DNA of 64,000 bases, taken from the NCBI GenBank assembly GCA_000505065.1, contig AWSN01000001.1:487772-551771 (forward strand). The letters are read 5' to 3'. The stretch comes from Parcubacteria bacterium RAAC4_OD1_1 (GTDB lineage Bacteria > Patescibacteriota > Minisyncoccia > Phycocordibacterales > UBA9973). A program made the position numbers and the translations under genes. This document shows positions 1 to 64,000 of this stretch, piece after piece (the first letter of the stretch is position 1; each line of letters starts with the position of its first letter). A model generated the notes under the pieces. That model did no database searches and was not told where the DNA came from. It worked only from the letters and a program-made list of their open reading frames with translations.

Positions 1-360
1 AGCTGCGTCTTGATCTGGATTTTGGACTTCTATTATATCAAATTTTAAATCTTCAGGAATAGCAATATTCTTTTTCTTCATTTCTTTTATCAAATCATTC
101 TTTAACTTAATTGCTCCTTCTCCTGAACGACCAATAATCATACCTGGTCTACCTGTATGGATCATCACCCTTGTTTGTTTTGCATTTCTTTCAATTTCTA
201 CACGAGAAACATAAAAACCCCTTAATTTTTTTTCTAAAAACTCACGAACTATGATATCACTACCAAGAAAATCTTTGTATTTTTTATCACCAAACCAGCG
301 TGATTTCCAATCACGTAGTGTAACTAATCTATGAGCATACGGATGAACTACTTTTGACAT
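1..360 (-). CDS. rpsC: 30S ribosomal protein S3 (N-terminal part; gene runs off the window edge)
   Basis: The minus-strand ORF starting at 360 translates MSKVVHPYAHRLVTLRDWKSRWF..., an S3 KH-domain N-terminus. Its position after rplV matches the S10 operon order. Confidence 0.8.
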   Translation of the reverse strand, partial: MSKVVHPYAHRLVTLRDWKSRWFGDKKYKDFLGSDIIVREFLEKKLRGFYVSRVEIERNAKQTRVMIHTGRPGMIIGRSGEGAIKLKNDLIKEMKKKNIAIPEDLKFDIIEVQNPDQDAA

Positions 361-379
361 ATATTTTAATTAATGGGTT

Positions 380-778
380 CTATTTATCATTTTCTACTTT
401 CTCTGATTTCGACTTTTTTATTACTTTTTTAATTTCTTTTTTTAAAGAAACAACATTCTTTTCTTCGAGATTAATAAGAATATGACTTGTGCGTTTATTT
501 ATACGGGAAGCACTACCACGAGCACGAGGCATTGTTCTTTTCATTACGATACCCTTGTCTACTGTTATATTTTTAACATATAGATTTTCTGTTCCTACCC
601 CTTCTGCTTTTGCATTTGAAACTGCACTTTGAAGCAACTTAGAAACAGGTAAAGATGCTCTCTTTGGTAAAGATTTTAATAATACAAAAGCTTCGGTAAC
701 CCTTTTACCTTTGATAAGTCCAGCTACAAGGGAAACCTTGCGTGGGGACTGTCTGTAATTTTTAAGAAATGCTTTCAT
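380..778 (-). CDS. rplV: 50S ribosomal protein L22 with K-rich C-terminal extension
   Basis: 132 aa in the operon position between rpsS and rpsC, with the L22-like core. Confidence 0.8.
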   Translation of the reverse strand: MKAFLKNYRQSPRKVSLVAGLIKGKRVTEAFVLLKSLPKRASLPVSKLLQSAVSNAKAEGVGTENLYVKNITVDKGIVMKRTMPRARGSASRINKRTSHILINLEEKNVVSLKKEIKKVIKKSKSEKVENDK

Positions 779-797
779 TGTTTAAATTAAATTAAAA

Positions 798-1160
798 TTA
801 TTTTTTAGTATCTGTTGCGGATTTAGCTGCTTTAGCTGCTGATATTTCGGCTTCTTTCTTCTTTGCTTCTAATTCTTTCTGCATCTTACCTCCGTGTCTG
901 ACGAACTTTCTTGTAGGTGAGAATTCTCCGAGTCTGTGTCCCACCATATCTTCTGTAACAAGAACTTCTATATGATGCTTACCATTGTGAACACCAAAAA
1001 CAAATCCTACCATTTCAGGGGAAATAACACATGCACGAGACCAGGTTTTAATAATACCTGTTTCTATAGGCTTTTTCCCTTCTATCTTTTTTAGTAGTCT
1101 TTCGTCTACGTATGGTCCTTTTTTAAGTGATCTTGTCATATCTAAATTAAATAAGCTCAA
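798..1160 (-). CDS. rpsS: 30S ribosomal protein S19 with K/E-rich C-terminal tail
   Basis: The [13 protein letters not shown] and HNGKHHIEV...GHRLGEF motifs fit S19. Confidence 0.85.
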
Positions 1161-1260
1161 ACGAGCTGTTCGTCTATATTAGCAAATATAAAAATAAAGT
1201 CAAGCAGAAATCAAAAAACTCCCGTTGGGGAGTTTTTTGATTGATAGATATTCTTTATTT

Positions 1261-2112
1261 TTATTTATTACCTTTAGCTTTACCAACTTTTCGACGAGAA
1301 ACAATCCACATATTTGAATATTTCTTTGGTGTTCTTGTTTTTTGTCCTTTCCCTGTTGGTTTACCCCATAAGGATTTTGCTCTACGAAGACCACGTCCTT
1401 GGCGTCCTTCACCTCCACCGTGTGGGTGATCAACTGGGTTCATTACAGATCCACGAACAGTAGGGCGGATACCCTTCCATCGTGAGCGACCAGCCTTACC
1501 AAGATTTTGAAGTTTGTAATCTGAATTTGAAACTTCACCAATAGATGCCCAAGCACTCTCTGGAACTTTACGAACTTCAGTAGATGGCATTTTGATATTA
1601 GTATAACCAAGATCGTTTGCAACTACCTGGCCATAAGTCCCTGCACCACGGACAAGTTTTGCTCCATTTCCTGCTTTGATTTCAATATTGTAAACGAATG
1701 TTCCAACTGGAATCAAGCGAAGTGGAAGTCTGTTTCCAATAGTAAGAGGAGCTTTTTCACTAACGATAAAGGTATCTCCTGGCTTAACTGATTTTGGTAC
1801 AATCACATATTTCTTCACTCCATCTTTATAGACCGCAAGACCTATAAAAGCATTTCTATTTGGATCGTATTCAATAGAAGTTATTGTCGCAGGAATATCT
1901 TTTTTTGTATACATAAAGTCTACTTCACGATAAAGTCTTTTATGTCCACCACCTTTGTGTCTAGTTGTGATTCTACCTTGATTATTCCTTCCGACAGCTC
2001 TCTTGAACCCATAAGTCAAAGACTTTTCTGGCTTCTTTTTTGAGAGAACTCCACGGAAAGATACAGTGCTTTGATTTCTTCTTGATGGACTTGTAGGATT
2101 ATAAGTTTTCAT
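1261..2112 (-). CDS. rplB: 50S ribosomal protein L2
   Basis: 283 aa. The conserved MNPVDHPHGGGEG motif is present, with a K/R-rich C-terminus. Confidence 0.9.
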   Translation of the reverse strand: MKTYNPTSPSRRNQSTVSFRGVLSKKKPEKSLTYGFKRAVGRNNQGRITTRHKGGGHKRLYREVDFMYTKKDIPATITSIEYDPNRNAFIGLAVYKDGVKKYVIVPKSVKPGDTFIVSEKAPLTIGNRLPLRLIPVGTFVYNIEIKAGNGAKLVRGAGTYGQVVANDLGYTNIKMPSTEVRKVPESAWASIGEVSNSDYKLQNLGKAGRSRWKGIRPTVRGSVMNPVDHPHGGGEGRQGRGLRRAKSLWGKPTGKGQKTRTPKKYSNMWIVSRRKVGKAKGNK

Positions 2113-2113
2113 A

Positions 2114-2449
2114 TTATGCTAGTGTTATTTTATCTCCTTTCTTTAAATATACGACCGCTTTTTTACCACCTCTTTTTACTCCTACTTTTCCACGACGATA
2201 AACTTTTTTATCATTTATCTGTGTAATAGAAATTCTTTCTGGTGTAACGCCATAAACTTCTTTTATAGCTTTTTTTAATTCATTTTTATTTGCTTTATCT
2301 AAAACATTGAAAACATAAGCACCTTTTTCCGAAGAAAGAGCAGACTTCTCTGTTATTCTAGGACCCAAGATAAGTGGATGAGATTTCTTCTCTTCCTTTT
2401 CTTTGGTCACAACCTCTTTTGTATTCTTTTTTATTTTTGTGTTTGCCAT
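2114..2449 (-). CDS. rplW: 50S ribosomal protein L23
   Basis: 111 aa in the operon position between rplD and rplB. Confidence 0.75.
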   Translation of the reverse strand: MANTKIKKNTKEVVTKEKEEKKSHPLILGPRITEKSALSSEKGAYVFNVLDKANKNELKKAIKEVYGVTPERISITQINDKKVYRRGKVGVKRGGKKAVVYLKKGDKITLA

Positions 2450-2451
2450 AA

Positions 2452-3120
2452 TTATTTCTTTTCTATTTTACCACCAAGAAAAGCAATACTTTCTGTTGGT
2501 TGTGAAATTATAATATATTTATGTGATAATAAATCTACTGGACTTACATTTTTAATTTCATCTAATTTTATGTTTGGAATATTTGCAAAACTTTTTTTCA
2601 AGATTTCACTTTTAGCAGGAACAGTCATATAAGCATTTGGTTTTTTACCACCATTTATTTTCTCAAATCCTACTATTTTACTTAGATCAGAAAGTATAAC
2701 TTTTGCATCTTTTGTTTTGATATCTTTTATTGAAAGTTCTTCAACAAAAAGAATTTGTCCTTTGCGTAACTTTTCTGAAAAAACAGTAAAGAGTGCTTTT
2801 GATTTCATCTTTTTGTTTATTTTCTTTGCATAACTTTTCTCATTACGAGGACCATGTGCAATACCTCCACCCACCCAGATAGGTGAACGTGTAGATCCAT
2901 GACGAGCGCGTCCTGTTCCTTTTTGTCTCCAAGGCTTTTTCCCCCCTCCACTTATTTCACCTCTTGTTTTAGTGTGAGCGACAGGTGTACGAGCGTTAGC
3001 TTGCATACCTACAACTACTTGATGAACAAGGTCTCCATTCCAAGGAAGTCCAAATATGGATTCTGGTAAAGAAATTTTACCAACGGATTTTCCTTTTTGA
3101 TTGTATATTTGTGTTTCCAT
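2452..3120 (-). CDS. rplD: 50S ribosomal protein L4
   Basis: 222 aa with a GTGRARHGS-type L4 motif. Confidence 0.85.
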   Translation of the reverse strand: METQIYNQKGKSVGKISLPESIFGLPWNGDLVHQVVVGMQANARTPVAHTKTRGEISGGGKKPWRQKGTGRARHGSTRSPIWVGGGIAHGPRNEKSYAKKINKKMKSKALFTVFSEKLRKGQILFVEELSIKDIKTKDAKVILSDLSKIVGFEKINGGKKPNAYMTVPAKSEILKKSFANIPNIKLDEIKNVSPVDLLSHKYIIISQPTESIAFLGGKIEKK

Positions 3121-3121
3121 A

Positions 3122-3733
3122 TTAGCCTACTATTTCGACAAGTGTCCCACGACGACCCGGAACTGCGCCTTTTACTAATAATTGATTTTTTTCAATATCA
3201 ACTCCAACGATTTCCAAATTCTTAACAGTAATACGATCTCCACCCATACGGCCCCCCATACGCATTCCTTTTGGCACTTTATTACGGAGACCACCTCCGA
3301 TAGATCCATGCTCTCTTTCTGAATGTTTCTGACCGTGAGAACGAGGACCTCCGGCAAATCCGTGACGCTTCACAACACCTTGAAAACCTTTTGATTTTGA
3401 AAGTCCAGAAATCATCACCATATCTCCTTCTTTAAAAAGTGAAACAGTGATTTGATCTCCAACTTTAACTTCTTCAATATCTCTAAATTCTCTTAAGTGT
3501 TTAAAAGCTTTTCCTCCTGAAACAGAAGAAACATGCCCTAGATGTGCTTTATTTGCACGATTTTCTTTTTGATCTTCATAAGCAACCTGCACGGCTGTAT
3601 ATCCATCAGTGTCAGGACTTTTTACTTGAGTGACAAGAAGAGGACCAGCTTCGATAACTGTGGCTGGTACTGCTGTGCCATCTTTTTGAAAACACTGCAT
3701 CATATGCTGTTTTTTACCAAGAATAAATTTCAT
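3122..3733 (-). CDS. rplC: 50S ribosomal protein L3
   Basis: 203 aa with a glycine-rich L3 core, in the operon position after rpsJ. Confidence 0.85.
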   Translation of the reverse strand: MKFILGKKQHMMQCFQKDGTAVPATVIEAGPLLVTQVKSPDTDGYTAVQVAYEDQKENRANKAHLGHVSSVSGGKAFKHLREFRDIEEVKVGDQITVSLFKEGDMVMISGLSKSKGFQGVVKRHGFAGGPRSHGQKHSEREHGSIGGGLRNKVPKGMRMGGRMGGDRITVKNLEIVGVDIEKNQLLVKGAVPGRRGTLVEIVG

Positions 3734-3832
3734 ATATTTAGTTCATAAAGTTATAAGGTTATAAAGTTATAAAGTAAATCCAGAATGCTTTCGCTTTAAG
3801 AACTTTCAACTTTAAAAACTTTTAACTTGCTT
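3734..3832 (-). repeat. Copy A of duplicated ~95-bp intergenic leader (AAAGTNG repeats, AACTTTAT x4), upstream of rplC
   Basis: On the minus strand, alignment with 4205-4291 shows long identical blocks, for example cataaagttataaagt and gaagaactttc. Confidence 0.8.
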
Positions 3833-4204
3833 TTACATCATCTTCACATCTATATCAACCCCTGAAGGAAGTGATAAGTTTGTGAGAGCTTCTATTGTTT
3901 TTGGATTAGGATTCAATATGTCAATAACTCTTTTATGAATTCTAATTTCAAACTGTTCACGAGCATTTTTAAATACAAAAGATGCTCGATTTACTGTATA
4001 TTTCTTAATTTCTGTAGGAAGAGGAATTGGTCCAACGATTTTCGCATCATAACGCAGAGCGGTATCAATAATCTGCTTGACTGAATTATCAAGTATCTTA
4101 TTCTCATATGCTCTAACTCTGATACGAAGACAAGACGCAGTCTCATCCCCCTTTCCTTTCTTTGATTTTGTAACGCCTTTAGGCGATGTAGTCTTTGTTG
4201 TCAT
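3833..4204 (-). CDS. rpsJ: 30S ribosomal protein S10 with ~20-aa N-terminal extension
   Basis: An LRIRVRAYENKILD core follows a K-rich N-terminal extension. Confidence 0.85.
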   Translation of the reverse strand: MTTKTTSPKGVTKSKKGKGDETASCLRIRVRAYENKILDNSVKQIIDTALRYDAKIVGPIPLPTEIKKYTVNRASFVFKNAREQFEIRIHKRVIDILNPNPKTIEALTNLSLPSGVDIDVKMM

Positions 4205-4291
4205 AATAATTATTTATAAAGTTATAAAGTTCATAAAGTTATAAAGTAAATGCCTTTACTTGAAGAACTTTCCACTTTACAAACTTTCCAC
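4205..4291 (-). repeat. Copy B of duplicated intergenic leader, between tuf and rpsJ
   Basis: Same sequence family as 3734-3832; it contains the hairpin aagtaaaggcatttactt. Confidence 0.8.
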
Positions 4292-5491
4292 TTATTTAAT
4301 GATCTTTGTTACAACTCCGGCACCGACTGTCTTTCCTCCTTCACGGATAGCAAAGTGCATTTGATCTTCCATAGCGACTGGTGTAACAAGCTTGACTGAA
4401 AGATTTACTGTATCTCCCGGCATAACCATTTCTACTCCAGATGGAAGTGTAGCCTCACCTGTCACATCTGTTGTACGGATGTAAAATTGTGGCTTATAAC
4501 CTGTAAAGAATGGAGTGTGACGTCCTCCTTCTTCTTTTTTCAAAACATAAACATTACATTCAAATTCTGAATGAGGAGTAACTGATCCTGGCTTTGCAAG
4601 AACCTGCCCACGAGTGACATCTTCTTTCTTGATTCCACGAATAAGTATACCGGCATTATCTCCAGCCATACCCTCTTTTAAGTTTTTGTTGAACATTTCA
4701 ATACCAGTTACTGTTGTCTTTGCAGTATCTTTAATACCAACAATTTCAACATCTTCTCCAACTTTCACAATACCTCTTTCTATTTTACCTGTAACCACTG
4801 TTCCACGTCCTTCGATAGAGAATATGTCTTCGATAGGCATTAAGAATGGCTTTGTAACATCACGTTCTGGAACTGGGATATAAGTATCGAGTGCATTTGC
4901 AAGATCCATAATTTTCTTTGCCCATTCATCATCATTGTTTGCTGATTCTAGAGCTTTCAAAGCTGAACCTCTTATAACTGGTGCATTTACGCCATCAAAA
5001 CCTTGTTTTGTAAGAAGTTCACGAACTTCTTCTTCCACCAAATCAAGCATATCTGGGTCATCCACCATATCGCATTTGTTTAAGAAAACGATAATTTTAG
5101 GAACGTTAACCTGCTTTGCAAGGAGGATGTGCTCACGTGTTTGTGGCATAACTCCATCTGTAGCAGCAACAACAATAACAGCACCGTCCATTTGGGCAGC
5201 ACCCGTAATCATGTTCTTAATATAGTCAGCGTGACCTGGAGCATCAATGTGTGCGTAGTGACGTGTTGGTGTCCAGTATTCATTGTGAGAAAGCGCAATA
5301 GTAATACCACGAGCTTTTTCTTCTGGAGCTGAGTCAATTTGATCAACCCCTTTTATTTTAGCACCGTATTCACCTCCTTGACGAGCTAAAATACTCAAAA
5401 TAGCCGCAGTTAATGTGGTTTTTCCGTGGTCAACGTGACCAATTGTACCCACATTTACGTGTGGCTTGTCTCTGTTAAATTCTTCTGCCAT
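4292..5491 (-). CDS. tuf: Elongation factor Tu
   Basis: [10 protein letters not shown] and DAPGHADY GTPase motifs; 399 aa. Confidence 0.95.
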
Positions 5492-5635
5492 ATGTATTAT
5501 TGGTTGATAGTAAGAATAAAATATATATGAGAAACCATACTTTATTCAAATTACCAACATAAAATTATTAATAATTAATATAGACCATCATCTTATCAAA
5601 TATAAAAAGAAAGTCAACCCCCCACACTATATATT

Positions 5636-5662
5636 AAAACACTCACAATGTGTGAGTGTTTT
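5636..5662. terminator. Bidirectional rho-independent terminator (12-bp perfect stem)
   Basis: The sequence is aaaacactcacaatgtgtgagtgtttt. Confidence 0.7.
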
Positions 5663-5680
5663 AATATTTAAATTCAATTA

Positions 5681-8389
5681 TTAGTTTTCTATATAATCTG
5701 GATCTATTACCTTAACTAATTCATCGGGATCTGAGGAAACAGAACTTCCAGAATCATTAACACAGACCAATTCATAAGTTGTGTCTTCTATGGGGCTTAA
5801 AATATGGGTACCAGATGGGGGAAGCCCTGTAGCTACATTAACCAAAGTATTTGCATTTCTTATTAAACAAGAATTTGTTAAAGAAGAACTCCAAGTAGCC
5901 GTCGCATTAGCACCAATTATTATTCTATCTGTCACAATGAAACTTGAGATAGTTGGAACAGAATCATCTGTAGGAGTAGTAGGGGTAAATGTCGCGGTAC
6001 AAGTTTTATTTGCATCCATAGTCACTTGTCCACTTGCATTGCAATCTCCGCTCCAAGTTAAAGTGTCTGTAGAAGTTGTTGTTGGGAATAATACTACTGA
6101 TGTCCCCGAAGAATATGATTCTGTACAATCAGCAGTTGGACTTATATTACAGTTAATTCCAGTAGGATTTGATATTATAGTCCCATTACCAGAAACTATG
6201 ACACTTAAATTGTAAGACACTGGAGTTGTTGAATTAAACAAAGCTCTAATTGTTCTATTTCTATCTAGCAACAAATATGATGTTGGATTAGCTCCCCCAG
6301 AAACCCAACCAGACCAACCTGCAAAAACAGAACCAGTATCAGGAGTTGCACTTATTCTTACATAAGAACCACTTAAATAACTAGAAGTTACGGAAGTACA
6401 TGTTCCACCACAACTTTTAATTCCATCAGTTACAGTCCCTGTTCCGGTGCTTAATGTATTCTTAGCCATAGTTAATGTTACTGTCGAACTAGTATCCACA
6501 CAAGATCCACTTGCCCAAGTAGACCCAGTAGCACAAACAGCTTGTGCAGTTGCAGTACCAAGTTCTTGAGTATCGTTATAAAGATAAAAAGTCCTCATAC
6601 CTGTTGCTCCTGTTGAAAATGTAGCCGATCCAAAATTACCATTACCAACTACTACATTAATAGGGGTCGTCACTTGTGAAATTCCAACTGGATTTGTAGT
6701 TGACCAAGTAATAGGAATATTACAACTGGTGCCATTAAGTGGTATCGTGCAATTTGTTGCAGTTATCGTACCTATCATATTGCTTGTAGATTTACATGTA
6801 GAAGTTACAGAGTCCCAAGCAGTCCCACTTATACAAGTAGCTGTTGGGGTTTCTTGATCTAAAAGAACTCCGTTATTGTATAAATAAAATGTTCTTGTTG
6901 AATTATAATTGATTGTATATGTTGCACTACTATTATTTCCACTGCCTACAGTAATATTTGTAGGAGTTGTCACAGCAGAAGTTGCAACTGGATTTGTTGT
7001 TGTCCAAGAAAGTGATGTTGTACAAGAACTATTCCCAGCAGAAATTGTACAGTTAGATGTCGTTAGGGAACCAGACATAACGATATTTGACGTCCATATT
7101 GCATAAAGTATCACATTGGATGTACCCATTGTATAATTTGCTTGATCAGCATAGCTTGTCCCCGTTCCATTTGCTAATGTGTTCCACCCAGCAAAAATAT
7201 AATCTGTTCTTGTATATCCATTAGCATTTAAAGCTTTAGTTTCACCTTCAATAAATGTCTGCGTAGCAGTTGATCCACTAGTTGCTCCATTTCCATCAAA
7301 GGTCACGGTGTGAGTATATTTAAAAATCGCCTTGACTGTCTTTGATTTATCCATAGTGACAGCACATTTACCAATAGTATTATTACAATCATCACTAACC
7401 CACCCAGCAAAAACTGACCCAGAATCTGGAGTAGCAGTAAGTTCTACATAGGTTCCAGTTGTATAAGATTGATTACAATCAATTCCACAAGAAATACCTG
7501 TTGGATCTGATGTCACAGTTCCCGAGCCTTCTTTAGTGACAGTGAGAACGGCATTACCCGCCAAAGAATAAATCACATCTATGGTTTTATCTGTATTCAT
7601 TGTGACACTACAAGAAGCACCCACTCCGACAGCACCAGTAGCTGTACATCCATTAGAAATAGAAACAGAGTATCCACTAACCGCAGGAGCATTTATTGTC
7701 ACATCTGTTCCCAAAGTATATGATTCACTACAATCAGCACCACAACTAATACCTCCAGCTGGAGTAGAAGTGATTGTTGCACTATTTGAAGGATCTGTCT
7801 TTGTAACAGTAAGAACTGGATTAGCTGTAAATATCGCATTTGCTGTTTTAGTAGCATCCATAGTGACAGCACATTTACCTACAGTGTTTGTACAAGCACC
7901 ACTCCACCCAGCAAAAACTGACCCAGAAGCTGAAGTAGCAGTAAGTTCTACATAGGTATTAGAAGCATAAGATTCCTCACAATCAATTCCACAAGAAATA
8001 CCTGTTGGATCTGATGTCACAGTTCCCGAGCCTGTTCCTGTTTTAGTGACAGAGAGAGTATAATTAATAACATTTAATTTATAAAAACAAGCCTTAACTG
8101 CTTCTGGAAATGGATCCTCTACACCAACCCCGTCAGCAGTACATACACTACTAGGAAGAGGTGTATTGTTATAATTAAAAGAACTTAAACAGCCAAATGC
8201 AACATTATAACTTCCCGCAGGTAAATTGCTATAAGTTTCATTTTCATCAGCAAATTTTGTATACCCATCTGGTCCAGAATTACATTGTATATTTACTGTT
8301 GCTATATCATCGATTGCAAAAGCCTTGGAAAACATCCCAATGGAAAAAATTAAGACGAAGATAAATAAAAATATTTTTATGTTTTTCAT
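5681..8389 (-). CDS. Large secreted surface protein with several divergent InlB B-repeat-like domains (GWSGAC...GKCAVTMD) and one canonical List_Bact_rpt-like repeat (FDGNGATSG...YAIW)
   Basis: There is an N-terminal signal peptide and Thr/Ser/Gly-rich repeats of about 75 aa carrying the GxGxVxSxPxGISCG...C..SY and AGW motifs. Confidence 0.6.
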   Translation of the reverse strand: MKNIKIFLFIFVLIFSIGMFSKAFAIDDIATVNIQCNSGPDGYTKFADENETYSNLPAGSYNVAFGCLSSFNYNNTPLPSSVCTADGVGVEDPFPEAVKACFYKLNVINYTLSVTKTGTGSGTVTSDPTGISCGIDCEESYASNTYVELTATSASGSVFAGWSGACTNTVGKCAVTMDATKTANAIFTANPVLTVTKTDPSNSATITSTPAGGISCGADCSESYTLGTDVTINAPAVSGYSVSISNGCTATGAVGVGASCSVTMNTDKTIDVIYSLAGNAVLTVTKEGSGTVTSDPTGISCGIDCNQSYTTGTYVELTATPDSGSVFAGWVSDDCNNTIGKCAVTMDKSKTVKAIFKYTHTVTFDGNGATSGSTATQTFIEGETKALNANGYTRTDYIFAGWNTLANGTGTSYADQANYTMGTSNVILYAIWTSNIVMSGSLTTSNCTISAGNSSCTTSLSWTTTNPVATSAVTTPTNITVGSGNNSSATYTINYNSTRTFYLYNNGVLLDQETPTATCISGTAWDSVTSTCKSTSNMIGTITATNCTIPLNGTSCNIPITWSTTNPVGISQVTTPINVVVGNGNFGSATFSTGATGMRTFYLYNDTQELGTATAQAVCATGSTWASGSCVDTSSTVTLTMAKNTLSTGTGTVTDGIKSCGGTCTSVTSSYLSGSYVRISATPDTGSVFAGWSGWVSGGANPTSYLLLDRNRTIRALFNSTTPVSYNLSVIVSGNGTIISNPTGINCNISPTADCTESYSSGTSVVLFPTTTSTDTLTWSGDCNASGQVTMDANKTCTATFTPTTPTDDSVPTISSFIVTDRIIIGANATATWSSSLTNSCLIRNANTLVNVATGLPPSGTHILSPIEDTTYELVCVNDSGSSVSSDPDELVKVIDPDYIEN

Positions 8390-8425
8390 TTGTAAAGTTT
8401 TTAATTAAAAAATAATGCTACTTTA

Positions 8426-8435
8426 ATTATACCAC
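8426..8435 (-). promoter_or_regulatory. Extended -10 (GTGGTATAAT) promoter of InlB-repeat surface protein gene
   Basis: An identical ~19-nt promoter block (ctactttaattataccac) also precedes gene 9381-11672, at 11704-11722. Confidence 0.5.
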
Positions 8436-8518
8436 TTATATTAAAAAAATAAACAAAAAATAGTAAAATCTGAATTTTTACACCCAGAAAGTTATCCACA
8501 GGTTATCAACATTTACTA

Positions 8519-8548
8519 TTGACAACAGGCTATCATTTGTTTGATAAT
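8519..8548 (+). promoter_or_regulatory. Sigma70-like promoter (TTGACA-17-TGATAAT) for lipoprotein gene
   Basis: The sequence is ttgacaacaggctatcatttgtttgataat. Confidence 0.5.
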
Positions 8549-8693
8549 AAAATTAAATAGGGTAAACTATATTTTCTAGTTATCTTTATATAAGAAGACT
8601 GAAAAAATAGAACCTTTGATTCTTGAAACAAATAAGACAGGTATGAAAACAAATCTGTGTACCAAATCCTACAAGGTAGGAAGTTGGTCAAAA

Positions 8694-9335
8694 ATGATTT
8701 TCATCTTCATCCTGCTTTCAAATATCTTTTTTGGATGCATTGAAGATGATTTGGTTCCAATCACTGTGGAACCTGTTGATCCTGTGGTAAAGGTAAATGC
8801 TTATGCATTGCCCGAAAGCATAGAACACGCTGGCAATACCACGCTCTACTGGGAATCCAGTTACGCAGCTTCGGCTACGGCTAATGATATATCAATTCCT
8901 ACAAACGGTTCATGGCCAATTGAAGGACTTGTGTCTGACACAACTTTTATTTTTAAATTTATTGGTTTAAACAAGGAAGTTAAAACCGATACAGTTAGCA
9001 TAAAAGTTGCAGAACCAACGATGTACGATACAATATCCAGTCTTTACTGGGTGTTCCAAGTAAGTAAGGGCCTCGTCAATGGAGAATGGGTATTCGCTTA
9101 TTTTGATGAAGATAAAAGAACCAGAAAATGGTCTTATGAATTAAATAAGAAATACCAAATCTTTAAACAAGATGGTACTCGTGTTGGTAATGGGACATAT
9201 AAAATCAAACAAGATACTATAATATTAGACAATACTAATTGTTCTAAATTTATAATATCATTAGTTGATTCAACTATGACCATATACAATATGAACCTCA
9301 CCGTAATAACATACTATAAAGGTGTGCCGAAATAA
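8694..9335 (+). CDS. Hypothetical lipoprotein (alternative upstream start at 8616)
   Basis: The signal peptide ends in the lipobox-like FFGC. A GGAAG Shine-Dalgarno lies 12 nt upstream of 8694, with a sigma70-like promoter further upstream. Confidence 0.5.
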   Translation: MIFIFILLSNIFFGCIEDDLVPITVEPVDPVVKVNAYALPESIEHAGNTTLYWESSYAASATANDISIPTNGSWPIEGLVSDTTFIFKFIGLNKEVKTDTVSIKVAEPTMYDTISSLYWVFQVSKGLVNGEWVFAYFDEDKRTRKWSYELNKKYQIFKQDGTRVGNGTYKIKQDTIILDNTNCSKFIISLVDSTMTIYNMNLTVITYYKGVPK

Positions 9336-9368
9336 AAAAAAGTCGAGCTTTAGCTCGACTTTTTTATT
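9335..9368. terminator. Bidirectional terminator between convergent genes
   Basis: The sequence is aaaaaaaagtcgagctttagctcgacttttttatt. Confidence 0.7.
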
Positions 9369-9380
9369 TGTTATTTAATA

Positions 9381-11672
9381 TTATTGAGCATAACAACTAA
9401 CATCAAAAACTGTTGGCCTTAAAATTCCACTAATTAAAATATCCTCTTGAGTATTTAACCCGCTTCCACAATAACTAGGATCATTTGGATCAGGAGGGTT
9501 ACTTCCACAATCAATATTATTAGCACCATTTGTACATCGGCACTCACATACCATCCCCTCAGTATTTTGAGATGTCCAGCTCACAAATACACTATCCCCC
9601 GTACTTTTATTTATTGGCCCATCCACAGTATCTACTTTCACATCAACAATAGGCTCTGGATATATCATATTAAGAGTATCTCTCTCAAGAAGGGCTGGAT
9701 TGTAATTACTATAAAGAAGGTCGGGGTCTGTATTTCCATAATAATTAACAGCAAGAGTACTATCTGACTGCCATACTATTGAAGAGCTTGTTGGTGTGTC
9801 TTGTTTTGTAATCATCCAAAGAAAATGAATTTTATCAACACCACCAAAAGAAGTTGGTATGTTTTTATATATATTAAAGTCTGTAGTATAATCACCCCAA
9901 TAATTGGTCAACAAAGAAATATTTAATGGGATACTATTATTAAACCAATTCCAAAGTGCTGTCACCTTATCGTCGCGAAAATAATGATGTATGAGATTAT
10001 TATTATAATTTTCTAAAATATCAATATTTAAATATAAACCATAATAAAGACTGCAATTAGAGTATGATCCTGAAGTCCCACAATAAAAACCACCCCAAGG
10101 TTCTGCAATACCTCCAGGAGAACTATAATCTTTGTCACCTTCATAAGAATCTCCTGATATATTAAACCACAAAACAACAGGTATTGTTGTTGTAATAGTA
10201 TAAGTTGAACCACCAGCTGAAGGATTTTGAACATCATAAGGTATAAAATAACTAGTACCTGATGAAAGTAAATTATCAAAAGTTATTGTGTCTGCTTTAA
10301 CTGAATCTATTGGTATAAATAAAAATGAGGTAAATAGAAATAATAAAATAATTATACTGATATTATTCATATTATTATCAGTCTTATTTATATCTACTGA
10401 TTGTAAATTTTTCTTTTTCTTAAAATATAAGTAGGAAATAATAATGAGAAGAAGTAATATTAAAATAATAGCAATATTTGATATTGATATTTTAGAGACA
10501 GATGTTGTTTTAATATTGAAATCTTCTTGATCTAAGATATTGCCATCTTCATCTTTAAGAGTAATTAAAATACTAGGATTAAAACATTTTGAAGTTATTA
10601 ATGTTGGAAATTCTACCTTTATTGAAGTTTGATTACTTAAATCTTTAGTACTTGGTTCAGCACATAAATTACCTTTCCCATTTTTAATTTCCACTTCAGA
10701 CAATATTTTAACTGGTAATGCTGTCGAATACCTCCCCCTAAGAAAAACATCAATAGATGGAAAATATGCAAAAGAAATTAAAGCATTATCTCCTTTTTTA
10801 TAATAATCCTTATCTAAAAACAAACTATTAATTGTAGCATTTGAACCACGTATAACATAAAAAATGTTTATAATATTTGATTTTATATTTTCATTTCCTA
10901 AAGTGAAGTTCAAACTATAAGGATTGGGGACGGATGATTTGGGTAAAATAACAGAAAATTCTTTTGTTTTAAGTGGATCAATTACAATAGATTTATTATT
11001 TATATCAGATACTTCAGCGACATCACCAAAAGAAGAATTTATGTATGTTTTATAAGAAGGTTGTACAGAAATTACTGAATCACTAAAATTTTCTACAGTA
11101 CAAAAAAGATTTAAATTTTCGTCTGTTTTTATATCAACCCCTTGATTTAATTTATATTTTAAATTACTCTTCTCACCTTCAACTTTTAAATAACAAGTTT
11201 CAGGAAGAATTCTAATTCCTTTTAAAGAAGAAGTTAGATGAACTTTTTTAATAATATAATCTGCAAACGGAAGATTGTTACTATTTTTACTAGATAGAAC
11301 AATATTATATTCACCATCTAAATAATCTGGTGCAATATAATCAATAGACTTATCAGTTTTTGAATTTGGATTTAATGTCAAAAAATCATCATATATTTTT
11401 TCATCTAATAAATATTGTCCTTTATCTGTATTTTGAATTAGCCTAATCCCATATCTGACATCAGTTTGTAAACCTTGGCCATTTACAAGAGAAAAAAAGA
11501 TATTAAATTTATTATTTTCTTGAGAAACTATTTTTACATTTTCTAAATTTATTTCAGCAAGTGTTATACTTTTTACTTCTTTAGTATCAACCTTTTCTTC
11601 CGCAAAGATAGAAAAAGGTAAGACTAAAGAAAAAATCAAAAAAACGAAACTGGCTCTTAATATTTTTTTCAT
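9381..11672 (-). CDS. Hypothetical surface protein with two extracytoplasmic domains separated by a TM - KKKK loop - TM hairpin; Cys-rich C-terminus
   Basis: 763 aa. An N-terminal signal peptide is followed by an internal TM helix, a KKKK loop, and a second signal-peptide-like helix (MNNISIIILLFLF...). The C-terminal domain is W/Y/N-rich. Confidence 0.5.
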   Translation of the reverse strand: MKKILRASFVFLIFSLVLPFSIFAEEKVDTKEVKSITLAEINLENVKIVSQENNKFNIFFSLVNGQGLQTDVRYGIRLIQNTDKGQYLLDEKIYDDFLTLNPNSKTDKSIDYIAPDYLDGEYNIVLSSKNSNNLPFADYIIKKVHLTSSLKGIRILPETCYLKVEGEKSNLKYKLNQGVDIKTDENLNLFCTVENFSDSVISVQPSYKTYINSSFGDVAEVSDINNKSIVIDPLKTKEFSVILPKSSVPNPYSLNFTLGNENIKSNIINIFYVIRGSNATINSLFLDKDYYKKGDNALISFAYFPSIDVFLRGRYSTALPVKILSEVEIKNGKGNLCAEPSTKDLSNQTSIKVEFPTLITSKCFNPSILITLKDEDGNILDQEDFNIKTTSVSKISISNIAIILILLLLIIISYLYFKKKKNLQSVDINKTDNNMNNISIIILLFLFTSFLFIPIDSVKADTITFDNLLSSGTSYFIPYDVQNPSAGGSTYTITTTIPVVLWFNISGDSYEGDKDYSSPGGIAEPWGGFYCGTSGSYSNCSLYYGLYLNIDILENYNNNLIHHYFRDDKVTALWNWFNNSIPLNISLLTNYWGDYTTDFNIYKNIPTSFGGVDKIHFLWMITKQDTPTSSSIVWQSDSTLAVNYYGNTDPDLLYSNYNPALLERDTLNMIYPEPIVDVKVDTVDGPINKSTGDSVFVSWTSQNTEGMVCECRCTNGANNIDCGSNPPDPNDPSYCGSGLNTQEDILISGILRPTVFDVSCYAQ

Positions 11673-11712
11673 AGAAAATTTTTTAAATTATTATTTTTAA
11701 ATACTACTTTTA

Positions 11713-11722
11713 ATTATACCAC
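11713..11722 (-). promoter_or_regulatory. Extended -10 (GTGGTATAAT) promoter of gene 9381-11672
   Basis: The same block as at 8426, about 40 nt upstream of the ATG. Confidence 0.5.
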
Positions 11723-11753
11723 CTATCAATCAACAAAAGCAAAACACTTAACC

Positions 11754-12509
11754 CCAGATAGTGGTTTAACCACTATCTGGAAGATTTTCATCTTCTAGTA
11801 AGGAAACTTTTCCTCTTTCTTTTCTAATAATTTCTACAATTTCCTCTGAATGTTGTTTAAAATCTGAAATACCCTTAAAAACTTCAAGAATTCTTAAACC
11901 CTCTTCTTTCGAAACAATATTAAAATCATTATTTTCATATTCATTGTCACTAGCAAGAATAAGATCTTTTAAATCTTCTGGGATATCATGAACTTGATAA
12001 TTTTTATTTACATATCCAATAATTTTATTAAAATAATTTTCATTACCCATCAATTGAGACTTAAAAGTTCCCTGAAAAAGCGATCCGGAGCGAGAATTTT
12101 TTACATTAAAATAGTAAGTATAAGCTCCTTGTAATTTCTGCATAAATTTAGCTATTCCTCCATCTACATTTTGTTTCAAAACAAAATGAAAATGATTTGG
12201 ATTTAAACAATAAGCAACAACTAAAACTAATGGTTTATCCCCAGATAGTGGTTTAACCACTATCTGGGATTTTTTTGTCTTTCTTAAGTTTGACAAACTC
12301 ACTATTTTTTCTATTTTATTAAATTCTTTTATACTTTCAATAAATCTAAATAAATCACTCTTATCAGAAAAAATGTTTCTCTTGTCAACCCCCCTATTGT
12401 AAATATGGTAATATTCTCCATTTAATAAAGGTTGTTTTCTTAACATGTTCTTATTATATCATATAATCAAATCTACAGATAGTGGTTTAACCACTATCTG
12501 TAGATTTGA
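11754..12509 (-). mobile_element. RAYT paralog 1 unit bounded by P1 palindromes (ccagatagtggtttaaccactatctgg)
   Basis: P1 copies lie at 11754-11780 and 12241-12267 (internal), and an extended 43-nt perfect palindrome lies at 12467-12509. Confidence 0.6.
11766..12446 (-). CDS. IS200-like HuH tyrosine transposase, REP-associated (RAYT-like), paralog 1
   Basis: YHIYNRGV near the N-terminus and a HuH motif in CLNPNHFHFVL, then AYTYYF. The gene is flanked by palindrome P1 copies, one copy is internal, and P1 supplies the stop codon. Confidence 0.7.
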   Translation of the reverse strand: MLRKQPLLNGEYYHIYNRGVDKRNIFSDKSDLFRFIESIKEFNKIEKIVSLSNLRKTKKSQIVVKPLSGDKPLVLVVAYCLNPNHFHFVLKQNVDGGIAKFMQKLQGAYTYYFNVKNSRSGSLFQGTFKSQLMGNENYFNKIIGYVNKNYQVHDIPEDLKDLILASDNEYENNDFNIVSKEEGLRILEVFKGISDFKQHSEEIVEIIRKERGKVSLLEDENLPDSG

Positions 12510-12660
12510 TTAAGTATTGCATAAATTAGATTCTTATAGTAACATTCTATATGTAACAGTCCGTTTTCAAACCGGGCTTTTATTTTTCTTAAATGTCGAA
12601 TTTAAGAATAACAATTTAATAACAATTTAATAAAAAGGTCTCTTGTTTTTATTGTATTTT

Positions 12661-12692
12661 ACTAGAACATAAAAACTAGAACCTAGAACTTA
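12661..12692 (+). promoter_or_regulatory. ACTAG-repeat leader motif immediately upstream of the nusA start codon
   Basis: actagaacataaaaactagaacctagaacttaac ends 4 nt before the ATG. Confidence 0.5.
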
Positions 12693-12696
12693 ACAA

Positions 12697-13914
12697 ATGT
12701 TAGACCTAAAAACAATGAAGTCAGCACTGGAACAGCTTGAGCAAGAAAGAAAAATCCCTCGTGATAAAATCATAGATGCCATAGAACAAGCCTTAGCTGC
12801 TGCTTATAAAAAAGATTATGGTAAAAAAGGTCAAATAATCCGTGCCAAAATTGACATAGAAAATGGAGATATGGAATTCTACCAAGTCAAAATAGTAGTA
12901 GATGAATCTTTAGTCCGCATTCCTAAATTAGACGAAGAAGGAAATGAGGAAGAAGACGAAGAAATTGCAGAAGATGATGAAAGAGTTCGATATAATGAAG
13001 AACATCACATACTAATAGAAGATGCTAAAAAGATAAAAAACAACATAGTTTTAGAAGAAGAAATTATATTCCCATTAGAAAATAAAGACGATTTCGGAAG
13101 AATAGCAGCTCAGACAGCCAAGCAAGTTATAATTCAAAAAATTCGTGAAGCTGAAAGAGGGGCTATAATCGAAGAATATGGAAGTCGTGAAGGTGAAATC
13201 ATAAATGGTACAGTATCTAAAATAGAAAGAGGCGTCCTTTATATAGATTTCAATCGTGCGACAGGTATCATCCTCCCAGAAGAACAAATTCCAGGAGAAT
13301 TTTACAAGAGAGGAGATAGGATAAAAGCTTATTTATACTCTATAGAAGAAACCCCAAGAGGAGTAAATTTAAAACTTTCTCGTACTCACCCTGAATTTAT
13401 AGAAGGATTATTTGCAATGGAAGCTCCAGAAATATCAGGAGGAGTAGTAGAAATTAAATCCATAGCCAGAGAGCCGGGCTCACGTTCAAAAATATCTGTT
13501 TATTCCAATGATGAGCACATTGACCCAGTGGGATCTTGTGTCGGACAAAAAGGAGTCAGAGTTTCAACTGTTATGAGTGAGCTAGGTGGAGAAAAAATAG
13601 ACATAATACCTTGGTCACCTGATCCAGCTACATACATAAGTAGTGCTCTTTCTCCTGCTAATGTCTTAAATATTGAAACAGACGAAGAAGGACACAAAGC
13701 TACAATAGAAGTCGCCAATGATCAGCTTTCACTTGCTATTGGTAAAGGGGGGCAAAATGTCCGCCTTGCTGCAAAACTTACTGGATGGAGAATCGATATA
13801 AAAAGCATAGATAAGAACAATGAAACAGTTGGTGAAAACACAGAAGATGATAATATAGAAGAAGCTAGTGAAAACATCGATGACGGTATCATTGATGATG
13901 GCACAGAAGCATAA
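12697..13914 (+). CDS. nusA: Transcription termination/antitermination factor NusA
   Basis: The N-terminal domain is followed by S1 and KH domains (GQKGVRV, GKGGQNVRLAA) and an acidic tail. Confidence 0.9.
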   Translation: MLDLKTMKSALEQLEQERKIPRDKIIDAIEQALAAAYKKDYGKKGQIIRAKIDIENGDMEFYQVKIVVDESLVRIPKLDEEGNEEEDEEIAEDDERVRYNEEHHILIEDAKKIKNNIVLEEEIIFPLENKDDFGRIAAQTAKQVIIQKIREAERGAIIEEYGSREGEIINGTVSKIERGVLYIDFNRATGIILPEEQIPGEFYKRGDRIKAYLYSIEETPRGVNLKLSRTHPEFIEGLFAMEAPEISGGVVEIKSIAREPGSRSKISVYSNDEHIDPVGSCVGQKGVRVSTVMSELGGEKIDIIPWSPDPATYISSALSPANVLNIETDEEGHKATIEVANDQLSLAIGKGGQNVRLAAKLTGWRIDIKSIDKNNETVGENTEDDNIEEASENIDDGIIDDGTEA

Positions 13915-13968
13915 TTATTTGTATTAATTAAAGGTCATAAAAAATTATTATAAAAATTTATTAATTTA

Positions 13969-14001
13969 TACTAGTCACTAGAAACTAGTCACTAGAAACT
14001 A
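13969..14001 (+). promoter_or_regulatory. ACTAG-repeat leader motif upstream of hppA (tandem actagtcactagaaa x2), preceded by a TATACT -10-like box
   Basis: actagtcactagaaactagtcactagaaactaa ends 5 nt before the ATG. Confidence 0.55.
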
Positions 14002-14006
14002 ATTGT

Positions 14007-16037
14007 ATGAGTATATTTATCTGGTTTGCATTAGGGGCATCTGTTTTAGCAATCATTTATGGATTGTTCCTTATAAAAGTAGTATTGAGCAAAGACACGG
14101 GTGATGAGAAAATGAAATCTATCGCACTTGCTATCCAACAAGGAGCAAAAGCATATCTAAATCGCCAATATAAAACTATTGGAATTATTGCAATCATTCT
14201 TTTTCTTATAATTGGATTTGTTCCAATGTTAGGATGGATGATGGCGATAAGCTTCTTAGTCGGAGCGATACTTTCTGCTATTGCAGGATACATAGGTATG
14301 AACATTTCTGTTCGTGCTAACGTAAGAACAACCGAAGAAGCAAAAAAGGGTCTAAAAGAAGCTCTATCTCTTGCTTTTAAAGGAGGTTCTGTCACAGGAC
14401 TTCTTGTTGTTGGACTTGCTCTTTTAGGAGTCACATTATTTTATATAATTGCACAAAAATTTGTAGGGGCTCACGCTGTTAAATCTTTAGTGGGTCTTTC
14501 GTTTGGAGCATCACTTATTTCAGTTTTCGCTCGTCTTGGTGGAGGAATATTTACAAAAGCAGCTGATGTAGGAGCAGATCTTGTCGGTAAAATTGAAGCT
14601 GGTATCCCAGAAGACGACCCAAGAAACCCTGCCGTTATTGCTGATAATGTTGGAGACAATGTCGGAGACTGTGCAGGTATGGCTGCAGATTTATTTGAAA
14701 CTTATGCTGTAACATCTGTTGCAACTATGCTTTTAGGATCTCTAGTTTTCTCAGGTTTTGATAACGCAATAATATATCCCCTTGCAATTGGTGGAGTATC
14801 TATTATTTCTACAATCATCGGGACATGGTTTGTAAGACTTGGAAAAAAAGGAAATATAATGGGTGCACTTTACAAAGGGCTTATGGTGTCAGGATTACTT
14901 TCTGCTATTGCATTCTGGCCTATTACAAAATGGCTAATGACAGGTCAAGAAAAATATACAGTTGGTGGATTATATATAAGTGCACTTATTGGTATTATCG
15001 TTACTGCTCTTATAATTATCATTACAGAATATTATACTTCTACAAAATATTATCCAGTAAAATCTATAGCTCAAGCTTCCGTTTCAGGACATGGGACAAA
15101 TGTAATCCAAGGTCTTGCAATCTCTATGAAGTCAACAGCTCTTCCACTCATCGCGATCGTCGCAGGTATCTTAGCCTCTTATCATTTTGGTGAATTATAT
15201 GGTGTAGCAGTTGCTGCTATGTCTATGCTTTCTCTTACTGGTATCATTGTTGCAATTGATTCCTTTGGCCCTATTACAGATAATGCCGGTGGAATTGCTG
15301 AAATGGCTGAACTTCCAGAGTCCGTTCGTGCAGTCACAGATCCACTTGATGCAGTTGGAAACACCACAAAAGCAGTCACAAAAGGTTATGCTATCGGTTC
15401 AGCAGGACTTGCAGCACTTGTGCTCTTTTCATCTTACACACAAGAATTTGCAGATCTAGGAATTAATTTGAAATTTGATTTAGGAGATCCATTAGTTATC
15501 GTAGGACTTTTGATTGGAGGACTTCTTCCTTATTATTTCGGTGCACTTTCTATGGAAGCAGTAGGAAAAGCTGCGGGTAAAGTTGTAGAAGAAGTTAGAA
15601 GACAATTTAGAGAAATAAAAGGAATTATGGATGGAAGTGGTAAACCAGAATATGGCACATGTGTAGATATCGTCACAGGAAGTGCTATCAAACAAATGGT
15701 TGTCCCTGCTCTTATCCCAGTTCTTGCACCCATACTTGTAGGTATTATACTTGGACCAGAAGCTTTAGGTGGGCTTCTTGTCGGGTCAATAGTCACAGGA
15801 TTATTCGTTGCAATATCAATGACTTCCGGTGGTGGAGCATGGGATAATGCAAAGAAATATATTGAGCTTGGAAACTTTGGTGGAAAAGGATCAGATGCTC
15901 ACAAAGCAGCTGTCACAGGAGACACAGTTGGAGATCCTTACAAAGATACTGCTGGCCCAGCAATAAACCCAATGATAAAAATTCTAAACATTATTGCTCT
16001 TATTATCGTGCCTATATTAGTTGCAATTTGGTTTTAA
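14007..16037 (+). CDS. hppA: Membrane-bound proton-translocating pyrophosphatase
   Basis: The [19 protein letters not shown] and [17 protein letters not shown] motifs are present, and the 676-aa protein is polytopic. Confidence 0.9.
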
Positions 16038-16053
16038 AATTTAAAATAATCAC

Positions 16054-16091
16054 GCATCAAAAAATCCTCCGAATGGAGGATTTTTTGATGC
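16054..16091. terminator. Bidirectional terminator after hppA
   Basis: The sequence is gcatcaaaaaatcctccgaatggaggattttttgatgc. Confidence 0.7.
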
Positions 16092-16104
16092 GAACAACTT
16101 TATT

Positions 16105-16944
16105 TTAAATTTTATATATCTGATTTAATTTTTTAAATTCATCTAGATAGTCATTAATTCCTAAAATAGATTTTTCATATCTATCAATAAAAATATCCTT
16201 TTCCTCATCTGAATAATTTTCAGAAGCTTTAAAATCCTCCATACTTTTCTTTAGAACTTGATCTATGTATTTTTCAGAATTATTTATTAATTCTTCGGGT
16301 GTTCTATAATAACCAATTTTATGAGAGAAACTATTAATATTACCATTTCTATTCACAAATCTAATCAATGGAATAAAATCACCTTGCCCATCTACACTAT
16401 CACGACTTTTGATTGCTTTAAATTTTTTTTGAGCATCAAGTCTATTTTCAATTTCTGGAATACGTTCCTGAATTTCTTTTAATTTACCAGAAAGTAAATC
16501 AATCTGACTAGCAATTTCTGGATAGTCTTTTGATAAAACATCTCCTCCTTTATTTTGATCATCGTGGTATCCATAAATCTTAAATTTATTTTCAAGGTGA
16601 TCAATAGCTTCTTTTATCTGCCCATAAGCTTTCAATAAAGAATTTGGATCATTTTTTATGTTCTCGTCATCAAAATTTTCTAATTGCCAAGACATGTTGT
16701 TTAAATACATAGATCTAATCGTAAAGGATCCATCAGAAGATCTATTTTCTCTCTCCTTGTCGTATCTATTGTAAGGAATTCTTGCATCTTCAAGATTACT
16801 TAAAAGGTTCTTAGCGTCATCTCTTATATTTTGAATCATATCTCTAACTTCAATCAAACCATTTTGTAACTCTTTTGAAAATTCAGTATTATTTTCTTTT
16901 TTTTCAATTTCATTAGTTTTATTAAAAGATCCTTCTATTCCCAT
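16105..16944 (-). CDS. Hypothetical cytoplasmic protein (charged, coiled)
   Basis: A lone minus-strand 279-aa ORF with terminators on both sides. Confidence 0.5.
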   Translation of the reverse strand: MGIEGSFNKTNEIEKKENNTEFSKELQNGLIEVRDMIQNIRDDAKNLLSNLEDARIPYNRYDKERENRSSDGSFTIRSMYLNNMSWQLENFDDENIKNDPNSLLKAYGQIKEAIDHLENKFKIYGYHDDQNKGGDVLSKDYPEIASQIDLLSGKLKEIQERIPEIENRLDAQKKFKAIKSRDSVDGQGDFIPLIRFVNRNGNINSFSHKIGYYRTPEELINNSEKYIDQVLKKSMEDFKASENYSDEEKDIFIDRYEKSILGINDYLDEFKKLNQIYKI

Positions 16945-17103
16945 AAAATTTATTCGCTTTCGCGTAAGCTATTTATTAATACCCCAATTCTACCTTTTAT
17001 TAATATCTTTCGTCAAGAAACCAATTTAAAAATTAGGGTTTGTAAAATATCAATTTTTAGTATAAGATGTGAACGTTAGATTAATAGATTTAAAATCAAT
17101 AAT

Positions 17104-18186
17104 ATGAAAGTAAATATCAAAAAATTAGAAAAAAGTGAAGTGGAAATAGTGGGCACCATAGAAGCAGAGGAATTTATGAAATATGAAGAGAAAGCTCTCG
17201 AGAAGATAAACGAGCGTGTAGAGCTCCCTGGGTTTAGGAAAGGCAAAGCCCCTGTCGATATGATCAAAAGTTCAGTTCCTGAGATGGAGCTTCTAGAGGA
17301 AATGGCTGAAAAAGCACTTAGTGATAATTATGGAAAAATTTTAGAAGATAATAAAATTGATGCTATTGGTCGCCCACAAATTCAAATTACAAAAATCGGT
17401 AAAGGTTCTGATTTGGAATTCAAAATTTTAACTGCAGTTATTCCAGAAGTTAAATTAGGAGATTATAAAAAGATTGCAAAAACAGAAAATAGTAAAGAGG
17501 AAAATAAAAAAGAAATTGTTATTGAAGAAAAAGATGTTGAGAAAGTCATAGACGACCTTCGTAAAATGCGCGCAAATCAAAAGAACAATTCTCATGAAGG
17601 ACATGAGGAAATGACTGAGGAGGAACACGCACAAGCTCATGCAAATGAAACCGAGGTCCCAGAAAGTGAGTGGCCAGCTTTCGATGATGAGTTTGCAAAA
17701 AGTTTCGGCAATTTTAAAACTGCGGAAGAACTTAAAGAAAAAATTACATCAAATTTAAAAATAGAAAAAGAAACAGAAGCAAAAGACAAAGTACGGCTCG
17801 CAATCATAGAAGAGCTTGTGAAACAATCTGAAATAGAAATTCCAGAAATCCTTATCCAAAGTGAAACAGATAAAATCCTATACAAACTACAAGCAGACAT
17901 AACTAATGTCGGATTTAAATTCGAAGATTATTTAAAACAAATAAACAAAACCGAAGAAGATTTGAGGAAAGAATGGAGACCCGACGCCGAGAAACGTGCG
18001 AAACTCCAAATGATCATCCACGATATCTCTATAAAAGAAAACTTAAAACCAACAGAAGAAGAAATAGAAAATGACGTCGTCAAAATCACCGAGATGTATA
18101 AAGAAGCCGACCCCACCCGCGCCCGCGCCTATGTCGAACAAATGCTCGAAAATGAAAAAGTATTCACATTTCTTGAGAAACAATAG
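17104..18186 (+). CDS. tig: Trigger factor, short form apparently lacking the PPIase domain
   Basis: The N-terminal ribosome-binding motif ELPGFRKGKAP is present. At 360 aa the protein has an acidic linker where the FKBP domain would be. Confidence 0.7.
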   Translation: MKVNIKKLEKSEVEIVGTIEAEEFMKYEEKALEKINERVELPGFRKGKAPVDMIKSSVPEMELLEEMAEKALSDNYGKILEDNKIDAIGRPQIQITKIGKGSDLEFKILTAVIPEVKLGDYKKIAKTENSKEENKKEIVIEEKDVEKVIDDLRKMRANQKNNSHEGHEEMTEEEHAQAHANETEVPESEWPAFDDEFAKSFGNFKTAEELKEKITSNLKIEKETEAKDKVRLAIIEELVKQSEIEIPEILIQSETDKILYKLQADITNVGFKFEDYLKQINKTEEDLRKEWRPDAEKRAKLQMIIHDISIKENLKPTEEEIENDVVKITEMYKEADPTRARAYVEQMLENEKVFTFLEKQ

Positions 18187-18240
18187 AGTAAAAAATCTAA
18201 ACAAAAAAGAAGCCTAGTTTTTTAGGCTTCTTTTTGATTG

Positions 18241-18948
18241 TCATACAAACAACCGCTTTTTTTGTTCCCAAAGTAAGTTTAATTTTTTTGATAATGCCTT
18301 GTTATACAAAAAACCAATAATAATCATTGAGGCAAAGATTGATAAATCAACCAAAATAATTACTGCAACAGCTCTGTCGCGATCAATACTTGAAGCATAA
18401 TTTTGTATAGGTATTGATAAAACTTTAAAATAAGTAATTATTACAATAATAGATGTTAAGAAAAATAATATCCCAAGCCATTCTTTAATAGCTAAAATCC
18501 TATTCTCCTTATGACAAATTTTATCAATCATTTTTTCATCATCTTTTTTGGGTTCTTCATTCCATAATCCAAAAATACAAGTCAATAGCAATCCTAGCCC
18601 TTCTATAAGAGACAAAATGGCACCAGCTCGGAAAGAAGACTGTCTGGTTGATAGAGGACTTCCAAAATCAAAATCATCCCAATACTCCAAGCGCTTACGA
18701 TGAACACTCAGACTTTTATCTATACCGTCAAGGCTTGTCGCAATTCTAGCCGCAGACATCATTGACATTGATGATTGATGCAGGGAATTGATTTTTATCT
18801 CTCTTTCTTTTTCCAATTTTGTAATCATTAATAAATTGTTATTAACTCTTTTTTCAATGAATACATCACTAGAAATATTAGATAGAATGGCGGACACAAT
18901 AAGAAATAAAAAACCTGAAATTAAAAAAACTTTTTTCATAATACACAT
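18241..18948 (-). CDS. Hypothetical membrane protein
   Basis: 235 aa with several TM helices. Confidence 0.45.
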   Translation of the reverse strand: MCIMKKVFLISGFLFLIVSAILSNISSDVFIEKRVNNNLLMITKLEKEREIKINSLHQSSMSMMSAARIATSLDGIDKSLSVHRKRLEYWDDFDFGSPLSTRQSSFRAGAILSLIEGLGLLLTCIFGLWNEEPKKDDEKMIDKICHKENRILAIKEWLGILFFLTSIIVIITYFKVLSIPIQNYASSIDRDRAVAVIILVDLSIFASMIIIGFLYNKALSKKLNLLWEQKKRLFV

Positions 18949-19179
18949 TTTTTAAATTAATAATATAATTTTAATTCTCATCCCTAATATCTTTATTAAA
19001 ATACCAAAGACGAGAACTAAAATTCATTAACCAAAAAAATGAAAACTTTTATCAAAGAACTTAACCTCCTTTTTATATTATAGCATATTTAATACCATTT
19101 TGTCAAGGTATATAAAATCTCCATTTTTCCTGATATAATCACCATATTATCAGTAATTTCTCTAGTTGTTATTTTCTAA

Positions 19180-19207
19180 TCACTAGAAACTAGCCACTAG
19201 CAACTAA
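19180..19207 (+). promoter_or_regulatory. ACTAG-repeat leader motif upstream of clpP
   Basis: The sequence is tcactagaaactagccactagcaactaa. Confidence 0.55.
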
Positions 19208-19211
19208 TTTT

Positions 19212-19799
19212 ATGCTTATACCAACAGTTATAGAAAAAACAATGAATGGCGAGCGAGCTTACGACATATACTCTCGCCTTTTAAATGAACGAATAATATT
19301 TCTTGGAGGGCCGATCGATGATCACACAGCGAACCTCATCATCGCTCAGCTTCTTTACCTTGATCATGTTGATCCAAAGAAAGATATTAGTCTTTATATC
19401 AATTCCCCTGGTGGATCAGTCACCGCAGGTCTTGCGATTATCGACACGATGAATTTTATCAAAAGTGATGTCTCTACCATTTGCGTCGGCATCGCTGCTT
19501 CGATGGGGGCACTCATACTTTCTTCTGGTCAAAAAGGGAAACGTTTCACTCTTCCAAATTCTGAAGTTATGATCCACCAAGTGATGGGTGGAGCAGAAGG
19601 CCAAGCATCTGATATCGCCATCAATGCCAAGCACATTCTCCGCACAAAAGATACCTTGAACAAAATTCTTGCTCAAAATACAAATAAAAAAATGGAGCAA
19701 GTAGAAAAAGATTCCGACCGCGACTACTGGATGACAAGTGATGAAGCCAAAAAGTACGGCATCATCGATGAGATAATCTCAAAACCAAAAGGAAAATAA
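19212..19799 (+). CDS. clpP: ATP-dependent Clp protease proteolytic subunit
   Basis: The catalytic region has the motifs GIAASMGA and MIHQ. Confidence 0.9.
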
Positions 19800-19813
19800 A
19801 TTCCGGTAAATCA

Positions 19814-19849
19814 ATAGCCTCGCAAGCTTTGCTTGCGAGGCTATTTTTT
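19814..19849 (+). terminator. Terminator after clpP
   Basis: The sequence is atagcctcgcaagctttgcttgcgaggctatttttt. Confidence 0.7.
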
Positions 19850-20062
19850 AAATCCTAGACAAAAACTCATTTTTGGAGTATATTGAAAGTATCGAATTTT
19901 AAAAGTTTTTATTACATGTTCGCTTTCAAATACAGTCACGAAATATTTTTATTTATGAACCAAAAAGAAAACAATCGTTTCGTTCTAAATCAATCATACT
20001 TGTTTGTAAAACCCATAAATAACAAGGGTCTATCTGTGTTTTAAAGCGACATAAAAGTCGTT

Positions 20063-21586
20063 ATGTTAACAATAATAATTATATCAGCCACAGCCCTAGT
20101 AGTAGGAGCTCTCGTTGGTTATTATTTGCGTCTCATTATTTCTATGGGCAAGAAAGGCTCAATGGAGCTTGAGATTAAGCAAATAATGCTAAAGGCAAAA
20201 GAAGATGCACAAAAAGTAGTCGATGAGGGAAAAAAGAAAGCTGAAGAACACATAGAAGCTTCCAATAAAGAAACAAAGAAAAAAGAAGAGGAATGGAAGC
20301 AAACAGAGAATCGTCTTATCAAAAAGGAGGAAATGCTCGATAACCGTCAGCTTGATATAGACAAAGAAGTAGAAAGGATTAAGCAAAAGATAGAGGAGGT
20401 TAAAAAGGTTAAAGAAAGAGTAGATAATATGGATAAAGAAAAAGAGCAAGAATTAGAAAAGATTGCTCGTCTTTCTACTGATGACGCCAAAGAAATACTC
20501 TTTAAAAATATTGAAGAAAAATATGAGGAAGATCTTCTTGTTAGAATGCAAAAAATGGAAACATTAAATGCAGAAAAATTAGACAGAAGAGCCAAAGACA
20601 TCCTCTCTGCAAGTATAAATCGTCTTGCATCTTCAACCGCATCTGAAATGATGACAACCTCAATCAATATTCCAAATGATGAAATAAAAGGTAAAATCAT
20701 CGGTAAGGAAGGTAGGAATATCCGTGCATTTGAAAAATGTGCAGGAGTTGAACTTATTATCGATGAAACACCAGGAACAATAGTTATATCTTCTTTTGAT
20801 CCAGTAAGAAGACAAGTCGCAAGACTTGCACTTGAAAATCTCATTTTAGATGGCAGAATTCAACCAGCTAAAATCGAAGAAGTGGTAGCAAAAGCGGGGG
20901 AAGACATAAACAAAATTATAAAAGAAAAAGGAGATCAAGCAGTCTATGAGTGTGGAATCTTTAACTTAGACCCAAGGATAACAGCAATCGTAGGAAGACT
21001 TTATTTCAGAACTTCATATGGTCAAAATGTCCTCCAGCACTCTATAGAAATGGCTCACATTGCAGGAATGTTAGCCGAAGAACTTGGGGCAGATGTCCAA
21101 GTCGCAAAAGCTGGGGCATTAGTTCATGACATTGGTAAAGCTCTAGATCACGAAGTTCAAGGTACACATATAGATATAGGTATAAGGATACTTCAGAAAT
21201 TTAAAGCTGATCCTAGAATAATTACAGCAATGAAAAGTCATCATGACGATACTCCCCACGAATCTCTAGAAGCTGTAATCGTCCAAACTGCCGATATGAT
21301 ATCAGGAGGACGCCCAGGAGCAAGACGTGACAGTGTAGAAAATTATATAAAAAGACTTCAAGAATTAGAGGCTTTATCACAAAGCTTCAGTGGAGTTGAG
21401 AAAGCTTATGCTCTATCAGCCGGCCGTGAAATAAGGATATTTGTGACTCCAGATAAAGTGACAGACCTAGAAGCCAAAGAAATGGCCCATGATATTGCAA
21501 AGAAAATAGAACAAGAACTCACCTATCCAGGCGAAATAAAAGTTACAATGATTAGAGAAAATAGAATAGTGGAATACGCAAGATAA
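20063..21586 (+). CDS. rny: Ribonuclease Y
   Basis: An N-terminal TM helix and coiled coil are followed by a KH domain (GKIIGKEGRNIRAFE) and an HD domain (HDIGKA). Confidence 0.85.
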   Translation: MLTIIIISATALVVGALVGYYLRLIISMGKKGSMELEIKQIMLKAKEDAQKVVDEGKKKAEEHIEASNKETKKKEEEWKQTENRLIKKEEMLDNRQLDIDKEVERIKQKIEEVKKVKERVDNMDKEKEQELEKIARLSTDDAKEILFKNIEEKYEEDLLVRMQKMETLNAEKLDRRAKDILSASINRLASSTASEMMTTSINIPNDEIKGKIIGKEGRNIRAFEKCAGVELIIDETPGTIVISSFDPVRRQVARLALENLILDGRIQPAKIEEVVAKAGEDINKIIKEKGDQAVYECGIFNLDPRITAIVGRLYFRTSYGQNVLQHSIEMAHIAGMLAEELGADVQVAKAGALVHDIGKALDHEVQGTHIDIGIRILQKFKADPRIITAMKSHHDDTPHESLEAVIVQTADMISGGRPGARRDSVENYIKRLQELEALSQSFSGVEKAYALSAGREIRIFVTPDKVTDLEAKEMAHDIAKKIEQELTYPGEIKVTMIRENRIVEYAR

Positions 21587-21611
21587 TAAAAAACTCCCTT
21601 AGGGGAGTTTT
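21586..21611 (+). terminator. Terminator after rny
   Basis: The sequence is aaaaaactcccttaggggagtttttt. Confidence 0.65.
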
Positions 21612-21805
21612 TTAAATACAATAAATTATTTTTTTGTCAAACAGTATACCCCTTGTTTTAAAATTAGCTTGGTATATAATAACATTATACCTATTTTATT
21701 AGGGATCGTTTCAAACGGTCGAAATTATTCAGTAAGTTGTAGTTTTTAAATTTTTAATTCTTGTATTTTTTAGAATTTAAAATACAGAAACTATAAACTA
21801 ATCGT

Positions 21806-22078
21806 ATGAATAAACAAGCATTAGTGGAACTTGTTCATGAAAAATTAGGCGGTACAAAAGTACAAGCCGAAGAAATTGTGAACGCAATGTTTGATGCTAT
21901 CGTTGCTACTTTGAAAAAAGGAGACGAAGTATCAATCGCAGGTCTTGGAATCTTTTCAGTAAAGGCTCGTGCAGCTAGAATGGCTCGCAACCCTAAAACT
22001 GGAGAAACTGTTAAAGTCGCTGCAACTAAAGTACCAAAATTTAGAGCAGCAAAAGCTCTTAAAGACGCAGTTAAATAA
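21806..22078 (+). CDS. hup: DNA-binding protein HU
   Basis: 90 aa with the motifs GLGIFSV and ARNPKTGE. Confidence 0.9.
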   Translation: MNKQALVELVHEKLGGTKVQAEEIVNAMFDAIVATLKKGDEVSIAGLGIFSVKARAARMARNPKTGETVKVAATKVPKFRAAKALKDAVK

Positions 22079-22164
22079 TCTTTTCTTTTATAAAGAACTG
22101 ATTAAAGAAAAACCACTCTATTCTATCCGTGAGTGGTTTTTCTTATTGTAATTTATAAACGAAA

Positions 22165-22264
22165 ACAAATAATCTTATAAAAGGGGCTTTTGAGTGCGAC
22201 GGCACGAAAACTGAGCAAATTTCTAATAAGAAATTTGTGTACCCTTTTATAAGATTATTTGTTG
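22165..22264. repeat. ~100-bp intergenic element copy 1, bounded by a 22-bp inverted repeat (aacaaataatcttataaaagggg / cccttttataagattatttgtt)
   Basis: The core gcgacggcacga...gagcaaatttctaataagaaatttgtgt is shared with the copy at 30124-30226. Confidence 0.7.
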
Positions 22265-22286
22265 AAGTTATTTTTTAAAAAATATT

Positions 22287-23036
22287 TTATTCAAGCATCA
22301 ACAATGCCAACATTGAAATTATACCAAGAGAAATAATTAATATTTGAATTATTGAATGTTTTATATTTTTCGTCTTATGAAGTTCTGGGATAAGATCAGC
22401 AACAGCTATATAAATGAATCCTCCAGCCGCAATAGGCATAAACCAAATAGATACTCCTTCTATAATATTTCCAAAAATAAAAACAACAATAAGACCTAAA
22501 AAGGAAGCAGAAGCTGATAAAAAATTAAACATCAAAGCTTTTTTCTTTGAATAACCAGAATGAATGAGTACAGCAAAGTCCCCTATCTCTTGTGGAATCT
22601 CGTGAAGTATAACAGCCAGAGTTGTAGCAATACCAAGAGGAATACTTACAAGAAAGCTTGCTCCAATAATTGCTCCATCAATAAAATTATGAAACCCATC
22701 TGTAAAAAGTATCAACTTCCCTACCGGATGCACATGACCTTCTTCTTTGTCTTCGCCATGATGATGCCAATGTATAAATTTCTCTATTATAAAAAATAAT
22801 ATTATTCCGAAAATAATAAAAATACCGACAAGATCTATTTTTATATTACTCTCCATTATTTCTGGAATAATATGAATAAAAGCATCACCTAAAAGTGCCC
22901 CTATCGCAATACTAATAAAAAAACTAATATATTTTTTTAAAACATTTTCTTTTAAAGAAAGAAAAAGAATTCCAATAAGAGAAACAAGACTTACAAACAA
23001 AACAGCAATTGTTCCATATAAATAATTTATTGTCAT
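22287..23036 (-). CDS. ZIP family metal (zinc) transporter
   Basis: The HEIPQEIGDFAVL motif and His-rich loop HWHHHGEDKEEGHVH fit a ZIP transporter. Confidence 0.75.
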   Translation of the reverse strand: MTINYLYGTIAVLFVSLVSLIGILFLSLKENVLKKYISFFISIAIGALLGDAFIHIIPEIMESNIKIDLVGIFIIFGIILFFIIEKFIHWHHHGEDKEEGHVHPVGKLILFTDGFHNFIDGAIIGASFLVSIPLGIATTLAVILHEIPQEIGDFAVLIHSGYSKKKALMFNFLSASASFLGLIVVFIFGNIIEGVSIWFMPIAAGGFIYIAVADLIPELHKTKNIKHSIIQILIISLGIISMLALLMLE

Positions 23037-23097
23037 AATTTTATTATAACATATGAGTCAAGAAACAATTTGATATTGTTTTTGATAATTTTGTCGG

Positions 23098-23115
23098 GGT
23101 GCCGGGAATCTCGTC
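23098..23115 (-). repeat. Orphan duplicate of the tRNA-Pro 3' end (gtcggggtgccgggaatc)
   Basis: The 18-nt segment is identical to 23241-23258 of the tRNA-Pro gene and sits ~125 bp from the tRNA. The flanking region does not fold into a tRNA. Confidence 0.7.
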
Positions 23116-23237
23116 CTACGGTCGCGGGTGCTTTTCCATCTTTGATAAGGAAAAGCCTTTCGATTCCCGAACGCAAGAGAAGCAATTCTCTTGCTCACCA
23201 CAAATTAAAAAACTCTCTTCTGAGAGTTTTTTAATTT

Positions 23238-23310
23238 TGTCGGGGTGCCGGGAATCGAACCCGGCTCTCGTGTTCCCAAAACACGGATACTACCGATATA
23301 CTACACCCCG
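23238..23310 (-). tRNA. tRNA-Pro (anticodon TGG); CCA not encoded
   Basis: The cloverleaf was folded by eye: acceptor CGGGGTG/CACCCCG, anticodon loop TTTGGGA, T-loop TTCGATT. Confidence 0.8.
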
Positions 23311-23351
23311 AAACTAAACATACAAACAAAATAAAATCAGTAAACCTGATT

Positions 23352-23424
23352 TGTGCGGGATAAGGGAGTCGAACCCTTCACCACAGTTTGGAAAACTGTT
23401 ATTTTACCGATAAACTAATCCCGC
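23352..23424 (-). tRNA. tRNA-Trp (anticodon CCA); CCA end not encoded
   Basis: Acceptor GCGGGAT/ATCCCGC, anticodon loop TTCCAAA, T-arm GGGTTCGACTCCC. Confidence 0.8.
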
Positions 23425-23466
23425 AATCATCATACCAATATAACAAATTTTTACCTTTTTATCAAA

Positions 23467-23883
23467 TCACAATATTATATTTTCTACTACTTTTACTCTA
23501 CCTAGTTTTTTATGTATATCAATATAAACAACCAAAAGGTCAAATTGCCATTCCCTATTCCCTACTCTATTACTTATGAGATAAGTTTCTACTATTCTTC
23601 GAAGTCTTTGCATTTTCCAAATATGCATATTTTCTTCTGGTCTACCTGTTTCAAACCCCCACTGTCCAGGCCTTGCCTGGACAGTGGGGGTAAATGAGAA
23701 TTGTTTTGATTTTACTTCAACAAAATATATCTTATTATCTTTTATTGCAATTATATCTATTTCTCCCCACTTTCTAGTGTAATTTCTTTCTAAAACAAAA
23801 AATCCGTGTTTCATAAGAAACCTACAGGCTAAATCTTCCCCAATTTTACCTATTTTTTGTGAATTTGAAGTAAAACTTTTCAT
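23467..23883 (-). CDS. yraN: YraN (UPF0102) family endonuclease carrying an in-frame P2 palindrome insertion
   Basis: GEIDIIA and VEVKSK motifs; the peptide PTVQARPGQWG is encoded by the 35-nt palindrome at 23656-23690. Confidence 0.7.
   Translation of the reverse strand: MKSFTSNSQKIGKIGEDLACRFLMKHGFFVLERNYTRKWGEIDIIAIKDNKIYFVEVKSKQFSFTPTVQARPGQWGFETGRPEENMHIWKMQRLRRIVETYLISNRVGNREWQFDLLVVYIDIHKKLGRVKVVENIIL
23656..23690. repeat. P2 palindrome copy (cccccactgtccaggccttgcctggacagtggggg), inside yraN
   Basis: A perfect 16-bp stem with a 3-nt loop. It is GC-rich within AT-rich DNA and open in all six frames. Confidence 0.9.
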
Positions 23884-24120
23884 AGTGTTTCACGTGAAAC
23901 ATTTTTAGGTGTTAATAACGGACAAATTCACCTAAAAATTGTACTTTACTAATAAAACCTTATTTATCAAGCTTTTTTATATTTTAGATATAAATATTTG
24001 AATTACAAAGTTTGTCTTTTATAAACAATACACACATACTTATCCACATAATCTATATTTTTAAAGGGTTTTTGGTGTGTATAAAAGACTAATAAAAGTC
24101 ATAATCTATAGTAGTAATTT

Positions 24121-24194
24121 TGTGCACCTGGAGGGATTCGAACCCCCAACGACGGTTCCGAAGACCGGTATGATATCCATTTCACTACAGGTGC
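24121..24194 (-). tRNA. tRNA-Arg (anticodon TCG); CCA not encoded
   Basis: Acceptor GCACCTG/CAGGTGC, anticodon loop CTTCGGA, T-arm GGGGGTTCGAATCCC. Confidence 0.75.
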
Positions 24195-24290
24195 ATATTT
24201 TATATTATACAATAAAATAATAATTTAACAAAACAAATTGCTTTTTGATTTAAAAAATATTATAATAAAAAAGTTATAAAAAATAATTTA

Positions 24291-24363
24291 GCGGTGTTGG
24301 TTTAGTGGTAGAACACGTCCTTGCCAAGGATGAGACAGGAGTTCGATTCTCCTACGCCGCACA
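24291..24363 (+). tRNA. tRNA-Gly (anticodon GCC); CCA not encoded
   Basis: Acceptor GCGGTGT/ACGCCGC, anticodon loop TTGCCAA, T-arm GGAGTTCGATTCTCC. Confidence 0.8.
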
Positions 24364-24368
24364 AATAT

Positions 24369-25922
24369 ATGGCTGATAAGCCAATTATAAACAACTCAAA
24401 AATCCCAAAATATGTTACACGTGTAACAGAAACCCTCGAAAAAGCTGGTTTTGAAGCTTTTCTTGTGGGTGGATGCGTCCGAGATCTTATTATAGGCAGG
24501 GAACCAAAAGATTGGGATATTACAACAAATGCCAAACCAAAAGAGATAATTCCATTATTTGAGAAAACTATATATGAAAATAAATTTGGAACAGTCGGTG
24601 TCTGTATTCCTAAAGAAATCCCCAAACCTAGTTTGGATATTTCATGCGAAACGGGAGACAAGGCTGAATATCATATAATTGAAGTAACTCCATACAGAAT
24701 AGAGTCTAAATATGATGATTTTAGGCATCCAAATGAAGTTAAATTTAGTAAAAAAATAGAAGATGACCTTAAAAGAAGAGACTTTACAGTAAATGCAATA
24801 GCGTATAGTATTTCTAAAGGACAACTTATTGACCTTTATAAAGGACAAGAAGATATAAAAGACAAAGTTATTAGGGCAGTGGGGGATCCAAAAGATAGAT
24901 TTACCGAAGATGCCCTTCGAATGCTTCGTGCTATTAGATTTTCAGCAGAATTAGACTTTTCTGTTTCATATGAAACAATAAACGCTATTTATGAGAATAA
25001 GAATCTTATAAAAAATGTATCTTTTGAAAGAATTCGTGATGAATTTACTAAAATAATAATGTCTTCAAACTCAGTTTCTGGAATAGCTTTATTGCAAAAG
25101 CTTGAATTACTTAAACATATAATTCCAGAATTAGAAGAGGGAATTGGATGTATCCAGGGTGGAGCTCATAAATACGATGTCTGGGAGCATTTACTCCAAG
25201 CCCTTGATCATGCTACAAAAAAGAATTGGTCTTTAGAAATAAGACTTTCTGCCTTGTTTCACGATATTGGAAAACCTAGATCTAGAAGAAAAGGGGTTAA
25301 AAAAGCCTATACTTTTTATGGCCATGAAGTAATAGGGGAAAGAATGGTGAAACAAATTATGGAAAGAATGAGATATTCTAAAGAAATAAGCGAAAAAGTT
25401 ATTAGTTTCACGAGAAACCATATGTTCTTCTCTGATACTGAAAAAATAACACTTTCTGCTGTAAGGAGGATTATTCAACATGTTGGTAAAGAAAATATCT
25501 GGGATCTTATGAAAGTCCGTGAGTGTGATAGGGTGGGAATGGCAAAAGCTGAAGCTCCATATAGACTTCGTAAATATCACGCAATGATAGAAGAAGCTCT
25601 CCGTGACCCAATATCCGTCAGCCAGCTAGCCATAGATGGAAACTATATGATGGGGGAGTTACACGTGAAACCAGGCCCCCGAATGGGCTGGATACTAAAT
25701 GCTCTCCTTGAAGAAGTCCTAGATGATCCAACCAAAAACAACAAAGAGCACCTATCAGAACTCGTGAAATCCCTTGATATGCTGGGCGATGCTGAATTAA
25801 AGACATTGGGAGAAAGAGGAAAAGAGAAGAAAGATAAACTAGAGAAAGAAGAAATCAAAAGGTTACATGTGAAACATGGGGTGAGCTCGGGTAAGGGACC
25901 TGAGCGCAAGACCGGAGCCTGA
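24369..25922 (+). CDS. cca: CCA-adding tRNA nucleotidyltransferase with HD domain
   Basis: The polymerase beta-type head GGCVRDLIIG...DWDITT is followed by an HD motif (LFHDIGKP). The ATG at 24369 is 6 nt after tRNA-Gly. Confidence 0.8.
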   Translation: MADKPIINNSKIPKYVTRVTETLEKAGFEAFLVGGCVRDLIIGREPKDWDITTNAKPKEIIPLFEKTIYENKFGTVGVCIPKEIPKPSLDISCETGDKAEYHIIEVTPYRIESKYDDFRHPNEVKFSKKIEDDLKRRDFTVNAIAYSISKGQLIDLYKGQEDIKDKVIRAVGDPKDRFTEDALRMLRAIRFSAELDFSVSYETINAIYENKNLIKNVSFERIRDEFTKIIMSSNSVSGIALLQKLELLKHIIPELEEGIGCIQGGAHKYDVWEHLLQALDHATKKNWSLEIRLSALFHDIGKPRSRRKGVKKAYTFYGHEVIGERMVKQIMERMRYSKEISEKVISFTRNHMFFSDTEKITLSAVRRIIQHVGKENIWDLMKVRECDRVGMAKAEAPYRLRKYHAMIEEALRDPISVSQLAIDGNYMMGELHVKPGPRMGWILNALLEEVLDDPTKNNKEHLSELVKSLDMLGDAELKTLGERGKEKKDKLEKEEIKRLHVKHGVSSGKGPERKTGA

Positions 25923-26326
25923 CGAGGCGAGGTGGGCTCGCGAGATTTTTCAACAGAAAAATACTTGTGAGTAGAAAATAGGGAAGAAACAAAACTCTTG
26001 AGACTCTCGAGGCAAGGCCTAAAGAGTTTAAGGTATTAAAAAATAAAAGAAGCGGGAACCAGAGGATCCCCGTTTCAAAACTTAACCTAACTAAACCAAA
26101 TTATGATTAAAGAAAAAATAAATTGTTCAAGTCAACACAAGAACAATTTAAAAAAGTGATTACTTATATTATGAACTTCTTATAAAATAAGTCAAGAACA
26201 GAAAACCCCGGAATAAAAATCTCCGGGGTGAAAACAATTAAACAATGTCAGAAAACAGAAAACTAGAAACAAAATAATTAAACTGTGCAATAAAGAACAG
26301 TTTAATCATTATAATTATACCTACTT

Positions 26327-27124
26327 TTATACTTTTATGTCAATCATTATCGGGCAATGGTCTGAGCCCATATAGTCAGAGAGGGTTTTAAAACTTTTTA
26401 CATTTTTAATAAAAGATTTATTGGTAAAAAAGTAATCTATCCTCCAACCGACATTCCTATCACGTGCTCTTGTTTTCTGATCCCAATAAGTATAGACATC
26501 TTTTTGGTCGGGATTTAAATATCGAAAAATATCTATCCAATTATTTTTTATTAATTTATCCATCCAAGCTCTCTCGATAGGGAGAAAGCCTGTGTTGTTT
26601 ACATTCTCTTTTGGCCGAGCGAGGTCTATTTCATTATGAGCAGTATTTACATCTCCAGTAAAAATTACATTATATCCATTCTTTTCTAGTTTATTTATAA
26701 ATTTTAAAAAAGCGTCATAAAATTCTAATTTATATTTTAATCTTTCTGGTTTTATGCCAGCATTAGGAAAATAACAATTGATTAAAGCTAATTTCTTACC
26801 TTTCCCACCAATGGGACTTTTATAATACAAAACTAAAGTCCTACCTTCATCATCAAATTTTTTAATTCCCAAACCATACTCAACTCTTTCTGGTTTTACT
26901 TTTGTATAAATAGCTACACCACTATAACCCTTTCGAAGTTTTGAATATGAAAAATAAGAATAATAACCCTTTAAATTCCTGGATGCTTCATCAAGTTGCT
27001 CTGGCTCACATTTTGTTTCTTGAAAACAAACCATATCTGGATTATTAAAAGCAAACAGGGGAGTAAAGTGTCCTTGTTTTATCGTCGCCCGCAATCCATT
27101 TGTATTCCAACTTATAATTTTCAT
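26327..27124 (-). CDS. xth: Exodeoxyribonuclease III (AP endonuclease)
   Basis: MKIISWNTNGLRA, FQETKCE and a C-terminal SDHCP motif fit the EEP fold. Confidence 0.85.
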   Translation of the reverse strand: MKIISWNTNGLRATIKQGHFTPLFAFNNPDMVCFQETKCEPEQLDEASRNLKGYYSYFSYSKLRKGYSGVAIYTKVKPERVEYGLGIKKFDDEGRTLVLYYKSPIGGKGKKLALINCYFPNAGIKPERLKYKLEFYDAFLKFINKLEKNGYNVIFTGDVNTAHNEIDLARPKENVNNTGFLPIERAWMDKLIKNNWIDIFRYLNPDQKDVYTYWDQKTRARDRNVGWRIDYFFTNKSFIKNVKSFKTLSDYMGSDHCPIMIDIKV

Positions 27125-27147
27125 ATTAATTATTATATAACTATCTA

Positions 27148-27996
27148 TTAACTATTCATTTCCTTAAATAATTCTTCTGATTCTTTTTCGGTTATGTCTA
27201 TTTTTTTAGAAATTTCCCATATAACCTTAAACTGAGAAGCCACCATATCAGCAAATTCTTTACTTTCAAGAATAAAACCAAAATTATCCTTTGGAGAAGA
27301 AATGCAGGCAACCTTATTTTCATAAATCCAATAACCCATAGAAAAATCTATTCCCTCTGGGGCAACTCTTATTTCCCTGAGAAAAACTTCGCCAGTCCCC
27401 ATAAATGGATAATCATTCATATCAATAATATGCTTTTCTGGCCAAATAACATTCATATAAATATTTCTTTTCACTCTTTCAATATTAAATTGTTTAAAAA
27501 ATTCTTCTCCAAAAACTTCAATAACAAGTTTAATTGGAATATAAGCTTTAGCTTCCATATTTCTGTAAAGAAGTATGTCTCTTAAAATATTCTGAACTTC
27601 TTTTTTGCTTTCAAATATCTGAAAACGGGGAACAGAGGTTGGTTTTAAACCTTTTTGAATTTCCAAAAATGCTTTTGTTATGACATCCTTAGTATCATTA
27701 ATATTTTTTATCTGTTCATCCAAGACCATATTTATCTTTTCTGCACTAGAAACTAAAAAAGTTTTTACTCCATCTTTTTGAGAATGAACAACTAAACCTT
27801 TTTCTTGAAGATTCTTTAGATAACCATAAAGAGATGGGCGAGAAAGGCCAGTCTTTATTGCAATTTTTCCAGCTGTTTGTTCACCGTTTTCTAGTAAAAA
27901 TAGGAAAGTTTTTATTTCGTCTTCTTTAATACCTATATTTATAAGTTTCTGGCTGAGCATATTTAATATTATATTCCTTAGCTTTTCTGTTGTCAA
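27148..27996 (-). CDS. TrmB-like HTH transcriptional regulator
   Basis: The N-terminal winged helix GEQTAGKIAIKTGLSRPSLYGYLKNLQEKGLV matches the TrmB family. Confidence 0.55.
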   Translation of the reverse strand: MTTEKLRNIILNMLSQKLINIGIKEDEIKTFLFLLENGEQTAGKIAIKTGLSRPSLYGYLKNLQEKGLVVHSQKDGVKTFLVSSAEKINMVLDEQIKNINDTKDVITKAFLEIQKGLKPTSVPRFQIFESKKEVQNILRDILLYRNMEAKAYIPIKLVIEVFGEEFFKQFNIERVKRNIYMNVIWPEKHIIDMNDYPFMGTGEVFLREIRVAPEGIDFSMGYWIYENKVACISSPKDNFGFILESKEFADMVASQFKVIWEISKKIDITEKESEELFKEMNS

Positions 27997-28072
27997 GATT
28001 GTACAACACCATTTACAATAGTTGACATAAATGCTATACTATGTTTAAGTTAAACTTTTAAAAAAATAAATC

Positions 28073-28444
28073 ATGAAAAAGTTATTGTTCTTCGTAATGG
28101 TATTAATGTCAGTTTGTGCTAAAGCACAAATATCTGACAAGAAAAATCATTTCTCGTCTTTCTCAGGAGGAATGATCATTTCAGCAAATAATTCCATTTC
28201 ATTTATGGGGTTCGTGGGACCAAAAGTTTCTGTAACCCTTAATGTTGCGAAAAATTTTAAGGCTGAAGTTGGAGTAAATGCTTTCCCGGGATTAGTTTTA
28301 AAACCAGAATTAAAACCAGGATTAGCGCTGGGGTCAACTATTACTTTAAAAAATAACAATTGGAAATTAAAACCAGTTGTAGGTGTTGTTCTTATTAAAA
28401 CCAAGGAATGGCAACCAATGTTGGGCTTGGGTTTCGTCTTCTAG
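28073..28444 (+). CDS. Small secreted hypothetical protein
   Basis: 123 aa with a signal peptide; it reads like a beta-rich small protein. Confidence 0.45.
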   Translation: MKKLLFFVMVLMSVCAKAQISDKKNHFSSFSGGMIISANNSISFMGFVGPKVSVTLNVAKNFKAEVGVNAFPGLVLKPELKPGLALGSTITLKNNNWKLKPVVGVVLIKTKEWQPMLGLGFVF

Positions 28445-28571
28445 CCGAAGGTTAGAGGAATAAAAATGAAAAGCGGTCGCTATGCGATCGCTTTTTTTAA
28501 TTACTGTGAAATTTCTTGTGCACCCCAGTAGTAGAGCAAAGCTCACTACGGGGCAAGCATCTCTTATTTTA

Positions 28572-29570
28572 TCACGACTTACTATGATATTTCTTATGTA
28601 TATCTTTTAATTGACGATCTGTAATATGTGTATATATCTGAGTTGTAGCAATATTCGCATGGCCAAGCATCATTTGGACCGAGCGAATATCAGCCCCATT
28701 AGAAAGTAAATCTGTTGCAAAAGAGTGACGAATCACGTGGGGGGTCACCTTCTTAGAAATTCCTGCAATAATTGCATATTGGCGAACAATCCTTTCTATA
28801 GAGCGGGGGGTAATTCTTCCTCCGTTACTGTCCAGGCCTTGCCTGGACTTATTATTTTTGGAATACTGAATAAATAATGGCTCATCCATATCTTTTCTAT
28901 TTTTCAAATATTCTCTTATTGCATCCTTGGCGCTATCTGAAAGGAAAACGACACGAACTTTTTCACCCTTTCCACGGATAGAGAATTCATCTTTTGATAA
29001 ATCCAAGTCCCTATTGAGTGAGCAAAGTTCAGAAAGACGAAGCCCTGTCGAGAAAAAAAGCTCCAATATCGCTTTGTCTCGTAAAGATTTCAAATTCCCA
29101 TAGGTCGGACCTAGGGTCTTATTATTTTTACTTTTTGCCCCTAGGTCCGACCTAGGGGAATTTTCCAAAGGTGCTTTTAAAAGCCTATTTAATTCATCAA
29201 CAGAAATAAGATCCAAAGACCTTTCTTTTATCTTTGCAAGCTCTATCCGATCAGGTGGAAGGGAAGTGATACCTCTTTTCATAAGATATTTAAGGAAAGA
29301 ACGAAGAGCAATAAGATGATAATTCTGAGTATTCTTCTTAAGAGTTGCTGATTGTTGCCCACGAACCTTAACCCCAGGCTGACGATTAAGAAAAAGACGG
29401 AATTCACGAATCTTGTCATCATCAATATCTTTTGGATCTGTTATTTTGGAAAAATCAAAAAACCTACTTATATAATGATCATAATTATTGACCGTTTTTA
29501 GACTATTTCCTTTCTCTATTTCTACATGCTCAAGAAATTCTCTTTTCAATTGCTCTAAATAAGATGCCAT
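28572..29570 (-). CDS. xerC: Tyrosine recombinase XerC/XerD-like, carrying two in-frame palindrome insertions
   Basis: HVIRHSFAT...LGHANIATTQIYTH in the catalytic region. P2 encodes SRQGLDSNGG, and a P3 pair encodes PRSDLGAKSKNNKTLGPTYG. Confidence 0.8.
   Translation of the reverse strand: MASYLEQLKREFLEHVEIEKGNSLKTVNNYDHYISRFFDFSKITDPKDIDDDKIREFRLFLNRQPGVKVRGQQSATLKKNTQNYHLIALRSFLKYLMKRGITSLPPDRIELAKIKERSLDLISVDELNRLLKAPLENSPRSDLGAKSKNNKTLGPTYGNLKSLRDKAILELFFSTGLRLSELCSLNRDLDLSKDEFSIRGKGEKVRVVFLSDSAKDAIREYLKNRKDMDEPLFIQYSKNNKSRQGLDSNGGRITPRSIERIVRQYAIIAGISKKVTPHVIRHSFATDLLSNGADIRSVQMMLGHANIATTQIYTHITDRQLKDIHKKYHSKS
28826..28849. repeat. P2 palindrome copy inside xerC
   Basis: The sequence is actgtccaggccttgcctggact. 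Confidence 0.85.
29098..29157. repeat. Pair of P3 palindromes (cctaggtcSgacctagg) separated by 19 nt, in frame inside xerC
   Basis: ccataggtcggacctaggg ... cccctaggtccgacctagggg. The core gacctaggtc recurs in the rpsO terminator at 30071-30100. Confidence 0.8.
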
Positions 29571-29770
29571 CCAATCATTGTATCACATACTTTAATGTCG
29601 GAAAACAAAATACAGAAGAGAGTTATTTTGCCCGCACACTTAATTTGGTGTAGCTTTTTGGTTCTGCTGTTAAAGTAATTTTGTAATATTGATATATTTT
29701 ATAAACATAAAAGATATTATTATCTAAATATTCTGAAAAAGCAGAACAACACCAAATTAAGTGTGTGGGC

Positions 29771-29799
29771 TTGCATTTTTTTGTAATATGTGATACTAT
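29771..29799 (+). promoter_or_regulatory. rpsO promoter TTGCAT-17-TACTAT
   Basis: It is embedded in the right arm of the xerC-rpsO inverted repeat. Confidence 0.5.
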
Positions 29800-29808
29800 A
29801 TAAGGGTC

Positions 29809-30069
29809 ATGTTAACGACCAAGCAAAAACAAAATATTATAAAAAAGAATCAACTTCATGATAAAGATACAGGAAGTCCTGAAGTTCAGATTGCTATTAT
29901 CAGTAAAAAAATTGATGAATTAGCAAGTCACCTTAAGACTCATAAGAAAGATAATCACTCTCGTCGTGGTCTTATAAAGATGGTTGCTGATAGAAGAAAG
30001 CATTTAAAGTATCTAGAAAAGTCAGACAAGGAAAGATTTGATATCCAAGCAAAAAAAATAAAAGCTTAG
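29809..30069 (+). CDS. rpsO: 30S ribosomal protein S15
   Basis: 86 aa with the motifs [15 protein letters not shown]...RR. Confidence 0.9.
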
Positions 30070-30070
30070 T

Positions 30071-30100
30071 AAAACATTCCGACCTAGGTCGGAATGTTTT
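30071..30100 (+). terminator. Terminator after rpsO (contains P3 core)
   Basis: The sequence is aaaacattccgacctaggtcggaatgtttt. Confidence 0.7.
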
Positions 30101-30123
30101 AGTTTGATATAATTAATAACGTA

Positions 30124-30226
30124 AATAAAATAGTCTCTGAGAAATGCCTTGCGCAAGGCGACGGCCCGAGCAGAGCAAATTTCTAGTAAGAAATTATGTG
30201 TGCATTTCGAAGAGATCTATTTTATT
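30124..30226. repeat. ~100-bp intergenic element copy 2 (MITE-like or small RNA)
   Basis: gcgacggcccgagcagagcaaatttctagtaagaaattatgtgtg, with terminal inverted repeats aataaaatagtctct / agagatctattttatt. Confidence 0.65.
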
Positions 30227-30282
30227 GGAGTTACAAAAAAAAGGGGGGTCGATAATTTTATAAAAAATAATTTTTAATATAT

Positions 30283-30777
30283 ATGATAATTAAACACAAA
30301 GAACAAAGAGTAGGGGTTTTTATAGACACATCAAATCTATACCACTCCGCTAAAAATTTATATAAAAGAAAAGTAAACTTTGGACAAGTATTAAAAGATG
30401 CTGTAGCGGGGAGAAAACTCGTCCGAGCGATCGCCTATGTCATCACAAGTGAAAATGGTGAAGAAAAAAATTTCTTTGATGCACTAACCAAACTAGGAAT
30501 AGAAACAAAAACAAAAGATTTACAAATTTTCCCTGGGGGTGCAAAGAAGGGGGACTGGGATGTCGGTCTTGCTATTGATGCCCTAAAGATGGCACCACGT
30601 CTTGACGCAGTGGTACTCGTCACAGGTGACGGGGACCAAGTTCCACTTGTAGAATACTTAAAGACAACAAGCCAAGTAGAAGTCGTTTCATTTGATAAAT
30701 CAACTTCAACAAAGTTAATCGAAGTCGCAGATGACTTCCTAGACCTTTCCACAAATCCAAGAAAGTATTTAATATAA
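30283..30777 (+). CDS. NYN / LabA-like (PIN-like) domain protein
   Basis: The VGVFIDTSNLYHS, LVTGDGD and EVVSF motifs fit a NYN-domain protein. Confidence 0.6.
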   Translation: MIIKHKEQRVGVFIDTSNLYHSAKNLYKRKVNFGQVLKDAVAGRKLVRAIAYVITSENGEEKNFFDALTKLGIETKTKDLQIFPGGAKKGDWDVGLAIDALKMAPRLDAVVLVTGDGDQVPLVEYLKTTSQVEVVSFDKSTSTKLIEVADDFLDLSTNPRKYLI

Positions 30778-30926
30778 AAAAATAGATAGACAGCAGAAAT
30801 TCCCTCTTCCAAAAAGAGGGAATTTCTGCTATGCTTTTGGTATTAAGAGTTAACGAGCTAGTATTCAGACAATTAGAGTTGAAACTGCAAAAAGTTTCAA
30901 AACTAGAGTCTGGAGACTAACTCACA

Positions 30927-30960
30927 CCCCACTGTCCAGGCCTTGCCTGGACAGTGGGGG
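30927..30960. repeat. P2 palindrome copy, 5' UTR of pnp (12 nt before ATG)
   Basis: The sequence is ccccactgtccaggccttgcctggacagtggggg. Confidence 0.9.
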
Positions 30961-30971
30961 AAAAATAATTT

Positions 30972-33101
30972 ATGCAAAGTAAAGAATACGAAGTAGAAGT
31001 AGGTGGCAAGAAAATTGTCGCGATGTTTTCTGATTTAGCAGACCAAGCAAATGGATCTGTGATTTTAAAAAGTGAGGGGACGGTAGTCATGGCGACAGCT
31101 GTCATTTCTAAAGACGAAAGTAAGAGTCTTGGATTCTTTAATCTCACAGTAGAGTACTTGGAAAAATTTTATGCGACAGGTCGCATTTTAGGTGGGCAAT
31201 ATAACAAGAGAGAAGGTCGTCCAAGCGACCAAGCAATCCTTGCTGCAAGAATGATCGATAGAACCATTCGTCCACTTTTTGATCAGCATATAAAAAATGC
31301 TGTTCAGATCATCATCACAGTAATTGCAGTTGGGGAAATGGATCCAAAAGTTTTGGGTATCAACGGAGCATCACTGGCAATCTCTATGTCAGACATACCA
31401 TGGAATGGACCAGTTGGAGCAGTTCATATAAGTAGGACTAGCGGAGACAATAATATAAAAGTAAACAATTATGTTCCATCTTCTGATGAACCAGTTTATG
31501 AGCTTGATTTACTTGTTTGCGGTAAAGATAAAACTATCAATATGATAGAGGCGATGTCTTTTGAATTTTCTGAAGAAGAAATAGGAAAATGTTTTGATAT
31601 GGCATCTGTTGAAATTTCTAAATGGGAAGATTTCCAGAAAAAATTAATGAGTGAATTTGGTAAATCAAAATTAGTTTTTCCTAAACCACAAGTTGAAAAA
31701 GAAGATATCGAACTTTTCAATGAAAAAATAAAACCAATACTCGATGAAAAACTTCTTACAAAAGATAGTAAAAAGGTGGGGGCAAATGCTGAAAAAATAT
31801 GGGATGAGATTTTGGAAGAAAAATATGGTGAAAATGAAGAAAACATAACAAAGAAAAATGCAGCTCTTGATTACTTGCACAATCAATTAGATAAAATGTT
31901 TCACGAAGCTGCCCTTAAAGAAAATAAACGAGCTGATGGAAGAAAAATTGATGAAATTAGAAAATTATATGCAAAAGCTGGTGGAATTTCCAATGTGTTA
32001 CACGGTTCTGGAATATTTTACCGTGGCGAAACTCATGTACTTTCAGTTCTTGCTTTGGGTGGACCTGAAGATATGCAGACCATAGAAGGAATGGAATTTG
32101 AATCAAAAAAGCGTTTCATGCATCACTATAACTTCCCTCCATACTCAGGTGGAGAGACAGGACGCGTCGGCGGAATAAACAGAAGAGAGATGGGCCATGG
32201 CTTCCTCGCAGAGAAAGCTCTCACACCTGTAATACCAGAGAAAATAAATTTCCCTTATACAATTCGTGTTGTGTCAGAATCTACAGCATCAAATGGTTCT
32301 ACATCTCAAGCTTCTATCTGTGCAGCAACACTTGCTCTTATGGATGGAGGAGTGCCCATTAAAACTCCTGTTGCGGGAATTTCTATCGGATTGATGTCTA
32401 GTGAAACAGATGAAAATAAATATGTATTACTTTCTGACATACAAGGTCCAGAAGATCACTATGGTGATATGGATTTTAAAATTGCAGGAACCAAAGACGG
32501 AATCACTGCTATACAACTCGATGTAAAAGTAGGAGGTATAAAAATAAATATTTTAAAAGAAGCACTAATCCGTGCTAAAAATGCGAGACTAGAAATACTC
32601 GATGTAATCACCAAAGAAATTTCTTCTCCAAGACCAAACATCTCAGACAGAGCACCAAAGATACTTACAACTAAAATAAAAAAAGATCAGATCGGTATGG
32701 TTATTGGTCCAGGTGGTAAAAACATAAATGCAATTAGAGAAAAAACTGGAGTAGAAATAACAATAGAAGAAGATGGCACAGTAATAGTCACAGGTAAAAA
32801 TGGAGGAGCTGAAGAAGCTATAAAAATAATCGAAAATATGACTCATGAATACAAAGTGGGTGACACAGCCGAAGGGGTAGTAGTAAAAATTATGGAGTTT
32901 GGAGCTTTTGTAAAAATAGGATATGACACCGAAGCACTTGTGCACATATCTGAGCTTGCACCATTCCGTGTTGCCAAAGTTTCTGATATTATTAAGGAGG
33001 GAGACAGTGTCCCAGTGAAAGTCATCAAACTAGATGAAAAAGGAAGATTGAGTCTTTCTATAAAAGAAGCAGATCCAACATTCTTCAAAAAAGAAAATTA
33101 A
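30972..33101 (+). CDS. pnp: Polynucleotide phosphorylase
   Basis: 709 aa with two RNase PH-like domains followed by KH and S1 domains. A P2 palindrome lies in its 5' UTR. Confidence 0.9.
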   Translation: MQSKEYEVEVGGKKIVAMFSDLADQANGSVILKSEGTVVMATAVISKDESKSLGFFNLTVEYLEKFYATGRILGGQYNKREGRPSDQAILAARMIDRTIRPLFDQHIKNAVQIIITVIAVGEMDPKVLGINGASLAISMSDIPWNGPVGAVHISRTSGDNNIKVNNYVPSSDEPVYELDLLVCGKDKTINMIEAMSFEFSEEEIGKCFDMASVEISKWEDFQKKLMSEFGKSKLVFPKPQVEKEDIELFNEKIKPILDEKLLTKDSKKVGANAEKIWDEILEEKYGENEENITKKNAALDYLHNQLDKMFHEAALKENKRADGRKIDEIRKLYAKAGGISNVLHGSGIFYRGETHVLSVLALGGPEDMQTIEGMEFESKKRFMHHYNFPPYSGGETGRVGGINRREMGHGFLAEKALTPVIPEKINFPYTIRVVSESTASNGSTSQASICAATLALMDGGVPIKTPVAGISIGLMSSETDENKYVLLSDIQGPEDHYGDMDFKIAGTKDGITAIQLDVKVGGIKINILKEALIRAKNARLEILDVITKEISSPRPNISDRAPKILTTKIKKDQIGMVIGPGGKNINAIREKTGVEITIEEDGTVIVTGKNGGAEEAIKIIENMTHEYKVGDTAEGVVVKIMEFGAFVKIGYDTEALVHISELAPFRVAKVSDIIKEGDSVPVKVIKLDEKGRLSLSIKEADPTFFKKEN

Positions 33102-33112
33102 AAAAACAAAAT

Positions 33113-34000
33113 ATGCAAGAAGAAAATACAGTAAAAAAAAATATAGAAAAAATAATTAGAACATATACTTCTGATATGGCTCGTGTTATGAAAGAAAAAG
33201 AAACTTCTGTAATAAAAATTGCTGTTGCTCAAAAAGAAAAAGAAGGTGCTGGAATAATAAAAATAGGGAAAAATACAATTGATAAAAAAAATAAAGATTC
33301 GTCAAAAATTTTATTTGTTATTGGAGGTGTAATTCTTATTATAATTGCTGTTTTTGGTTTTTATTATTTAAAAGAAAAAAAACTTGAAATAGATAATCCA
33401 ATAATAGAAAACACAGACCCAGAAACTAAAATATCTTATGATGTGAAATCATATCTCACAATCTCAAACATAACGACTATTTCTGATATCGTAAACTTTA
33501 TAACAACAGAAAAAACAAAAACAGAAAAAGAAAGATCGATAAAATCAATCTTTATAAACAGAATAACAGAAGAAAGTGGAGAGCTCTCCAACATAAAAAC
33601 TCTTGATTTTCTATCTATTATAAAAACATCAGCTCCTTCTCCACTTCTTAGGTCTTTATCAGATAATTTTATGACTGGTATATTTTACAAAACAAATAGC
33701 CAACATCTATTTATAATATTAGAAACAACAAATTATAATCAAGCATATGCCTCAATGTTATCTTGGGAAAAAACATTACTTGATGATATGATAAATCTTT
33801 TTAATATTAAAATAGAAAATAAAAAGATTCTTGAAAACAAATGGAAAGATGTGATCATAAACAATAAAGATGTAAGAATAATCCACGGGGAAGATGGGCA
33901 AGGGATTCTATATTATCTATTTTTAGATAAAACAACTCTATTAATCACAGATGATGTGGATACAATCAAAGAAATAATTACAAGGTTTCAAATAAAATAA
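33113..34000 (+). CDS. Hypothetical single-pass membrane protein
   Basis: 295 aa with one TM helix. Confidence 0.45.
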   Translation: MQEENTVKKNIEKIIRTYTSDMARVMKEKETSVIKIAVAQKEKEGAGIIKIGKNTIDKKNKDSSKILFVIGGVILIIIAVFGFYYLKEKKLEIDNPIIENTDPETKISYDVKSYLTISNITTISDIVNFITTEKTKTEKERSIKSIFINRITEESGELSNIKTLDFLSIIKTSAPSPLLRSLSDNFMTGIFYKTNSQHLFIILETTNYNQAYASMLSWEKTLLDDMINLFNIKIENKKILENKWKDVIINNKDVRIIHGEDGQGILYYLFLDKTTLLITDDVDTIKEIITRFQIK

Positions 34001-34039
34001 CTTGGTCGTTTAAAAGATAAATGCTAAAATAAAATCATT

Positions 34040-34405
34040 ATGATGGATACAAATATTTACAAAAAAAAATTAGAGGAAGAAAAAAAAGTTTTATTAGAAG
34101 AATTAGGAGGAATCGGTAAGGTAGACAAAAATGGAGATTGGGATGCAGTCCCAGAAGGAGAAATGTCTTCTCAAGAAGTTCAAGATGAAGCTGACATGGC
34201 AGACAAAGCCGAAGACTATGAAAAAAGATCTAGCATTCTAAATTCTTTAGAAAAAAGACTCGCTGATATAAACAATGCTTTAAAAAAAATAGAAAACAGT
34301 ACTTATGGTGCTTGTGAAGTTTGTGGAAATGAAATAGAAGAAGACAGGCTAGAAGTAAATCCTTCTGCGAAAACATGTAAGATTTGTATAGATAAAAAAG
34401 ATTAA
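34040..34405 (+). CDS. DksA/TraR-family C4 zinc-finger protein
   Basis: A C-terminal CEVCGNEIEEDRLEVNPSAKTCKIC motif. Confidence 0.65.
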   Translation: MMDTNIYKKKLEEEKKVLLEELGGIGKVDKNGDWDAVPEGEMSSQEVQDEADMADKAEDYEKRSSILNSLEKRLADINNALKKIENSTYGACEVCGNEIEEDRLEVNPSAKTCKICIDKKD

Positions 34406-34443
34406 CAAAAAATAAAGGCCCTTTTTAGGGTCTTTATAATTAT

Positions 34444-36009
34444 ATGTCATTTGGAAAAGTATATGGTGCTCAAACGCACTTACTAAAAGGGAAAATAGTG
34501 ACAATTGAAGTTGATATCACAAAAGGTACACTTCATGCCTTTACTCTTGTGGGTCTTCCTGATAAAGCTGTCGATGAGTCTAAAGATAGAATGAGCTCAG
34601 CTCTCAAGAACTCTGGATATAATTCTCCTAAAAACCAAAACCAGAAAATAGTTATATCACTTTCACCAGCCGATCTTAAAAAAGAAGGACCGTATTTTGA
34701 TCTTCCTATTGCTTTAGCATATTTACTTTCGGCAGAAGAAATAAATTTTGACCCTGAGGGTAAGATATTTCTAGGTGAGCTTTCTTTGAATGGAGAACTG
34801 AAGCCCATAAAAGGATCTCTTCCTTTAGTCCAAGAAGCAAAGAAAATGGGTTTTAAAGAAATATTTCTACCTAAAGATAATGAAAAAGAAGCAGCCCTTG
34901 TAGATGGAGTAGATATATATGGTGCAAAAAATTTAAAAGAAGTAATAGATCATATTAATACACCTAAAATTAAAAAAGGTGAAAAAGAAAATAATCTAAA
35001 AAATAAAATACAAAAAGCAAATAAAACAGAAATTATCAAAAAGAAAAAAGAAGGTGGAATAGATTTCTCTGACATCAAAGGCCAAGAGGGTGCCAAGCGT
35101 GGGCTTATGATCGCAGCTTCTGGTGGGCACAATATCGCTATGTATGGGCCCCCAGGGACTGGGAAGACAATGCTCGCTAGAGTATTTTCAAATATCTTAC
35201 CAGACTTAGATTTGGATGATTGCCTTGAGATAACAGGAATACATTCTATATCTGGAATATTAGAAGATGAAATAATTACCGAGCCACCATTCCGCTCGCC
35301 ACATCACACTGCAAGCTATGTATCACTCATCGGTGGAGGAGCAAATATAAAACCAGGAGAAGTTACTCTTGCTCATAAAGGAGTACTCTTCTTAGATGAA
35401 TTCCCTGAGTTTGAAAAAAGAGTTTTAGAGTCACTTCGTCAACCACTTGAAGACAATATAGTTTCTATCTCTCGTGCTAAAGGCTCAGCAACATTTCCAT
35501 CAAATTTTATTTTAATTGCCGCGATGAATCCTTGCCCGTGTGGCAACAAAGGAAGTAAGCAAAAGCAATGCATCTGCAAACCAAGTGACCTAGATAGATA
35601 CAAAAGGAAATTATCAGGCCCTATAATGGACCGCATAGATATATGGGTCAATGTATCTAATGTTGATTATGATAAATTGGCAGATGATAATGGTGAAGGA
35701 GAGAAGACAGAAATGATAAAACAAAAAGTTTTAAAAGCGAGAGAAATACAGAATAAAAGATTTAGTGGTACCCAAAGAAAAATAAAAACAAACAGTGATA
35801 TAAATGTAAAAGAATTAAATATTTATGCTCCCCTTGATGAAGAAACAAGAAAAATTTTAAATCAAAGTGCCGAGAGATTACAACTTTCTGCTCGTGCATA
35901 CCACAGGACGATAAAGCTCGCCCGAACCATAGCAGATTTAGAGGGAGAGGATAACATAAAAGCATCACATATACTAGAAGCTTTGCAATACAGACCAAGA
36001 GAAATATAA
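34444..36009 (+). CDS. YifB/ComM family Mg-chelatase-like AAA+ ATPase
   Basis: A ChlI-like N-terminal domain is followed by Walker A (GPPGTGKT) and a C-terminal Mg-chelatase helical domain. Confidence 0.75.
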   Translation: MSFGKVYGAQTHLLKGKIVTIEVDITKGTLHAFTLVGLPDKAVDESKDRMSSALKNSGYNSPKNQNQKIVISLSPADLKKEGPYFDLPIALAYLLSAEEINFDPEGKIFLGELSLNGELKPIKGSLPLVQEAKKMGFKEIFLPKDNEKEAALVDGVDIYGAKNLKEVIDHINTPKIKKGEKENNLKNKIQKANKTEIIKKKKEGGIDFSDIKGQEGAKRGLMIAASGGHNIAMYGPPGTGKTMLARVFSNILPDLDLDDCLEITGIHSISGILEDEIITEPPFRSPHHTASYVSLIGGGANIKPGEVTLAHKGVLFLDEFPEFEKRVLESLRQPLEDNIVSISRAKGSATFPSNFILIAAMNPCPCGNKGSKQKQCICKPSDLDRYKRKLSGPIMDRIDIWVNVSNVDYDKLADDNGEGEKTEMIKQKVLKAREIQNKRFSGTQRKIKTNSDINVKELNIYAPLDEETRKILNQSAERLQLSARAYHRTIKLARTIADLEGEDNIKASHILEALQYRPREI

Positions 36010-36032
36010 AAATACCTAATATAAAATGATAA

Positions 36033-36077
36033 GAGCCGGAAAGTTCTGTTAAGAACTTTCCGGCTCGGTTTCTTTTT
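36033..36077 (+). terminator. Terminator after yifB/comM
   Basis: The sequence is gagccggaaagttctgttaagaactttccggctcggtttcttttt. Confidence 0.7.
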
Positions 36078-36259
36078 CTTTGCTTTCTTCTTCGATTAAT
36101 TCCATACATCTTGGACTTCGCACAGTATTCATTGATATTTTAGGAAACATCAACGGATATCCCCCAATAAAAAACACAAAGGTTTTAAACAGATTTTTCA
36201 TACGATACTTGTTTTAAAGTTTCCCTGATTTTACTTATTTCCCCAATAAAGTCAAATGA

Positions 36260-36292
36260 TAAAGCCCCGCTCGTACTCGAGCGGGGCTTTTA
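36260..36292 (-). terminator. Terminator after LysM/M23 peptidase gene
   Basis: The sequence is aaagccccgctcgtactcgagcggggcttttag. Confidence 0.7.
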
Positions 36293-36309
36293 GTTTATTT
36301 AAATATTTT

Positions 36310-37479
36310 TTAATAAACCGGTGGCTTCATCGTAGAACCATTACTCTTTATTACCTCAAAGTGTAAGTGTGGACCAGTTGATCTTCCTGTGTTGCCTATT
36401 GTTCCAATCTTTTCTCCTTGGGAAACAGTTGCCCCGAGAGAGACACTGACACTCTGCAAGTGAGCATACTTTGTCTTCATTCCATTTGGATGATCTATCA
36501 CAATATAATTTCCATATCTTCCTCCACAAGAAGAAGCACCTTCTTTACAATAATTTACAACCTTAGTGACCACTCCTGAGGCAGAAGCGACGATTGGAGT
36601 ACCTCTTTTATTACCAATATCAACTCCATAATGGAATGAACCCCATCTTGATCCATAAGGAGAAGTGATAGGCCCTGTTGCTGGACGGATAAAGTATCCA
36701 GAAGGAGCAGAACTTGAAGATGAAGAAGATGAGCTACTAAATGATGGCTTTGTAGATGATGAAGAAACGGCTGAAGGTTTCGTTCCGTTTGGAACATATA
36801 TTATATCTCCTACAGCAAGAGCAGAATCCTTAGAAAGCCCATTATAAACGAGCATATCTTCTAAATCTGCATCGTAAATACTGGCTATCTTTCCTAAACT
36901 ATCACCTTTCTTTACAGTATGTCTAACTCCAGTCACTGGCAAAATATTCAATTTCTGACCGACTTTTATGGTACTTCCTGATAAATTGTTCTCCCATCTA
37001 ATCGTATTTTGAGAAACATCGAAATCTTCAGCTATTTGAGAGAGAGTATCACCTTCTTTTACTATATATTCTGTCATTTGACCATTAGAAACACTCTCTA
37101 TACCACTGCCAAAAAGTGCTCCATTTGAAGAAAGTGCTTCACCTTCAATGATAGACATTTGTGAGCCATCATTAGCATTCTTCATATCTGGGACAGTGGA
37201 TTCAAGTAGGGGCATATTTTGAGTATTGGAAATAAAAAAATCAGTTCCGTATTCATCATTCTCAGCTGCTTGAGTACTTTTACCTATAATTCCTGTCATC
37301 ATATCAGATAAAAAGCTGGCATTTGCCTCAAATGGTATTCCAGCTATCATAGAAAATACAAACAAAGAATAAACAACCTTTCCAAGAAAAGGCTTATAAA
37401 TTAAAGATATTTTCATCTTTTGGTTATCTGTAGAAACAGATTGGCCTAAAGAATCTTCATTGGTTTGTTCTAATTGCAT
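36310..37479 (-). CDS. LysM-domain M23 family metallopeptidase (cell-wall hydrolase)
   Basis: Two LysM modules, a Ser-rich linker, and the M23 motifs HYGVDIG and HLHFEV. Confidence 0.85.
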   Translation of the reverse strand: MQLEQTNEDSLGQSVSTDNQKMKISLIYKPFLGKVVYSLFVFSMIAGIPFEANASFLSDMMTGIIGKSTQAAENDEYGTDFFISNTQNMPLLESTVPDMKNANDGSQMSIIEGEALSSNGALFGSGIESVSNGQMTEYIVKEGDTLSQIAEDFDVSQNTIRWENNLSGSTIKVGQKLNILPVTGVRHTVKKGDSLGKIASIYDADLEDMLVYNGLSKDSALAVGDIIYVPNGTKPSAVSSSSTKPSFSSSSSSSSSSAPSGYFIRPATGPITSPYGSRWGSFHYGVDIGNKRGTPIVASASGVVTKVVNYCKEGASSCGGRYGNYIVIDHPNGMKTKYAHLQSVSVSLGATVSQGEKIGTIGNTGRSTGPHLHFEVIKSNGSTMKPPVY

Positions 37480-37622
37480 AAATAAGTTGGCATCTCTGTA
37501 AAGCTTCTCATAAAAGCTAAGCTTCCTTTCAGGAACTGTGGGATAAAACCGAAACGAACCCCACTACCTATAAGGGTACCCCATCTGGGGGAGCCAGTCA
37601 ACAGAGTTATACACAGGGCAAA

Positions 37623-37651
37623 ACTATACATCACTCCACCATATTTGACAA
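37623..37651 (-). promoter_or_regulatory. Divergent promoter TTGTCA-17-TATAGT for LysM/M23 peptidase with ~150-nt GC-rich structured leader (37480-37620)
   Basis: Back-to-back with the plus-strand promoter; the -35 boxes overlap. Confidence 0.5.
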
Positions 37652-37660
37652 GATTAGGTA

Positions 37661-37690
37661 TTGACAAAATGCCATAAAATATGCTATAAT
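37661..37690 (+). promoter_or_regulatory. Consensus sigma70 promoter TTGACA-18-TATAAT driving ~110-nt structured leader of lipoprotein gene 37800
   Basis: The sequence is ttgacaaaatgccataaaatatgctataat. Confidence 0.6.
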
Positions 37691-37799
37691 ATAATTAGAG
37701 GTGAAATAAGCAAGCTAGTATCTAGGAATTGGTCCTACGGGAGCCAATCGGATGACTAGCCCTTGATTTCGCTCAATGTACTTTTAAATTCATATAAAC

Positions 37800-38504
37800 A
37801 TGAAAAAGTTATTTTTTTCTTTTTTAGGTGTTTTAATCGTGGTAATTCTTACCACCAGTTGTAACCAGAAAAGTCACCGCCTGCAGCCGGACATAAAAAT
37901 TTCACTGAAGGCTGATACGTTGATTTACCAAAAGATTCCAGTAACTGCCCCGCGCTATTCCTGCGAAACAGGAGATAGGTTGTCTCAGGACAAACTTGTA
38001 GCCATAGATAGTGTTCCAGTGATAATATCACTGAGTAAGGACACTGTAATTTCAGGGAAAAATTTGCCGGCGGTAGTTCCACCGGTAAAACCTGTTAAAA
38101 CAAAAAAATCAGGTGCTGGGTTTAATTTTGATTGGTTTTGGCCAATTATTAATTCTATTTTAGCTGCACTTCTGATTCTTCTGGCTTTAGGTTTGCTTGC
38201 TTATTTAGTTTTATGGTTACTGAAACAACTCAGAAACCAAACTGAGGACAATAATCCCAATGGGAGAGCTGGACACGCAACACAAGTTATCCCAGTAGTT
38301 CCTGTTACTCCCGGTGGTGGACAAAATCAACAACAAGTTGCTCAACCAAACCAAACTAATGTTTTTAATCATCAGATTTCAATGGCTGAAGGATTGATTG
38401 GAAATCAAAAAATCCACCGTATCATTCAAAAGTCAGAAGGTAGTGCTGATGGTAGCTGGAGATCTGAGATTACGATTGAAACAAAAAATGAACAGGAAAA
38501 ATAA
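37800..38504 (+). CDS. Hypothetical lipoprotein / membrane protein
   Basis: An LTTSC lipobox, a TM helix, and a Q/N-rich C-terminus. Confidence 0.45.
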   Translation: MKKLFFSFLGVLIVVILTTSCNQKSHRLQPDIKISLKADTLIYQKIPVTAPRYSCETGDRLSQDKLVAIDSVPVIISLSKDTVISGKNLPAVVPPVKPVKTKKSGAGFNFDWFWPIINSILAALLILLALGLLAYLVLWLLKQLRNQTEDNNPNGRAGHATQVIPVVPVTPGGGQNQQQVAQPNQTNVFNHQISMAEGLIGNQKIHRIIQKSEGSADGSWRSEITIETKNEQEK

Positions 38505-38627
38505 ACCTGTATGAGCCGTTGCGACGAAAGTTGCACGGCTCTTTCTTTTTATTCCTTTATTATTAGAGTTGTGCTAATATTTACATATAAAGTTTCTAAT
38601 TAATAACTATCTAAAAACACAAAAGAT

Positions 38628-41600
38628 ATGGAAAAAATAAATGAACCAAAATCAGCTAAACTAGAAACAGAAGATAAAGATTTAAAAAGATTTAAAGAAA
38701 AATTGTCTAAAATTCGCATAGATGAATCTTTTATTAAAGAAAGAAAAAGCCAATTGCTCACAAAAGGATACGGTGATGAAGAATCAAGAATTATATCTTC
38801 CAAAGAAGCTATGATTAAAGCAGATAACGATAGGATTGAATTATTAAAAGAATATCCTGATTTTAAAGATGGAGAAAAAAGAATAAATGAAATTTTAATA
38901 AAAAGAGACACAAACCAAAAAGAAATAAATGAGCTTTTAAAAAAAGATAAGAAAGAGGAAGAAGAAAACAAAAACATAAAATCAAACAGGCAACTACTTA
39001 GAGAGGCAGAAGATAAATTAAGAAATATGTCTGTTGATATGGGTATTATCAAAAAAGAGAAATCCGATCTTTTGGGAGAGGGGTATCCTTTTGAATTTTC
39101 TGAAAAGCTTTCTAGTCTAAATGGAGAAATAAGACTTCTTCAAAATAAAATTCAAATACTAATAGAAAATCCAAAAATAGAAAATGGAATAAAACTTAGA
39201 AAAAATCTTGAAGAAAAATTAAGTAAACTTGAAAAGGAAAGAAATATTTTATTGACTTCAAAACCAGAACCAATAAAAAACGAAACTACAAAAAATGAAG
39301 TTGTTGAAAAAAATGAGAAACCGGTAGTAGATGAATATGATGAAGCAGAAATAGATAAAGAAATAAAAAACTTTGTTCCAAAAAAAGAAGAACAAACTTC
39401 CAAGAAAATAAATTGGGGTAAACTTAATCCTTTTTCTTGGTTTAAGAAAGATAAAAAAGAAAATGATAATTCTTCGACAGAGGGGGAATTGTTGGATAAA
39501 AAGAGAATGATTTTAAGTCACACAGGGGCGGCTCCAGCTTCTTATGAGGATAAAATTGAGAATGAGGAAAAAAAAGAAGAAAACATAAATGAAATTTTAG
39601 ATAAAAAAATAAATGCGGAAAAAAATAAAGTACTTCTGAGTCACACTGGAGCTGCTCCTGCTTTTTATGAGGATAAAATTGAAGTAGGAGAAAAAAAGGA
39701 AGTTAAAAATGAAAAAAAGAAAACTTTATATACAAAAGAACAGCAAAAAGAATTTTTTGATGGTCTTAAAGAAAAATTAAAAAATGGGGAAATAAGTGAA
39801 ATAGATTTTAAAGATGCAATTTTAAAAAGAACTGAGGAAATCCATAATTTTGAAAAAGGATCTGTCTATAAAGCGATGGACAAGTGGGACAACTGGGGGA
39901 AGAATGGCGGTGTAGGTAAATATGCCAAAATGGCAATAAACATTGCTATGATTGCTGGAGTATCATCTCTTACAGTAAATGGAATGGCTGGATTAACAGA
40001 AAGAGTTGTAAGTAGAACCCTCATAGGAACGGCAGCAGGAACTGGATTAGGTGGCCTTATGACTTGGCTTGATAAATTACCCCCAGAGAAAAAATCCAAA
40101 GTTCAAAAAATTATAAAAGGTATTCTTATAGGAGGATCCGCTATCTTCACAATTGGAACAGGTGGAATAGTACCGGGATTAGCCATAGGAGCATCTACGG
40201 CTTTTGGATATGGAATATCTAGATATTATAAAAATTGGAACGAAAGAGCAATGCGTTCAGAAAATATTGAAAATTTAAAAGAAATACCTATTGATCTAGA
40301 AAATCTAGATAAAAATACTACCTTAATGGAGTTTAAAATGAAAAAAATGTTAAAGTCAGCCGATAGGACAAAAGTACTAGCAAAAATAGCTAGTGCGGGT
40401 ATGGCTATGGCTTTAAGTATTGGTACACTAGAAGTTTCTGGATTAGTTCATGATCATTTAAATGATACATCAAGTACAGAAAATGTTGATGACAATACGA
40501 ACAAAGAAAAGATTGAGGATAGTAAAAATAATGAAGTAGCCCAAGAAGCTGAAGATGAAAAAACTAATGGAGCAGAGAAAAATGATGATACTAAAGTAAA
40601 CAACGAAAAAGAAAATAATAATACCCAAACAGAAGATAATAAAAAAATAGAAGATAATAAAAAATCTTATGTGGGGGAAAAAGAAATTGGAGCTGTCGCA
40701 AATAAAGGTCAAGGTGCTATATCTACAATAAAAGAACTTAAAGAAAGTTTAGAAAAAACTTACGAAAATGTTCCAGAAAAAGATATTCCAGAAAATGTAA
40801 AACATATAATAGACACAGATGCACATGACTTAGCAAAAGAGTACGGTATGTATCGCCCAGGGGAAGAAGCAGAAAGTGCAAAAGTATTTTCTGGTGACAA
40901 AATAATTTTCGATCAAGAAACAGGTGAAGTAAAATTCCATCAAGAAAAAACCGGCGAAGATGTTGTTCTTGAAAAAGGAAAAGAGTTCGGTGGAGACATG
41001 TTTGATTCTGGGAAATTTAAGGCACCAGTGGAAAATTTAGAAACTGAAATAAAAGGAGATGAAACTTCTCAATTTGAAAAAGATTACCCACAAACATCAC
41101 CAGAAAATGAAGAATTTGAAATGGGTACAAAAACTGAAAATTCAAATATTATTATAGATGGAGAAGAGATAAAAGCTCCAGAAATTTCTGAAAAAGAATT
41201 ATTAGAAAATAAAAAGTTGGCGGAATCATACGGAGTAGATTCTGAAAGATACAGAGGTGAAACAGATAGTGAATACTTAAATAGAATGAAAGAAGAAATA
41301 GCTGAAGAAAAAGAATCTCTGAAGCAAGAACTAGCCTCAAGTGAAAAAATGAGTTTAGATAAAACTCTCAAGATGGTCCATGGAGAAAAATTAGAAATAG
41401 AAAAATTAAAAGACTTAAAAGAAATAACGAGAGGTTATGAAGGTGCAACAAATCAGTCATCACTCAAAGACATAATGGAAAAAATTAAAGAGCAAGGACT
41501 TAAAGCAATCATAACCAAAGACATAGGTGAAAATCCGACAGATGCTCAAGTCTCTATAAATGAAAAAATGCGTTTGGTTGAGAAATCACTAAGTGGACAA

Positions 41601-41681
41601 AAAGGATATAATTATGAATTTGCACAGAAGCTACCAGATGGTAATGTAAAAATATTACATATTAAATTATTTAAAGAATAA
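38628..41681 (+). CDS. Giant hypothetical protein: K/E-rich coiled coils flanking a glycine-rich multi-TM core
   Basis: 1017 aa. A duplicated peptide LSHTGAAPA(S/F)YEDKIE is followed by TM helices between about residues 430 and 600. Confidence 0.5.
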   Translation: MEKINEPKSAKLETEDKDLKRFKEKLSKIRIDESFIKERKSQLLTKGYGDEESRIISSKEAMIKADNDRIELLKEYPDFKDGEKRINEILIKRDTNQKEINELLKKDKKEEEENKNIKSNRQLLREAEDKLRNMSVDMGIIKKEKSDLLGEGYPFEFSEKLSSLNGEIRLLQNKIQILIENPKIENGIKLRKNLEEKLSKLEKERNILLTSKPEPIKNETTKNEVVEKNEKPVVDEYDEAEIDKEIKNFVPKKEEQTSKKINWGKLNPFSWFKKDKKENDNSSTEGELLDKKRMILSHTGAAPASYEDKIENEEKKEENINEILDKKINAEKNKVLLSHTGAAPAFYEDKIEVGEKKEVKNEKKKTLYTKEQQKEFFDGLKEKLKNGEISEIDFKDAILKRTEEIHNFEKGSVYKAMDKWDNWGKNGGVGKYAKMAINIAMIAGVSSLTVNGMAGLTERVVSRTLIGTAAGTGLGGLMTWLDKLPPEKKSKVQKIIKGILIGGSAIFTIGTGGIVPGLAIGASTAFGYGISRYYKNWNERAMRSENIENLKEIPIDLENLDKNTTLMEFKMKKMLKSADRTKVLAKIASAGMAMALSIGTLEVSGLVHDHLNDTSSTENVDDNTNKEKIEDSKNNEVAQEAEDEKTNGAEKNDDTKVNNEKENNNTQTEDNKKIEDNKKSYVGEKEIGAVANKGQGAISTIKELKESLEKTYENVPEKDIPENVKHIIDTDAHDLAKEYGMYRPGEEAESAKVFSGDKIIFDQETGEVKFHQEKTGEDVVLEKGKEFGGDMFDSGKFKAPVENLETEIKGDETSQFEKDYPQTSPENEEFEMGTKTENSNIIIDGEEIKAPEISEKELLENKKLAESYGVDSERYRGETDSEYLNRMKEEIAEEKESLKQELASSEKMSLDKTLKMVHGEKLEIEKLKDLKEITRGYEGATNQSSLKDIMEKIKEQGLKAIITKDIGENPTDAQVSINEKMRLVEKSLSGQKGYNYEFAQKLPDGNVKILHIKLFKE

Positions 41682-41733
41682 AAATTATTAATTAACTATT
41701 TGCTAAAGTGAAAAGCTAAAGCAAAAAAAATAT

Positions 41734-42042
41734 ATGGCAATAATGAAAAAAGATTTAATAGATATGTTTGAGTTAGACAAACTCCCAGGAGATAAAACAG
41801 AAGAAATGGTGGAACGACTTGGTAGGCTCATTTTCCAAGCAACACTTGTAAGATCAATACCACTTTTAAGTGAAGAAAACCAAAAAGAATATGAAAAATT
41901 AATTGATTCTGAAAAAGGTGGGGATGAAATGTTTAAATTCTTGCAAGAAAAAGTTCCGGGATTTGAAAATATACTAAAAGAAGAATCGGAAGCTTTAAGA
42001 CTTCAAATGTCAGAAGGTTTTAGTGAGTCTGGTTTAGAATAA
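41734..42042 (+). CDS. Hypothetical protein
   Basis: 102 aa and acidic. Confidence 0.4.
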   Translation: MAIMKKDLIDMFELDKLPGDKTEEMVERLGRLIFQATLVRSIPLLSEENQKEYEKLIDSEKGGDEMFKFLQEKVPGFENILKEESEALRLQMSEGFSESGLE

Positions 42043-42053
42043 AAAATATAAAA

Positions 42054-42088
42054 CAAAAACTCCCTCTTTAAAAGAGGGAGTTTTTGTT
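42054..42088 (+). terminator. Terminator before uvrD
   Basis: The sequence is aaaaactccctctttaaaagagggagtttttgttt. Confidence 0.65.
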
Positions 42089-42109
42089 TAAAAATGGTAA
42101 AATGATTTA

Positions 42110-44071
42110 ATGGATTATTTAGATTCCCTAAACGAAAAACAAAAAGAGGCGGTCCTTTATACAAATGGGCCTCTTTTAATTGTAGCAGGAGCCGGAGCAG
42201 GTAAAACAAAGACGATAACTCACAGAATCATTCATCTTATACACAAAGGGATAGATCCAGAAACTATTCTTGCTATTACTTTTACAAATAAGGCTGCCAA
42301 AGAAATGAAAGAAAGGGTAATGAATATGCTTGAAAAAAAAGAGCACGGGGATATTGTGGGGGATAATTTGGCACGCCCCGGATTTCGTCGGGGCGTGCCT
42401 TTCATTTCTACTTTTCACTCACTTGGAGTCTATATAATAAAAGAGAATGCTCACCTGATAGGCCTTACAAAACATTTCTCAATTATAGATGAAAGTGATG
42501 CTCTTTCTATTATAAAAAACATAATGAAAGAACGTGATATTGACCCAAAACAGCACGAGCCAAGAAAAATAAAAGGAATTATCTCTAGATCAAAAGGAGA
42601 TTTTATAGATGTAGAAGAATTTTCTAAAAATGTTGGTAACGCTATCCAAAGTATAGTAGCAATAATTTGGCGTGATTATGAGAGAGAACTAAAAAAGCAA
42701 AAAGCTTTAGACTTTGATGATCTCCTTATAGAATCTGTAAAAATTTTAAAAAACAACAAAAACATAAAAGAAAAATATCAAAACAAGTGGCGGTATCTTC
42801 ATATTGATGAATACCAAGACACAAACGAAGTTCAATACGAAATGGTTAAACTTTTAGTTGATAAAGAGAACAATCTTTGTGTAGTGGGGGACACAGATCA
42901 AAACATTTATTCTTGGCGTGGAGCAAATATAAAGAACATGCTTCATTTTGAGAAAGATTTTCCAGATGCAAAAATTGTTATGCTTGAGCAGAATTATCGC
43001 TCAACGAAAAACATAATAGAAGCCGCAAATAATGTTATTAAAAAAAATGAATACCGAGTTCCTAAAAATTTATTTACAGAAAACAAAGAAGGTGAATCTA
43101 TAAGCATCTGCGAAACATATGATGAGCTTACAGAAGCAAATCATATAGCTGAAACAATAGATATATTACTTAGAGAAGAAGAAGCCGAAAATATTGCAGT
43201 ACTTTATCGTGCAAACTTCCAATCAAGAGTTTTAGAAGAAGCAATGCTCGCAAAGCAAATTCCTTACCAGGTTTTAGGGGTAAAATTTTTTGAAAGAAAA
43301 GAAATAAAAGATTTGCTTTCATATATAAAAGCAAGTTTAAATAAAGAAAGTTTGATTGATATAAAAAGGATTATAAATGTCCCAACTCGCGGTATAGGCA
43401 AAACAACAATCACTAAACTTTTCGCAAATCAATTTACAGAAATTCCAAAAGCTACCCAAGAAAAAATAAATAATTTTTACAATCTCTTAGATAATATAAA
43501 TGAATTTATATCTACTCATAAAGTATCAGAATCCATCAAATATATAATAGAAAAAACAGGACTCGAAGAAAAATATAAACACGGATCCACAGATGAACAA
43601 GAAGATCTTGAAAATATGAAAGAGCTTGTATCTCTCGCCCTAAAATATGATGAATTAGAAGATGGAATTGAAAAGCTTCTAGAAGACGCATCACTTTCAA
43701 GCGATCAAGACACCCTAATATATGAGGAGGACAAGAAAGGGAACAAAAAGGGTGTAAGACTTATGACCGTCCATGCTTCAAAAGGACTGGAATTTAAGTA
43801 TGTCTTCATAACTGGCCTCGAACAAGATCTTTTTCCTCATATAAAAGATGGTAAAAAATCTAAAGAAGACAACGAAGAAGAAAGAAGACTTTTTTATGTT
43901 GCTATTACAAGAGCAAAACATAAGCTTTATTTATCTTATGCGACCCTTCGAACTATCTTTGGAATGAAACAAGTAAATTCTCCAAGTGAATTTATATATG
44001 ATATCCCCGAACATTTAACATCTTTTGAACAAAAATATTCCCAATCTGGCAATAGAGTAGTATATCTATAA
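42110..44071 (+). CDS. UvrD/PcrA-family ATP-dependent DNA helicase with in-frame GC-rich palindrome
   Basis: Walker A GAGAGKT, TFTNKAAKEM, and DEYQDTN motifs. The palindrome at 42370-42399 encodes ARPGFRRGVP, just before TFHSLG. Confidence 0.85.
   Translation: MDYLDSLNEKQKEAVLYTNGPLLIVAGAGAGKTKTITHRIIHLIHKGIDPETILAITFTNKAAKEMKERVMNMLEKKEHGDIVGDNLARPGFRRGVPFISTFHSLGVYIIKENAHLIGLTKHFSIIDESDALSIIKNIMKERDIDPKQHEPRKIKGIISRSKGDFIDVEEFSKNVGNAIQSIVAIIWRDYERELKKQKALDFDDLLIESVKILKNNKNIKEKYQNKWRYLHIDEYQDTNEVQYEMVKLLVDKENNLCVVGDTDQNIYSWRGANIKNMLHFEKDFPDAKIVMLEQNYRSTKNIIEAANNVIKKNEYRVPKNLFTENKEGESISICETYDELTEANHIAETIDILLREEEAENIAVLYRANFQSRVLEEAMLAKQIPYQVLGVKFFERKEIKDLLSYIKASLNKESLIDIKRIINVPTRGIGKTTITKLFANQFTEIPKATQEKINNFYNLLDNINEFISTHKVSESIKYIIEKTGLEEKYKHGSTDEQEDLENMKELVSLALKYDELEDGIEKLLEDASLSSDQDTLIYEEDKKGNKKGVRLMTVHASKGLEFKYVFITGLEQDLFPHIKDGKKSKEDNEEERRLFYVAITRAKHKLYLSYATLRTIFGMKQVNSPSEFIYDIPEHLTSFEQKYSQSGNRVVYL
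42370..42399. repeat. P4 GC-rich hairpin (ggcacgccccg-gatttcgtc-ggggcgtgcc) in frame inside uvrD
   Basis: A 10-bp perfect stem, the only such GC-rich patch in the gene. Confidence 0.7.
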
Positions 44072-44088
44072 ATTTTTTCACAAAACCT

Positions 44089-44859
44089 ACTGTCCAGGCC
44101 TTGCCTGGACAATATTTAATATATATAATAGATAATATGTCTATTAGACCTATCAAATTCGCACCAAATGAAAATTACCACATATACAATCGTGGTGTAA
44201 ATAAAATGAATATTTTTATAGATCATAATGATTATGATCGTTTTATGAAATTAATGTATGTATCAAATTCTACTACCAATAAAAAATTTACCGACATAGA
44301 AACAAGTCCAGGCAAGGCCTGGACACTAGAAAAAGATAGTGATTTGGTAGATATTGTTAGTTATTGTCTTATGCCTAATCATTTTCATTTTATTCTTAGA
44401 GAAAAAATTGAAAATGGCATAAGTATATTTATGCACAGACTCTCTACTTCTTACTCTATGTATTTTAATAAAAAATACGATCGTAATGGAGCACTTTTCC
44501 AAGGAAAATTTAAGTCAGAACATATAAATAATGACAATTATTTTAAATATCTATTTTCATATATTCACTTAAATCCAATAAAACTTATACAAAAAGACTG
44601 GAAAGAAATTGGAATAAAAAATATTGATGTAGCACAAAAATATCTTTTAAAATATCCCTATTCTAGTTTTTTGGATATAATAGAAAAAATTAACAGAATA
44701 GAGTCAAAAATAATAAATAAACTAAGTATTCCTAATTATTTTGGTTCTCCTGAAAATTTTAAAAAGGAAATTTTTGATTGGTTGATAGTTAAAATATGAA
44801 TATTAATAAAAATAAATTTAATAGTGTTAGGAATACTGTCCAGGCAAGGCCTGGACAGT
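44089..44859 (+). mobile_element. RAYT paralog 2 unit bounded by P2 palindromes
   Basis: P2 copies lie at 44089-44111, 44306-44324 (internal, encoding SPGKAWT) and 44835-44859. Confidence 0.55.
44136..44799 (+). CDS. IS200-like HuH tyrosine transposase, REP-associated (RAYT-like), paralog 2 (ORF track starts at TTG 44101)
   Basis: YHIYNRGV near the N-terminus, HuH in CLMPNHFHFIL, then YIHLNPIK and YPYSSF. P2 copies lie upstream, internally and downstream. Confidence 0.7.
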
Positions 44860-45767
44860 GGAAATATAAAGCCAAAAAGCATCTGGGGCAAAACTTTTTA
44901 AAATCTAAAGAAGCAATTAAAACTATATGTGATGCTGGAAAAGTAGAAAAAGAAGATATTATCTTGGAAATTGGCCCCGGGAAAGGGGTTCTCACTGAGG
45001 AGTTGCTAAAAAGAGGGGCAAAAATTCTAGCAATTGAAAAAGACAATGATTTAATTAATTTTTTAATAGAAAAATTTGAATCTTTTCTTCCGTCCACACC
45101 GGGTATGGACATAGATACAAAAAGGTTAAATATAATAAATGAAGATATTTTGGATTTTGATATTTCAAAATATGGACTTTTAGATAAAAAATACAAAATA
45201 ATTGCAAATATTCCATATAATATAACAGGGGCAATAATAAAGAAATTCTTAAGTGAGATCAAAAATAAGCCTATTTTAATGGCTATTTTGGTGCAAAAAG
45301 AGGTTGCGGAAAGAATTGTTGCAAAAAACAGAAAAATAAATAAGCAAAAAACAGAAGCTGTCCAGGCCTTGCCTGGACAGTCCAGGCCTTGCCTGGACAG
45401 TGGGGGGAAGGAGAGTATATTGTCATTGAGTGTGAAAGCTTATGGAGATCCTAAATATATAATGAAAGTATCAAAAAAATATTTCTCACCAGCCCCAAAA
45501 GTGGACTCCGCGATAATACTTATAGATAATATTTCCGATAAAAATTTTAAAAACAATGATGAGGAAAAAACCTTTTTTGATCTAGTTCATGCTGGATTTA
45601 GTCATAAAAGAAAATTATTTATAAAAAACATAGAAAATTTAGATTACCAAAAAGAAAAAATTAAAAAAATGTTTGAAATATTAGAAATTGATAAAAAAAT
45701 AAGAGCAGAAGATATACCTTTTTATAAATGGATAGAAATGAAAGATTTTTTAACTACAAAAAACTAG
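44796..45767 (+). CDS. rsmA: 16S rRNA (adenine1518/1519-N6)-dimethyltransferase RsmA/KsgA carrying three in-frame P2 palindromes
   Basis: LGQNFL and EIGPGKGVLT motifs. The start ATG overlaps the RAYT stop (ATGA). One P2 copy sits in the N-terminal extension (TVQARPGQW), and a tandem pair sits mid-gene (AVQALPGQSRPCLDSGG). Confidence 0.8.
   Translation: MNINKNKFNSVRNTVQARPGQWKYKAKKHLGQNFLKSKEAIKTICDAGKVEKEDIILEIGPGKGVLTEELLKRGAKILAIEKDNDLINFLIEKFESFLPSTPGMDIDTKRLNIINEDILDFDISKYGLLDKKYKIIANIPYNITGAIIKKFLSEIKNKPILMAILVQKEVAERIVAKNRKINKQKTEAVQALPGQSRPCLDSGGKESILSLSVKAYGDPKYIMKVSKKYFSPAPKVDSAIILIDNISDKNFKNNDEEKTFFDLVHAGFSHKRKLFIKNIENLDYQKEKIKKMFEILEIDKKIRAEDIPFYKWIEMKDFLTTKN
45358..45407. repeat. 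Tandem double P2 palindrome inside rsmA
   Basis: ctgtccaggccttgcctggacag is followed immediately by tccaggccttgcctggacagtgggggg. Confidence 0.9.
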
Positions 45768-45803
45768 AATTTCTTATAAAAAAGTTATATAATAAAACCA
45801 TAA

Positions 45804-46682
45804 ATGAATAAAAATTTTCTTCCAAGTAAACAATTTGTCTCAAGAGTAATTAGTCTTGTTATTATTGCTATTGTTATCTTTGGTGGATATAAACTTTTTG
45901 GAATCATAAGTAATAAAATAAAAGACAGAAGTAATAAAGAAGTGGCTGTCACTATAAAAAAATCTGTCCAAAAAGATAGTAATGATAATGATATCCCCGA
46001 TTGGGAAGAATCTCTTTGGGGTCTTAACCCAAGGAAAAATGGTGAAGAAAACAAAGAATTTATTTTGGCAAAAAGAAAATTAATGATTCAAAATATTTCA
46101 AAAGAATCAAATGAAAGCATCTCTGAAAATGATGAGCTCACAAAAGCTTTTTTTTCTGTAATTATGTCACTTCAACAAACGGGTGATTTAGATGAAACAG
46201 CAGTAAATGCAATATCAGATACATATAGTGAAAAAATAGAAGCAACTCCAATAGAAGACTCATATATTTTAAAAGATTTAAATATTGTTCCCGATACAGA
46301 AGAAAATACAACAAAATACTATACTGATATGCAAAATACTATAAATAAATATAAAGAAAGTGGCATAGGTGAAGAATTGGGATTGATAGTTCAAGCAATC
46401 GCTTATAACGATCCGCAAGTCCTATACGCGGTTCAAACAATAGCATTATCATATAGAGATTTTGGCCAAGATCTAAGAAAAATTCAAGTGCCAAGCTTTT
46501 TATCTGAAATACACTTATCTTTAATAAATAATTGTGAGAAAAATGCTGTATCACTACACGATATGACTATGCTTTTTGATGATCCAATGATTGCAATGAA
46601 GGGAATTATAAATTATAAAAAATACAACGAGATACTTTCAATTAATTTAGGATCTCTATCCTATATCTTTGGGACAGAATAA
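45804..46682 (+). CDS. Hypothetical protein with N-terminal TM anchor
   Basis: 292 aa. Confidence 0.45.
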   Translation: MNKNFLPSKQFVSRVISLVIIAIVIFGGYKLFGIISNKIKDRSNKEVAVTIKKSVQKDSNDNDIPDWEESLWGLNPRKNGEENKEFILAKRKLMIQNISKESNESISENDELTKAFFSVIMSLQQTGDLDETAVNAISDTYSEKIEATPIEDSYILKDLNIVPDTEENTTKYYTDMQNTINKYKESGIGEELGLIVQAIAYNDPQVLYAVQTIALSYRDFGQDLRKIQVPSFLSEIHLSLINNCEKNAVSLHDMTMLFDDPMIAMKGIINYKKYNEILSINLGSLSYIFGTE

Positions 46683-46705
46683 ATGATATAATAAAATGAT
46701 TTATT

Positions 46706-49591
46706 ATGATAAATAAATTTATCAAAAACTACATACTGATCTCCTTAATTGTTTTAATGCAAATTATCACGCCATTAACATCAAGAGCTAGTGTTAATTT
46801 AAATTGGGACAATCCAAATAGTGGTAGAAATCCATATAAATTTAAATTATCTGACTATTTAAATTCAAATATGATGATGCAGGTTGTTGGTTGTACTGGA
46901 GTAGTAGATAAAGTAACACTTTCTATTGGTGATCTTGCTAGTGGAGATCTAGAAAGTCTACAAGACAGATGGACTAGCATTAAAAGAAAAACTGAAGAAG
47001 TAAAAAAATTAGTTATTGAAACAAATAAAGCATTGAGTGTAGCAATGGTACCCAAAGATCCTGGACCAGCCTTAACAGATATAGCTACAGACAGAATAAA
47101 TGAAACAGTTAATACCAAAAACGAAGAACTTCAAAATGCAGTACAAAAACTAAAAGATCAAAATAAATCTGTAAAGATGAGAGAGGAGTGCCTTAATGGT
47201 ATCGCTTATACTCTAGCAAAAAACCAACTTGTAGCAATGACAAAAAGTACTATGAACTGGGTAGCAACGGGGTTTGATGGTGATCCAATGTATGTAAGAA
47301 ATATGCAATTATTTGTCGGAGATATTGAGAGTAGAATAATGAATGCTGAATTAGAATATTTTCAAAATGCAAATCCAAGCAGATACCCATATGGTAGAGA
47401 CTTCGCTAGGTATTACTACGGAGCATACAATTCTGAAAAAAATTTTAGAGATTCAATGTCTCAAACATTAACTAGGCACCTAACTAATGGAAAATCAATC
47501 GAAGATTATACTTATGATTTTTCTGCTGGTGGGTGGGATGCTTGGCTTGGACTTACCCAAGAATCACAAAACAATCCTATAGGATATGCGATAGAAACAA
47601 GTAATTACATATCTAATAAACAACAAGAAGAAATTGAAAATACAAAACAAGAACTAACTCAAAATAATGGGATTATTTCTCAAAGGGTTTGCAAGGTGAC
47701 AAGTGCCACTAAAAAACTAGCTCAAAAAGAAATAAACAAACGAGAAGCTAATCAATACGTTATAGATGCTCAGAATAAAGTTGATGAGGCAGAATATTAT
47801 TATGAGCAAGCAGGTGGTAATGGAAATGACACAGAAGAACTCCAAGATGCAGCAGAAATACTAGCAAATGCAAGAATAGATCTTGAAAAAGCTTTGGCTT
47901 ACCAAGCATCGCTCGATGCAGAAAGTACTGATGCTGCAGAAGGTTGTGATGAATGGGAAATTGTTACTCCAGGAAGTTTTATACAAGATAAAATAAGCAC
48001 ATATCTAAATACACCAGAAACACAATTAGAAATGGCTGACACAATCAATGATGTCTTAAATGTTGTATTTGCAAAATTAATAGATAAATTAAGAATTGAT
48101 GGACTCACCGGGCTTGGATATAGCGCTGTATCAAATAGTAATTATGACTGGCCAACTTCAGTAAATATATCTGGATATGATAGTTCTGGAAACCAGTATG
48201 GTGGAGAAGGAATAAGTACTAGAAATTTTGATTTAACAAAAGATCTAGGTAATACTTACAATCATTCAGATACAACAAATTTAGGAACATGGGATGCTTC
48301 CATAAATAAAGCTATCAAAATAAAAGACAATACAACGACATCCCTTGTTCCTGGAAAGGGTCAAACAAATAGTTATTATACTGTCACAGTAGCTGGTAAA
48401 ACAAAACTTTTTGACGATGATTTAGGTTGGGAAGTTGGAGATAGAGCATTCTTTAATGGTATCTCTTGGCAAAATTGGAAAAAAGATCAAACTAGCCCAA
48501 TAATAAACAGAGGGATAATACAAATACAGCAAGATTACTTAGTTGTAGCAAAAGAACTTTTAAAAATATTACCAGGTGTAATGCCAGCACTTGGTGAACT
48601 TGATTATTGTATACCAGGACCAAATCCAAATTGGGAAATAAATATGAGTGACAACAGTGTAGCTTTCTTTGATTTTGTATCTGAATTAAAAACCACATAT
48701 AAACAAGCAGATGATTGGTTTGAAAAAGATTCTGTTGACATAACATGGGCAGGGGAAGACGCAAATAGTGATGCTTATAAAAATTATCGTAGTATATTTG
48801 CAAACTCTTATTTATCTGGATGGAAAGATAATTGGACTAGCTGGAGCTTAGCTATGAATACAAAAATTATGAATTATATAGATGTTCTTGCTAATGGCGA
48901 AGACTGGACAGGAGAAAAAGGGGTAGCTGAAGCAGAAGAAGAAATAGGAGAATTGATAAGTAATATTGTTGAAAGTTTTTCAATGTTCAAAGATGAATAT
49001 GGTAAAACAATAAGTGATACTTATGGAACGATTCAACAAGAATATTTCTTGAATGAAAAGACAAACACCAAAACTCCAAATAATGCTTATATACCTATGG
49101 CAAAAGAAGGTCTTACTTTAACTAAAAAAATTACAGATTATAATAATGAGGTTTCAGATTCAATACAAGATCTTAAAAATACAATGGGTGAAACAGATTC
49201 AACGATATCTAAATTAGAAAAAATAAGAAGTGAGGTTGGAAAAATAATAAAAGCAGCTCAAGATAGAAGAGATGAAACTATAACAATAGCATTAAATGCA
49301 AAAGGAGAAAATTTTACTACAAATACTGCCTATAAAATTAAATACCAGGTATGTCTAAATGAAGAAAATATAGATTATCTAAAAGACTATGATCTTACAC
49401 AAGAAGAAGAAAATAGGTGTGATGACAGAATAGATAATGATTTCGATGGACTCATAGACTCAAAAGACCCAGATTGTTCAGGATCAGGAAACACCAACAC
49501 AGAAAGAGACAGAAGAAGTGGTGGTAATAGTATTTATAATGATTACTATGAAAGTGATCAACCTTATATAAACACAGATCGAGGATATTAA
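46706..49591 (+). CDS. Large secreted hypothetical protein with C-terminal Cys-bracketed DxDxDG calcium-binding-like loop
   Basis: 961 aa with a signal peptide. The C-terminal motif CDDRIDNDFDGLIDSKDPDC follows a coiled-coil region. Confidence 0.5.
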   Translation: MINKFIKNYILISLIVLMQIITPLTSRASVNLNWDNPNSGRNPYKFKLSDYLNSNMMMQVVGCTGVVDKVTLSIGDLASGDLESLQDRWTSIKRKTEEVKKLVIETNKALSVAMVPKDPGPALTDIATDRINETVNTKNEELQNAVQKLKDQNKSVKMREECLNGIAYTLAKNQLVAMTKSTMNWVATGFDGDPMYVRNMQLFVGDIESRIMNAELEYFQNANPSRYPYGRDFARYYYGAYNSEKNFRDSMSQTLTRHLTNGKSIEDYTYDFSAGGWDAWLGLTQESQNNPIGYAIETSNYISNKQQEEIENTKQELTQNNGIISQRVCKVTSATKKLAQKEINKREANQYVIDAQNKVDEAEYYYEQAGGNGNDTEELQDAAEILANARIDLEKALAYQASLDAESTDAAEGCDEWEIVTPGSFIQDKISTYLNTPETQLEMADTINDVLNVVFAKLIDKLRIDGLTGLGYSAVSNSNYDWPTSVNISGYDSSGNQYGGEGISTRNFDLTKDLGNTYNHSDTTNLGTWDASINKAIKIKDNTTTSLVPGKGQTNSYYTVTVAGKTKLFDDDLGWEVGDRAFFNGISWQNWKKDQTSPIINRGIIQIQQDYLVVAKELLKILPGVMPALGELDYCIPGPNPNWEINMSDNSVAFFDFVSELKTTYKQADDWFEKDSVDITWAGEDANSDAYKNYRSIFANSYLSGWKDNWTSWSLAMNTKIMNYIDVLANGEDWTGEKGVAEAEEEIGELISNIVESFSMFKDEYGKTISDTYGTIQQEYFLNEKTNTKTPNNAYIPMAKEGLTLTKKITDYNNEVSDSIQDLKNTMGETDSTISKLEKIRSEVGKIIKAAQDRRDETITIALNAKGENFTTNTAYKIKYQVCLNEENIDYLKDYDLTQEEENRCDDRIDNDFDGLIDSKDPDCSGSGNTNTERDRRSGGNSIYNDYYESDQPYINTDRGY

Positions 49592-49605
49592 TTAATAAAT
49601 TATTT

Positions 49606-51696
49606 ATGGAAAACAAACCTAAAAAAAGTAAAGCGTTCATAATAACATTTATACTAGTACTAATAATACTTTTGGTGGGTTATTTATTATTTAAAAATAA
49701 AAATGGAATCTTTCAAATAAATAGTACAGAAAATACAAACAAAACTTTTGAATCTCTTTCGGAAACAAAAGAAGTAAAAGATTTGGGATATATAGACGTA
49801 GATACTGCAAATGAATGTATCTCTATTTCTGTAATTGCTGAAGAGGATATTTTTAAAGGTGAAGCAGTGTATGTATCCGGAGTAGGAGCAAACAAAGAAC
49901 CATTAGCAAAGAAAGCTATAGCAAATGATGAAACAAAATCAAAAGTAATTGGTGTCGCTATGGCAAATATTTTAGCTGGTACTACAGGAATAATAGCAAA
50001 TGATTGTATTGTGACAGGATTAAATACAGACAGAAATGAGGAGACTGTATGGCAAATAGGAGATATCCTCTACTTAAGTGATACAATATCAGGAGCTCTT
50101 ACAAAAAACCCTCCATCAAACAAAATAATAGTAGGAGTAGTAAAAACAGTTAATGCAATTGATGGATCTATTAAAGTGGGAGGAGCTGGAACAAATATTT
50201 TTGACTTATCGCAAGCTATTAAAGATGCAGGGATAGACACCAGCAAAGGAATAGTTTACGCAATAGAAAAATTGAAAAAACTGTTTGGAAATATTTTTGG
50301 ATATGAATACAATGGAGGAGAGTTTGATGCTAATGGACTAGGTGAGTGGGTTTGGGATGAAGAATATGGTGGATTTGTTTGGAAATGGAAAGGTGGTACA
50401 GGCGGATTTACTGGGCCAGATTTTCCAGATTTTGGATTTGAAAAAGCTTGTAGTAATGAAAACGATGATGACGGGGACGGATTTACAGATATAAATGATC
50501 CACAATGTCATATCGATGGAATTATTACAAATGAATATGTGCCTACACATTATTCAGAAGAGATAAATGCCATAAATCCAAATTTATATGCTTGCAGCAA
50601 TACACTTGATGATGATAACGATGAATTAATAGATATAAATGATCCACAATGTCATATCGATGGAATTATTACAAACGAATATGTGCCTACACATTATTCA
50701 GAAGAAATAAATGCTCCAAATTCAGATATAATACCGACACCAGATAGTGTTTGTGAAAATGGTATGTCCAACTATCCACTTTGTACAATTAACGAAAATG
50801 GAAATTGTGGAAATGGTGCGATAAACCCACCAATATGTACAGAATTTAGTAATGAAGATGAAACAGATCCAACAGGTGAAAATACTGAAACAAATATGTG
50901 TGCAGTTTTTGATGAACATCCTCTTGAATTTACAGAGAGTGAAAAAGCACAGCTTGCAGAACTTCTTCGAGAATTTTATTTAATTGCTCCTACTCTCAAA
51001 ACAGAAGATGATATAGATGCTCTATATACTGAAATAAATAGATATGAGCAATTAATAGATCAGTCAAAAAAACTTACCAAACAGTGTTATCTTGAATCTG
51101 CATATAGTGCACAATGGGAATATAATGATCCAACATGGACATATGCAGGGGCTGGATCATTCTGTGCAAGAAATCCAGAATACTGTAGTAAAAAGGGTGT
51201 CACGAGTCAAACAAATTGTGATCTTTATGGATGCGCAGATGGAGTAGATGTATTTAATGATAAATACACAGGCCCTACAAAAAGAGGAGGGAACCCTTGG
51301 TTTAGGTCAATAACAATAGGTGGATATGTAGATAACACAAAATACAGCACACCAAAGATAAATACTGACGTAAATTATGTTATGAAAAGTCACGGCAATG
51401 ATAGACCAGAAAGCTCAAAACATTCACAAGAAGTACTAGAGAGTGGGTGGTGGACTTATGCAACGCCTATTTTTGGTGTGTTTACAACATTTAAAGCTTT
51501 TGATGAAAAAAATATGGTGCCTGATTATTATTTTACAATACCAAATACAATATATACTCCACTAATTACAAAACTACCTGCATCTCAAAATGGTAGAAAC
51601 TTTCAACAAGATTGGGAATTCTATTTTGATTTTGATTTAAACAAGGTTATGTTGGAAAGACTTAAAGAGTTTGAGTTGTTACTTTATATCTGGTAA
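49606..51696 (+). CDS. Hypothetical membrane-anchored extracellular protein with duplicated DDDGDG...DPQC calcium-binding-like repeats
   Basis: 696 aa with an N-terminal TM helix. A ~55-aa repeat occurs twice, encoded by a near-identical ~85-bp direct repeat. Confidence 0.5.
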   Translation: MENKPKKSKAFIITFILVLIILLVGYLLFKNKNGIFQINSTENTNKTFESLSETKEVKDLGYIDVDTANECISISVIAEEDIFKGEAVYVSGVGANKEPLAKKAIANDETKSKVIGVAMANILAGTTGIIANDCIVTGLNTDRNEETVWQIGDILYLSDTISGALTKNPPSNKIIVGVVKTVNAIDGSIKVGGAGTNIFDLSQAIKDAGIDTSKGIVYAIEKLKKLFGNIFGYEYNGGEFDANGLGEWVWDEEYGGFVWKWKGGTGGFTGPDFPDFGFEKACSNENDDDGDGFTDINDPQCHIDGIITNEYVPTHYSEEINAINPNLYACSNTLDDDNDELIDINDPQCHIDGIITNEYVPTHYSEEINAPNSDIIPTPDSVCENGMSNYPLCTINENGNCGNGAINPPICTEFSNEDETDPTGENTETNMCAVFDEHPLEFTESEKAQLAELLREFYLIAPTLKTEDDIDALYTEINRYEQLIDQSKKLTKQCYLESAYSAQWEYNDPTWTYAGAGSFCARNPEYCSKKGVTSQTNCDLYGCADGVDVFNDKYTGPTKRGGNPWFRSITIGGYVDNTKYSTPKINTDVNYVMKSHGNDRPESSKHSQEVLESGWWTYATPIFGVFTTFKAFDEKNMVPDYYFTIPNTIYTPLITKLPASQNGRNFQQDWEFYFDFDLNKVMLERLKEFELLLYIW

Positions 51697-51779
51697 TTTA
51701 AGAGATTTTGTTTTTAGAATTTGGTATAATAAAATAAGTTTTGTTAAAAAAGATAAATGAAACCTGTTAGAAATAAAAA

Positions 51780-54464
51780 ATGAAGAAGTTTTTTTCCTAC
51801 ATTTTAATATCAATAGTTATGGTGGCCAACCTCCTCGCGCCTTTTAGTATGAAATTGGGGAGTAATTATTTGCCAAGAATTGAAAAAAATGAAGCGAGTG
51901 CAGATGCAAAGCAAATAACAATGACAACAACAGCGAAGGGAACAACAATAAACGCAACAGTAACAGCTGTATTTACGGGTGAAGCTAATCAAATAAATTT
52001 TGCTTCTGTTTTTCTATATGATCAATACCCATATGATGAAAACAATAAACCAGCTGAAATAGATTCTATTGATAGTAGAGATGTTTTTGGAGAATTTAAA
52101 ATTTTAAACAATGATGAGGATATAACCAAAACAGCAACCGTGTCATTTGACAATCTAACTCCTGAAAAAACATATTATTTGGTAGCAGTAGGTGGTACAA
52201 AAAGTATCTTTAAAGCTTTAATTAATTTAAACACACTAAGATTTAATAAACTTTTTGAGTCAACAAGTAAAACTGGTTATACAAATGCAATACCACAAGA
52301 AACAGGAATGAAAGACTCCCAAGTTTTAATCCAAGGATCTGGAACAGCATCTGCTTTTAATGCAGACGCGGCTCTACCTTCTTGTAAGGCAACAGATGCA
52401 ACTACTTGGGTTCGAGGTTGTGTAGTTAGACTTATTTATTATATTATTTTTGTGCCAACATCTTTTTTCTTTGCATTAACTGGAATGTTTCTTGATTCAA
52501 CATTTGCTTATACAGTAGATAGTGCTTCATATCAAACTCAATTCATAACCCAAAGTTGGGGAATAGTTAGAGACCTTTGTAATATGTTCTTTATATTTGT
52601 ACTTCTATATATTGCTTTTTCAACAATACTCGAAATACATGGATTTAATACAAAAAAGACAATTATTAATGTAATAATCATTGGTCTTTTAATAAATTTC
52701 AGTTTATTTGCTGTGAGAATTATGGTGGATGCATCAAACATACTAGCTAGGGTTTTCTATAACTCAGATACAATAAAAATTACTAACGTCTCAGCCTTAA
52801 ATATCAGTAATATGGTAGATAAACCAAACGAAAATGGAGTAATTTCTATCTCGGCTGCTATTGTAAACAAAATAAACCCACAAGTTTTAATATTAAAAGC
52901 AAATGGCAATGAACAAGCTGGAATGGGTGGTTTCTCAACTATCTCTTATGTTGTTATTGTGTTACTTGCTTCTATTGTAAATATAGTGGGCATAATAGTA
53001 TTCCTATCTACAGGATTACTTTTTGTGACAAGAGTCATAGGGCTTTGGATAGCGATGATACTTTCTCCACTTGCATTTTTTACCTATATAATTCCATCTT
53101 GGAGTAAACAAAAAATGATAGGATGGGAAAACTGGTGGCCAGACACTCTAAAAATGGCTTTCCTTGCTCCTATTTTTATTTTCTTTATGTATATAATTCT
53201 TCAATTTATGGATACAGGACTTGGGCTTTTTGATGCAGCAGAAGAAGAAGGAATGACATTAATATTAGCAATAGTTATTCCTTTCATATTTATAATGATA
53301 CTTCTCTGGCAAGCGAAAAAAATTGCAAGCGATATGTCTGGAGAAATGGGACAATCTATAACTAAAGGTGTCGCTGCTGTCGGTGGCCTTGCTCTCGGTG
53401 GGGCAGCTTTGGGAGTAGCAGGATTGGGTAGAAAGTTTATAGGTGGAACAATGGCAAAAGCCTCTAGTGGAAATACTGCAACTCAAAAATATCTGGCAGC
53501 ACAAGGAGACCCTAATGCTATGGCTAAATTAAGCAAATGGGAACAAATGAAAGGTAGAATGGGGGCAAGAGTTGGTATGGATAAAGTTTACGGGAGGGTT
53601 GGAACAGATGCAAATGGAAATAAAGTTATTACCGGAGGGGTTGGAAAATATGTAAACGATAAACAAAAACATGTTGGTAATATAGATCATGCGAGACATG
53701 AAATGGATGAAACTAAAAAAGCAGCTGGGCTTACTGGGGTTACAAACTTAACCGGGGAAGATGAGAAGAAGCTTGAATCAACTTTTGCAAAAAATAAAAG
53801 ATCTGAAGTTGAAGCTAATGTAAGAAGAGGAACGGATAATAAAAAAGATATTGCATTAAAAGATAATGATGGTAATGCACTATTAGATGGACAGGGAAAT
53901 GAAATTAAGGGTGAAGATGCTTGGAAAAAAGAAAAGAGAAGTGAAATTGAAACTAATTACATAAATGATCCTAATAATAATATAAAAAGTGTAGAAGATC
54001 TAACAGATAAAGATAAGAAAAATATTGAAAATGAATTAAATAAACAATTTAACCTTGTTCTTAAAAATACAACAGAAAAAGAAATTAAAAGTTTATTTGA
54101 AGATATTAAGAAAGAGGCAAATACAAAAGTTGGTTCTCTTGATAGAGTAACAGCAACAGCAAACAAAAGAAGCTTTGACATAAGAAACATTTCAGATGTT
54201 AATAAAACAGACAAAAGAGATGGTTTTATGACAAAAACAGCTGCATTTTTGGCTTCTACTGTCGCACTTGGTGTGAGGACAGGATTTAAAACTTCAGGAA
54301 TTAACATTGGAACAAGTCAAAGGGATTTTATTTTGGATTTAAAAAATACAATTACTGAAGCATTTAAAAATGTAAAAATTGAAGTCCCTAAAGCTTCTGG
54401 TGGAGGAGATCATGGGGGTGGGGGACACGGAGGAGGCGATCACGGAGGTGGGGGACACCATTAA
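51780..54464 (+). CDS. Large polytopic membrane protein, possible VirB6/TrbL-like T4SS channel component, with Gly/His-rich C-terminal tail
   Basis: The signal peptide and ectodomain are followed by at least 6 TM helices, a coiled C-terminal domain, and a GGGDHGGGGHGGGDHGGGGHH tail. Confidence 0.35.
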   Translation: MKKFFSYILISIVMVANLLAPFSMKLGSNYLPRIEKNEASADAKQITMTTTAKGTTINATVTAVFTGEANQINFASVFLYDQYPYDENNKPAEIDSIDSRDVFGEFKILNNDEDITKTATVSFDNLTPEKTYYLVAVGGTKSIFKALINLNTLRFNKLFESTSKTGYTNAIPQETGMKDSQVLIQGSGTASAFNADAALPSCKATDATTWVRGCVVRLIYYIIFVPTSFFFALTGMFLDSTFAYTVDSASYQTQFITQSWGIVRDLCNMFFIFVLLYIAFSTILEIHGFNTKKTIINVIIIGLLINFSLFAVRIMVDASNILARVFYNSDTIKITNVSALNISNMVDKPNENGVISISAAIVNKINPQVLILKANGNEQAGMGGFSTISYVVIVLLASIVNIVGIIVFLSTGLLFVTRVIGLWIAMILSPLAFFTYIIPSWSKQKMIGWENWWPDTLKMAFLAPIFIFFMYIILQFMDTGLGLFDAAEEEGMTLILAIVIPFIFIMILLWQAKKIASDMSGEMGQSITKGVAAVGGLALGGAALGVAGLGRKFIGGTMAKASSGNTATQKYLAAQGDPNAMAKLSKWEQMKGRMGARVGMDKVYGRVGTDANGNKVITGGVGKYVNDKQKHVGNIDHARHEMDETKKAAGLTGVTNLTGEDEKKLESTFAKNKRSEVEANVRRGTDNKKDIALKDNDGNALLDGQGNEIKGEDAWKKEKRSEIETNYINDPNNNIKSVEDLTDKDKKNIENELNKQFNLVLKNTTEKEIKSLFEDIKKEANTKVGSLDRVTATANKRSFDIRNISDVNKTDKRDGFMTKTAAFLASTVALGVRTGFKTSGINIGTSQRDFILDLKNTITEAFKNVKIEVPKASGGGDHGGGGHGGGDHGGGGHH

Positions 54465-54492
54465 TTAGTGATTAGTAACTAGTGACTAGTGA
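54464..54492 (+). promoter_or_regulatory. ACTAG-repeat motif (reverse orientation) upstream of gene 54514
   Basis: ttagtgattagtaactagtgactagtgat is followed by an AAGGA Shine-Dalgarno. Confidence 0.45.
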
Positions 54493-54513
54493 TAAGGAAA
54501 ATAAAAAATTAAA

Positions 54514-55437
54514 ATGCAAAACCAAGAATTACAACAAAAAATAGGAGAATTCTATGTAAGACTTCCAGAAGATTTAAAAAGTGTGTTTTCTGATATGAGT
54601 TGGATGGAAAAAGTTCGGACAATTGGTGTAAAAAATTATTTAAATGATAGACAAAAAGAAATTCTAATTACAGAAACAACCTTAGTCCTTCTTGGAATAA
54701 TAAATACTTATGATTATGAATCAAACCTTACAAACGAGCTTGGTCTTTCTGTTGAACCTCTCACTAAACTCATAAAAGATTTGGATGAATCTATTTTTGT
54801 GGGTATAAAAGAAAAACTAAATGATGTATTTACAAACAACGTAGATTATTTAATGACTTCAAAATATGGTAGTTTAGATAAAATAAAGGAAGAATTTACA
54901 AAACTCCCAGAAGAAATACAAGAATGGATAGATAATTCAAATTATCAATCAAAAATATATGAAATAGGTGAAAAATATAAACTTACTGCGACCCAAATGC
55001 TAGATATTGAAGGAATCATCTCAAGAGTTATGATGGGTAATTTACCTTTTCTTAAATATGAAGAAGAAATCAAATTAAAACTTGGTGATGGTTTTCCAAA
55101 AATAAATCCAATTTTATATGAAATAAAAGAAAACATATTAAAAGAAGCGGAAGAAAAATTAAACAAATTGACAGTTCTAAATAAAATAGGAGCAACAAAA
55201 ATAGAGATAAATAAAGGAGAAGATGTTGTACCAAGACCTCCATATGCTCAAATGATCACAAATAATTATGATCTTAAGGGAGAAAGGGTAAACAATGTTA
55301 GAAGTTCTATTTTAGTATCAAAACCAGCCCCTAAAAATGAAAAAGAAATATACACAAATTCGGGAATAGAAATAGTTGAACACCAAGAAGAAACTCAATC
55401 TAAACCAAAAATAGACCCTTATCACGAGGAAATATAA
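54514..55437 (+). CDS. Hypothetical cytoplasmic protein
   Basis: 307 aa. An ACTAG-repeat motif lies upstream. Confidence 0.45.
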   Translation: MQNQELQQKIGEFYVRLPEDLKSVFSDMSWMEKVRTIGVKNYLNDRQKEILITETTLVLLGIINTYDYESNLTNELGLSVEPLTKLIKDLDESIFVGIKEKLNDVFTNNVDYLMTSKYGSLDKIKEEFTKLPEEIQEWIDNSNYQSKIYEIGEKYKLTATQMLDIEGIISRVMMGNLPFLKYEEEIKLKLGDGFPKINPILYEIKENILKEAEEKLNKLTVLNKIGATKIEINKGEDVVPRPPYAQMITNNYDLKGERVNNVRSSILVSKPAPKNEKEIYTNSGIEIVEHQEETQSKPKIDPYHEEI

Positions 55438-55497
55438 ATTATTAATTAAATTGTTTTGTGATATAATACTAATATAAGTTAATTAGTAATTATTGAA

Positions 55498-56013
55498 ATG
55501 CAATTTAGAGTTCCACAATTTATAGACATAGAAGACAAACTTTTTGGACCGTTTACGTTTCGGCAATTTGTATATCTCACTGGTGGAGCAGGGGGAGTTT
55601 TTGTACTATATAAAATTTTACCATTTTGGCTAGCAATTATTTTTATAATACCCGTCATTTCACTAACTCTACTTCTCACTTTTTATAAAATTAATGAGAA
55701 ACCATTTATATATTACCTAGAAGCAGGTCTTGGTTATTTTATATCAAACAAATTATATCTCTGGAAACAAAGAAAAGTTAAAAAAAATACAGAGGAAATA
55801 AATACTTCTGTTAATATTACTTCTGTAATCCCAATGTCAACAGGGAGTAATAGGCTTGGTGATTTATCTTTCAAATTAGATACAGAAGGAGAAAATACAA
55901 ATATCTCGGCTTATAAACAAATGAAAAAAGATAATGCTCAAAAAATAGATCTAAACATTACAGAAGAAGATATAGTAAAAGATATTTCAAATTATGATAC
56001 AATAAACAAATAA
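55498..56013 (+). CDS. Small two-TM membrane protein, VirB3-like (position immediately upstream of VirB4-like genes)
   Basis: A hairpin of two TM helices (VYLTGGAGGVFVLYKILPFWLAIIFIIPVISLTLLL) sits immediately upstream of the VirB4-like ORFs. Confidence 0.35.
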   Translation: MQFRVPQFIDIEDKLFGPFTFRQFVYLTGGAGGVFVLYKILPFWLAIIFIIPVISLTLLLTFYKINEKPFIYYLEAGLGYFISNKLYLWKQRKVKKNTEEINTSVNITSVIPMSTGSNRLGDLSFKLDTEGENTNISAYKQMKKDNAQKIDLNITEEDIVKDISNYDTINK

Positions 56014-56019
56014 ACAAAT

Positions 56020-56667
56020 ATGGCAATCAACGCAAAAAGTTCACAAGATTTTGTACCAATAAAAGAAGTGAGAGATGGGGTTATCATTCTTAAAGATGGA
56101 GGCCTTCGTTCTGTTCTTATTGCTTCATCTATAAATTTGTCACTTAAATCAAACGATGAACAACTTGCAATAATAAATCAGTTTCAATCATTCTTAAATG
56201 GTCTTGATTTTCAAACACAAATTGTCGTCCAATCAAGAAGACTAGACATAAGACCATATTTAATGACACTTGAAGAAAGATTTAAAGAGCAAGTAGAGCC
56301 ACTTCTTAAAATTCAAACCAAAGAATACATAGAGTTTATAACTCGGTTTACTGATGAAGTAAACATAATGAGAAAAACTTTCTTTGTTGTTGTACCTTAT
56401 AATTCAAACATTATAAAATCTAGTGAAAAAATAGTGGATAAAATTATAGGTGGAGGATCATCAGCACCCAAAAATCCAAACAAAAGTATAGATACAGCTT
56501 CGTTTGAGGAAAAGAGAACTCAGCTAGACCAAAGAGTAAATGTTATAATTTCTGAATTAAGTAGACTTGGTATAAGATGTACAGAACTCAAATCAGATGA
56601 AGTAATAGAGCTATTTTATAAAACTTTCAATCCTGGAGATATTAGTAGTGGAATAAAATTAGAATAA
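56020..56667 (+). CDS. VirB4/TrbE/CagE N-terminal domain-like protein (first half of a split VirB4)
   Basis: DGVIILKDGGLRSVLIASSINLSLKSNDEQLAIINQFQSFL aligns with the VirB4 N-terminal region DHIVLLEDGSIMAMFHLHGLPFELAPNEERNARIEALNMLL, which I recalled from A. tumefaciens VirB4. Confidence 0.45.
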   Translation: MAINAKSSQDFVPIKEVRDGVIILKDGGLRSVLIASSINLSLKSNDEQLAIINQFQSFLNGLDFQTQIVVQSRRLDIRPYLMTLEERFKEQVEPLLKIQTKEYIEFITRFTDEVNIMRKTFFVVVPYNSNIIKSSEKIVDKIIGGGSSAPKNPNKSIDTASFEEKRTQLDQRVNVIISELSRLGIRCTELKSDEVIELFYKTFNPGDISSGIKLE

Positions 56668-56674
56668 TATTATT

Positions 56675-58504
56675 ATGGGAATTTTTTCATCATTATTTAA
56701 TAAAAAAAACGATAATACAAAGAGTAGCAAAACTCCGATCCTTCCAGATGAGGTCTATAAAGCTGCTGAACTCGAACTCCAAGACATAGTAGCCCCATCA
56801 GCGCTTCAAATAACCCCCAAATCATTAAATTTAGGAGATAAGATAGCCAGAACATTTTTTGTTATCTCATATCCTAGATACCTTACAGATAATTGGTTTT
56901 CTCCGGTTATAAACCTAGATAAAGTTTTTGATGTTTCTATTTTTATACATCCTATTGAAACCGCTGAAATATTAAGATCTTTCCAAAAGAAAGTTGCTGA
57001 AGTGCAAAGTCAGATATCTATCAGGGAATCAAAAGGTTTAGTTCGAGACCCAATGCTAGACACAGCCTATCATGACTTAGAAGAATTGAGGGACAACCTT
57101 ATGCAAGCCCAAGAAAGGATGTTTAATGTGGGCCTTTATATAACGGTCTATGCAGATAATGAAAATGATTTATTTAAAATAGAAAATGAAATTAAATCTA
57201 TTTTGGAATCCAAGCTTGTTTATTTAAAACCTGCTCTTTTCCAACAAGTAGAAGGTTTTAAAAGTGTAATTCCACTCGGTACAGATATGCTTGCTGTTCA
57301 TCAAAAATTAAACACTGAGCCACTTTCTAGTATTTTTCCATTTGTATCTTTTGATCTTACTTCAGATAATGGAATACTTTATGGTGTAAACAGACATAAT
57401 TCTAGTTTGATTATTTTTGACAGATTTTCACTTCCAAACTATAACTCTATTACTTTTGCTACTTCTGGTGCTGGTAAATCATATGCCACTAAACTAGAAA
57501 TTCTTAGAACTTTAATGTTTGACACAGAAGTAATAGTTATAGACCCAGAAAGAGAGTATGAATACCTTGCAGAAGCAGCAGGAGGAAGGTATTTTAATAT
57601 TGCACTTTCTTCAGAACACCATATAAATCCTTTTGATCTACCAATTCCTACCAAAGACGAAACGGGAGCTGATGTTCTTCGAGGGAACATTATAAACCTT
57701 GTCGGTCTTTTTAGAATAATGCTAGGAGGTTTAACACCTGAAGAAGATTCAATAATAGACAGGGCAATAACTGAAACATATGCTTTAAAAGACATTACAG
57801 CAGAATCAAATTTCTCAAATATCGAGCCACCATTATTATCTGATTTTGAAATGGTCCTAGCTGGTATGGAGGGAAGTGAATCATTAATGCAAAGACTCAC
57901 CAAATACACCAAAGGATCTTGGGCATCTTTCTTAAACCAACCATCAAATATAAACATAAATCATAAGTTTATAGTTTTTTCTGTGAGAGATATGGAAGAT
58001 GAGCTCAAACCAATTGCAATGTATATTGTTACACATTATATTTGGAATTCTGTCAGAAAAAATATAAAGAAAAGACTACTTGTGGTAGATGAAGCCTGGT
58101 GGATGATGAAATCAGAAGATACAGCTTCCTTCTTATATTCTATAGCTAAAAGAGGCCGTAAATACTATTTAGGGCTAGCTACAATTACTCAGGATGTGGG
58201 TGACTTTATGAAAAGTAATTATGGTATTCCTATTATTACAAACTCTTCAATACAACTCCTACTAAAACAATCTCCTTCAACAATAGACGCTCTTCAAAAT
58301 ACTTTTAATCTCACAGATGAAGAAAAGTATCTACTTCTTGAAGCAAACACAGGGGAAGGAATATTTTTTGCTGGACTCAAACACGTAGCTGTAAAAGTAA
58401 TCTCTTCTTATACTGAGGACCAAATTATAACATCAGACCCATCTCAAATACTCTCAATTCAAAAAGCCAAAGAAGAGTTTCTTGCCTCAGGTGGCAACAA
58501 ATAA
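56675..58504 (+). CDS. VirB4-like type IV secretion ATPase, C-terminal ATPase part
   Basis: Walker A TSGAGKSY, Walker B LLVVDEAWWMM, and a downstream ATITQDVGDF motif. Confidence 0.6.
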   Translation: MGIFSSLFNKKNDNTKSSKTPILPDEVYKAAELELQDIVAPSALQITPKSLNLGDKIARTFFVISYPRYLTDNWFSPVINLDKVFDVSIFIHPIETAEILRSFQKKVAEVQSQISIRESKGLVRDPMLDTAYHDLEELRDNLMQAQERMFNVGLYITVYADNENDLFKIENEIKSILESKLVYLKPALFQQVEGFKSVIPLGTDMLAVHQKLNTEPLSSIFPFVSFDLTSDNGILYGVNRHNSSLIIFDRFSLPNYNSITFATSGAGKSYATKLEILRTLMFDTEVIVIDPEREYEYLAEAAGGRYFNIALSSEHHINPFDLPIPTKDETGADVLRGNIINLVGLFRIMLGGLTPEEDSIIDRAITETYALKDITAESNFSNIEPPLLSDFEMVLAGMEGSESLMQRLTKYTKGSWASFLNQPSNININHKFIVFSVRDMEDELKPIAMYIVTHYIWNSVRKNIKKRLLVVDEAWWMMKSEDTASFLYSIAKRGRKYYLGLATITQDVGDFMKSNYGIPIITNSSIQLLLKQSPSTIDALQNTFNLTDEEKYLLLEANTGEGIFFAGLKHVAVKVISSYTEDQIITSDPSQILSIQKAKEEFLASGGNK

Positions 58505-58548
58505 ATAGGGTTGTTTCATATTCAAAGTTATCATATAATATAAGAGTA

Positions 58549-59544
58549 ATGAGCCTAAAGACAAAAATTTTTTTATTAATTTCTATTATTGTTGGTGTTT
58601 TTACCATATCAAATTTTTCTAACGCAGAACAAGAAATTATGGTTCTTGAAAGTGATATAAATGTAGAAACTATTCCAGAAAACCCAGAACCATATCAAGA
58701 TATCACTATTATACTCAAAAGTTATGCTACTGATTTAAACAAAGCCAAAATAGAGTGGCTTATGGGTTCAAGTGTGGTCCTTTCTGGAATAGGAAAAACC
58801 AAATACTCTTTTACGGCACCAGGTCCAAATGAAACAACAACTTTTAGTGTTTCTATAACTCCACAAAATTCAATATCTAATATCTTAAAAAAAATATCAA
58901 TAAACCCATCAGAAATAGAGCTTATATGGGAAGCAGTAGATAGCTACACCCCTCCTTTCTATAAAGGAAAATCTTTTGCGAGTAGAGAGGGGAAAATAAA
59001 AGTTGTCGCAATCCCAAACACCAATACTATAAAATCTGGAAAGGGGAGTGTCTCATATACTTGGAAATATGGTGAGGGGGAGAACACAGACCAAAATGCT
59101 TCTGGCTATGGTAAGGATTATTTTATAATTAAAAACAAAGCTTTAAATACAAAAGAATATGTAAAAATTATAGCTTCTTCTGTTGATGGTAAATATAATG
59201 CAACAAAGAAAATTGAAATTCCACTGGTAAATTCAAAAATACTTTTTTACAAAAAATCTCCAACAGAAGGAGTGCTTTATAGTGAAGCAATAAAAGATGA
59301 TTCTTATTTAGAGGAAGATGAAATCACCCTCGTCGCAGAACCATACTTTTTTTCTATAGAAAATCCAAAATCAATTGTTTATAACTGGAAAGTAAACAAT
59401 AAAAGCATAGATACACCAAGTAAAAAAACTGAAGTGACTCTTCGTCCCGCTTCTCGAGGTGGGTACGCCACAATAGGGCTCACAATGGAAGATATGAGTG
59501 CCCTTTTTCAAAAAGTTACTAGTAGTATAAAAATAAATTTATAA
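58549..59544 (+). CDS. Secreted hypothetical protein
   Basis: 331 aa with a signal peptide. Confidence 0.45.
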   Translation: MSLKTKIFLLISIIVGVFTISNFSNAEQEIMVLESDINVETIPENPEPYQDITIILKSYATDLNKAKIEWLMGSSVVLSGIGKTKYSFTAPGPNETTTFSVSITPQNSISNILKKISINPSEIELIWEAVDSYTPPFYKGKSFASREGKIKVVAIPNTNTIKSGKGSVSYTWKYGEGENTDQNASGYGKDYFIIKNKALNTKEYVKIIASSVDGKYNATKKIEIPLVNSKILFYKKSPTEGVLYSEAIKDDSYLEEDEITLVAEPYFFSIENPKSIVYNWKVNNKSIDTPSKKTEVTLRPASRGGYATIGLTMEDMSALFQKVTSSIKINL

Positions 59545-59545
59545 A

Positions 59546-60955
59546 ATGAATAAAAAAATATTTTTTAAAATTCTAATATCATCAATTATCGTATTAAATA
59601 CAATAATGCCATTTAATATATCTGTTGCAAATAGTAAAAATATTGAAATAACAGTAAATCCAGATGATACTAATAATTTAGGAATAAATATTGATGGAGT
59701 TTTTAGGGTAAATGAAGAAATTTCTTCTGGTATGGTTATATATTCTATAAGTAAAAACCCTGATGATTATGCAACAAAAACAGTATTTAATGAGGAACTT
59801 AATACTAATGGTAAAGAAAGTAGTGGAATATGGTCATATAGTTTTGGACAAAAATTATATCAATACTCAAATGGTGGAAATGATCTTTTGGGTGTAGTTA
59901 AAGGGGATAAATACTATGCTACCGTAATCATAATAACTTCAGCAACATCACAACATTCTGAATATAAATATGTAAGCAATACAGTTTTGTTTACAGCTGG
60001 AACTCCATCTGAAACTCCTCCACTAGGTGGAGGTCAAATCGAAGATGAACCAATAGACATAGAAACAAGAAATAATATTGGAAATGTAAATTTAAATGAA
60101 TACCAACCTCTTGCTCCAATTCCAGGATTTACAGATGAAACAGTAAGTACTAACAACATAGGCCAATACTTCAATGTTATATTTAAATTTGCAATTGGAC
60201 TTGCTGGGGCACTTGCTGTGATAATGATAATAATAGGTGGAATTCAATATATGGGAGATGAATCAATTTTTGGAAAAACTGAGGCTAAAAAAAGAATTTT
60301 TTCTGCTATACTTGGGCTTCTTATTGCACTTGGCTCGTGGGCAATACTAAACACAATAGATCCAAATTTACTAGGAACTAAAGGATTAAAAGTAAAACAA
60401 GTTAGTTTTGAAATAGTTAACCTTCCAGATGCTGGTGATAATACTATAGACCCAGATTTTAACACTGGTTCTGGTAGTTATTCTGTAGGAACTGTTTCTC
60501 CTAGTGTCGCAAATGCAGTAACAAAATTAAAACAAGGATGGGAAATTGATGCTTTTAGAGTTTACCCTAGCAACAACAGAATGGTAATTTCATTAAAAAA
60601 AGGAAGTGAGGTAGATAATACAAATCTAATAACAATATCTCCAGGAGAAAATGGATATGCTGAAATTGGAAAAGGTGTCGTTAGGGATGGTAAAACACCA
60701 AAGGGTGAATGGAAAATATTGAGCATAAGAAAATCAAAAGATAATCAACCTGTATACAGTGCCGAAGGGGCAAATATGGGAGCAACTTTTTGGTTATTAA
60801 GTCCTACAAATAATGGAGAAAGGGGGATAGGGATGCATGGTAATAAAAATGGGACCTTGGGCGAAACAGCAGGATGTTTAAGATTAACAAATGCAGACCT
60901 ATTAGCATTATTACCATATGTAAAAACAGGAATATCTGTTAATATTAAAGATTAA
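59546..60955 (+). CDS. Secreted protein with internal VirB2/TrbC pilin-like two-helix hairpin and C-terminal L,D-transpeptidase (YkuD)-like domain
   Basis: The hydrophobic pair is FKFAIGLAGALAVIMIIIGGIQY...RIFSAILGLLIALGSWAILN. The C-terminal motif is GMHGNKNGTLGETAGCLRL. Confidence 0.45.
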   Translation: MNKKIFFKILISSIIVLNTIMPFNISVANSKNIEITVNPDDTNNLGINIDGVFRVNEEISSGMVIYSISKNPDDYATKTVFNEELNTNGKESSGIWSYSFGQKLYQYSNGGNDLLGVVKGDKYYATVIIITSATSQHSEYKYVSNTVLFTAGTPSETPPLGGGQIEDEPIDIETRNNIGNVNLNEYQPLAPIPGFTDETVSTNNIGQYFNVIFKFAIGLAGALAVIMIIIGGIQYMGDESIFGKTEAKKRIFSAILGLLIALGSWAILNTIDPNLLGTKGLKVKQVSFEIVNLPDAGDNTIDPDFNTGSGSYSVGTVSPSVANAVTKLKQGWEIDAFRVYPSNNRMVISLKKGSEVDNTNLITISPGENGYAEIGKGVVRDGKTPKGEWKILSIRKSKDNQPVYSAEGANMGATFWLLSPTNNGERGIGMHGNKNGTLGETAGCLRLTNADLLALLPYVKTGISVNIKD

Positions 60956-60958
60956 TCT

Positions 60959-62419
60959 ATGCAATCAACAAATAATAAAAAAATAATATATTTGATAATA
61001 GGGATAGTAATATTATCTGTTGCTCTTGGTTTTTATTTCTTTAAAAATAGAAATACCAACGTAGAAAAAAATGGGGATGATACAAACTATCAAAATTTTA
61101 ATCCATTTGGAAGCGGAAAAGAAACGGATGGAAATAATATAAAAGAAAATGATATAGAAAATACTAGCAATCTAGAAGAAAATTCAAAATTTAAAAAATT
61201 AACTGATTTTGCTGTGGCTGGAATAACAATCTTTGAATACGACAGACCACTTGATGGATCAAAAGTAGTAGAACCAATAAAAATTTTAATTGATTCATCT
61301 ACAAAAGATGGTAAAAAAGAAATTCAGACTTTTTTAAATAAAGAATTAAGTTTAAATCCTGCTCTTAAAATAGATGGAGTATTGGGTAAAGCTTCAATCT
61401 CTGCAATAAAATCATTCCAAAAAACAAAAACACTTCCAGAAACAGGAATGATAGACGAGGAAACAAATAAATATTTTTATAAATTAGATAATTCAAACAT
61501 ACAACAAACAGAAAAAGTAGAAGCTGTTAAATATGTAGAAAAAGCTACTGGACACATATACCAAATAGATTTAGACAAAAACACACAAAACAAAGTTTCA
61601 AATTCTACAATACCTCAAATTAATGAAGTCTTGTTTAGTGATAATGCAAAAAGTATCATTTATAGATATTTATCTGAAGATAAAACAATAAGTTCTTATC
61701 TAGCAACAATGGGGGCAACAAGTGGAAATTTTCTACCTTCAAATATTATTGAAATAGCAACATCACCAACTAAAGATAAGGTTTTTTATCTTGTTAAAAA
61801 TGAAGATGGTGTTTATGGAACTATTAGAAATTTTATAGACGGTAGAACAAATTCATTTTTTAATTCATCTTTTACAGAATGGCTTATAGATTGGGATAGG
61901 GAAGACCAAATACTCCTTACAACAAAGCCATCGTGGTCTGTAAATGGAAGCTTATTTGCTTTAAACATAAACACGGGAACTATGACAAAAATATTGGGTG
62001 GAATAAAAGGATTTACTACCACATCAAACAAAGATAATTCTTTGATTTTATATAGTTCTTCAACAAACAATGGTCCAAAATTAAATATTTTTAATATAGA
62101 CAAACATACATCTCTTGATTTAGACACTTATGGATTAGCAGACAAATGTGTATGGAGTAATGATGGTGTAAATATTTATTGTGCAATTCCTAGTAAAATA
62201 GTAGGAAATGAATATCCAGATGCTTGGTATCAAGGACTTGTTTCTTTTGATGATTTTTTTGTAAAAATAAATAGTGAAACAGGAGAGAAAGAAACCTTAG
62301 CAAATAGTATAAATAAAATAAGCTTAGATGGTGTTAATTTGTTATTAAATAAAGATGAAAGTAAAATCTTTTTTATAAATAAAAAAGATAATACATTTTG
62401 GAGTTTAGATCTTAAATAA
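60959..62419 (+). CDS. Membrane-anchored protein with peptidoglycan-binding domain (PG_binding_1-like) and C-terminal beta-rich domain
   Basis: KIDGVLGKASISAIKSFQKTKTLPETGMIDEETNKYF matches a PG-binding domain. There is an N-terminal TM helix. Confidence 0.5.
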   Translation: MQSTNNKKIIYLIIGIVILSVALGFYFFKNRNTNVEKNGDDTNYQNFNPFGSGKETDGNNIKENDIENTSNLEENSKFKKLTDFAVAGITIFEYDRPLDGSKVVEPIKILIDSSTKDGKKEIQTFLNKELSLNPALKIDGVLGKASISAIKSFQKTKTLPETGMIDEETNKYFYKLDNSNIQQTEKVEAVKYVEKATGHIYQIDLDKNTQNKVSNSTIPQINEVLFSDNAKSIIYRYLSEDKTISSYLATMGATSGNFLPSNIIEIATSPTKDKVFYLVKNEDGVYGTIRNFIDGRTNSFFNSSFTEWLIDWDREDQILLTTKPSWSVNGSLFALNINTGTMTKILGGIKGFTTTSNKDNSLILYSSSTNNGPKLNIFNIDKHTSLDLDTYGLADKCVWSNDGVNIYCAIPSKIVGNEYPDAWYQGLVSFDDFFVKINSETGEKETLANSINKISLDGVNLLLNKDESKIFFINKKDNTFWSLDLK

Positions 62420-62429
62420 ATTTAAAAAA

Positions 62430-62459
62430 TAAAACACCCGAATGGGTGTTTTATTTTTT
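62430..62459. terminator. Bidirectional terminator between gene 60959-62419 and jag
   Basis: The sequence is aaaacacccgaatgggtgttttatttttt. Confidence 0.65.
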
Positions 62460-62925
62460 AAATATTATCATTTCCTATATATTTTATTACAACTCTTCTA
62501 TTGGCTCCAAAACCCTCTGATTCAGTTTTTATATCTTTAGCTCCTTCCAAATACATATGTATTATTTTTCTTTCATATGCAGGCATTGGATCAACCTCAA
62601 TATTGCTTTTAAAGTACCTAGCACGTTCTGCCATCATATGTGCTATTGTTTTTAAATTATCAAACTTTTTCTTATTATATCCATTTATATCTATAAATAA
62701 ACCTTGAAAATCCTCATCATCTTTTTCTTTATCTACAATTTTTTGTACTATATGATTAAGTGATTTTAATGTTTCACCTTCTCTCCCTATCATAAATTTT
62801 GAATCTGGTGTCTCAATCATACACCAAAGTATTCCATTGTCTTCTGAAAACTCACAACTAGTTAAAGAACAAGCTGTATGTGTAAAAATTTTCTCAATTA
62901 TATCTTTTATTTTATCTTTATCCAT
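62458..62925 (-). CDS. jag: Jag/KhpB-like RNA-binding protein (KH + R3H)
   Basis: The R3H motif ERKIIHMYLE...GANRRVVIKY is present, in the position after yidC. Confidence 0.7.
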   Translation of the reverse strand: MDKDKIKDIIEKIFTHTACSLTSCEFSEDNGILWCMIETPDSKFMIGREGETLKSLNHIVQKIVDKEKDDEDFQGLFIDINGYNKKKFDNLKTIAHMMAERARYFKSNIEVDPMPAYERKIIHMYLEGAKDIKTESEGFGANRRVVIKYIGNDNI

Positions 62926-62937
62926 AATATATATTTA

Positions 62938-63666
62938 TTAACTATTTTTTAGTTTTCGACGAATATGCCACTCCTGTACAATAGTAAATACATTACTTGT
63001 AATCCAATACAATGCGACCGCCGCAGATGTCTGGTACGCAACAAAAGCAATAAATACAGGGAGTATGTATTTTATATTGGTTTGCATACTGTTTGAAAGT
63101 GCTTCCTGAAAATCTGGTTGTTTTTTTTCTTTTTCCTCGTTTGGTTCTTTATTTTTTAGTGGAATAGAAAGATAGCCTTGAACAAACTGACTGAGCCCAG
63201 TTAATATTGCAAGGGGAATATTCTTACTACTCATTTCTATTAAATTTAAAAATTTGGTATGACTTATTTCTGGAATATTTATAAATGAATAAATCAAGCT
63301 CTGATCTACTGTTATTCCTTTATAAAAAACATAATAAAGAGCAAAAATAACTGGCAATTGAATAAGTATTACCAAACACCCAGAGAATGGGTTTGTTCCA
63401 TATTTTTTATATAAATCAAAAGTTTTTTTAGCTTGTTCTTCTTTATTTGGATAATCTTTTTTAATTTGTTTTAATTCTGGCTCCATCTTTTTCATAAGAA
63501 TTTGACTCCTTATAGACTTTCTTGTAAGGGGGGCGAGAATTAACTTTACAATAATAGTGAGTAATATAATAGCGAAACCAATATCACCAAAAGTGACCTT
63601 ATCCATAATAAAGATAAGGGCATTATATATAGGTTGATAAAAAATTGTAGTCCAAAATGTATGCAT
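62938..63666 (-). CDS. yidC: Membrane protein insertase YidC (short form)
   Basis: 242 aa with the motif KYGTNPFSGCLVILIQLPVIFALY, adjacent to yidD. Confidence 0.8.
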   Translation of the reverse strand: MHTFWTTIFYQPIYNALIFIMDKVTFGDIGFAIILLTIIVKLILAPLTRKSIRSQILMKKMEPELKQIKKDYPNKEEQAKKTFDLYKKYGTNPFSGCLVILIQLPVIFALYYVFYKGITVDQSLIYSFINIPEISHTKFLNLIEMSSKNIPLAILTGLSQFVQGYLSIPLKNKEPNEEKEKKQPDFQEALSNSMQTNIKYILPVFIAFVAYQTSAAVALYWITSNVFTIVQEWHIRRKLKNS

Positions 63667-63709
63667 TTTTCTATTGTATCTTAAAATTCAAAAATACCAA
63701 AATTTATAT

Positions 63710-63916
63710 TCATAAAAGTGGGTCATACCTATTTTTTTGCCAAGGATGACACCTAATAATCCTTTTAATTCCTAAATAAATACCCTTCAAGGAACCATAC
63801 TTTAATATGGCCTCTTTTGTATATTCTGAGCAAGTTGGAATAAAAACACAAGAATAATGTGATTTTAAAGGTATTTTTTGATATATTTTTATTAAAAAAA
63901 CCAGAAAATCTTTCAT
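63710..63916 (-). CDS. yidD: Membrane protein insertion efficiency factor YidD
   Basis: IPTCSEY...RIIRCHPW...YDP signature; 68 aa. Confidence 0.8.
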   Translation of the reverse strand: MKDFLVFLIKIYQKIPLKSHYSCVFIPTCSEYTKEAILKYGSLKGIYLGIKRIIRCHPWQKNRYDPLL

Positions 63917-63928
63917 AATTAAAGCTTT

Positions 63929-64000
63929 TTTACTTTTTTTAATATTTTTATAATATCATCCTTTAAAATATTAGTTTCAACTAAAACACCGTCTTTTTTA
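63929..64000 (-). CDS. rnpA: C-terminal fragment of upstream gene, probably RNase P protein component
   Basis: The open frame ends KKDGVLVETNILKDDIIKILKKVKKL and its stop overlaps the yidD start. The rnpA identity rests on conserved gene order only. Confidence 0.35.

What the first reader, a model, noticed from the sequence alone, without database searches (positions are those of the whole stretch)
45358..45407. Tandem double palindrome inside the catalytic region of rsmA/ksgA
Two P2 copies lie head to tail inside the gene (ctgtccaggccttgcctggacag then tccaggccttgcctggacagtgggggg). They add about 17-25 residues between the conserved VAERIVA block and the YG.LSV block of the dimethyltransferase. 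A third copy sits in the N-terminal extension, which overlaps the RAYT stop through an ATGA overlap. An essential rRNA methyltransferase tolerating three insertions is notable.
Basis: partly seen in the sequence, partly recalled or inferred. Interest (0 to 1): 0.55.

Follow-up and report, generated by a model that had tools for sequence, protein, structure and literature searches.

The report
Palindromic repeat pair inside rsmA
A small mobile-type DNA palindrome, present twice in tandem, sits in frame inside a substrate-recognition loop of an intact ribosomal RNA methyltransferase gene in a tiny-genome (CPR) bacterium, next to the transposase-like gene it is associated with; this kind of event is known from Rickettsia and some other bacteria.

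Summary
At 45360-45401 a 20-nt unit is repeated 2.1 times at 100% identity. It belongs to a palindrome family, GTCCAGGC-NNN-GCCTGGAC, with 8 copies in the window against 0 expected.

The pair is part of a 75-nt in-frame insertion of 25 residues in rsmA/ksgA. A 75%-identical orthologue lacks this insertion.

The gene looks functional:
- The ORF is intact.
- It scores 200 bits on TIGR00755 (cut-off 171).
- dN/dS is about 0.14.
- The AlphaFold core has pLDDT above 90, with the inserts modelled as disordered.
- The DNA is identical in three other assemblies.

The insert lies in KsgA "loop12", which contacts h45 and h27. It is a recognition loop, not a neutral surface loop.

The elements are REP-like repeats tied to the adjacent Y1 (RAYT-like) transposase gene. 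The N-terminal copy is that gene's 3'-flanking repeat.

In related lineages the same positions carry lineage-specific palindromes: the RAYT flanks, an in-frame site inside RAYT, the rsmA N-terminus and loop12.

In-frame REP/RPE insertions are already known from Rickettsia and Opitutus. This is therefore a new member of a known kind. The co-variation across positions is the unusual part.

The parts
45358..45380 (.). P2 palindrome, copy A (CTGTCCAGGC-CTT-GCCTGGACAG). It encodes A188-Q195 (AVQALPGQ) of RsmA.
45381..45407 (.). P2 palindrome, copy B (TCCAGGCCTTGCCTGGACAG) plus the G-run of the long outer arm (TGGGGGG). It encodes S196-G204 (SRPCLDSGG). Together with copy A it makes a 20-nt tandem at 100% identity.
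   Evidence: As a single strand the pair folds into one 43-nt hairpin: -34.6 kcal/mol as RNA (z -4.5) and -19.2 as DNA.
45330..45357 (+). A-rich spacer at the 5' side of the insert, encoding RKINKQKTE. It contains a 13-nt direct repeat, GCAAAAAACAGAA, at 45321-45333 and 45344-45356.
45330..45404 (+). The whole 75-nt (25-codon) in-frame insertion relative to orthologues. It lies in KsgA loop12, directly before the conserved G-K-E.
   Evidence: AF2 pLDDT is below 50 over much of 181-202.
44796..45767 (+). rsmA/ksgA (323 aa), intact.
44835..44859 (.). P2 copy (AAG loop) in the N-terminal extension of rsmA (TVQARPGQW). It is also the 3'-flanking REP of the RAYT gene.
45090..45111 (.). Decayed palindrome of the older P1/P4 type (CCGTCCACACCGGGTATGGACA), encoding LPSTPGMD. 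An intact P1 copy sits at the same site in L001, and the site is empty in L002.
44137..44799 (+). RAYT-like Y1 (HUH) transposase gene (220 aa). It has the HUH motif (NHFHF) and the Tyr motif (SYIHLNP).
44306..44324 (.). Perfect P2 core in frame inside RAYT (SPGKAWT). The site is conserved (S-P-x-x-x-W) and shows no length change among orthologues.
44090..44111 (.). P2 copy 26 nt upstream of the RAYT ATG (the 5'-flanking REP). Its 3' arm supplies a -35-like TTGCCT hexamer.
23655..23691 (.). Full-length 37-nt P2 palindrome in frame in a YraN-family gene (TPTVQARPGQWGF).
28830..28848 (.). P2 core in frame in a XerC/D-like recombinase gene (KSRQGLD). It forms an insertion relative to solved Xer structures.
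30927..30959 (.). 33-nt P2 palindrome, intergenic, 12 nt upstream of the pnp ORF.

Best explanation
The double palindrome is a tandem dimer of a REP-like repetitive palindrome. The family ('P2') has the core GTCCAGGC-NNN-GCCTGGAC and a full form of 37 nt. It belongs to the REP system of the adjacent RAYT-like Y1/HUH transposase gene.

The dimer lies within a 75-nt in-frame insertion in rsmA. The insertion is translated into a 25-residue, probably disordered, Lys-rich extension of KsgA loop12. The enzyme otherwise stays intact and is most likely active.

Shown:
- The repeats, their non-random copy number and their reading frame.
- The empty site in an orthologue.
- The intact fold and conserved residues.
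- The REP-RAYT-REP arrangement.
- Five of the eight copies cluster within 1.3 kb of RAYT.
- Other lineages carry their own palindrome type at the same positions.

Inferred:
- The RAYT protein, acting on single-stranded hairpins as IS200/IS605-type enzymes do, places or replaces copies preferentially close to its own gene.
- Only insertions whose net length is a multiple of three, in permissive loops, survive selection.
- The tandem arose either by a second insertion at the foot of the first copy or by hairpin-promoted slippage (2-nt GT microhomology).
- The 20-nt duplication and the 23-nt A-rich duplication helped to restore the reading frame.
For: - Copy number: 8 copies against 0 expected. 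With the relaxed core there are 13 against 0.56 expected.
- Tandem repeat: period 20, 100% identity.
- Empty site: the orthologue L002 (75% identical protein, no RAYT) reads AGA AAC|GGA AAA GGG.
- Same site, other types: L001 has a 21-nt P1 palindrome, L122 a 24-nt P3, and L124 and L125 have P2. All net lengths are multiples of 3.
- Homologue census: 18 of the 120 best rsmA homologues carry 5-25 extra residues at this loop. About half have N-terminal extensions, many with palindrome-type peptides.
- RAYT identity: Pfam Y1_Tnp scores 35.9 bits against a gathering score of 23. The best NCBIfam hit is REP_Tyr_transpos. P2 copies flank the gene, 26 nt upstream of its ATG and 36 nt downstream of its stop.
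- Synteny: helicase-RAYT-rsmA is found in 7 lineages.
- Integrity of rsmA: TIGR00755 200.4 bits against 171. All 69 invariant columns of an 80-sequence alignment are kept. dN/dS is 0.137 against the empty-site orthologue, and the window has the shortest dN branch of the three.
- Structure: the AF2 model has pTM 0.81 with the core above 90. Confidence below 50 is confined to patches within residues 7-27 and 181-202. Foldseek top hits are KsgA structures.
- The DNA is identical in three further assemblies.
- The same family sits in frame in loops of YraN and Xer.
Against: - No direct evidence of transcription, translation or methyltransferase activity.
- Loop12 contacts h45 and h27 and helps hold G1516. 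A 25-residue insertion there could impair binding, and this was not modelled against a 30S subunit.
- RAYT activity on these palindromes is untested.
- The RAYT is below the NCBIfam equivalog cut-off (44.2 against 80) and has no sequence-detectable solved relative.
- Copies differ in arm length (19-37 nt), so the mobile unit is undefined.
- The A-rich 28 nt of the insert is not explained by a REP insertion alone.
- Only 64 kb of a ~0.69-Mb genome was seen.
Confidence: 0.8

Rival explanations
1. The insert has been exapted. The lengthened, positively charged loop12 (and the extended N-terminus next to loop1) has been selected because it changes how this KsgA grips h45, h27 and h24 of the unusual CPR small subunit.
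For: Loop1 and loop12 are the length-variable specificity loops of KsgA/Erm enzymes, and loop12 residue K169 contacts h45 and A901. The two rsmA sites hit repeatedly are exactly the N-terminus and loop12. The spacer adds 5 Lys/Arg.
Against: The inserted peptides differ completely between lineages and follow each lineage's DNA palindrome rather than any protein motif. 100 of 116 scorable entries in the homologue census (120 homologues plus the window copy) have the short 7-residue loop. The insert is modelled without structure. The same elements sit in unrelated proteins.
Confidence: 0.12
2. The hairpin acts at the RNA or DNA level. It could be a strong structure inside the rsmA message that pauses ribosomes, serves as a processing or stability site, or blocks antisense transcription. 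On this view the coded peptide is a by-product.
For: The pair folds into one 43-nt hairpin of -34.6 kcal/mol, z -4.5. On the minus strand, copy A is followed by a T-rich tail and scores as terminator-like. In other CPR genomes the same core is flanked by A and T runs like a bidirectional terminator. REPs are known to affect mRNA stability (PMC3733652).
Against: There is no T-run on the sense strand. All observed inserts keep the frame in three different phases, which shows selection on translation rather than on a particular RNA context. No Rfam family matches. This reading does not exclude the main explanation.
Confidence: 0.12
3. rsmA is inactivated. It is a young pseudogene whose frame happens to be open.
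For: A 25-residue insertion lies in an rRNA-contact loop. ksgA loss is tolerated in model bacteria (my own knowledge). The 32+20+23-nt composition of the insert suggests that out-of-frame intermediates may have existed.
Against: The ORF is open over 323 codons. All family-invariant residues are kept. The model score is above the equivalog cut-off. dN/dS is 0.14, with the shortest non-synonymous branch of three orthologues.
Confidence: 0.06
4. The pattern is a chance palindrome or an assembly or sequencing artefact.
For: Hairpins can cause local misassembly.
Against: 0 copies are expected against 8 found. The sequence is identical in four assemblies from different runs. Related elements occupy the same site in other lineages.
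Confidence: 0.01
5. The palindromes are removed from the mRNA as hairpin mini-introns, so the protein has the normal loop.
For: CPR bacteria are known for insertions in rRNA genes that are removed after transcription (my own knowledge). The strong hairpin could be a recognition structure.
Against: Every insert seen has a net length that is a multiple of three and no stop codon, in different phases. That would be unnecessary if the inserts were excised. No precedent is known to me.
Confidence: 0.02

Closest known systems
REP / REPIN - RAYT systems (repetitive extragenic palindromes with REP-associated tyrosine transposases; Nunvar 2010 PMC2817692; Bertels & Rainey 2011 PMC3116915; Bertels 2017 PMC5581495)
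   Same: Both have short GC-rich palindromes in many copies. Both have a Y1/HUH transposase gene flanked on each side by the repeat. In both, the transposase gene keeps a stable syntenic position across diverged lineages. A doublet can fold into one longer hairpin, as in REPINs. Each lineage has its own repeat type.
   Different: Most copies here are intragenic (6 of 8 in the window). There is no GTAG tag. The palindrome is nearly perfect with a 1-3-nt loop. The RAYT carries an in-frame copy of the repeat inside its own coding sequence. The host is a CPR bacterium with 32.5% GC. The RAYT scores below the NCBIfam equivalog cut-off.
Rickettsia palindromic elements (RPE) and intragenic GTAG/CGTC REPs of Opitutus terrae, Thauera and Rickettsia conorii (Di Nocera 2013, PMC3733652, and its refs 13, 14)
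   Same: Palindromic repeats are inserted in frame in conserved protein genes and are apparently tolerated. Dimers coding 20-30 residues occur, and so does more than one insert per gene. Many inserts sit at N-termini. Hosts include nucleic-acid enzymes. P1 starts with CGTC and P2 with TGTC, a variant that paper lists.
   Different: That paper reports that CGTC repeats are not associated with transposase genes, whereas here they flank a Y1 transposase gene. Stem and loop geometry differ from the defined CGTC-1 to CGTC-4 families. RPE-1 units are much longer. No sequence relationship was shown.
KsgA/Erm loop1 and loop12 specificity loops (Bhujbalrao & Anand chimeras 6IFW/6IFX; bioRxiv 10.1101/2021.09.15.460497)
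   Same: The two rsmA positions that take up palindromes (the N-terminal region and the loop between QKEVAERxxA and xSLS) are the loops that vary in length between family members and tune rRNA recognition.
   Different: Here the length change comes from a repetitive DNA element, is lineage-specific and has no shown functional consequence.

Membership tests
REP/REPIN-RAYT system | Short (about 20-40 nt) palindromic repeat present in many more copies than chance allows | tested here: met
   8 exact-core copies in 64 kb against 0 in 100 shuffles. The full palindrome is 37 nt. The genome-wide number is not available.
REP/REPIN-RAYT system | Y1/HUH tyrosine transposase gene (RAYT) flanked by the repeat | tested here: met
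   Pfam Y1_Tnp scores 35.9 bits against a gathering score of 23. HUH and Y motifs are present. P2 copies lie 26 nt upstream of the ATG and 36 nt downstream of the stop. The same layout is seen in 6 other lineages.
REP/REPIN-RAYT system | RAYT protein family membership (NCBIfam NF047646 equivalog) | tested here: not met
   It is the best and only hit, but scores 44.2 bits against a cut-off of 80. This points to a distant relative.
REP/REPIN-RAYT system | Conserved GTAG tetranucleotide at one end of the repeat | tested here: not met
   P2 begins (C)TGTCC and P1 begins CCGTCC. No GTAG is present.
REP/REPIN-RAYT system | Extragenic location | tested here: not met
   6 of 8 copies lie in ORFs with family assignments: YraN, Xer, RAYT and rsmA (three copies).
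REP/REPIN-RAYT system | RAYT single-copy and vertically inherited | tested here: inconclusive
   Conserved helicase-RAYT-rsmA synteny across lineages with 52-79% RsmA identity fits vertical descent. Copy number per genome could not be counted.
REP/REPIN-RAYT system | RAYT binds and cleaves its REP | not testable with these tools
   Needs biochemistry.
In-frame palindromic insertions of the RPE / intragenic REP kind | Repeat inserted in frame in a conserved protein gene, with orthologues lacking it | tested here: met
   75-nt insert against the empty site in L002. YraN and Xer inserts were checked against homologues and solved structures.
In-frame palindromic insertions of the RPE / intragenic REP kind | Insert falls in a loop and leaves the fold intact | tested here: met
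   The AF2 core is above 90. Confidence drops below 50 in parts of the inserts, which lie between helices 168-175 and 208-214. This is a prediction only.
In-frame palindromic insertions of the RPE / intragenic REP kind | Host protein is expressed with the insert | not testable with these tools
   No transcript or peptide data are available.
CGTC-tagged REPs (Di Nocera 2013) | CGTC (or TGTC/CCTC) tag at one end | tested here: met
   P1 is C-CGTC-CAAACC and P2 is C-TGTC-CAGGC. The definition is from PMC3733652.
CGTC-tagged REPs (Di Nocera 2013) | 8-9-bp stem starting with two A-T pairs, 4-5-nt loop, CCA-like tail | tested here: not met
   Here the tag is itself paired, the stem is GC-rich, the loop is 1-3 nt and there is no CCA tail.
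RsmA/KsgA 16S rRNA dimethyltransferase | Score above the equivalog cut-off, SAM motif, NIPY motif and KsgA fold | tested here: met
   TIGR00755 scores 200.4 against 171. EIGPGKG and NIPYNIT are present. Foldseek to 3TQS and 6IFS gives E about 6e-22.

The most novel reading that the evidence does not exclude
In this Nomurabacteria clade the REP copies at fixed positions are overwritten in concert whenever the lineage's palindrome type changes. The positions are both RAYT flanks, an in-frame site inside the RAYT gene, the rsmA N-terminus and KsgA loop12. The change looks like an exchange of the central 9 nt between conserved GTCCA/TGGAC arms, which points to RAYT-catalysed in-situ replacement rather than fresh insertions. 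On this reading, a transposase gene carries a coding copy of its own substrate. The element system also keeps rewriting the two specificity loops of a universal ribosome-biogenesis enzyme.
Probability: 0.35. Interest if true: 0.7.

Novelty: new member of a known kind. Interest (0 to 1): 0.5.

Why it matters
This appears to extend in-frame palindromic-repeat insertion, best known from Rickettsia, to CPR/Patescibacteria, although the two library searches I ran were not exhaustive. These genomes have almost no intergenic space, so most copies must land in genes. In this clade, loop-length variation in housekeeping proteins (KsgA, YraN, Xer and the RAYT itself) traces to such repeats and their decay products.

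Two points could be worked on experimentally:
- A natural 25-residue insertion in KsgA loop12 is a ready-made test of how much that rRNA-recognition loop tolerates.
- The palindromes flank a Y1 transposase gene and also recur in frame inside it, and they co-vary across lineages. This may give a handle on how RAYT-type enzymes and their repeats co-evolve. CGTC-type repeats were reported to lack any associated transposase (PMC3733652).

Tried and rejected
- **Genome scan for the P2 core.** It only showed that the exact core with a CTT/AAG loop also occurs in several low-GC CPR MAGs. No distribution statistics can be drawn from it.
- **Metagenome scan with the RAYT alignment.** It returned 80 loci, but only 5 belonged to the subclade with the internal palindrome site and only 3 had rsmA downstream. 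The co-variation analysis therefore rests on 7 lineages.
- **Solved relatives of the RAYT.** phmmer against the PDB found no real relative.
- **Known RNA families.** Rfam gave nothing at the palindromes.
- **Model geometry.** Model coordinates are not exposed, so I could not measure the distance of the insert from the SAM site or dock the model on a 30S subunit. The loop12 assignment rests on sequence alignment to B. subtilis KsgA and the published description. The equivalence K205 ~ K169 is good only to within one residue.
- **Literature on CPR.** Searches for REP or palindromic insertions in CPR/Patescibacteria found nothing relevant.
- **Rejected explanations.** I considered and rejected a chance palindrome, an assembly artefact, a pseudogene, an excised mini-intron and a sense-strand terminator.
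Full report
**1. The observation**

The window has 32.5% GC. Its rsmA product is identical to a protein annotated in a Candidatus Nomurabacteria genome with a 693,530-bp contig.

At 45358-45380 the sequence reads CTGTCCAGGCCTTGCCTGGACAG, followed directly by TCCAGGCCTTGCCTGGACAG and TGGGGGG up to 45407. Tandem Repeats Finder reports period 20, 2.1 copies and 100% matches at 45360-45401.

The core GTCCAGGCNNNGCCTGGAC occurs eight times in the window and never in 100 shuffles. The full form of the element is a perfect 37-nt palindrome, ACCCCCACTGTCCAGGC-CTT-GCCTGGACAGTGGGGGT, at 23655-23691.

The same DNA is found, without a single mismatch, in three other assemblies from other sequencing runs. 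The double copy is therefore not an assembly artefact.

**2. The host gene**

ORF 44796-45767 (323 aa) is RsmA/KsgA:
- Pfam RrnaAD scores 3.8e-46.
- TIGR00755 scores 200.4 bits against a cut-off of 171.
- An AlphaFold model has pTM 0.81 with the core above pLDDT 90.
- Its best structural matches are solved KsgA proteins.

Among the 120 closest homologues the usual length is about 267 residues. The consensus around the site is QKEVAERIVARD-GKESILSLS. The window has 25 extra residues there, R179-G203, encoded by 45330-45404.

The 75%-identical orthologue on L002 has the uninterrupted site AGA AAC|GGA AAA GGG.

The 75 nt consist of three parts:
- a 28-nt A-rich stretch coding RKINKQKTE, which contains a 13-nt direct repeat of the left flank (45321-45333 and 45344-45356);
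- the 43-nt palindrome pair;
- four G's.

None of 32, 20 or 23 nt is a multiple of three, but their sum is. This suggests that only the in-frame end product was kept by selection (inference).

The gene shows no sign of decay:
- All 69 invariant columns of an 80-sequence alignment are retained.
- dN/dS against the empty-site orthologue is 0.137.
- The window has the shortest non-synonymous branch of the three close orthologues.

In the model, confidence falls below 50 only in patches within residues 7-27 (the N-terminal extension) and 181-202 (this insert). It is about 73 around residues 100-110, a third insert.

**3. Where in the enzyme**

The alignment to B. subtilis KsgA places the insert between the helix QKEVAERMAA (ending at residue 164) and G172-S-L-S. 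This is inside the stretch D165-Y171. That stretch is 'loop12'.

In the 30S-KsgA cryo-EM study, loop12 holds h45 and h27. Its K169 can bond to h45 and A901. Together with the C-terminal domain it forms the cleft that takes G1516. It is described as one of the length-variable specificity loops, together with the N-terminal loop1 (10.1101/2021.09.15.460497).

The invariant K205 of the window protein (G-K-E) lines up with K169 to within one residue. It sits directly after the insert. The insert is therefore not in a catalytic motif, but it is in a functional rRNA-contact loop. Whether the extra 25 residues disturb binding could not be tested here.

**4. What the elements are**

Immediately upstream of rsmA lies a 220-aa gene for a Y1/HUH transposase:
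- Pfam Y1_Tnp scores above its gathering score.
- The best NCBIfam hit is REP-associated tyrosine transposase, though below its cut-off.
- It has the motifs NHFHF, LFQGKFKS and SYIHLNP.

P2 copies lie 26 nt upstream of its ATG (44090-44111) and 36 nt downstream of its stop (44835-44859). This is the classical REP-RAYT-REP layout (PMC2817692, PMC5581495).

The downstream copy is the 'third copy' of the finding. In the window the consensus start (M-x-H-K-A-K-K) has been replaced by the outer arm of the palindrome (CAG TGG). No in-frame ATG, GTG or TTG remains before GQNF. Translation must therefore start at the ATG at 44796, which overlaps the RAYT stop.

Five of the eight copies lie within 1.3 kb of the RAYT gene. 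The other copies are:
- in frame in a YraN-family gene (TPTVQARPGQWGF);
- in frame in a XerC/D-like gene (KSRQGLD, an insertion relative to solved Xer proteins);
- in the spacer before pnp.

The palindrome has no stop codon in any of its six frames. Three different phases are in use.

As a single strand, the tandem pair does not fold into two hairpins. It folds into one 43-nt hairpin with two 3-nt internal loops, at -34.6 kcal/mol as RNA with z -4.5. A REP doublet (REPIN) folds in the same way.

**5. Related lineages**

The order helicase-RAYT-rsmA recurs in L001, L122, L125, L129/L130 and L134. L002 and L124 have no RAYT there. Each lineage has its own palindrome:

| Lineage | Type | Sequence |
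|---|---|---|
| L001 | P1 | CCGTCCAAACC-S-GGTTTGGACGG |
| window | P2 | GTCCAGGC-NNN-GCCTGGAC |
| L122 | P3 | AATCCTCACACC-S-GGTGTGGGAATT |
| L125 | P4 | TGTCCAAACCGGGTATGGACA |
| L129 | P4' | GTCCATACC-S-GGTATGGAC |

In every lineage the type is found on both sides of the RAYT gene. It is also found in frame inside the RAYT gene, at a conserved S-P-x-x-x-W site that shows no length change among these orthologues.

The internal 21-mer matches the lineage's own flanks as follows:

| Lineage | Matches to upstream / downstream flank (of 21) |
|---|---|
| window | 20 / 20 |
| L122 | 21 / 20 |
| L125 | 20 / 20 |
| L129 | 20 / 21 |
| L177 | 18 / 15 |
| L134 | 16 / 16 |
| L001 | 15 / 15 |

The background mode is 10, and cross-lineage values are 10-15 for the distinct types.

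rsmA loop12 carries the lineage's own type in the window, L001, L122 and L129/L130. It carries P2 in L125 and L124, and it is empty in L134 and L002.

Within single proteins, the N-terminal peptide and the loop12 peptide are of the same type in P0010, P0050, P0067 and P0073, but not in P0018.

The window's third insert (45090-45111, LPSTPGMD) is a decayed copy of the P1/P4 type. It sits at a site where L001 has an intact P1. The P1/P4 type is therefore older in this lineage and P2 is younger.

P1, P2 and P4 share the arms GTCCA/TGGAC and differ in the central nine bases. The internal RAYT site differs between L125 and the window in exactly that block (TACCCGGTT against GGCAAGGCC).

Two readings fit:
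- repeated independent insertion into a few permissive, RAYT-proximal sites;
- in-situ replacement of old copies by the current type.

The unchanged length at the RAYT internal site, together with the shared 'RIC' context of several loop12 inserts, favours replacement. This is inference from seven lineages.

**6. Comparison with what is known**

In-frame palindromic repeats in conserved genes are established in two settings. One is the Rickettsia RPEs. The other is intragenic GTAG and CGTC REPs in Opitutus terrae, Thauera and R. conorii. These include dimers coding 20-30 residues, several inserts per gene, and many inserts at N-termini (PMC3733652). The finding is therefore a new member of a known kind.

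Three things differ:
- The host is a CPR bacterium. Two library searches for REP or palindromic insertions in CPR/Patescibacteria found nothing relevant.
- Most copies are intragenic.
- The palindromes start with CGTC or TGTC yet flank a Y1 transposase gene, whereas CGTC repeats were reported as not associated with transposase genes.

They do not meet the stem, loop and tail definition of the published CGTC families, and they lack the GTAG of classical REPs. The RAYT carrying a coding copy of its own repeat, co-varying with the flanks, is something I did not find described. I did not search for it exhaustively.

**7. Verdict**

The most likely mechanism has three steps:
- a RAYT-associated palindrome was placed near its transposase gene;
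- it was duplicated in tandem;
- it was retained because the net insertion is in frame and sits in a length-tolerant loop.

Function of the modified enzyme is likely but unproven.

Noticed in passing
rsmA homologues P0019-P0021, P0027, P0046, P0069, P0081, P0085, P0090, P0094, P0115: These have N-terminal extensions of the form M.HKAKKS(L/M)G-LNKFS.ENLSP.FS.-HKAKK. The native N-terminus is duplicated on both sides of a ~15-residue insert, and in some proteins this occurs twice. This looks like a different small element with a target duplication.
   Followed up: no
L099:38, L106:2826/4167/4381, L114:2347: The exact P2 core with a CTT/AAG loop occurs in other low-GC CPR MAGs. It is often flanked by an A-run and a T-run, like a bidirectional intrinsic terminator.
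   Followed up: partly
window 44101-44129: A promoter-like site (TTGCCT, 17 nt, TATAAT; 10 of 12 matches) lies just before the RAYT ATG. Its -35 hexamer is inside the 3' arm of the upstream palindrome.
   Followed up: no
window 43847-43944: Rfam RF03531 (a C. difficile sRNA located inside a helicase gene) matches at 63.6 bits, just under its gathering score of 65.2, inside the UvrD/PcrA ORF. This probably reflects conserved helicase coding sequence.
   Followed up: no
window 12464-12512: A perfect 49-nt palindrome (24-nt arms, 1 nt between) lies in the spacer between divergent ORFs 11766-12446(-) and 12697-13914(+). It looks like an operator.
   Followed up: partly
window 29138-29158: A second, unrelated GC-rich palindrome, CCCCTAGGT-CCG-ACCTAGGGG, sits in frame in the Xer-like gene and encodes SPRSDLGA.
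   Followed up: no
YraN homologues P0130, P0131, P0163; window 23655-23691: The YraN loop that carries P2 in the window varies in length across Paceibacteria. It carries P2-type peptides in other lineages (SHVQALPGHDF, PAVQALPGQRV) and a decayed one (PSFQARSEQV). This suggests that such repeats seed loop variation.
   Followed up: partly
L001:1377-1401, 2090-2110, 2414-2440, 2649-2673; L002:1291-1300: All four P1 copies in L001 are followed by GGAAA(A)G or GAAAAA, whatever the loop orientation. The empty rsmA site reads AAC|GGAAAAG. This may be a target preference.
   Followed up: no
L129:872-920 (and L130): The rsmA N-terminal extension carries two P4' copies with opposite loop bases, 11 nt apart (QVHTRYGH-ATV-VHTGYGH). 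This is a REPIN-like inverted doublet that is translated.
   Followed up: partly

Follow-up and report, generated by a model that had tools for sequence, protein, structure and literature searches.

The content of one VirB4 is very probably divided over two adjacent genes in a chromosomal type IV secretion operon of Parcubacteria bacterium RAAC4_OD1_1

The gene pair and its operon

We analyzed a 64,000-nt stretch of the Parcubacteria bacterium RAAC4_OD1_1 genome (contig AWSN01000001.1), referred to here as the window. [quoted passage not shown]

44101-44799, plus strand: ORF of 232 aa with an IS200-like Y1 transposase domain (Pfam E = 6e-9) and a TTG start
44796-45767: ksgA, flanking the operon
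46706-51696 and 58549-59544, plus strand: large operon genes of 961, 696 and 331 aa, with similar-sized proteins at like positions in the related loci L001 to L004
55498-56013, plus strand: small membrane protein of the PrgI/TcpE family (VirB3-like), 171 aa (Pfam PrgI, E = 1.9e-08, above the cut-off)
56020-56667, plus strand: ORF215, a TrsD-like or "TraC-like" (PF26593) protein of 215 aa with an ATG start, a stand-alone homologue of residues 1 to ~200 of full-length monoderm VirB4
56668-56674, plus strand: intergenic spacer of 7 nt, tattatt
56675-58504, plus strand: ORF609, a predicted VirB4-type T4SS ATPase of 609 aa, in which the C-terminal P-loop ATPase domain is preceded by the later part of the VirB4 N-terminal region
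59546-60955, plus strand: protein of 469 aa combining a VirB2-like T4SS pilin (T4SS_pilin, E = 2e-6, aa 203-271) and a YkuD L,D-transpeptidase (E = 1e-9, aa 339-467)
62458-63666, minus strand: jag/R3H and yidC, the other flank of the operon

ORF215 terminates at a TAA codon (56665-56667), and the ATG of ORF609 lies in the +1 frame with respect to ORF215. The original prediction had described two ORFs in different frames, the second with ATPase motifs, totaling about 824 aa, and both the coordinates and the motifs agree with this description: the summed length is 824 aa. It had also placed the ORFs 8 bp apart. The gap is real, with the spacer proper measuring 7 nt; a value of 8 is obtained when counting from the last base of the stop codon to the A of the ATG.

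The synteny of the T4SS operon is shared with the related loci L001 to L004. The PrgI gene ends 6 nt upstream of ORF215, a position that is matched in the same four loci and on Firmicutes plasmids. Downstream of the pair, the pilin-containing protein also matched the NCBIfam Mbov_0395 pilin-like model (E = 2e-5). The joining of a pilin to a peptidoglycan cross-linking enzyme within a T4SS operon is unusual. The 961-, 696- and 331-aa proteins had no Pfam family at E ≤ 0.001 to 0.01, and the 331-aa protein, the only one of the three scanned against NCBIfam, gave nothing below an E value of 0.09. An additional operon gene upstream of the pair (51780-54464, plus strand) encodes an 894-aa, apparently multi-pass membrane protein with a Gly/His-rich tail (GGGDHGGGGHGGGDHGGGGHH); it had no Pfam or NCBIfam match and might be a candidate VirB6-like component.

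Outside the operon, the Y1 transposase ORF is preceded by a UvrD-type helicase gene (42110-44071) and followed by ksgA. Across the window (positions 1 to 64000), the cumulative GC skew reaches its minimum at ~26 to 28 kb and rises thereafter, and yidC and jag, which are origin-proximal markers, are found at 62.4 to 63.7 kb.

Relationship of the two proteins to VirB4

ORF609 carries a Walker A motif (SGAGKSY, near aa 264-270) and a Walker B motif (LLVVDEAW, near aa 476-483), and it matches the Pfam families P-loop_TraG (E = 3.7e-25), AAA_10 and DUF87, all above their cut-offs. Its residues 230-586 align with the crystallized C-terminal domain of Thermoanaerobacter VirB4 (PDB 4AG5; E = 3e-39) and residues 257-553 with TrwK residues 446-735 (E = 3e-6). 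The positions in the TrwK alignment place the P-loop of ORF609 ~190 residues nearer the N terminus than in full-length VirB4. Residues 33-567 align with residues 213-757 of the 797-aa VirB4 of Clostridium botulinum plasmid pCDC3875 (E = 2e-90), and residues 29-571 cover positions 182-732 of the 752 in the NCBIfam model NF045971 (conju_CD1110), with 380 bits against a cut-off of 325. Profile positions 1-181 are missing, so the N-terminal region is incomplete compared with a VirB4 of ~800 aa. As the motifs, family models and T4SS gene cluster agree, ORF609 is predicted to be a VirB4-type T4SS ATPase. Its best 120 homologues of the 8,000 scored are stand-alone proteins of 588 to 623 aa with 86 to 100% identity.

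The segment missing from ORF609 is supplied by ORF215, residues 9-135 of which correspond to positions 2-129 of the 752-position conju_CD1110 model (E = 5e-7). ORF215 also matches the NCBIfam model for mycoplasma ICE VirB4 (E = 1.5e-12) and the TrsD/TraD model NF041427 (E = 3e-7). As the latter match reached 30 bits against a cut-off of 200, ORF215 appears to be a distant relative of TrsD outside the NF041427 subfamily. In a profile-profile comparison with hhalign, the ORF215 family aligned with residues 23-197 of the C. botulinum pCDC3875 VirB4 (probability, 80%; E = 1.5e-5), and structural support for this homology is weak. The best 120 of at least 7,870 scored homologues of ORF215 are likewise stand-alone (215 to 219 aa; 71 to 100% identity) and come from Nomurabacteria/Paceibacteria.

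When 1.8 billion representative proteins were searched exhaustively by profile, 2,781 clusters of the ORF215 family were returned at E ≤ 0.001. Among the best 150 of these, almost all are stand-alone proteins of 114 to 443 aa, and two are long. The first, P0327 (797 aa), is a naturally fused protein found in three Candidatus Colwellbacteria metagenome-assembled genomes (MAGs), in which a region matching ORF215 (38% identity over aa 1-212) is followed by one matching ORF609 (55% identity over aa 230-796). The second, P0346 (898 aa), has the same architecture. These natural fusions suggest that the two proteins belong together functionally. Both states also occur on plasmids outside Patescibacteria. 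Using tblastn, we found the split state on Clostridium perfringens pJFP838A and Geobacillus pGspE55-1, in the order PrgI, TrsD-like protein (312 to 318 aa) and DUF87 ATPase (636 to 641 aa), and the fused state on C. botulinum pCDC3875. These comparisons show ORF215 to be a homologue of the N-terminal ~200 residues of full-length monoderm VirB4, and the likeness to the VirB4 N terminus that had been proposed for it is thus upheld by the NCBIfam matches, the alignment to the natural fusion and the hhalign result.

It is conceivable, though we consider it unlikely, that ORF215 derives from a VirB4 N terminus but has since become a separate T4SS subunit with an accessory or regulatory role and does not complete the ATPase in trans. 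TrsD has no assigned function, and its homologues in Gracilibacteria show no association with virB4 (Quinonero-Coronel et al. 2025, Microb Genom, PMC12102498). Many members of the ORF215 family are extended C-terminally, reaching 300 to 440 aa, and ORF215 is less conserved than ORF609, which would also suit a protein with a role of its own. However, ORF609 misses exactly the segment that ORF215 provides, the fusions keep the canonical order with a short linker, and the adjacency of the two genes is near universal in Paceibacteria.

That ORF215 is unrelated to VirB4 and its resemblance spurious is scarcely credible: a scan against the local Pfam-A copy gave no match even at E ≤ 10 and a PDB sequence profile search with the ORF215 family gave chance matches only, with no VirB4 among them, but three NCBIfam VirB4/TrsD models (E = 1.5e-12 to 5e-7), hhalign, tblastn matches inside annotated VirB4 genes, the natural fusions and a precomputed Pfam "TraC-like" match all refute it. 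An unrelated N-terminal protein was also the outcome against which the original prediction had been set, and the homologues instead show a relationship to VirB4. The precomputed assignment (PF26593.2) is given in the protein database for the identical protein P0001 and its relatives; its discrepancy with the local scan is a difference of tool or library version.

The junction in related genomes

For comparison with orthologous clusters, as had been proposed, we retrieved 80 species-level genome loci from independent assemblies; both genes were present in 78, and the junction was measured in these. In all 78, the counterparts of ORF215 and ORF609 are separate yet adjacent, and none of these genomes has a fused, intact orthologue. 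What varies is the spacing and the reading frame. Spacers measure 1 to 9 nt in 56 genomes, 10 to 99 nt in 8 and 119 to 288 nt in 10, and the genes overlap by 4 nt (ATGA) in the remaining 4; relative to the first gene, the ATPase gene is in frame 0, 1 or 2 in 21, 36 and 21 genomes, respectively. Also kept in the relatives is the start of the ATPase gene, with ATG GGA AT. as its opening codons. Within the clade, amino acid identity is 72 to 76% for ORF215, with 97 invariant columns in its alignment, and 86 to 89% for ORF609, and these values point to strong purifying selection on both halves. In one locus (L032:2338-2633, JAIOQC010000005.1), the virB4 frame seems broken near its 5′ end, with the best match starting from query residue 103 and an ORF of 494 aa; either a genuine frameshift or a MAG assembly error could account for this.

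A split that is constant while its spacer and frame vary cannot have arisen from a frameshift signal, from a recent mutation or from an indel in the assembly. Hence, of the four readings originally offered for the locus, the bipartite VirB4 stands, and the programmed frameshift, the pseudogene and the assembly error do not. A once-intact virB4 divided by a recent frameshift mutation (a pseudogene in progress) or by a sequencing or assembly indel would agree with the summed length of 824 aa, which is typical of VirB4, and with a junction that lies in an A/T-rich stretch. We nevertheless regard this as exceedingly improbable, given that independent assemblies of 78 related genomes have the same split, that the best homologues of each half are stand-alone proteins of like size, that both halves appear to be under strong purifying selection and that the gene pair also exists on Firmicutes plasmids. 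The fusions that do exist are distant, in Colwellbacteria (38% and 55% identity), and this explanation was rejected.

Equally implausible is a single 824-aa VirB4 made by programmed +1 ribosomal frameshifting where GAA meets TAA. The arrangement is superficially of the prfB type, in that ORF215 ends at a stop codon and ORF609 is in the +1 frame. However, a TAG in frame 2 at 56660-56662 leaves both frames jointly open only over 56663-56667 (5 nt), and neither these 5 nt nor the 7-nt spacer has a slippery motif. The 5 nt hold no codon competent for re-pairing; GAA is unable to re-pair on AAU. The slippery heptamer that had been suggested as a check is absent from the junction. The spacer also lacks a Shine-Dalgarno-like sequence, and no stimulator of this kind is present upstream of the junction. 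With neither the frame relation nor the spacer conserved among the relatives (spacers of −4 to 288 nt) and the ATG start of ORF609 conserved, the programmed frameshift was rejected as well.

In 10 of the 78 relatives, those with spacers of 119 to 288 nt, a dispersed element, palindromic and bounded by inverted repeats (TCCCGTTAGAAG...CTTCTAACGGGA), lies exactly at the start of virB4, and further copies are found elsewhere within those loci. Seven loci have a short form of ~119 to 130 nt (L012, L019, L024, L038 [L038:4655-4785], L045, L049 and L070) that folds as a long hairpin (−35 kcal/mol; z = −4.5). Apart from the degenerate copy in L012, each short element is flanked on either side by the opening 5 nt of virB4 (ATGGG, ATGAG or ATGAA), a duplication that regenerates the start codon. 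The long form (~283 to 288 nt; L014 [L014:4649-4931], L046 and L068) contains an ORF for a GIY-YIG nuclease of 84 aa (Pfam E = 7e-17) and lacks a clear duplication. The element is absent from the 64,000-nt window, and we found no paper linking GIY-YIG, Patescibacteria and an inverted repeat. Since a mobile-element insert of 119 to 288 nt separates the genes in these 10 relatives, the ATPase gene must be able to start translation independently.

A two-piece VirB4 and its known counterparts

Taken together, ORF215 and ORF609 are very probably two real, separately translated genes of a chromosomal T4SS operon of the Paceibacteria/Nomurabacteria that together hold the content of one VirB4. Their close spacing (in the relatives, mostly 1 to 9 nt or an ATGA overlap) suggests that the genes are cotranscribed and probably translationally coupled, which would supply the two halves in roughly matched amounts. 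A noncovalent complex of the TrsD-like protein with the 609-aa ATPase is probable, and it would complete the N-terminal module of the latter. In diderm systems of known structure (R388 TrwK, by cryo-EM), the N-terminal module docks VirB4 to VirB3 and the membrane. By analogy with R388, the docking partner here would be the PrgI protein encoded just upstream. We thus somewhat favor the view that the TrsD-like protein is the detached VirB3- and membrane-docking module of VirB4, assembling with the ATPase in trans. An AF2 model of the natural 797-aa fusion, built from an unpaired alignment, had a confidence too low (pLDDT, 52; pTM, 0.30) for a fold search or for reading an interface; in the MAFFT alignment A2, some terminal residues are misplaced.

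If this proposal is correct, TrsD would gain a function, and the essential T4SS of Patescibacteria would run on a VirB4 in two pieces, with a stoichiometry or assembly that could be controlled separately. The fusions in Colwellbacteria and Clostridia would then serve as Rosetta-stone evidence for a complex of the TrsD-like protein with the ATPase. In annotation, no frameshift or pseudogene should be marked at this junction, and ORF215, a "hypothetical protein" of 215 aa, is better named a TrsD-like, VirB4 N-terminal-domain protein.

The TrsD and VirB4 pair has been described before. Of all T4SS components, TrsD is the one found most often in Patescibacteria, where 2,272 homologues were counted and 1,664 of these were associated with VirB4; it usually adjoins virB4, is remotely homologous to the VirB4 N terminus and is also present in the pGO1 subclass of MPF-FATA systems (PMC12102498). 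The same study lists TrsD as essential in Southlakia epibionticum ML1 and names ksgA, dnaA and rnpA as common neighbors of virB4. In S. epibionticum, epibiotic growth requires the T4SS (Wang et al. 2023, PMC10633639). TrsD is not mentioned in the main text of Guglielmini et al. 2014 (PMC4027160). The genome studied here falls in the class in which the pair is most common, and on the description in PMC12102498, a two-gene VirB4 is the published norm for the clade.

Several known systems resemble the locus. VirB3-VirB4 fusions, found in some conjugative systems, likewise reflect shifting gene boundaries among the cytoplasmic and inner-membrane parts of the T4SS. They differ in being fusions rather than fissions and in concerning another boundary; PrgI in the window is a separate gene. 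No such fusion was found in Patescibacteria (PMC12102498). The CD1110-family VirB4 of C. botulinum pCDC3875 and P0327 of Colwellbacteria match the window in domain content and order, with ORF215 and ORF609 tiling them end to end, whereas they are single polypeptides and the window divides the same content over two genes. Another such system is TrsD/TraD and TrsE/TraE of pGO1 and pSK41 (MPF-FATA, NF041427), where a small homologue of the VirB4 N terminus also lies upstream of an ATPase of ~610 to 670 aa; on pGO1, trsD presumably adjoins trsE directly. Unlike the conjugation systems of pGO1 and pSK41, the T4SS of Patescibacteria has no relaxase or coupling protein nearby and is thought to be nonconjugative (PMC12102498).

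The closest counterpart is the chromosomal TrsD and VirB4 pair of Patescibacteria itself (PMC12102498), which matches the window in both its parts and their order, namely, PrgI/VirB3-like protein, TrsD-like protein, VirB4 and VirB2-like pilin. In both, the cluster is chromosomal and located beside ksgA and yidC/jag, genes that are usually found near the origin. Nothing substantive differs between them and the locus studied here, which is a further instance of the essential, nonconjugative Patescibacteria T4SS, and the role of the detached N-terminal piece is a question for the whole family. A two-gene VirB4 is thus already known, both in Patescibacteria and on some Gram-positive plasmids.

What the first reader, a model, noticed from the sequence alone, without database searches (positions are those of the whole stretch)
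59546..60955. Pilin-like hairpin fused to an L,D-transpeptidase-like catalytic domain
A 469-aa secreted protein has a central pair of hydrophobic helices separated by a short K/R-containing loop, like the VirB2/TrbC pilin fold. It ends with a YkuD-type motif, HG(x12)GCLR. Coupling a pilus or pilin-like module to a peptidoglycan cross-linking or editing enzyme within a secretion cluster is unusual. It may locally remodel the wall for apparatus assembly.
Basis: inference. Interest (0 to 1): 0.5.

Follow-up and report, generated by a model that had tools for sequence, protein, structure and literature searches.

The report
Pilin-like hairpin with swappable wall enzyme
The gene is real and encodes a membrane hairpin of a type IV secretion system joined to an intact cell-wall-editing enzyme; in related ultra-small (CPR) bacteria the same gene slot keeps the hairpin but swaps in unrelated wall-cutting enzymes, a pattern I did not find described in the papers I could search.

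Summary
ORF 59546-60955 (+) encodes 469 aa, identical to a 'hypothetical protein' of a Candidatus Nomurabacteria MAG. It has an N-terminal signal or anchor, a variable N-domain, a two-helix hairpin and a C-terminal YkuD domain. The hairpin passes Pfam T4SS_pilin (PF18895). The YkuD domain has a confident fold and conserved His431/Cys444/Arg446. One correction: the motif is HG-x10-GCLR, not x12.

The gene occupies a fixed slot in a chromosomal type IV secretion cluster beside oriC: VirB6-like, PrgI/VirB3, TrsD, VirB4, a 331-aa protein, this gene, then a PG_binding_1 protein.

The fusion is typical of Paceibacteria rather than unusual. In 72 related loci the slot is conserved. The hairpin is kept, at about 60-70% identity. 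The C-terminal head is YkuD, VanY/M15, SLT, NlpC/P60, amidase or unknown, and the N-domain is also replaced. This happens even between loci whose flanks are 92-100% identical in DNA.

Best reading: a secretion-system-tethered peptidoglycan editor, a VirB1-like role on a VirB2-like anchor. The target wall, own or host, is unresolved. New variant of a known kind; interest about 0.6.

The parts
59546..60955 (+). Whole gene: 469-aa hairpin-YkuD fusion protein
   Evidence: ORF and translation. 100% identical to P0001, a 'hypothetical protein' of a Candidatus Nomurabacteria MAG.
59546..59629 (+). N-terminal signal peptide or membrane anchor (aa 1-28, MNKK + hydrophobic core, ...SVA)
   Evidence: Kyte-Doolittle segments within 4-28. 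Helix 3-24 in the model. Cleavage was not tested.
59630..60091 (+). Hypervariable N-terminal extracytoplasmic domain (aa 29-182), beta-rich, fold unresolved
   Evidence: pLDDT <50 with a few predicted strands. Not conserved in the 50-sequence alignment. Homologous in only 9% of closely related locus pairs. The alignment with the nearest relative, L008, breaks exactly here.
60101..60124 (+). Conserved pre-hairpin motif Y-x-[LP]-L-A-P-I-P/G (aa 186-193, YQPLAPIP)
   Evidence: Y186, L189 and P191 are invariant across fusions with different enzymes. Function unknown.
60158..60355 (+). VirB2-like / T4SS_pilin two-helix membrane hairpin (aa 205-270) with conserved loop MGDESIFGKTEAKKR
   Evidence: Pfam PF18895 above its gathering score. 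NCBIfam NF045849 'Mbov_0395 pilin-like conjugal transfer protein' matched by 77 of 81 family hairpins. Model helices at pLDDT about 90. Loop residues M236, G237, S240, F242, K244, T245 and K248 are invariant.
60356..60496 (+). Linker between TM2 and the enzyme (aa 271-317), including the conserved DLPDAGD-x-T[IV]DPDF stretch of the YkuD-type heads
   Evidence: Consensus of the 50 YkuD-type fusions. pLDDT is low at 271-289 and >90 from about 290.
60497..60952 (+). YkuD (L,D-transpeptidase-fold) catalytic domain (aa 318-469)
60836..60883 (+). Catalytic motif H431-G-x10-G-C444-L-R446
   Evidence: Aligns to H123/C139/R141 of B. subtilis YkuD. H431 is kept in 49/50, C444 in 49/50, R446 in 46/50 and G443 in 50/50 homologues.
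51780..54464 (+). Polytopic VirB6/TrbL-like protein (894 aa) of the same cluster
   Evidence: Multiple hydrophobic helices in the sequence. The orthologue in L006 has a weak TrbL_3 hit. Syntenic in the related loci where the 8-10 kb flank reaches it.
54514..55437 (+). Conserved 307-aa protein of unknown function in the cluster
   Evidence: A gene of similar size (187-350 aa) sits at this position in L003-L006. BLASTP homologues in 44 loci, median pairwise identity 33%. No family hit.
55498..56013 (+). PrgI / VirB3-like protein
   Evidence: Pfam PrgI PF12666, E 1.9e-8.
56020..56667 (+). TrsD / TraC-like protein (resembles the VirB4 N-terminal part)
   Evidence: NCBIfam TrsD and VirB4_plasma hits. 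Precomputed PF26593 TraC-like.
56675..58504 (+). VirB4-like ATPase
   Evidence: Pfam P-loop_TraG E 3.7e-25, AAA_10, DUF87. Median 87% amino-acid identity among related loci.
58549..59544 (+). 331-aa exported protein, always directly upstream of the hairpin gene
   Evidence: A homologue starts about 1.0 kb upstream of the hairpin gene in nearly all loci. Only weak PKD-like similarity.
60959..62419 (+). 486-aa membrane-anchored PG_binding_1 protein, directly downstream in nearly all loci
   Evidence: Pfam PG_binding_1, E 2.8e-7. Homologue directly downstream in nearly all loci.

Best explanation
This is the VirB2-like (Pfam T4SS_pilin) membrane subunit of the chromosomal, oriC-adjacent type IV secretion system of a Paceibacteria/Nomurabacteria (CPR) bacterium. 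In this lineage it has been built into a three-part protein.

Proposed mechanism:
- The N-terminal signal or anchor takes the variable N-domain across the membrane.
- The two helices re-enter and leave the membrane, leaving the conserved basic loop in the cytoplasm.
- The C-terminal YkuD domain therefore ends up outside, a short linker away from the membrane surface.
- The hairpin docks the protein at the secretion machine (VirB3/TrsD/VirB4/VirB6-like neighbours).
- The YkuD head uses Cys444/His431 to attack the L,D bond between positions 3 and 4 of tetrapeptide stems. It either trims them, as the L,D-carboxypeptidases Csd6, Pgp2 and Bd1075 do, or re-links them.
- The result is local editing of peptidoglycan where the apparatus crosses the wall.

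So the protein does the job that VirB1-type hydrolases (PrgK, TraG, CwlT) do in other single-membrane systems, but mounted on a VirB2-like anchor.

The window's protein is one allele of a polymorphic locus. The hairpin is retained while the enzyme head and the N-domain are exchanged as cassettes.

Shown: the architecture, fold, catalytic residues, synteny and cassette exchange. Inferred: the topology, docking to the machine, the bond attacked, and which wall is the target.
For: Architecture and fold:
- Pfam hits.
- AF2 pLDDT >90 for the hairpin and for residues 290-469.
- Catalytic His, Cys and Arg align to B. subtilis YkuD and are kept in 46-49 of 50 homologues.

Membership of the secretion system:
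- The gene sits after PrgI, TrsD, VirB4 and the 331-aa protein, and before the PG_binding_1 protein.
- In 72 related loci the hairpin gene starts about 2.9 kb after the virB4 start, with the same neighbours.

A wall-enzyme role for the head:
- The same slot carries VanY (P0071), SLT (P0073), SLT_2 (P0067) or NlpC/P60 (P0111).
- Censuses of hairpin proteins are dominated by peptidoglycan enzymes. Among 107 representatives: VanY 45, SLT 9, NlpC/P60 7, Amidase_2 2, M15_4 2 and others.
- L003 carries two tandem hairpin genes, one weakly SLT-like and one YkuD.

The hairpin is more than an anchor:
- It is 58-69% identical, with invariant loop residues, while the flanking domains are unrelated.

A Rosetta-stone link:
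- In Saccharimonadia the same kind of cluster encodes separate lysozyme/cysteine-peptidase and M15B-like proteins plus six stand-alone PF18895 pilins (supplement of PMC10633639).
- That paper's Tn-seq found the T4SS gene cluster, including the pilin genes, essential for epibiotic growth. PMC12102498 reports the peptidase and lysozyme homologues downstream of virB4 as essential too.

The genome makes its own peptidoglycan:
- A class A PBP is encoded nearby.
Against: - No experiment exists for any member.
- YkuD enzymes are classically cross-linkers, not hole-makers. Trimming stems does not by itself open the mesh.
- The hairpin does not pass the TrbC/VirB2 Pfam threshold. It also has no sequence match to solved pilins.
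- Heads are non-homologous in about 86% of locus pairs whose VirB4 is >93% identical. A purely housekeeping assembly factor acting on the cell's own, unchanging wall would not be expected to turn over like this.
- About a quarter of the related loci have heads with no recognisable enzyme family.
Confidence: 0.6

Rival explanations
1. Armed pilin aimed at the host. The hairpin is a true VirB2-type subunit that VirB4 extracts from the membrane and polymerises into a pilus or conduit. The N- and C-terminal domains then decorate its outside. The variable N-domain binds the host surface, and the exchangeable enzyme head cuts or edits the host's wall so that the epibiont can reach the host membrane.
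For: - Both flanking domains behave as exchangeable cassettes on a conserved core, even between loci with 92-100% identical flanks. This resembles phage receptor-binding or lysin modules and polymorphic effectors.
- The extracytoplasmic neighbours evolve faster than YidC (p331 49%, PG_binding_1 protein 44%, YidC 66%), while VirB4 stays at 87%.
- N-domains sometimes contain TIG or fn3 adhesin-like folds.
- No other PF18895-type gene is detectable in the 64-kb window.
- T4SS_pilin-domain genes are among the most highly expressed unknown genes in host-attached Paceibacteria (PMC10936435).
Against: - There is no evidence of polymerisation.
- Two domains of 150-190 aa per subunit would crowd a VirB2-type filament (inference from known pilus geometry).
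- The linker is short, so an unpolymerised protein reaches only its own wall.
- No co-varying immunity gene follows the head.
- Some Paceibacteria parasitise methanogenic archaea (PMC10936435), and from my own knowledge those hosts lack murein.
Confidence: 0.2
2. Covalent tethering. The YkuD head works as a true transpeptidase that links a component of the secretion system, or the protein itself, to peptidoglycan stems. E. coli ErfK/YbiS/YcfS attach Lpp in this way. The result would be a machine bolted to the wall.
For: - The YkuD fold and catalytic residues are intact.
- The gene is flanked by wall-associated proteins, including a PG_binding_1 protein.
- Some source databases name homologues 'lipoprotein-anchoring transpeptidase ErfK/SrfK'. 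These are automatic names only.
Against: - The same slot in near-identical backgrounds carries hydrolases or lyases (VanY, SLT, NlpC/P60, amidase), which cannot tether anything.
Confidence: 0.08
3. Ordinary housekeeping L,D-transpeptidase that happens to have a two-helix membrane anchor and to lie next to a secretion cluster. It would have no functional tie to the secretion system.
For: - Hydrophobic hairpins can give spurious profile matches. The PF18895 score is only 1.6 bits above threshold, and TrbC is below threshold.
- The hairpin profile finds no solved pilin.
Against: - The position relative to virB4 is fixed in 72 loci.
- 77 of 81 hairpins hit a conjugation-specific pilin-like family.
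- Loop and pre-hairpin residues are invariant.
- A search with the YkuD head alone recovered only hairpin-fused proteins or short-contig fragments. This search was word-index limited.
- The head is replaced by unrelated enzymes while the hairpin stays.
Confidence: 0.03

Closest known systems
VirB1-type wall hydrolases of single-membrane (Gram-positive) conjugation systems: PrgK (pCF10), TraG (pIP501), CwlT (ICEBs1), TcpG (pCW3)
   Same: They are encoded inside the secretion cluster and membrane-anchored with the enzyme outside. Their modular heads (SLT/lysozyme, CHAP/NlpC-P60, LytM) overlap the head types seen at this slot. Their presumed role is local wall opening for the machine (described in PMC12102498; the rest from my own knowledge).
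   Different: - The anchor here is a conserved VirB2-like two-helix hairpin, not a single N-terminal helix.
- The head in the window is YkuD, which I did not find reported as a T4SS-associated enzyme.
- One head per protein is exchanged as a cassette.
VirB2/TrbC pilins and the stand-alone PF18895 'T4SS_pilin' proteins of Saccharimonadia (SEML1_0014-0019)
   Same: Two hydrophobic helices with a short basic loop, an N-out/C-out topology and a gene inside a virB4 cluster. Both belong to the same Pfam family, PF18895.
   Different: - Those are proteins of roughly 125-140 aa with no extra domains, often in arrays of divergent copies.
- This one is 469 aa with a 150-aa N-domain and a 190-aa enzyme.
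- It is below threshold for TrbC/VirB2 proper.
- Polymerisation is unknown.
Mbov_0395 family pilin-like conjugal transfer protein of mycoplasma ICEs (NCBIfam NF045849)
   Same: It is the best non-CPR sequence relative of the hairpin: 77 of 81 hairpins match, best E 1.2e-10. It belongs to a single-membrane conjugation system. The adjacent TrsD here also matches the mycoplasma ICE VirB4 model.
   Different: The window protein's score (29.3 bits for the hairpin alone, 24.1 for the whole protein) is below the curated cutoff of 40 bits. The family model covers only 80 positions and includes no enzyme domain.
YkuD-fold L,D-carboxypeptidases Csd6 (H. pylori), Pgp2 (C. jejuni) and Bd1075 (Bdellovibrio)
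   Different: - Sequence identity is only 15-18%.
- Those are soluble periplasmic cell-shape enzymes with an NTF2-like extra domain, not tied to a secretion system.
Tlde1 / Tae5 T6SS effectors (YkuD-related L,D-carboxypeptidase/transpeptidase toxins)
   Different: Those are soluble substrates of a contractile T6SS with a cognate immunity gene. Here the domain is fused to a membrane hairpin and no co-varying immunity gene follows.
Polymorphic toxin / cassette-exchange loci (Rhs, CDI), and modular phage lysins and receptor-binding proteins
   Same: A conserved core has abruptly non-homologous terminal domains between otherwise near-identical loci.
   Different: - No immunity gene is present.
- Both ends vary.
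- The variable heads are wall enzymes rather than nucleases or pore-formers.
- The core is a membrane hairpin of a T4SS.

Membership tests
YkuD / L,D-transpeptidase catalytic domain (PF03734) | Profile match above the curated threshold | tested here: met
   39.6 bits against a gathering score of 23.4, E 1e-9, residues 339-467 covering model positions 6-146 of 146.
YkuD / L,D-transpeptidase catalytic domain (PF03734) | Catalytic His ... Gly-Cys-x-Arg motif in register with a characterised member | tested here: met
   H431/C444/R446 align to H123/C139/R141 of B. subtilis YkuD. They are conserved in 49, 49 and 46 of 50 homologues.
YkuD / L,D-transpeptidase catalytic domain (PF03734) | ErfK/YbiS/YcfS-type beta-sandwich fold | tested here: met
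YkuD / L,D-transpeptidase catalytic domain (PF03734) | Transpeptidase (cross-linking) rather than carboxypeptidase or amidase activity | not testable with these tools
   Carboxypeptidases (Csd6, Pgp2, Bd1075) and transpeptidases (Ldtfm, LdtMt2) are almost equally close structurally. A muropeptide assay is needed.
T4SS_pilin (PF18895) | Profile match above the curated threshold | tested here: met
   28.2 bits against 26.6, covering model positions 3-71 of 71. The margin is narrow. However, 52 of 66, 87 of 107 and 32 of 36 relatives also match.
T4SS_pilin (PF18895) | Encoded within a virB4-containing cluster | tested here: met
   The gene starts about 2.9 kb downstream of the virB4 start, here and in 72 related loci.
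TrbC/VirB2 pilin (PF04956) | Profile match above the curated threshold | tested here: not met
   18.1 bits against 27.9. Twelve of 107 and 4 of 36 relatives match TrbC (E <=1e-3 and <=1e-2 respectively; best 2.3e-5). The hairpin profile has no match to solved pilin sequences and no tblastn match in 72,556 plasmids.
TrbC/VirB2 pilin (PF04956) | Two transmembrane helices, a short basic cytoplasmic loop, both termini outside | tested here: met
   Hydropathy segments 208-237 and 250-272. The loop has 4 K/R. There is an N-terminal signal or anchor and helices 205-237 and 241-270 in the model. The topology itself is inferred.
TrbC/VirB2 pilin (PF04956) | Small mature subunit without extra globular domains | tested here: not met
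   469 aa with a roughly 150-aa N-domain and a roughly 190-aa enzyme head.
TrbC/VirB2 pilin (PF04956) | Polymerises into a pilus | not testable with these tools
   Needs microscopy or biochemistry. No multimer modelling was available.
VirB1-like T4SS peptidoglycan hydrolase (functional class) | Lytic transglycosylase/lysozyme and/or CHAP/NlpC-P60 catalytic domain | tested here: not met
   The window protein has YkuD instead. Alleles in the same slot do carry SLT, SLT_2 or NlpC/P60.
VirB1-like T4SS peptidoglycan hydrolase (functional class) | Encoded in the secretion cluster and exported or membrane-anchored | tested here: met
VirB1-like T4SS peptidoglycan hydrolase (functional class) | Required for assembly or function of the machine | not testable with these tools
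   The only indirect support is that separate peptidase and lysozyme genes in the Saccharimonadia cluster are reported essential (PMC12102498 citing PMC10633639).
Polymorphic toxin / effector locus | Conserved core with non-homologous terminal domains between close relatives | tested here: met
   Heads are homologous in 14% and N-domains in 9% of 88 pairs with VirB4 >93% identical. Nucleotide profiles show sharp breakpoints.
Polymorphic toxin / effector locus | Cognate immunity gene co-varying immediately downstream | tested here: not met
   In L009 against L033, identity returns to 92-100% directly after the stop codon, in the conserved PG_binding_1 gene.

The most novel reading that the evidence does not exclude
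The VirB2-like subunit of the Paceibacteria secretion system is a polymorphic, enzyme-carrying pilin. VirB4 polymerises it into a conduit. The outside of that conduit displays an exchangeable adhesin-like N-domain and an exchangeable wall-cutting or wall-editing head. Lineages swap these cassettes to match the envelope of whichever host they attach to. The window's YkuD allele would then be a host-wall L,D-carboxypeptidase or transpeptidase delivered on a filament.
Probability: 0.17. Interest if true: 0.85.

Novelty: new variant of a known kind. Interest (0 to 1): 0.62.

Why it matters
The type IV secretion system is essential for epibiotic growth in the one CPR bacterium that can be manipulated genetically (Wang et al. 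2023). Its role is described as completely unknown (PMC11665869).

[quoted passage not shown] The fusions described here suggest a different answer for Paceibacteria: the wall enzyme is built into the VirB2-like protein itself.

This gives a direct physical link between the pilin-like subunit and wall processing. It also gives a clear experimental handle in the single catalytic cysteine. The natural series of head swaps could reveal what wall the system acts on. It also adds YkuD-fold enzymes to the kinds of wall enzyme associated with secretion systems.

Tried and rejected
- **Chance or artefact.** Rejected. The ORF is intact and identical in several assemblies, and the motif was absent from 20,000 shuffles.
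- **Simple anchor.** Rejected on conservation and synteny.
- **Plasmid-borne relatives.** tblastn of the hairpin against 72,556 plasmids found nothing.
- **A second pilin-like gene in the window.** An HMM of the hairpin against all six-frame ORFs of at least 50 aa found only the gene itself. The rest of the genome could not be searched.
- **Stand-alone relatives of this YkuD head.** The search returned only 7 proteins, all hairpin-fused or fragments. The word index limits this result.
- **Prior description.** The terms YkuD, VanY, fusion and fused did not occur in the held supplements of the 2025 survey, and YkuD and transpeptidase were absent from its text. Other literature searches found no description of hairpin-enzyme fusions. 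Papers outside the held library cannot be excluded, and InterPro architecture tables could not be consulted.
- **AFDB fold search.** Unavailable.
- **Transpeptidase versus carboxypeptidase.** Not resolved, because both classes are near-equal structural neighbours.
Full report
**1. The observation**

The ORF is at the stated coordinates: ATG at 59546, stop at 60953-60955, 469 aa. Hydropathy finds an N-terminal hydrophobic segment within residues 4-28 that ends in SVA. It also finds two central segments, 208-237 and 250-272, separated by the loop GDESIFGKTEAKKR.

Pfam places three families on the protein:
- T4SS_pilin (PF18895) on residues 203-271, 28.2 bits against a gathering score of 26.6.
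- YkuD (PF03734) on residues 339-467, E 1e-9, 39.6 bits against 23.4.
- TrbC/VirB2 (PF04956) below threshold, 18.1 bits against 27.9.

The catalytic motif is HGNKNGTLGETAGCLR at residues 431-446. That is HG-x10-GCLR, not x12. It never appeared in 20,000 shuffles of the protein.

**2. Structure**

I built a 50-sequence alignment of full-length relatives (A1) and used it for an AlphaFold2 model.
- Two long helices, 205-237 and 241-270, have pLDDT of about 90.
- Residues 290-469 form a compact domain with pLDDT above 90.
- Residues 23-182 are unresolved, with pLDDT below 50 and a few predicted strands.

A profile search of PDB sequences aligns H431, C444 and R446 with H123, C139 and R141 of B. 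subtilis YkuD. Across 50 homologues these residues are kept in 49, 49 and 46 sequences, and G443 in all 50. The head is therefore a YkuD fold whose catalytic residues are conserved across the family.

Whether it cross-links or trims cannot be decided. L,D-carboxypeptidases rank marginally first, but true transpeptidases are almost as close.

**3. Where it sits**

The protein is identical to a 'hypothetical protein' of a Candidatus Nomurabacteria MAG. The gene order is:
- a polytopic VirB6-like protein (51780-54464)
- a 307-aa unknown protein
- PrgI/VirB3 (55498-56013)
- TrsD/TraC-like (56020-56667)
- VirB4 (56675-58504)
- a 331-aa exported protein
- this gene
- a PG_binding_1 protein (60959-62419)

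After these come jag, yidC, yidD, rnpA and rpmH on the other strand, and then dnaA and dnaN. This is the oriC-adjacent chromosomal T4SS of Patescibacteria, related to single-membrane conjugation systems, that Quiñonero-Coronel et al. described in 2025 (PMC12102498). A class A PBP lies nearby, so the organism makes peptidoglycan.

**4. The fusion is the rule in this lineage**

The first 55 database hits share hairpin plus YkuD. Beyond them, hits share only the hairpin and carry other wall enzymes.

A search of 1.84 billion cluster representatives with the hairpin alone (residues 183-282) gave 17,246 hits at E <=1e-3 and 3,947 at <=1e-10. The best 150 are mostly 300-600 aa with the hairpin in mid-protein.

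Pfam censuses:

| Set scanned | VanY | NlpC/P60 | SLT | SLT_2 | Amidase_2 | Other |
|---|---|---|---|---|---|---|
| 66 sequences (P0001 plus 65 hairpin-only hits) | 33 | 8 | 2 | 2 | 1 | YkuD 1 (P0001), SLT_3 1 |
| 107 further representatives | 45 | 7 | 9 | 2 | 2 | M15_4 2; one each of M15, Amidase_5, CHAP, GDSL lipase |

TIG or fn3 domains occur in some N-terminal parts. In all the exemplar sequences of each head type where I located the hairpin, the enzyme lies C-terminal to it.

**5. One slot, many heads**

Contigs encoding hairpin fusions of five types show the same neighbourhood. These are YkuD (P0047), VanY (P0071), SLT (P0073), NlpC/P60 (P0111) and SLT_2 (P0067). Where the contig reaches far enough upstream, the order is PrgI, TraC-like, VirB4, a protein of about 330 aa, the hairpin gene, and then a protein that usually carries PG_binding_1.

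A scan of one genome per species found 259 loci. All but one (L012; see section 11) are labelled as CPR or as unclassified bacteria: Paceibacteria, Nomurabacteria, Minisyncoccia, and many deposited as 'uncultured Candidatus Saccharibacteria'.

In the 72 loci where virB4 is within reach:
- the hairpin gene starts about 2.9 kb after the virB4 start
- the 331-aa homologue starts about 1.0 kb upstream
- the PG_binding_1 homologue follows directly

Head types among the 93 hairpin ORFs were YkuD 15, VanY 22, NlpC/P60 7, SLT_2 5, SLT 3, Amidase_2 2 and unclassified 39. Pfam on 36 ORFs from that list (35 unclassified plus L014, already typed YkuD) added SLT 5, SLT_3 2, and one each of M15_4, M15, VanY, 3D and CHAP. 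About twenty heads remain without a recognisable family.

**6. Cassette exchange**

Median pairwise amino-acid identity across loci:

| Protein | Median identity |
|---|---|
| VirB4 | 87% |
| TrsD | 72% |
| YidC | 66% |
| PrgI | 60% |
| 331-aa protein | 49% |
| PG_binding_1 protein | 44% |
| VirB6-like | 42% |
| 307-aa protein | 33% |

The hairpin is 58-69% identical depending on the distance bin.

Among the 88 locus pairs with VirB4 more than 93% identical, only 14% have homologous heads and only 9% have homologous N-domains.

Nucleotide profiles make the point directly. L009 (YkuD) and L033 (VanY) are 92-100% identical through virB4, the 331-aa gene and the PG_binding_1 gene. Inside the hairpin gene the identity changes:
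- N-domain: 33-45%
- hairpin: 86%
- head: 41-48%
- directly after the stop codon: back to 92-100%

The same pattern holds for L007 (SLT_2) against L030 (NlpC/P60) and for L017 against L028.

The window's nearest relative, L008, keeps the hairpin and the YkuD head but has a different N-domain. No gene co-varies with the head, so there is no immunity-like partner.

**7. Is the hairpin 'pilin-like'?**

It belongs to PF18895, narrowly above threshold in this protein and widely matched in relatives. The hairpin region matches NCBIfam NF045849 'Mbov_0395 family pilin-like conjugal transfer protein' of mycoplasma ICEs in 77 of 81 family members, best E 1.2e-10. The window's own hairpin scores 29.3 bits, below that model's curated cutoff of 40.

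It is below threshold for TrbC/VirB2 proper. It has no sequence match to solved pilins or to plasmid genes. Structural matches to the hairpin are generic.

So the module is specific to type IV secretion systems, with VirB2-like topology and remote similarity to VirB2. Whether it polymerises is unknown.

Its conservation argues for specific contacts rather than mere anchoring. The loop residues M236, G237, S240, F242, K244, T245 and K248 and the pre-hairpin residues Y186, L189 and P191 are invariant across fusions with unrelated heads.

**8. Comparison with the literature**

Wang et al. 2023 showed that the T4SS cluster of Southlakia epibionticum is essential for epibiotic growth. [quoted passage not shown]

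Their supplement lists SEML1_0006 (two lysozyme-like domains plus a cysteine peptidase), SEML1_0007 (structurally M15B-like), a VirB6 homologue, and SEML1_0014-0019 as stand-alone PF18895 proteins with domain ranges of about 125-185 residues. Enzymes and pilins are thus separate genes there and a single gene here. This is a Rosetta-stone type of association.

The 2025 survey used PF18895 to call VirB2. It stated that most genomes with VirB2 lack VirB1, so pilus biogenesis appears not to require it. It did note an association of VirB1 with VirB4 in Paceibacteria. I found no mention of hairpin-enzyme fusions, YkuD or VanY in its text or in its held supplements. Other searches also found nothing.

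Kuroda et al. 2024 reported T4SS_pilin-domain and PG-binding-domain proteins among the most highly expressed unknown genes of Paceibacteria attached to methanogens (PMC10936435).

**9. Mechanism**

The best-supported reading is a secretion-system-tethered peptidoglycan editor. The protein would be Sec-inserted with the N-domain out, the loop in and the YkuD head out. The hairpin docks at the machine. Cys444 and His431 act on the position 3-4 L,D bond of tetrapeptide stems.

The functional class is supported by the enzymes that replace YkuD in the same slot. From my own knowledge, the commonest replacement family, VanY/M15B, includes the L,D-carboxypeptidase LdcB, which catalyses the same reaction as Csd6 and Pgp2. 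The YkuD-to-VanY swap could therefore be a like-for-like replacement. That is inference.

What the standard reading does not explain is the rapid exchange of both flanking domains. The main rival, an enzyme-carrying pilin directed at the host envelope, would explain this. It requires polymerisation, which is unshown. It is also weakened by the absence of an immunity gene and by Paceibacteria whose hosts are methanogenic archaea, which from my own knowledge lack murein.

Covalent tethering by transpeptidation, and a coincidental housekeeping enzyme, are unlikely for the reasons given under the rival explanations.

**10. Verdict**

The 'unusual' label is wrong for this lineage, though the architecture appears undescribed in the literature I could search. 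The protein is a new variant of known kinds, joining a VirB1-type role to a VirB2-type module. It has an unexpected polymorphic behaviour that makes the function of the CPR secretion system more testable.

**11. Limits**

- No signal-peptide or multimer predictor was available.
- The N-domain model is unreliable.
- Only 64 kb of this genome and 8-10 kb flanks of the others were examined.
- Database counts are lower bounds.
- AFDB was unavailable.
- One of the 259 loci (L012) sits on a contig deposited as 'uncultured Gammaproteobacteria', probably a binning error.

Noticed in passing
P0121 (618 aa), P0170 (612 aa), P0127 (891 aa), P0160 (1046 aa), P0219 (1147 aa), sequences: Some proteins contain 3 to 10 hairpin modules in tandem within one polypeptide. 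P0121 and P0170 have four hairpins followed by what looks, by eye, like a C-terminal SLT-type lytic transglycosylase motif (not scanned against Pfam). They look like fused versions of the 'pilin arrays' reported for Patescibacteria. Gene-calling read-through was not excluded.
   Followed up: partly
Loci L003-L087, VirB4 orthologues of window 56675-58504; VirB4 is far more conserved between species-level genomes (median 87%, many pairs 93-97%) than the housekeeping insertase YidC next door (66%). The exported components of the same cluster are much less conserved (33-49%).
   Followed up: partly
L003 8120-9964 and 9980-11665; also L051, L059, L081, L087. L005 has a truncated second hairpin ORF at the contig end.: Some genomes carry two hairpin genes. 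They are adjacent in L003, L081 and L087. In L051 and L059 the PG_binding_1 homologue lies between them. In L003 one head is weakly SLT-like and the other is YkuD. This recalls the two-domain glycan-plus-peptide hydrolases of Gram-positive conjugation systems.
   Followed up: partly
window 60092-60391 and window 56020-56667; The hairpin and the adjacent TrsD-like protein both find their best curated-family matches in mycoplasma ICE conjugation proteins (Mbov_0395 pilin-like, Mbov_0397 VirB4). This suggests the VirB2-like module may be native to the single-membrane T4SS lineage rather than borrowed from double-membrane systems, a question the 2025 survey left open.
   Followed up: partly
window 49606-51696 (696 aa) and 46706-49591 (961 aa); Two large exported proteins upstream of the VirB6-like gene have no family hits. 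The 696-aa protein contains a near-exact tandem duplication (…DINDPQCHIDGIITNEYVPTHYSEEINA…) with acidic, calcium-binding-like D-x-D-x-D-G motifs. A similar Cys-flanked acidic motif ends the 961-aa protein.
   Followed up: no
window 51780-54464, C-terminus; The VirB6-like polytopic protein ends in a long charged cytoplasmic extension and a Gly/His-rich tail (GGGDHGGGGHGGGDHGGGGHH).
   Followed up: no
window 44101-44799 (+); An IS200-like Y1 transposase ORF (TTG start as listed) lies between a UvrD-type helicase (42110-44071) and the rRNA adenine dimethylase gene (44796-45767), a few kb upstream of the secretion cluster.
   Followed up: no
L012 (contig CAZXEV010000112.1, 1,891 bp); A short contig encoding a 66%-identical YkuD head of this CPR-specific family is deposited in a MAG labelled 'uncultured Gammaproteobacteria'. 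This is probably a binning contaminant. Many other loci are labelled 'uncultured Candidatus Saccharibacteria' although their synteny is of the Paceibacteria type.
   Followed up: no
L014 7104-9758 (885-aa ORF) and L080 6318-9104 (929-aa ORF); Some alleles are much longer. The YkuD-type L014 protein has about 459 residues after the hairpin, so heads can carry additional domains.
   Followed up: no
window 36310-37479 (-); A LysM + Peptidase_M23 wall hydrolase is encoded about 9 kb upstream of the cluster on the opposite strand. The 2025 survey lists M23 and LysM among the extra domains of VirB1-like proteins in Patescibacteria. No link to this cluster was tested.
   Followed up: no
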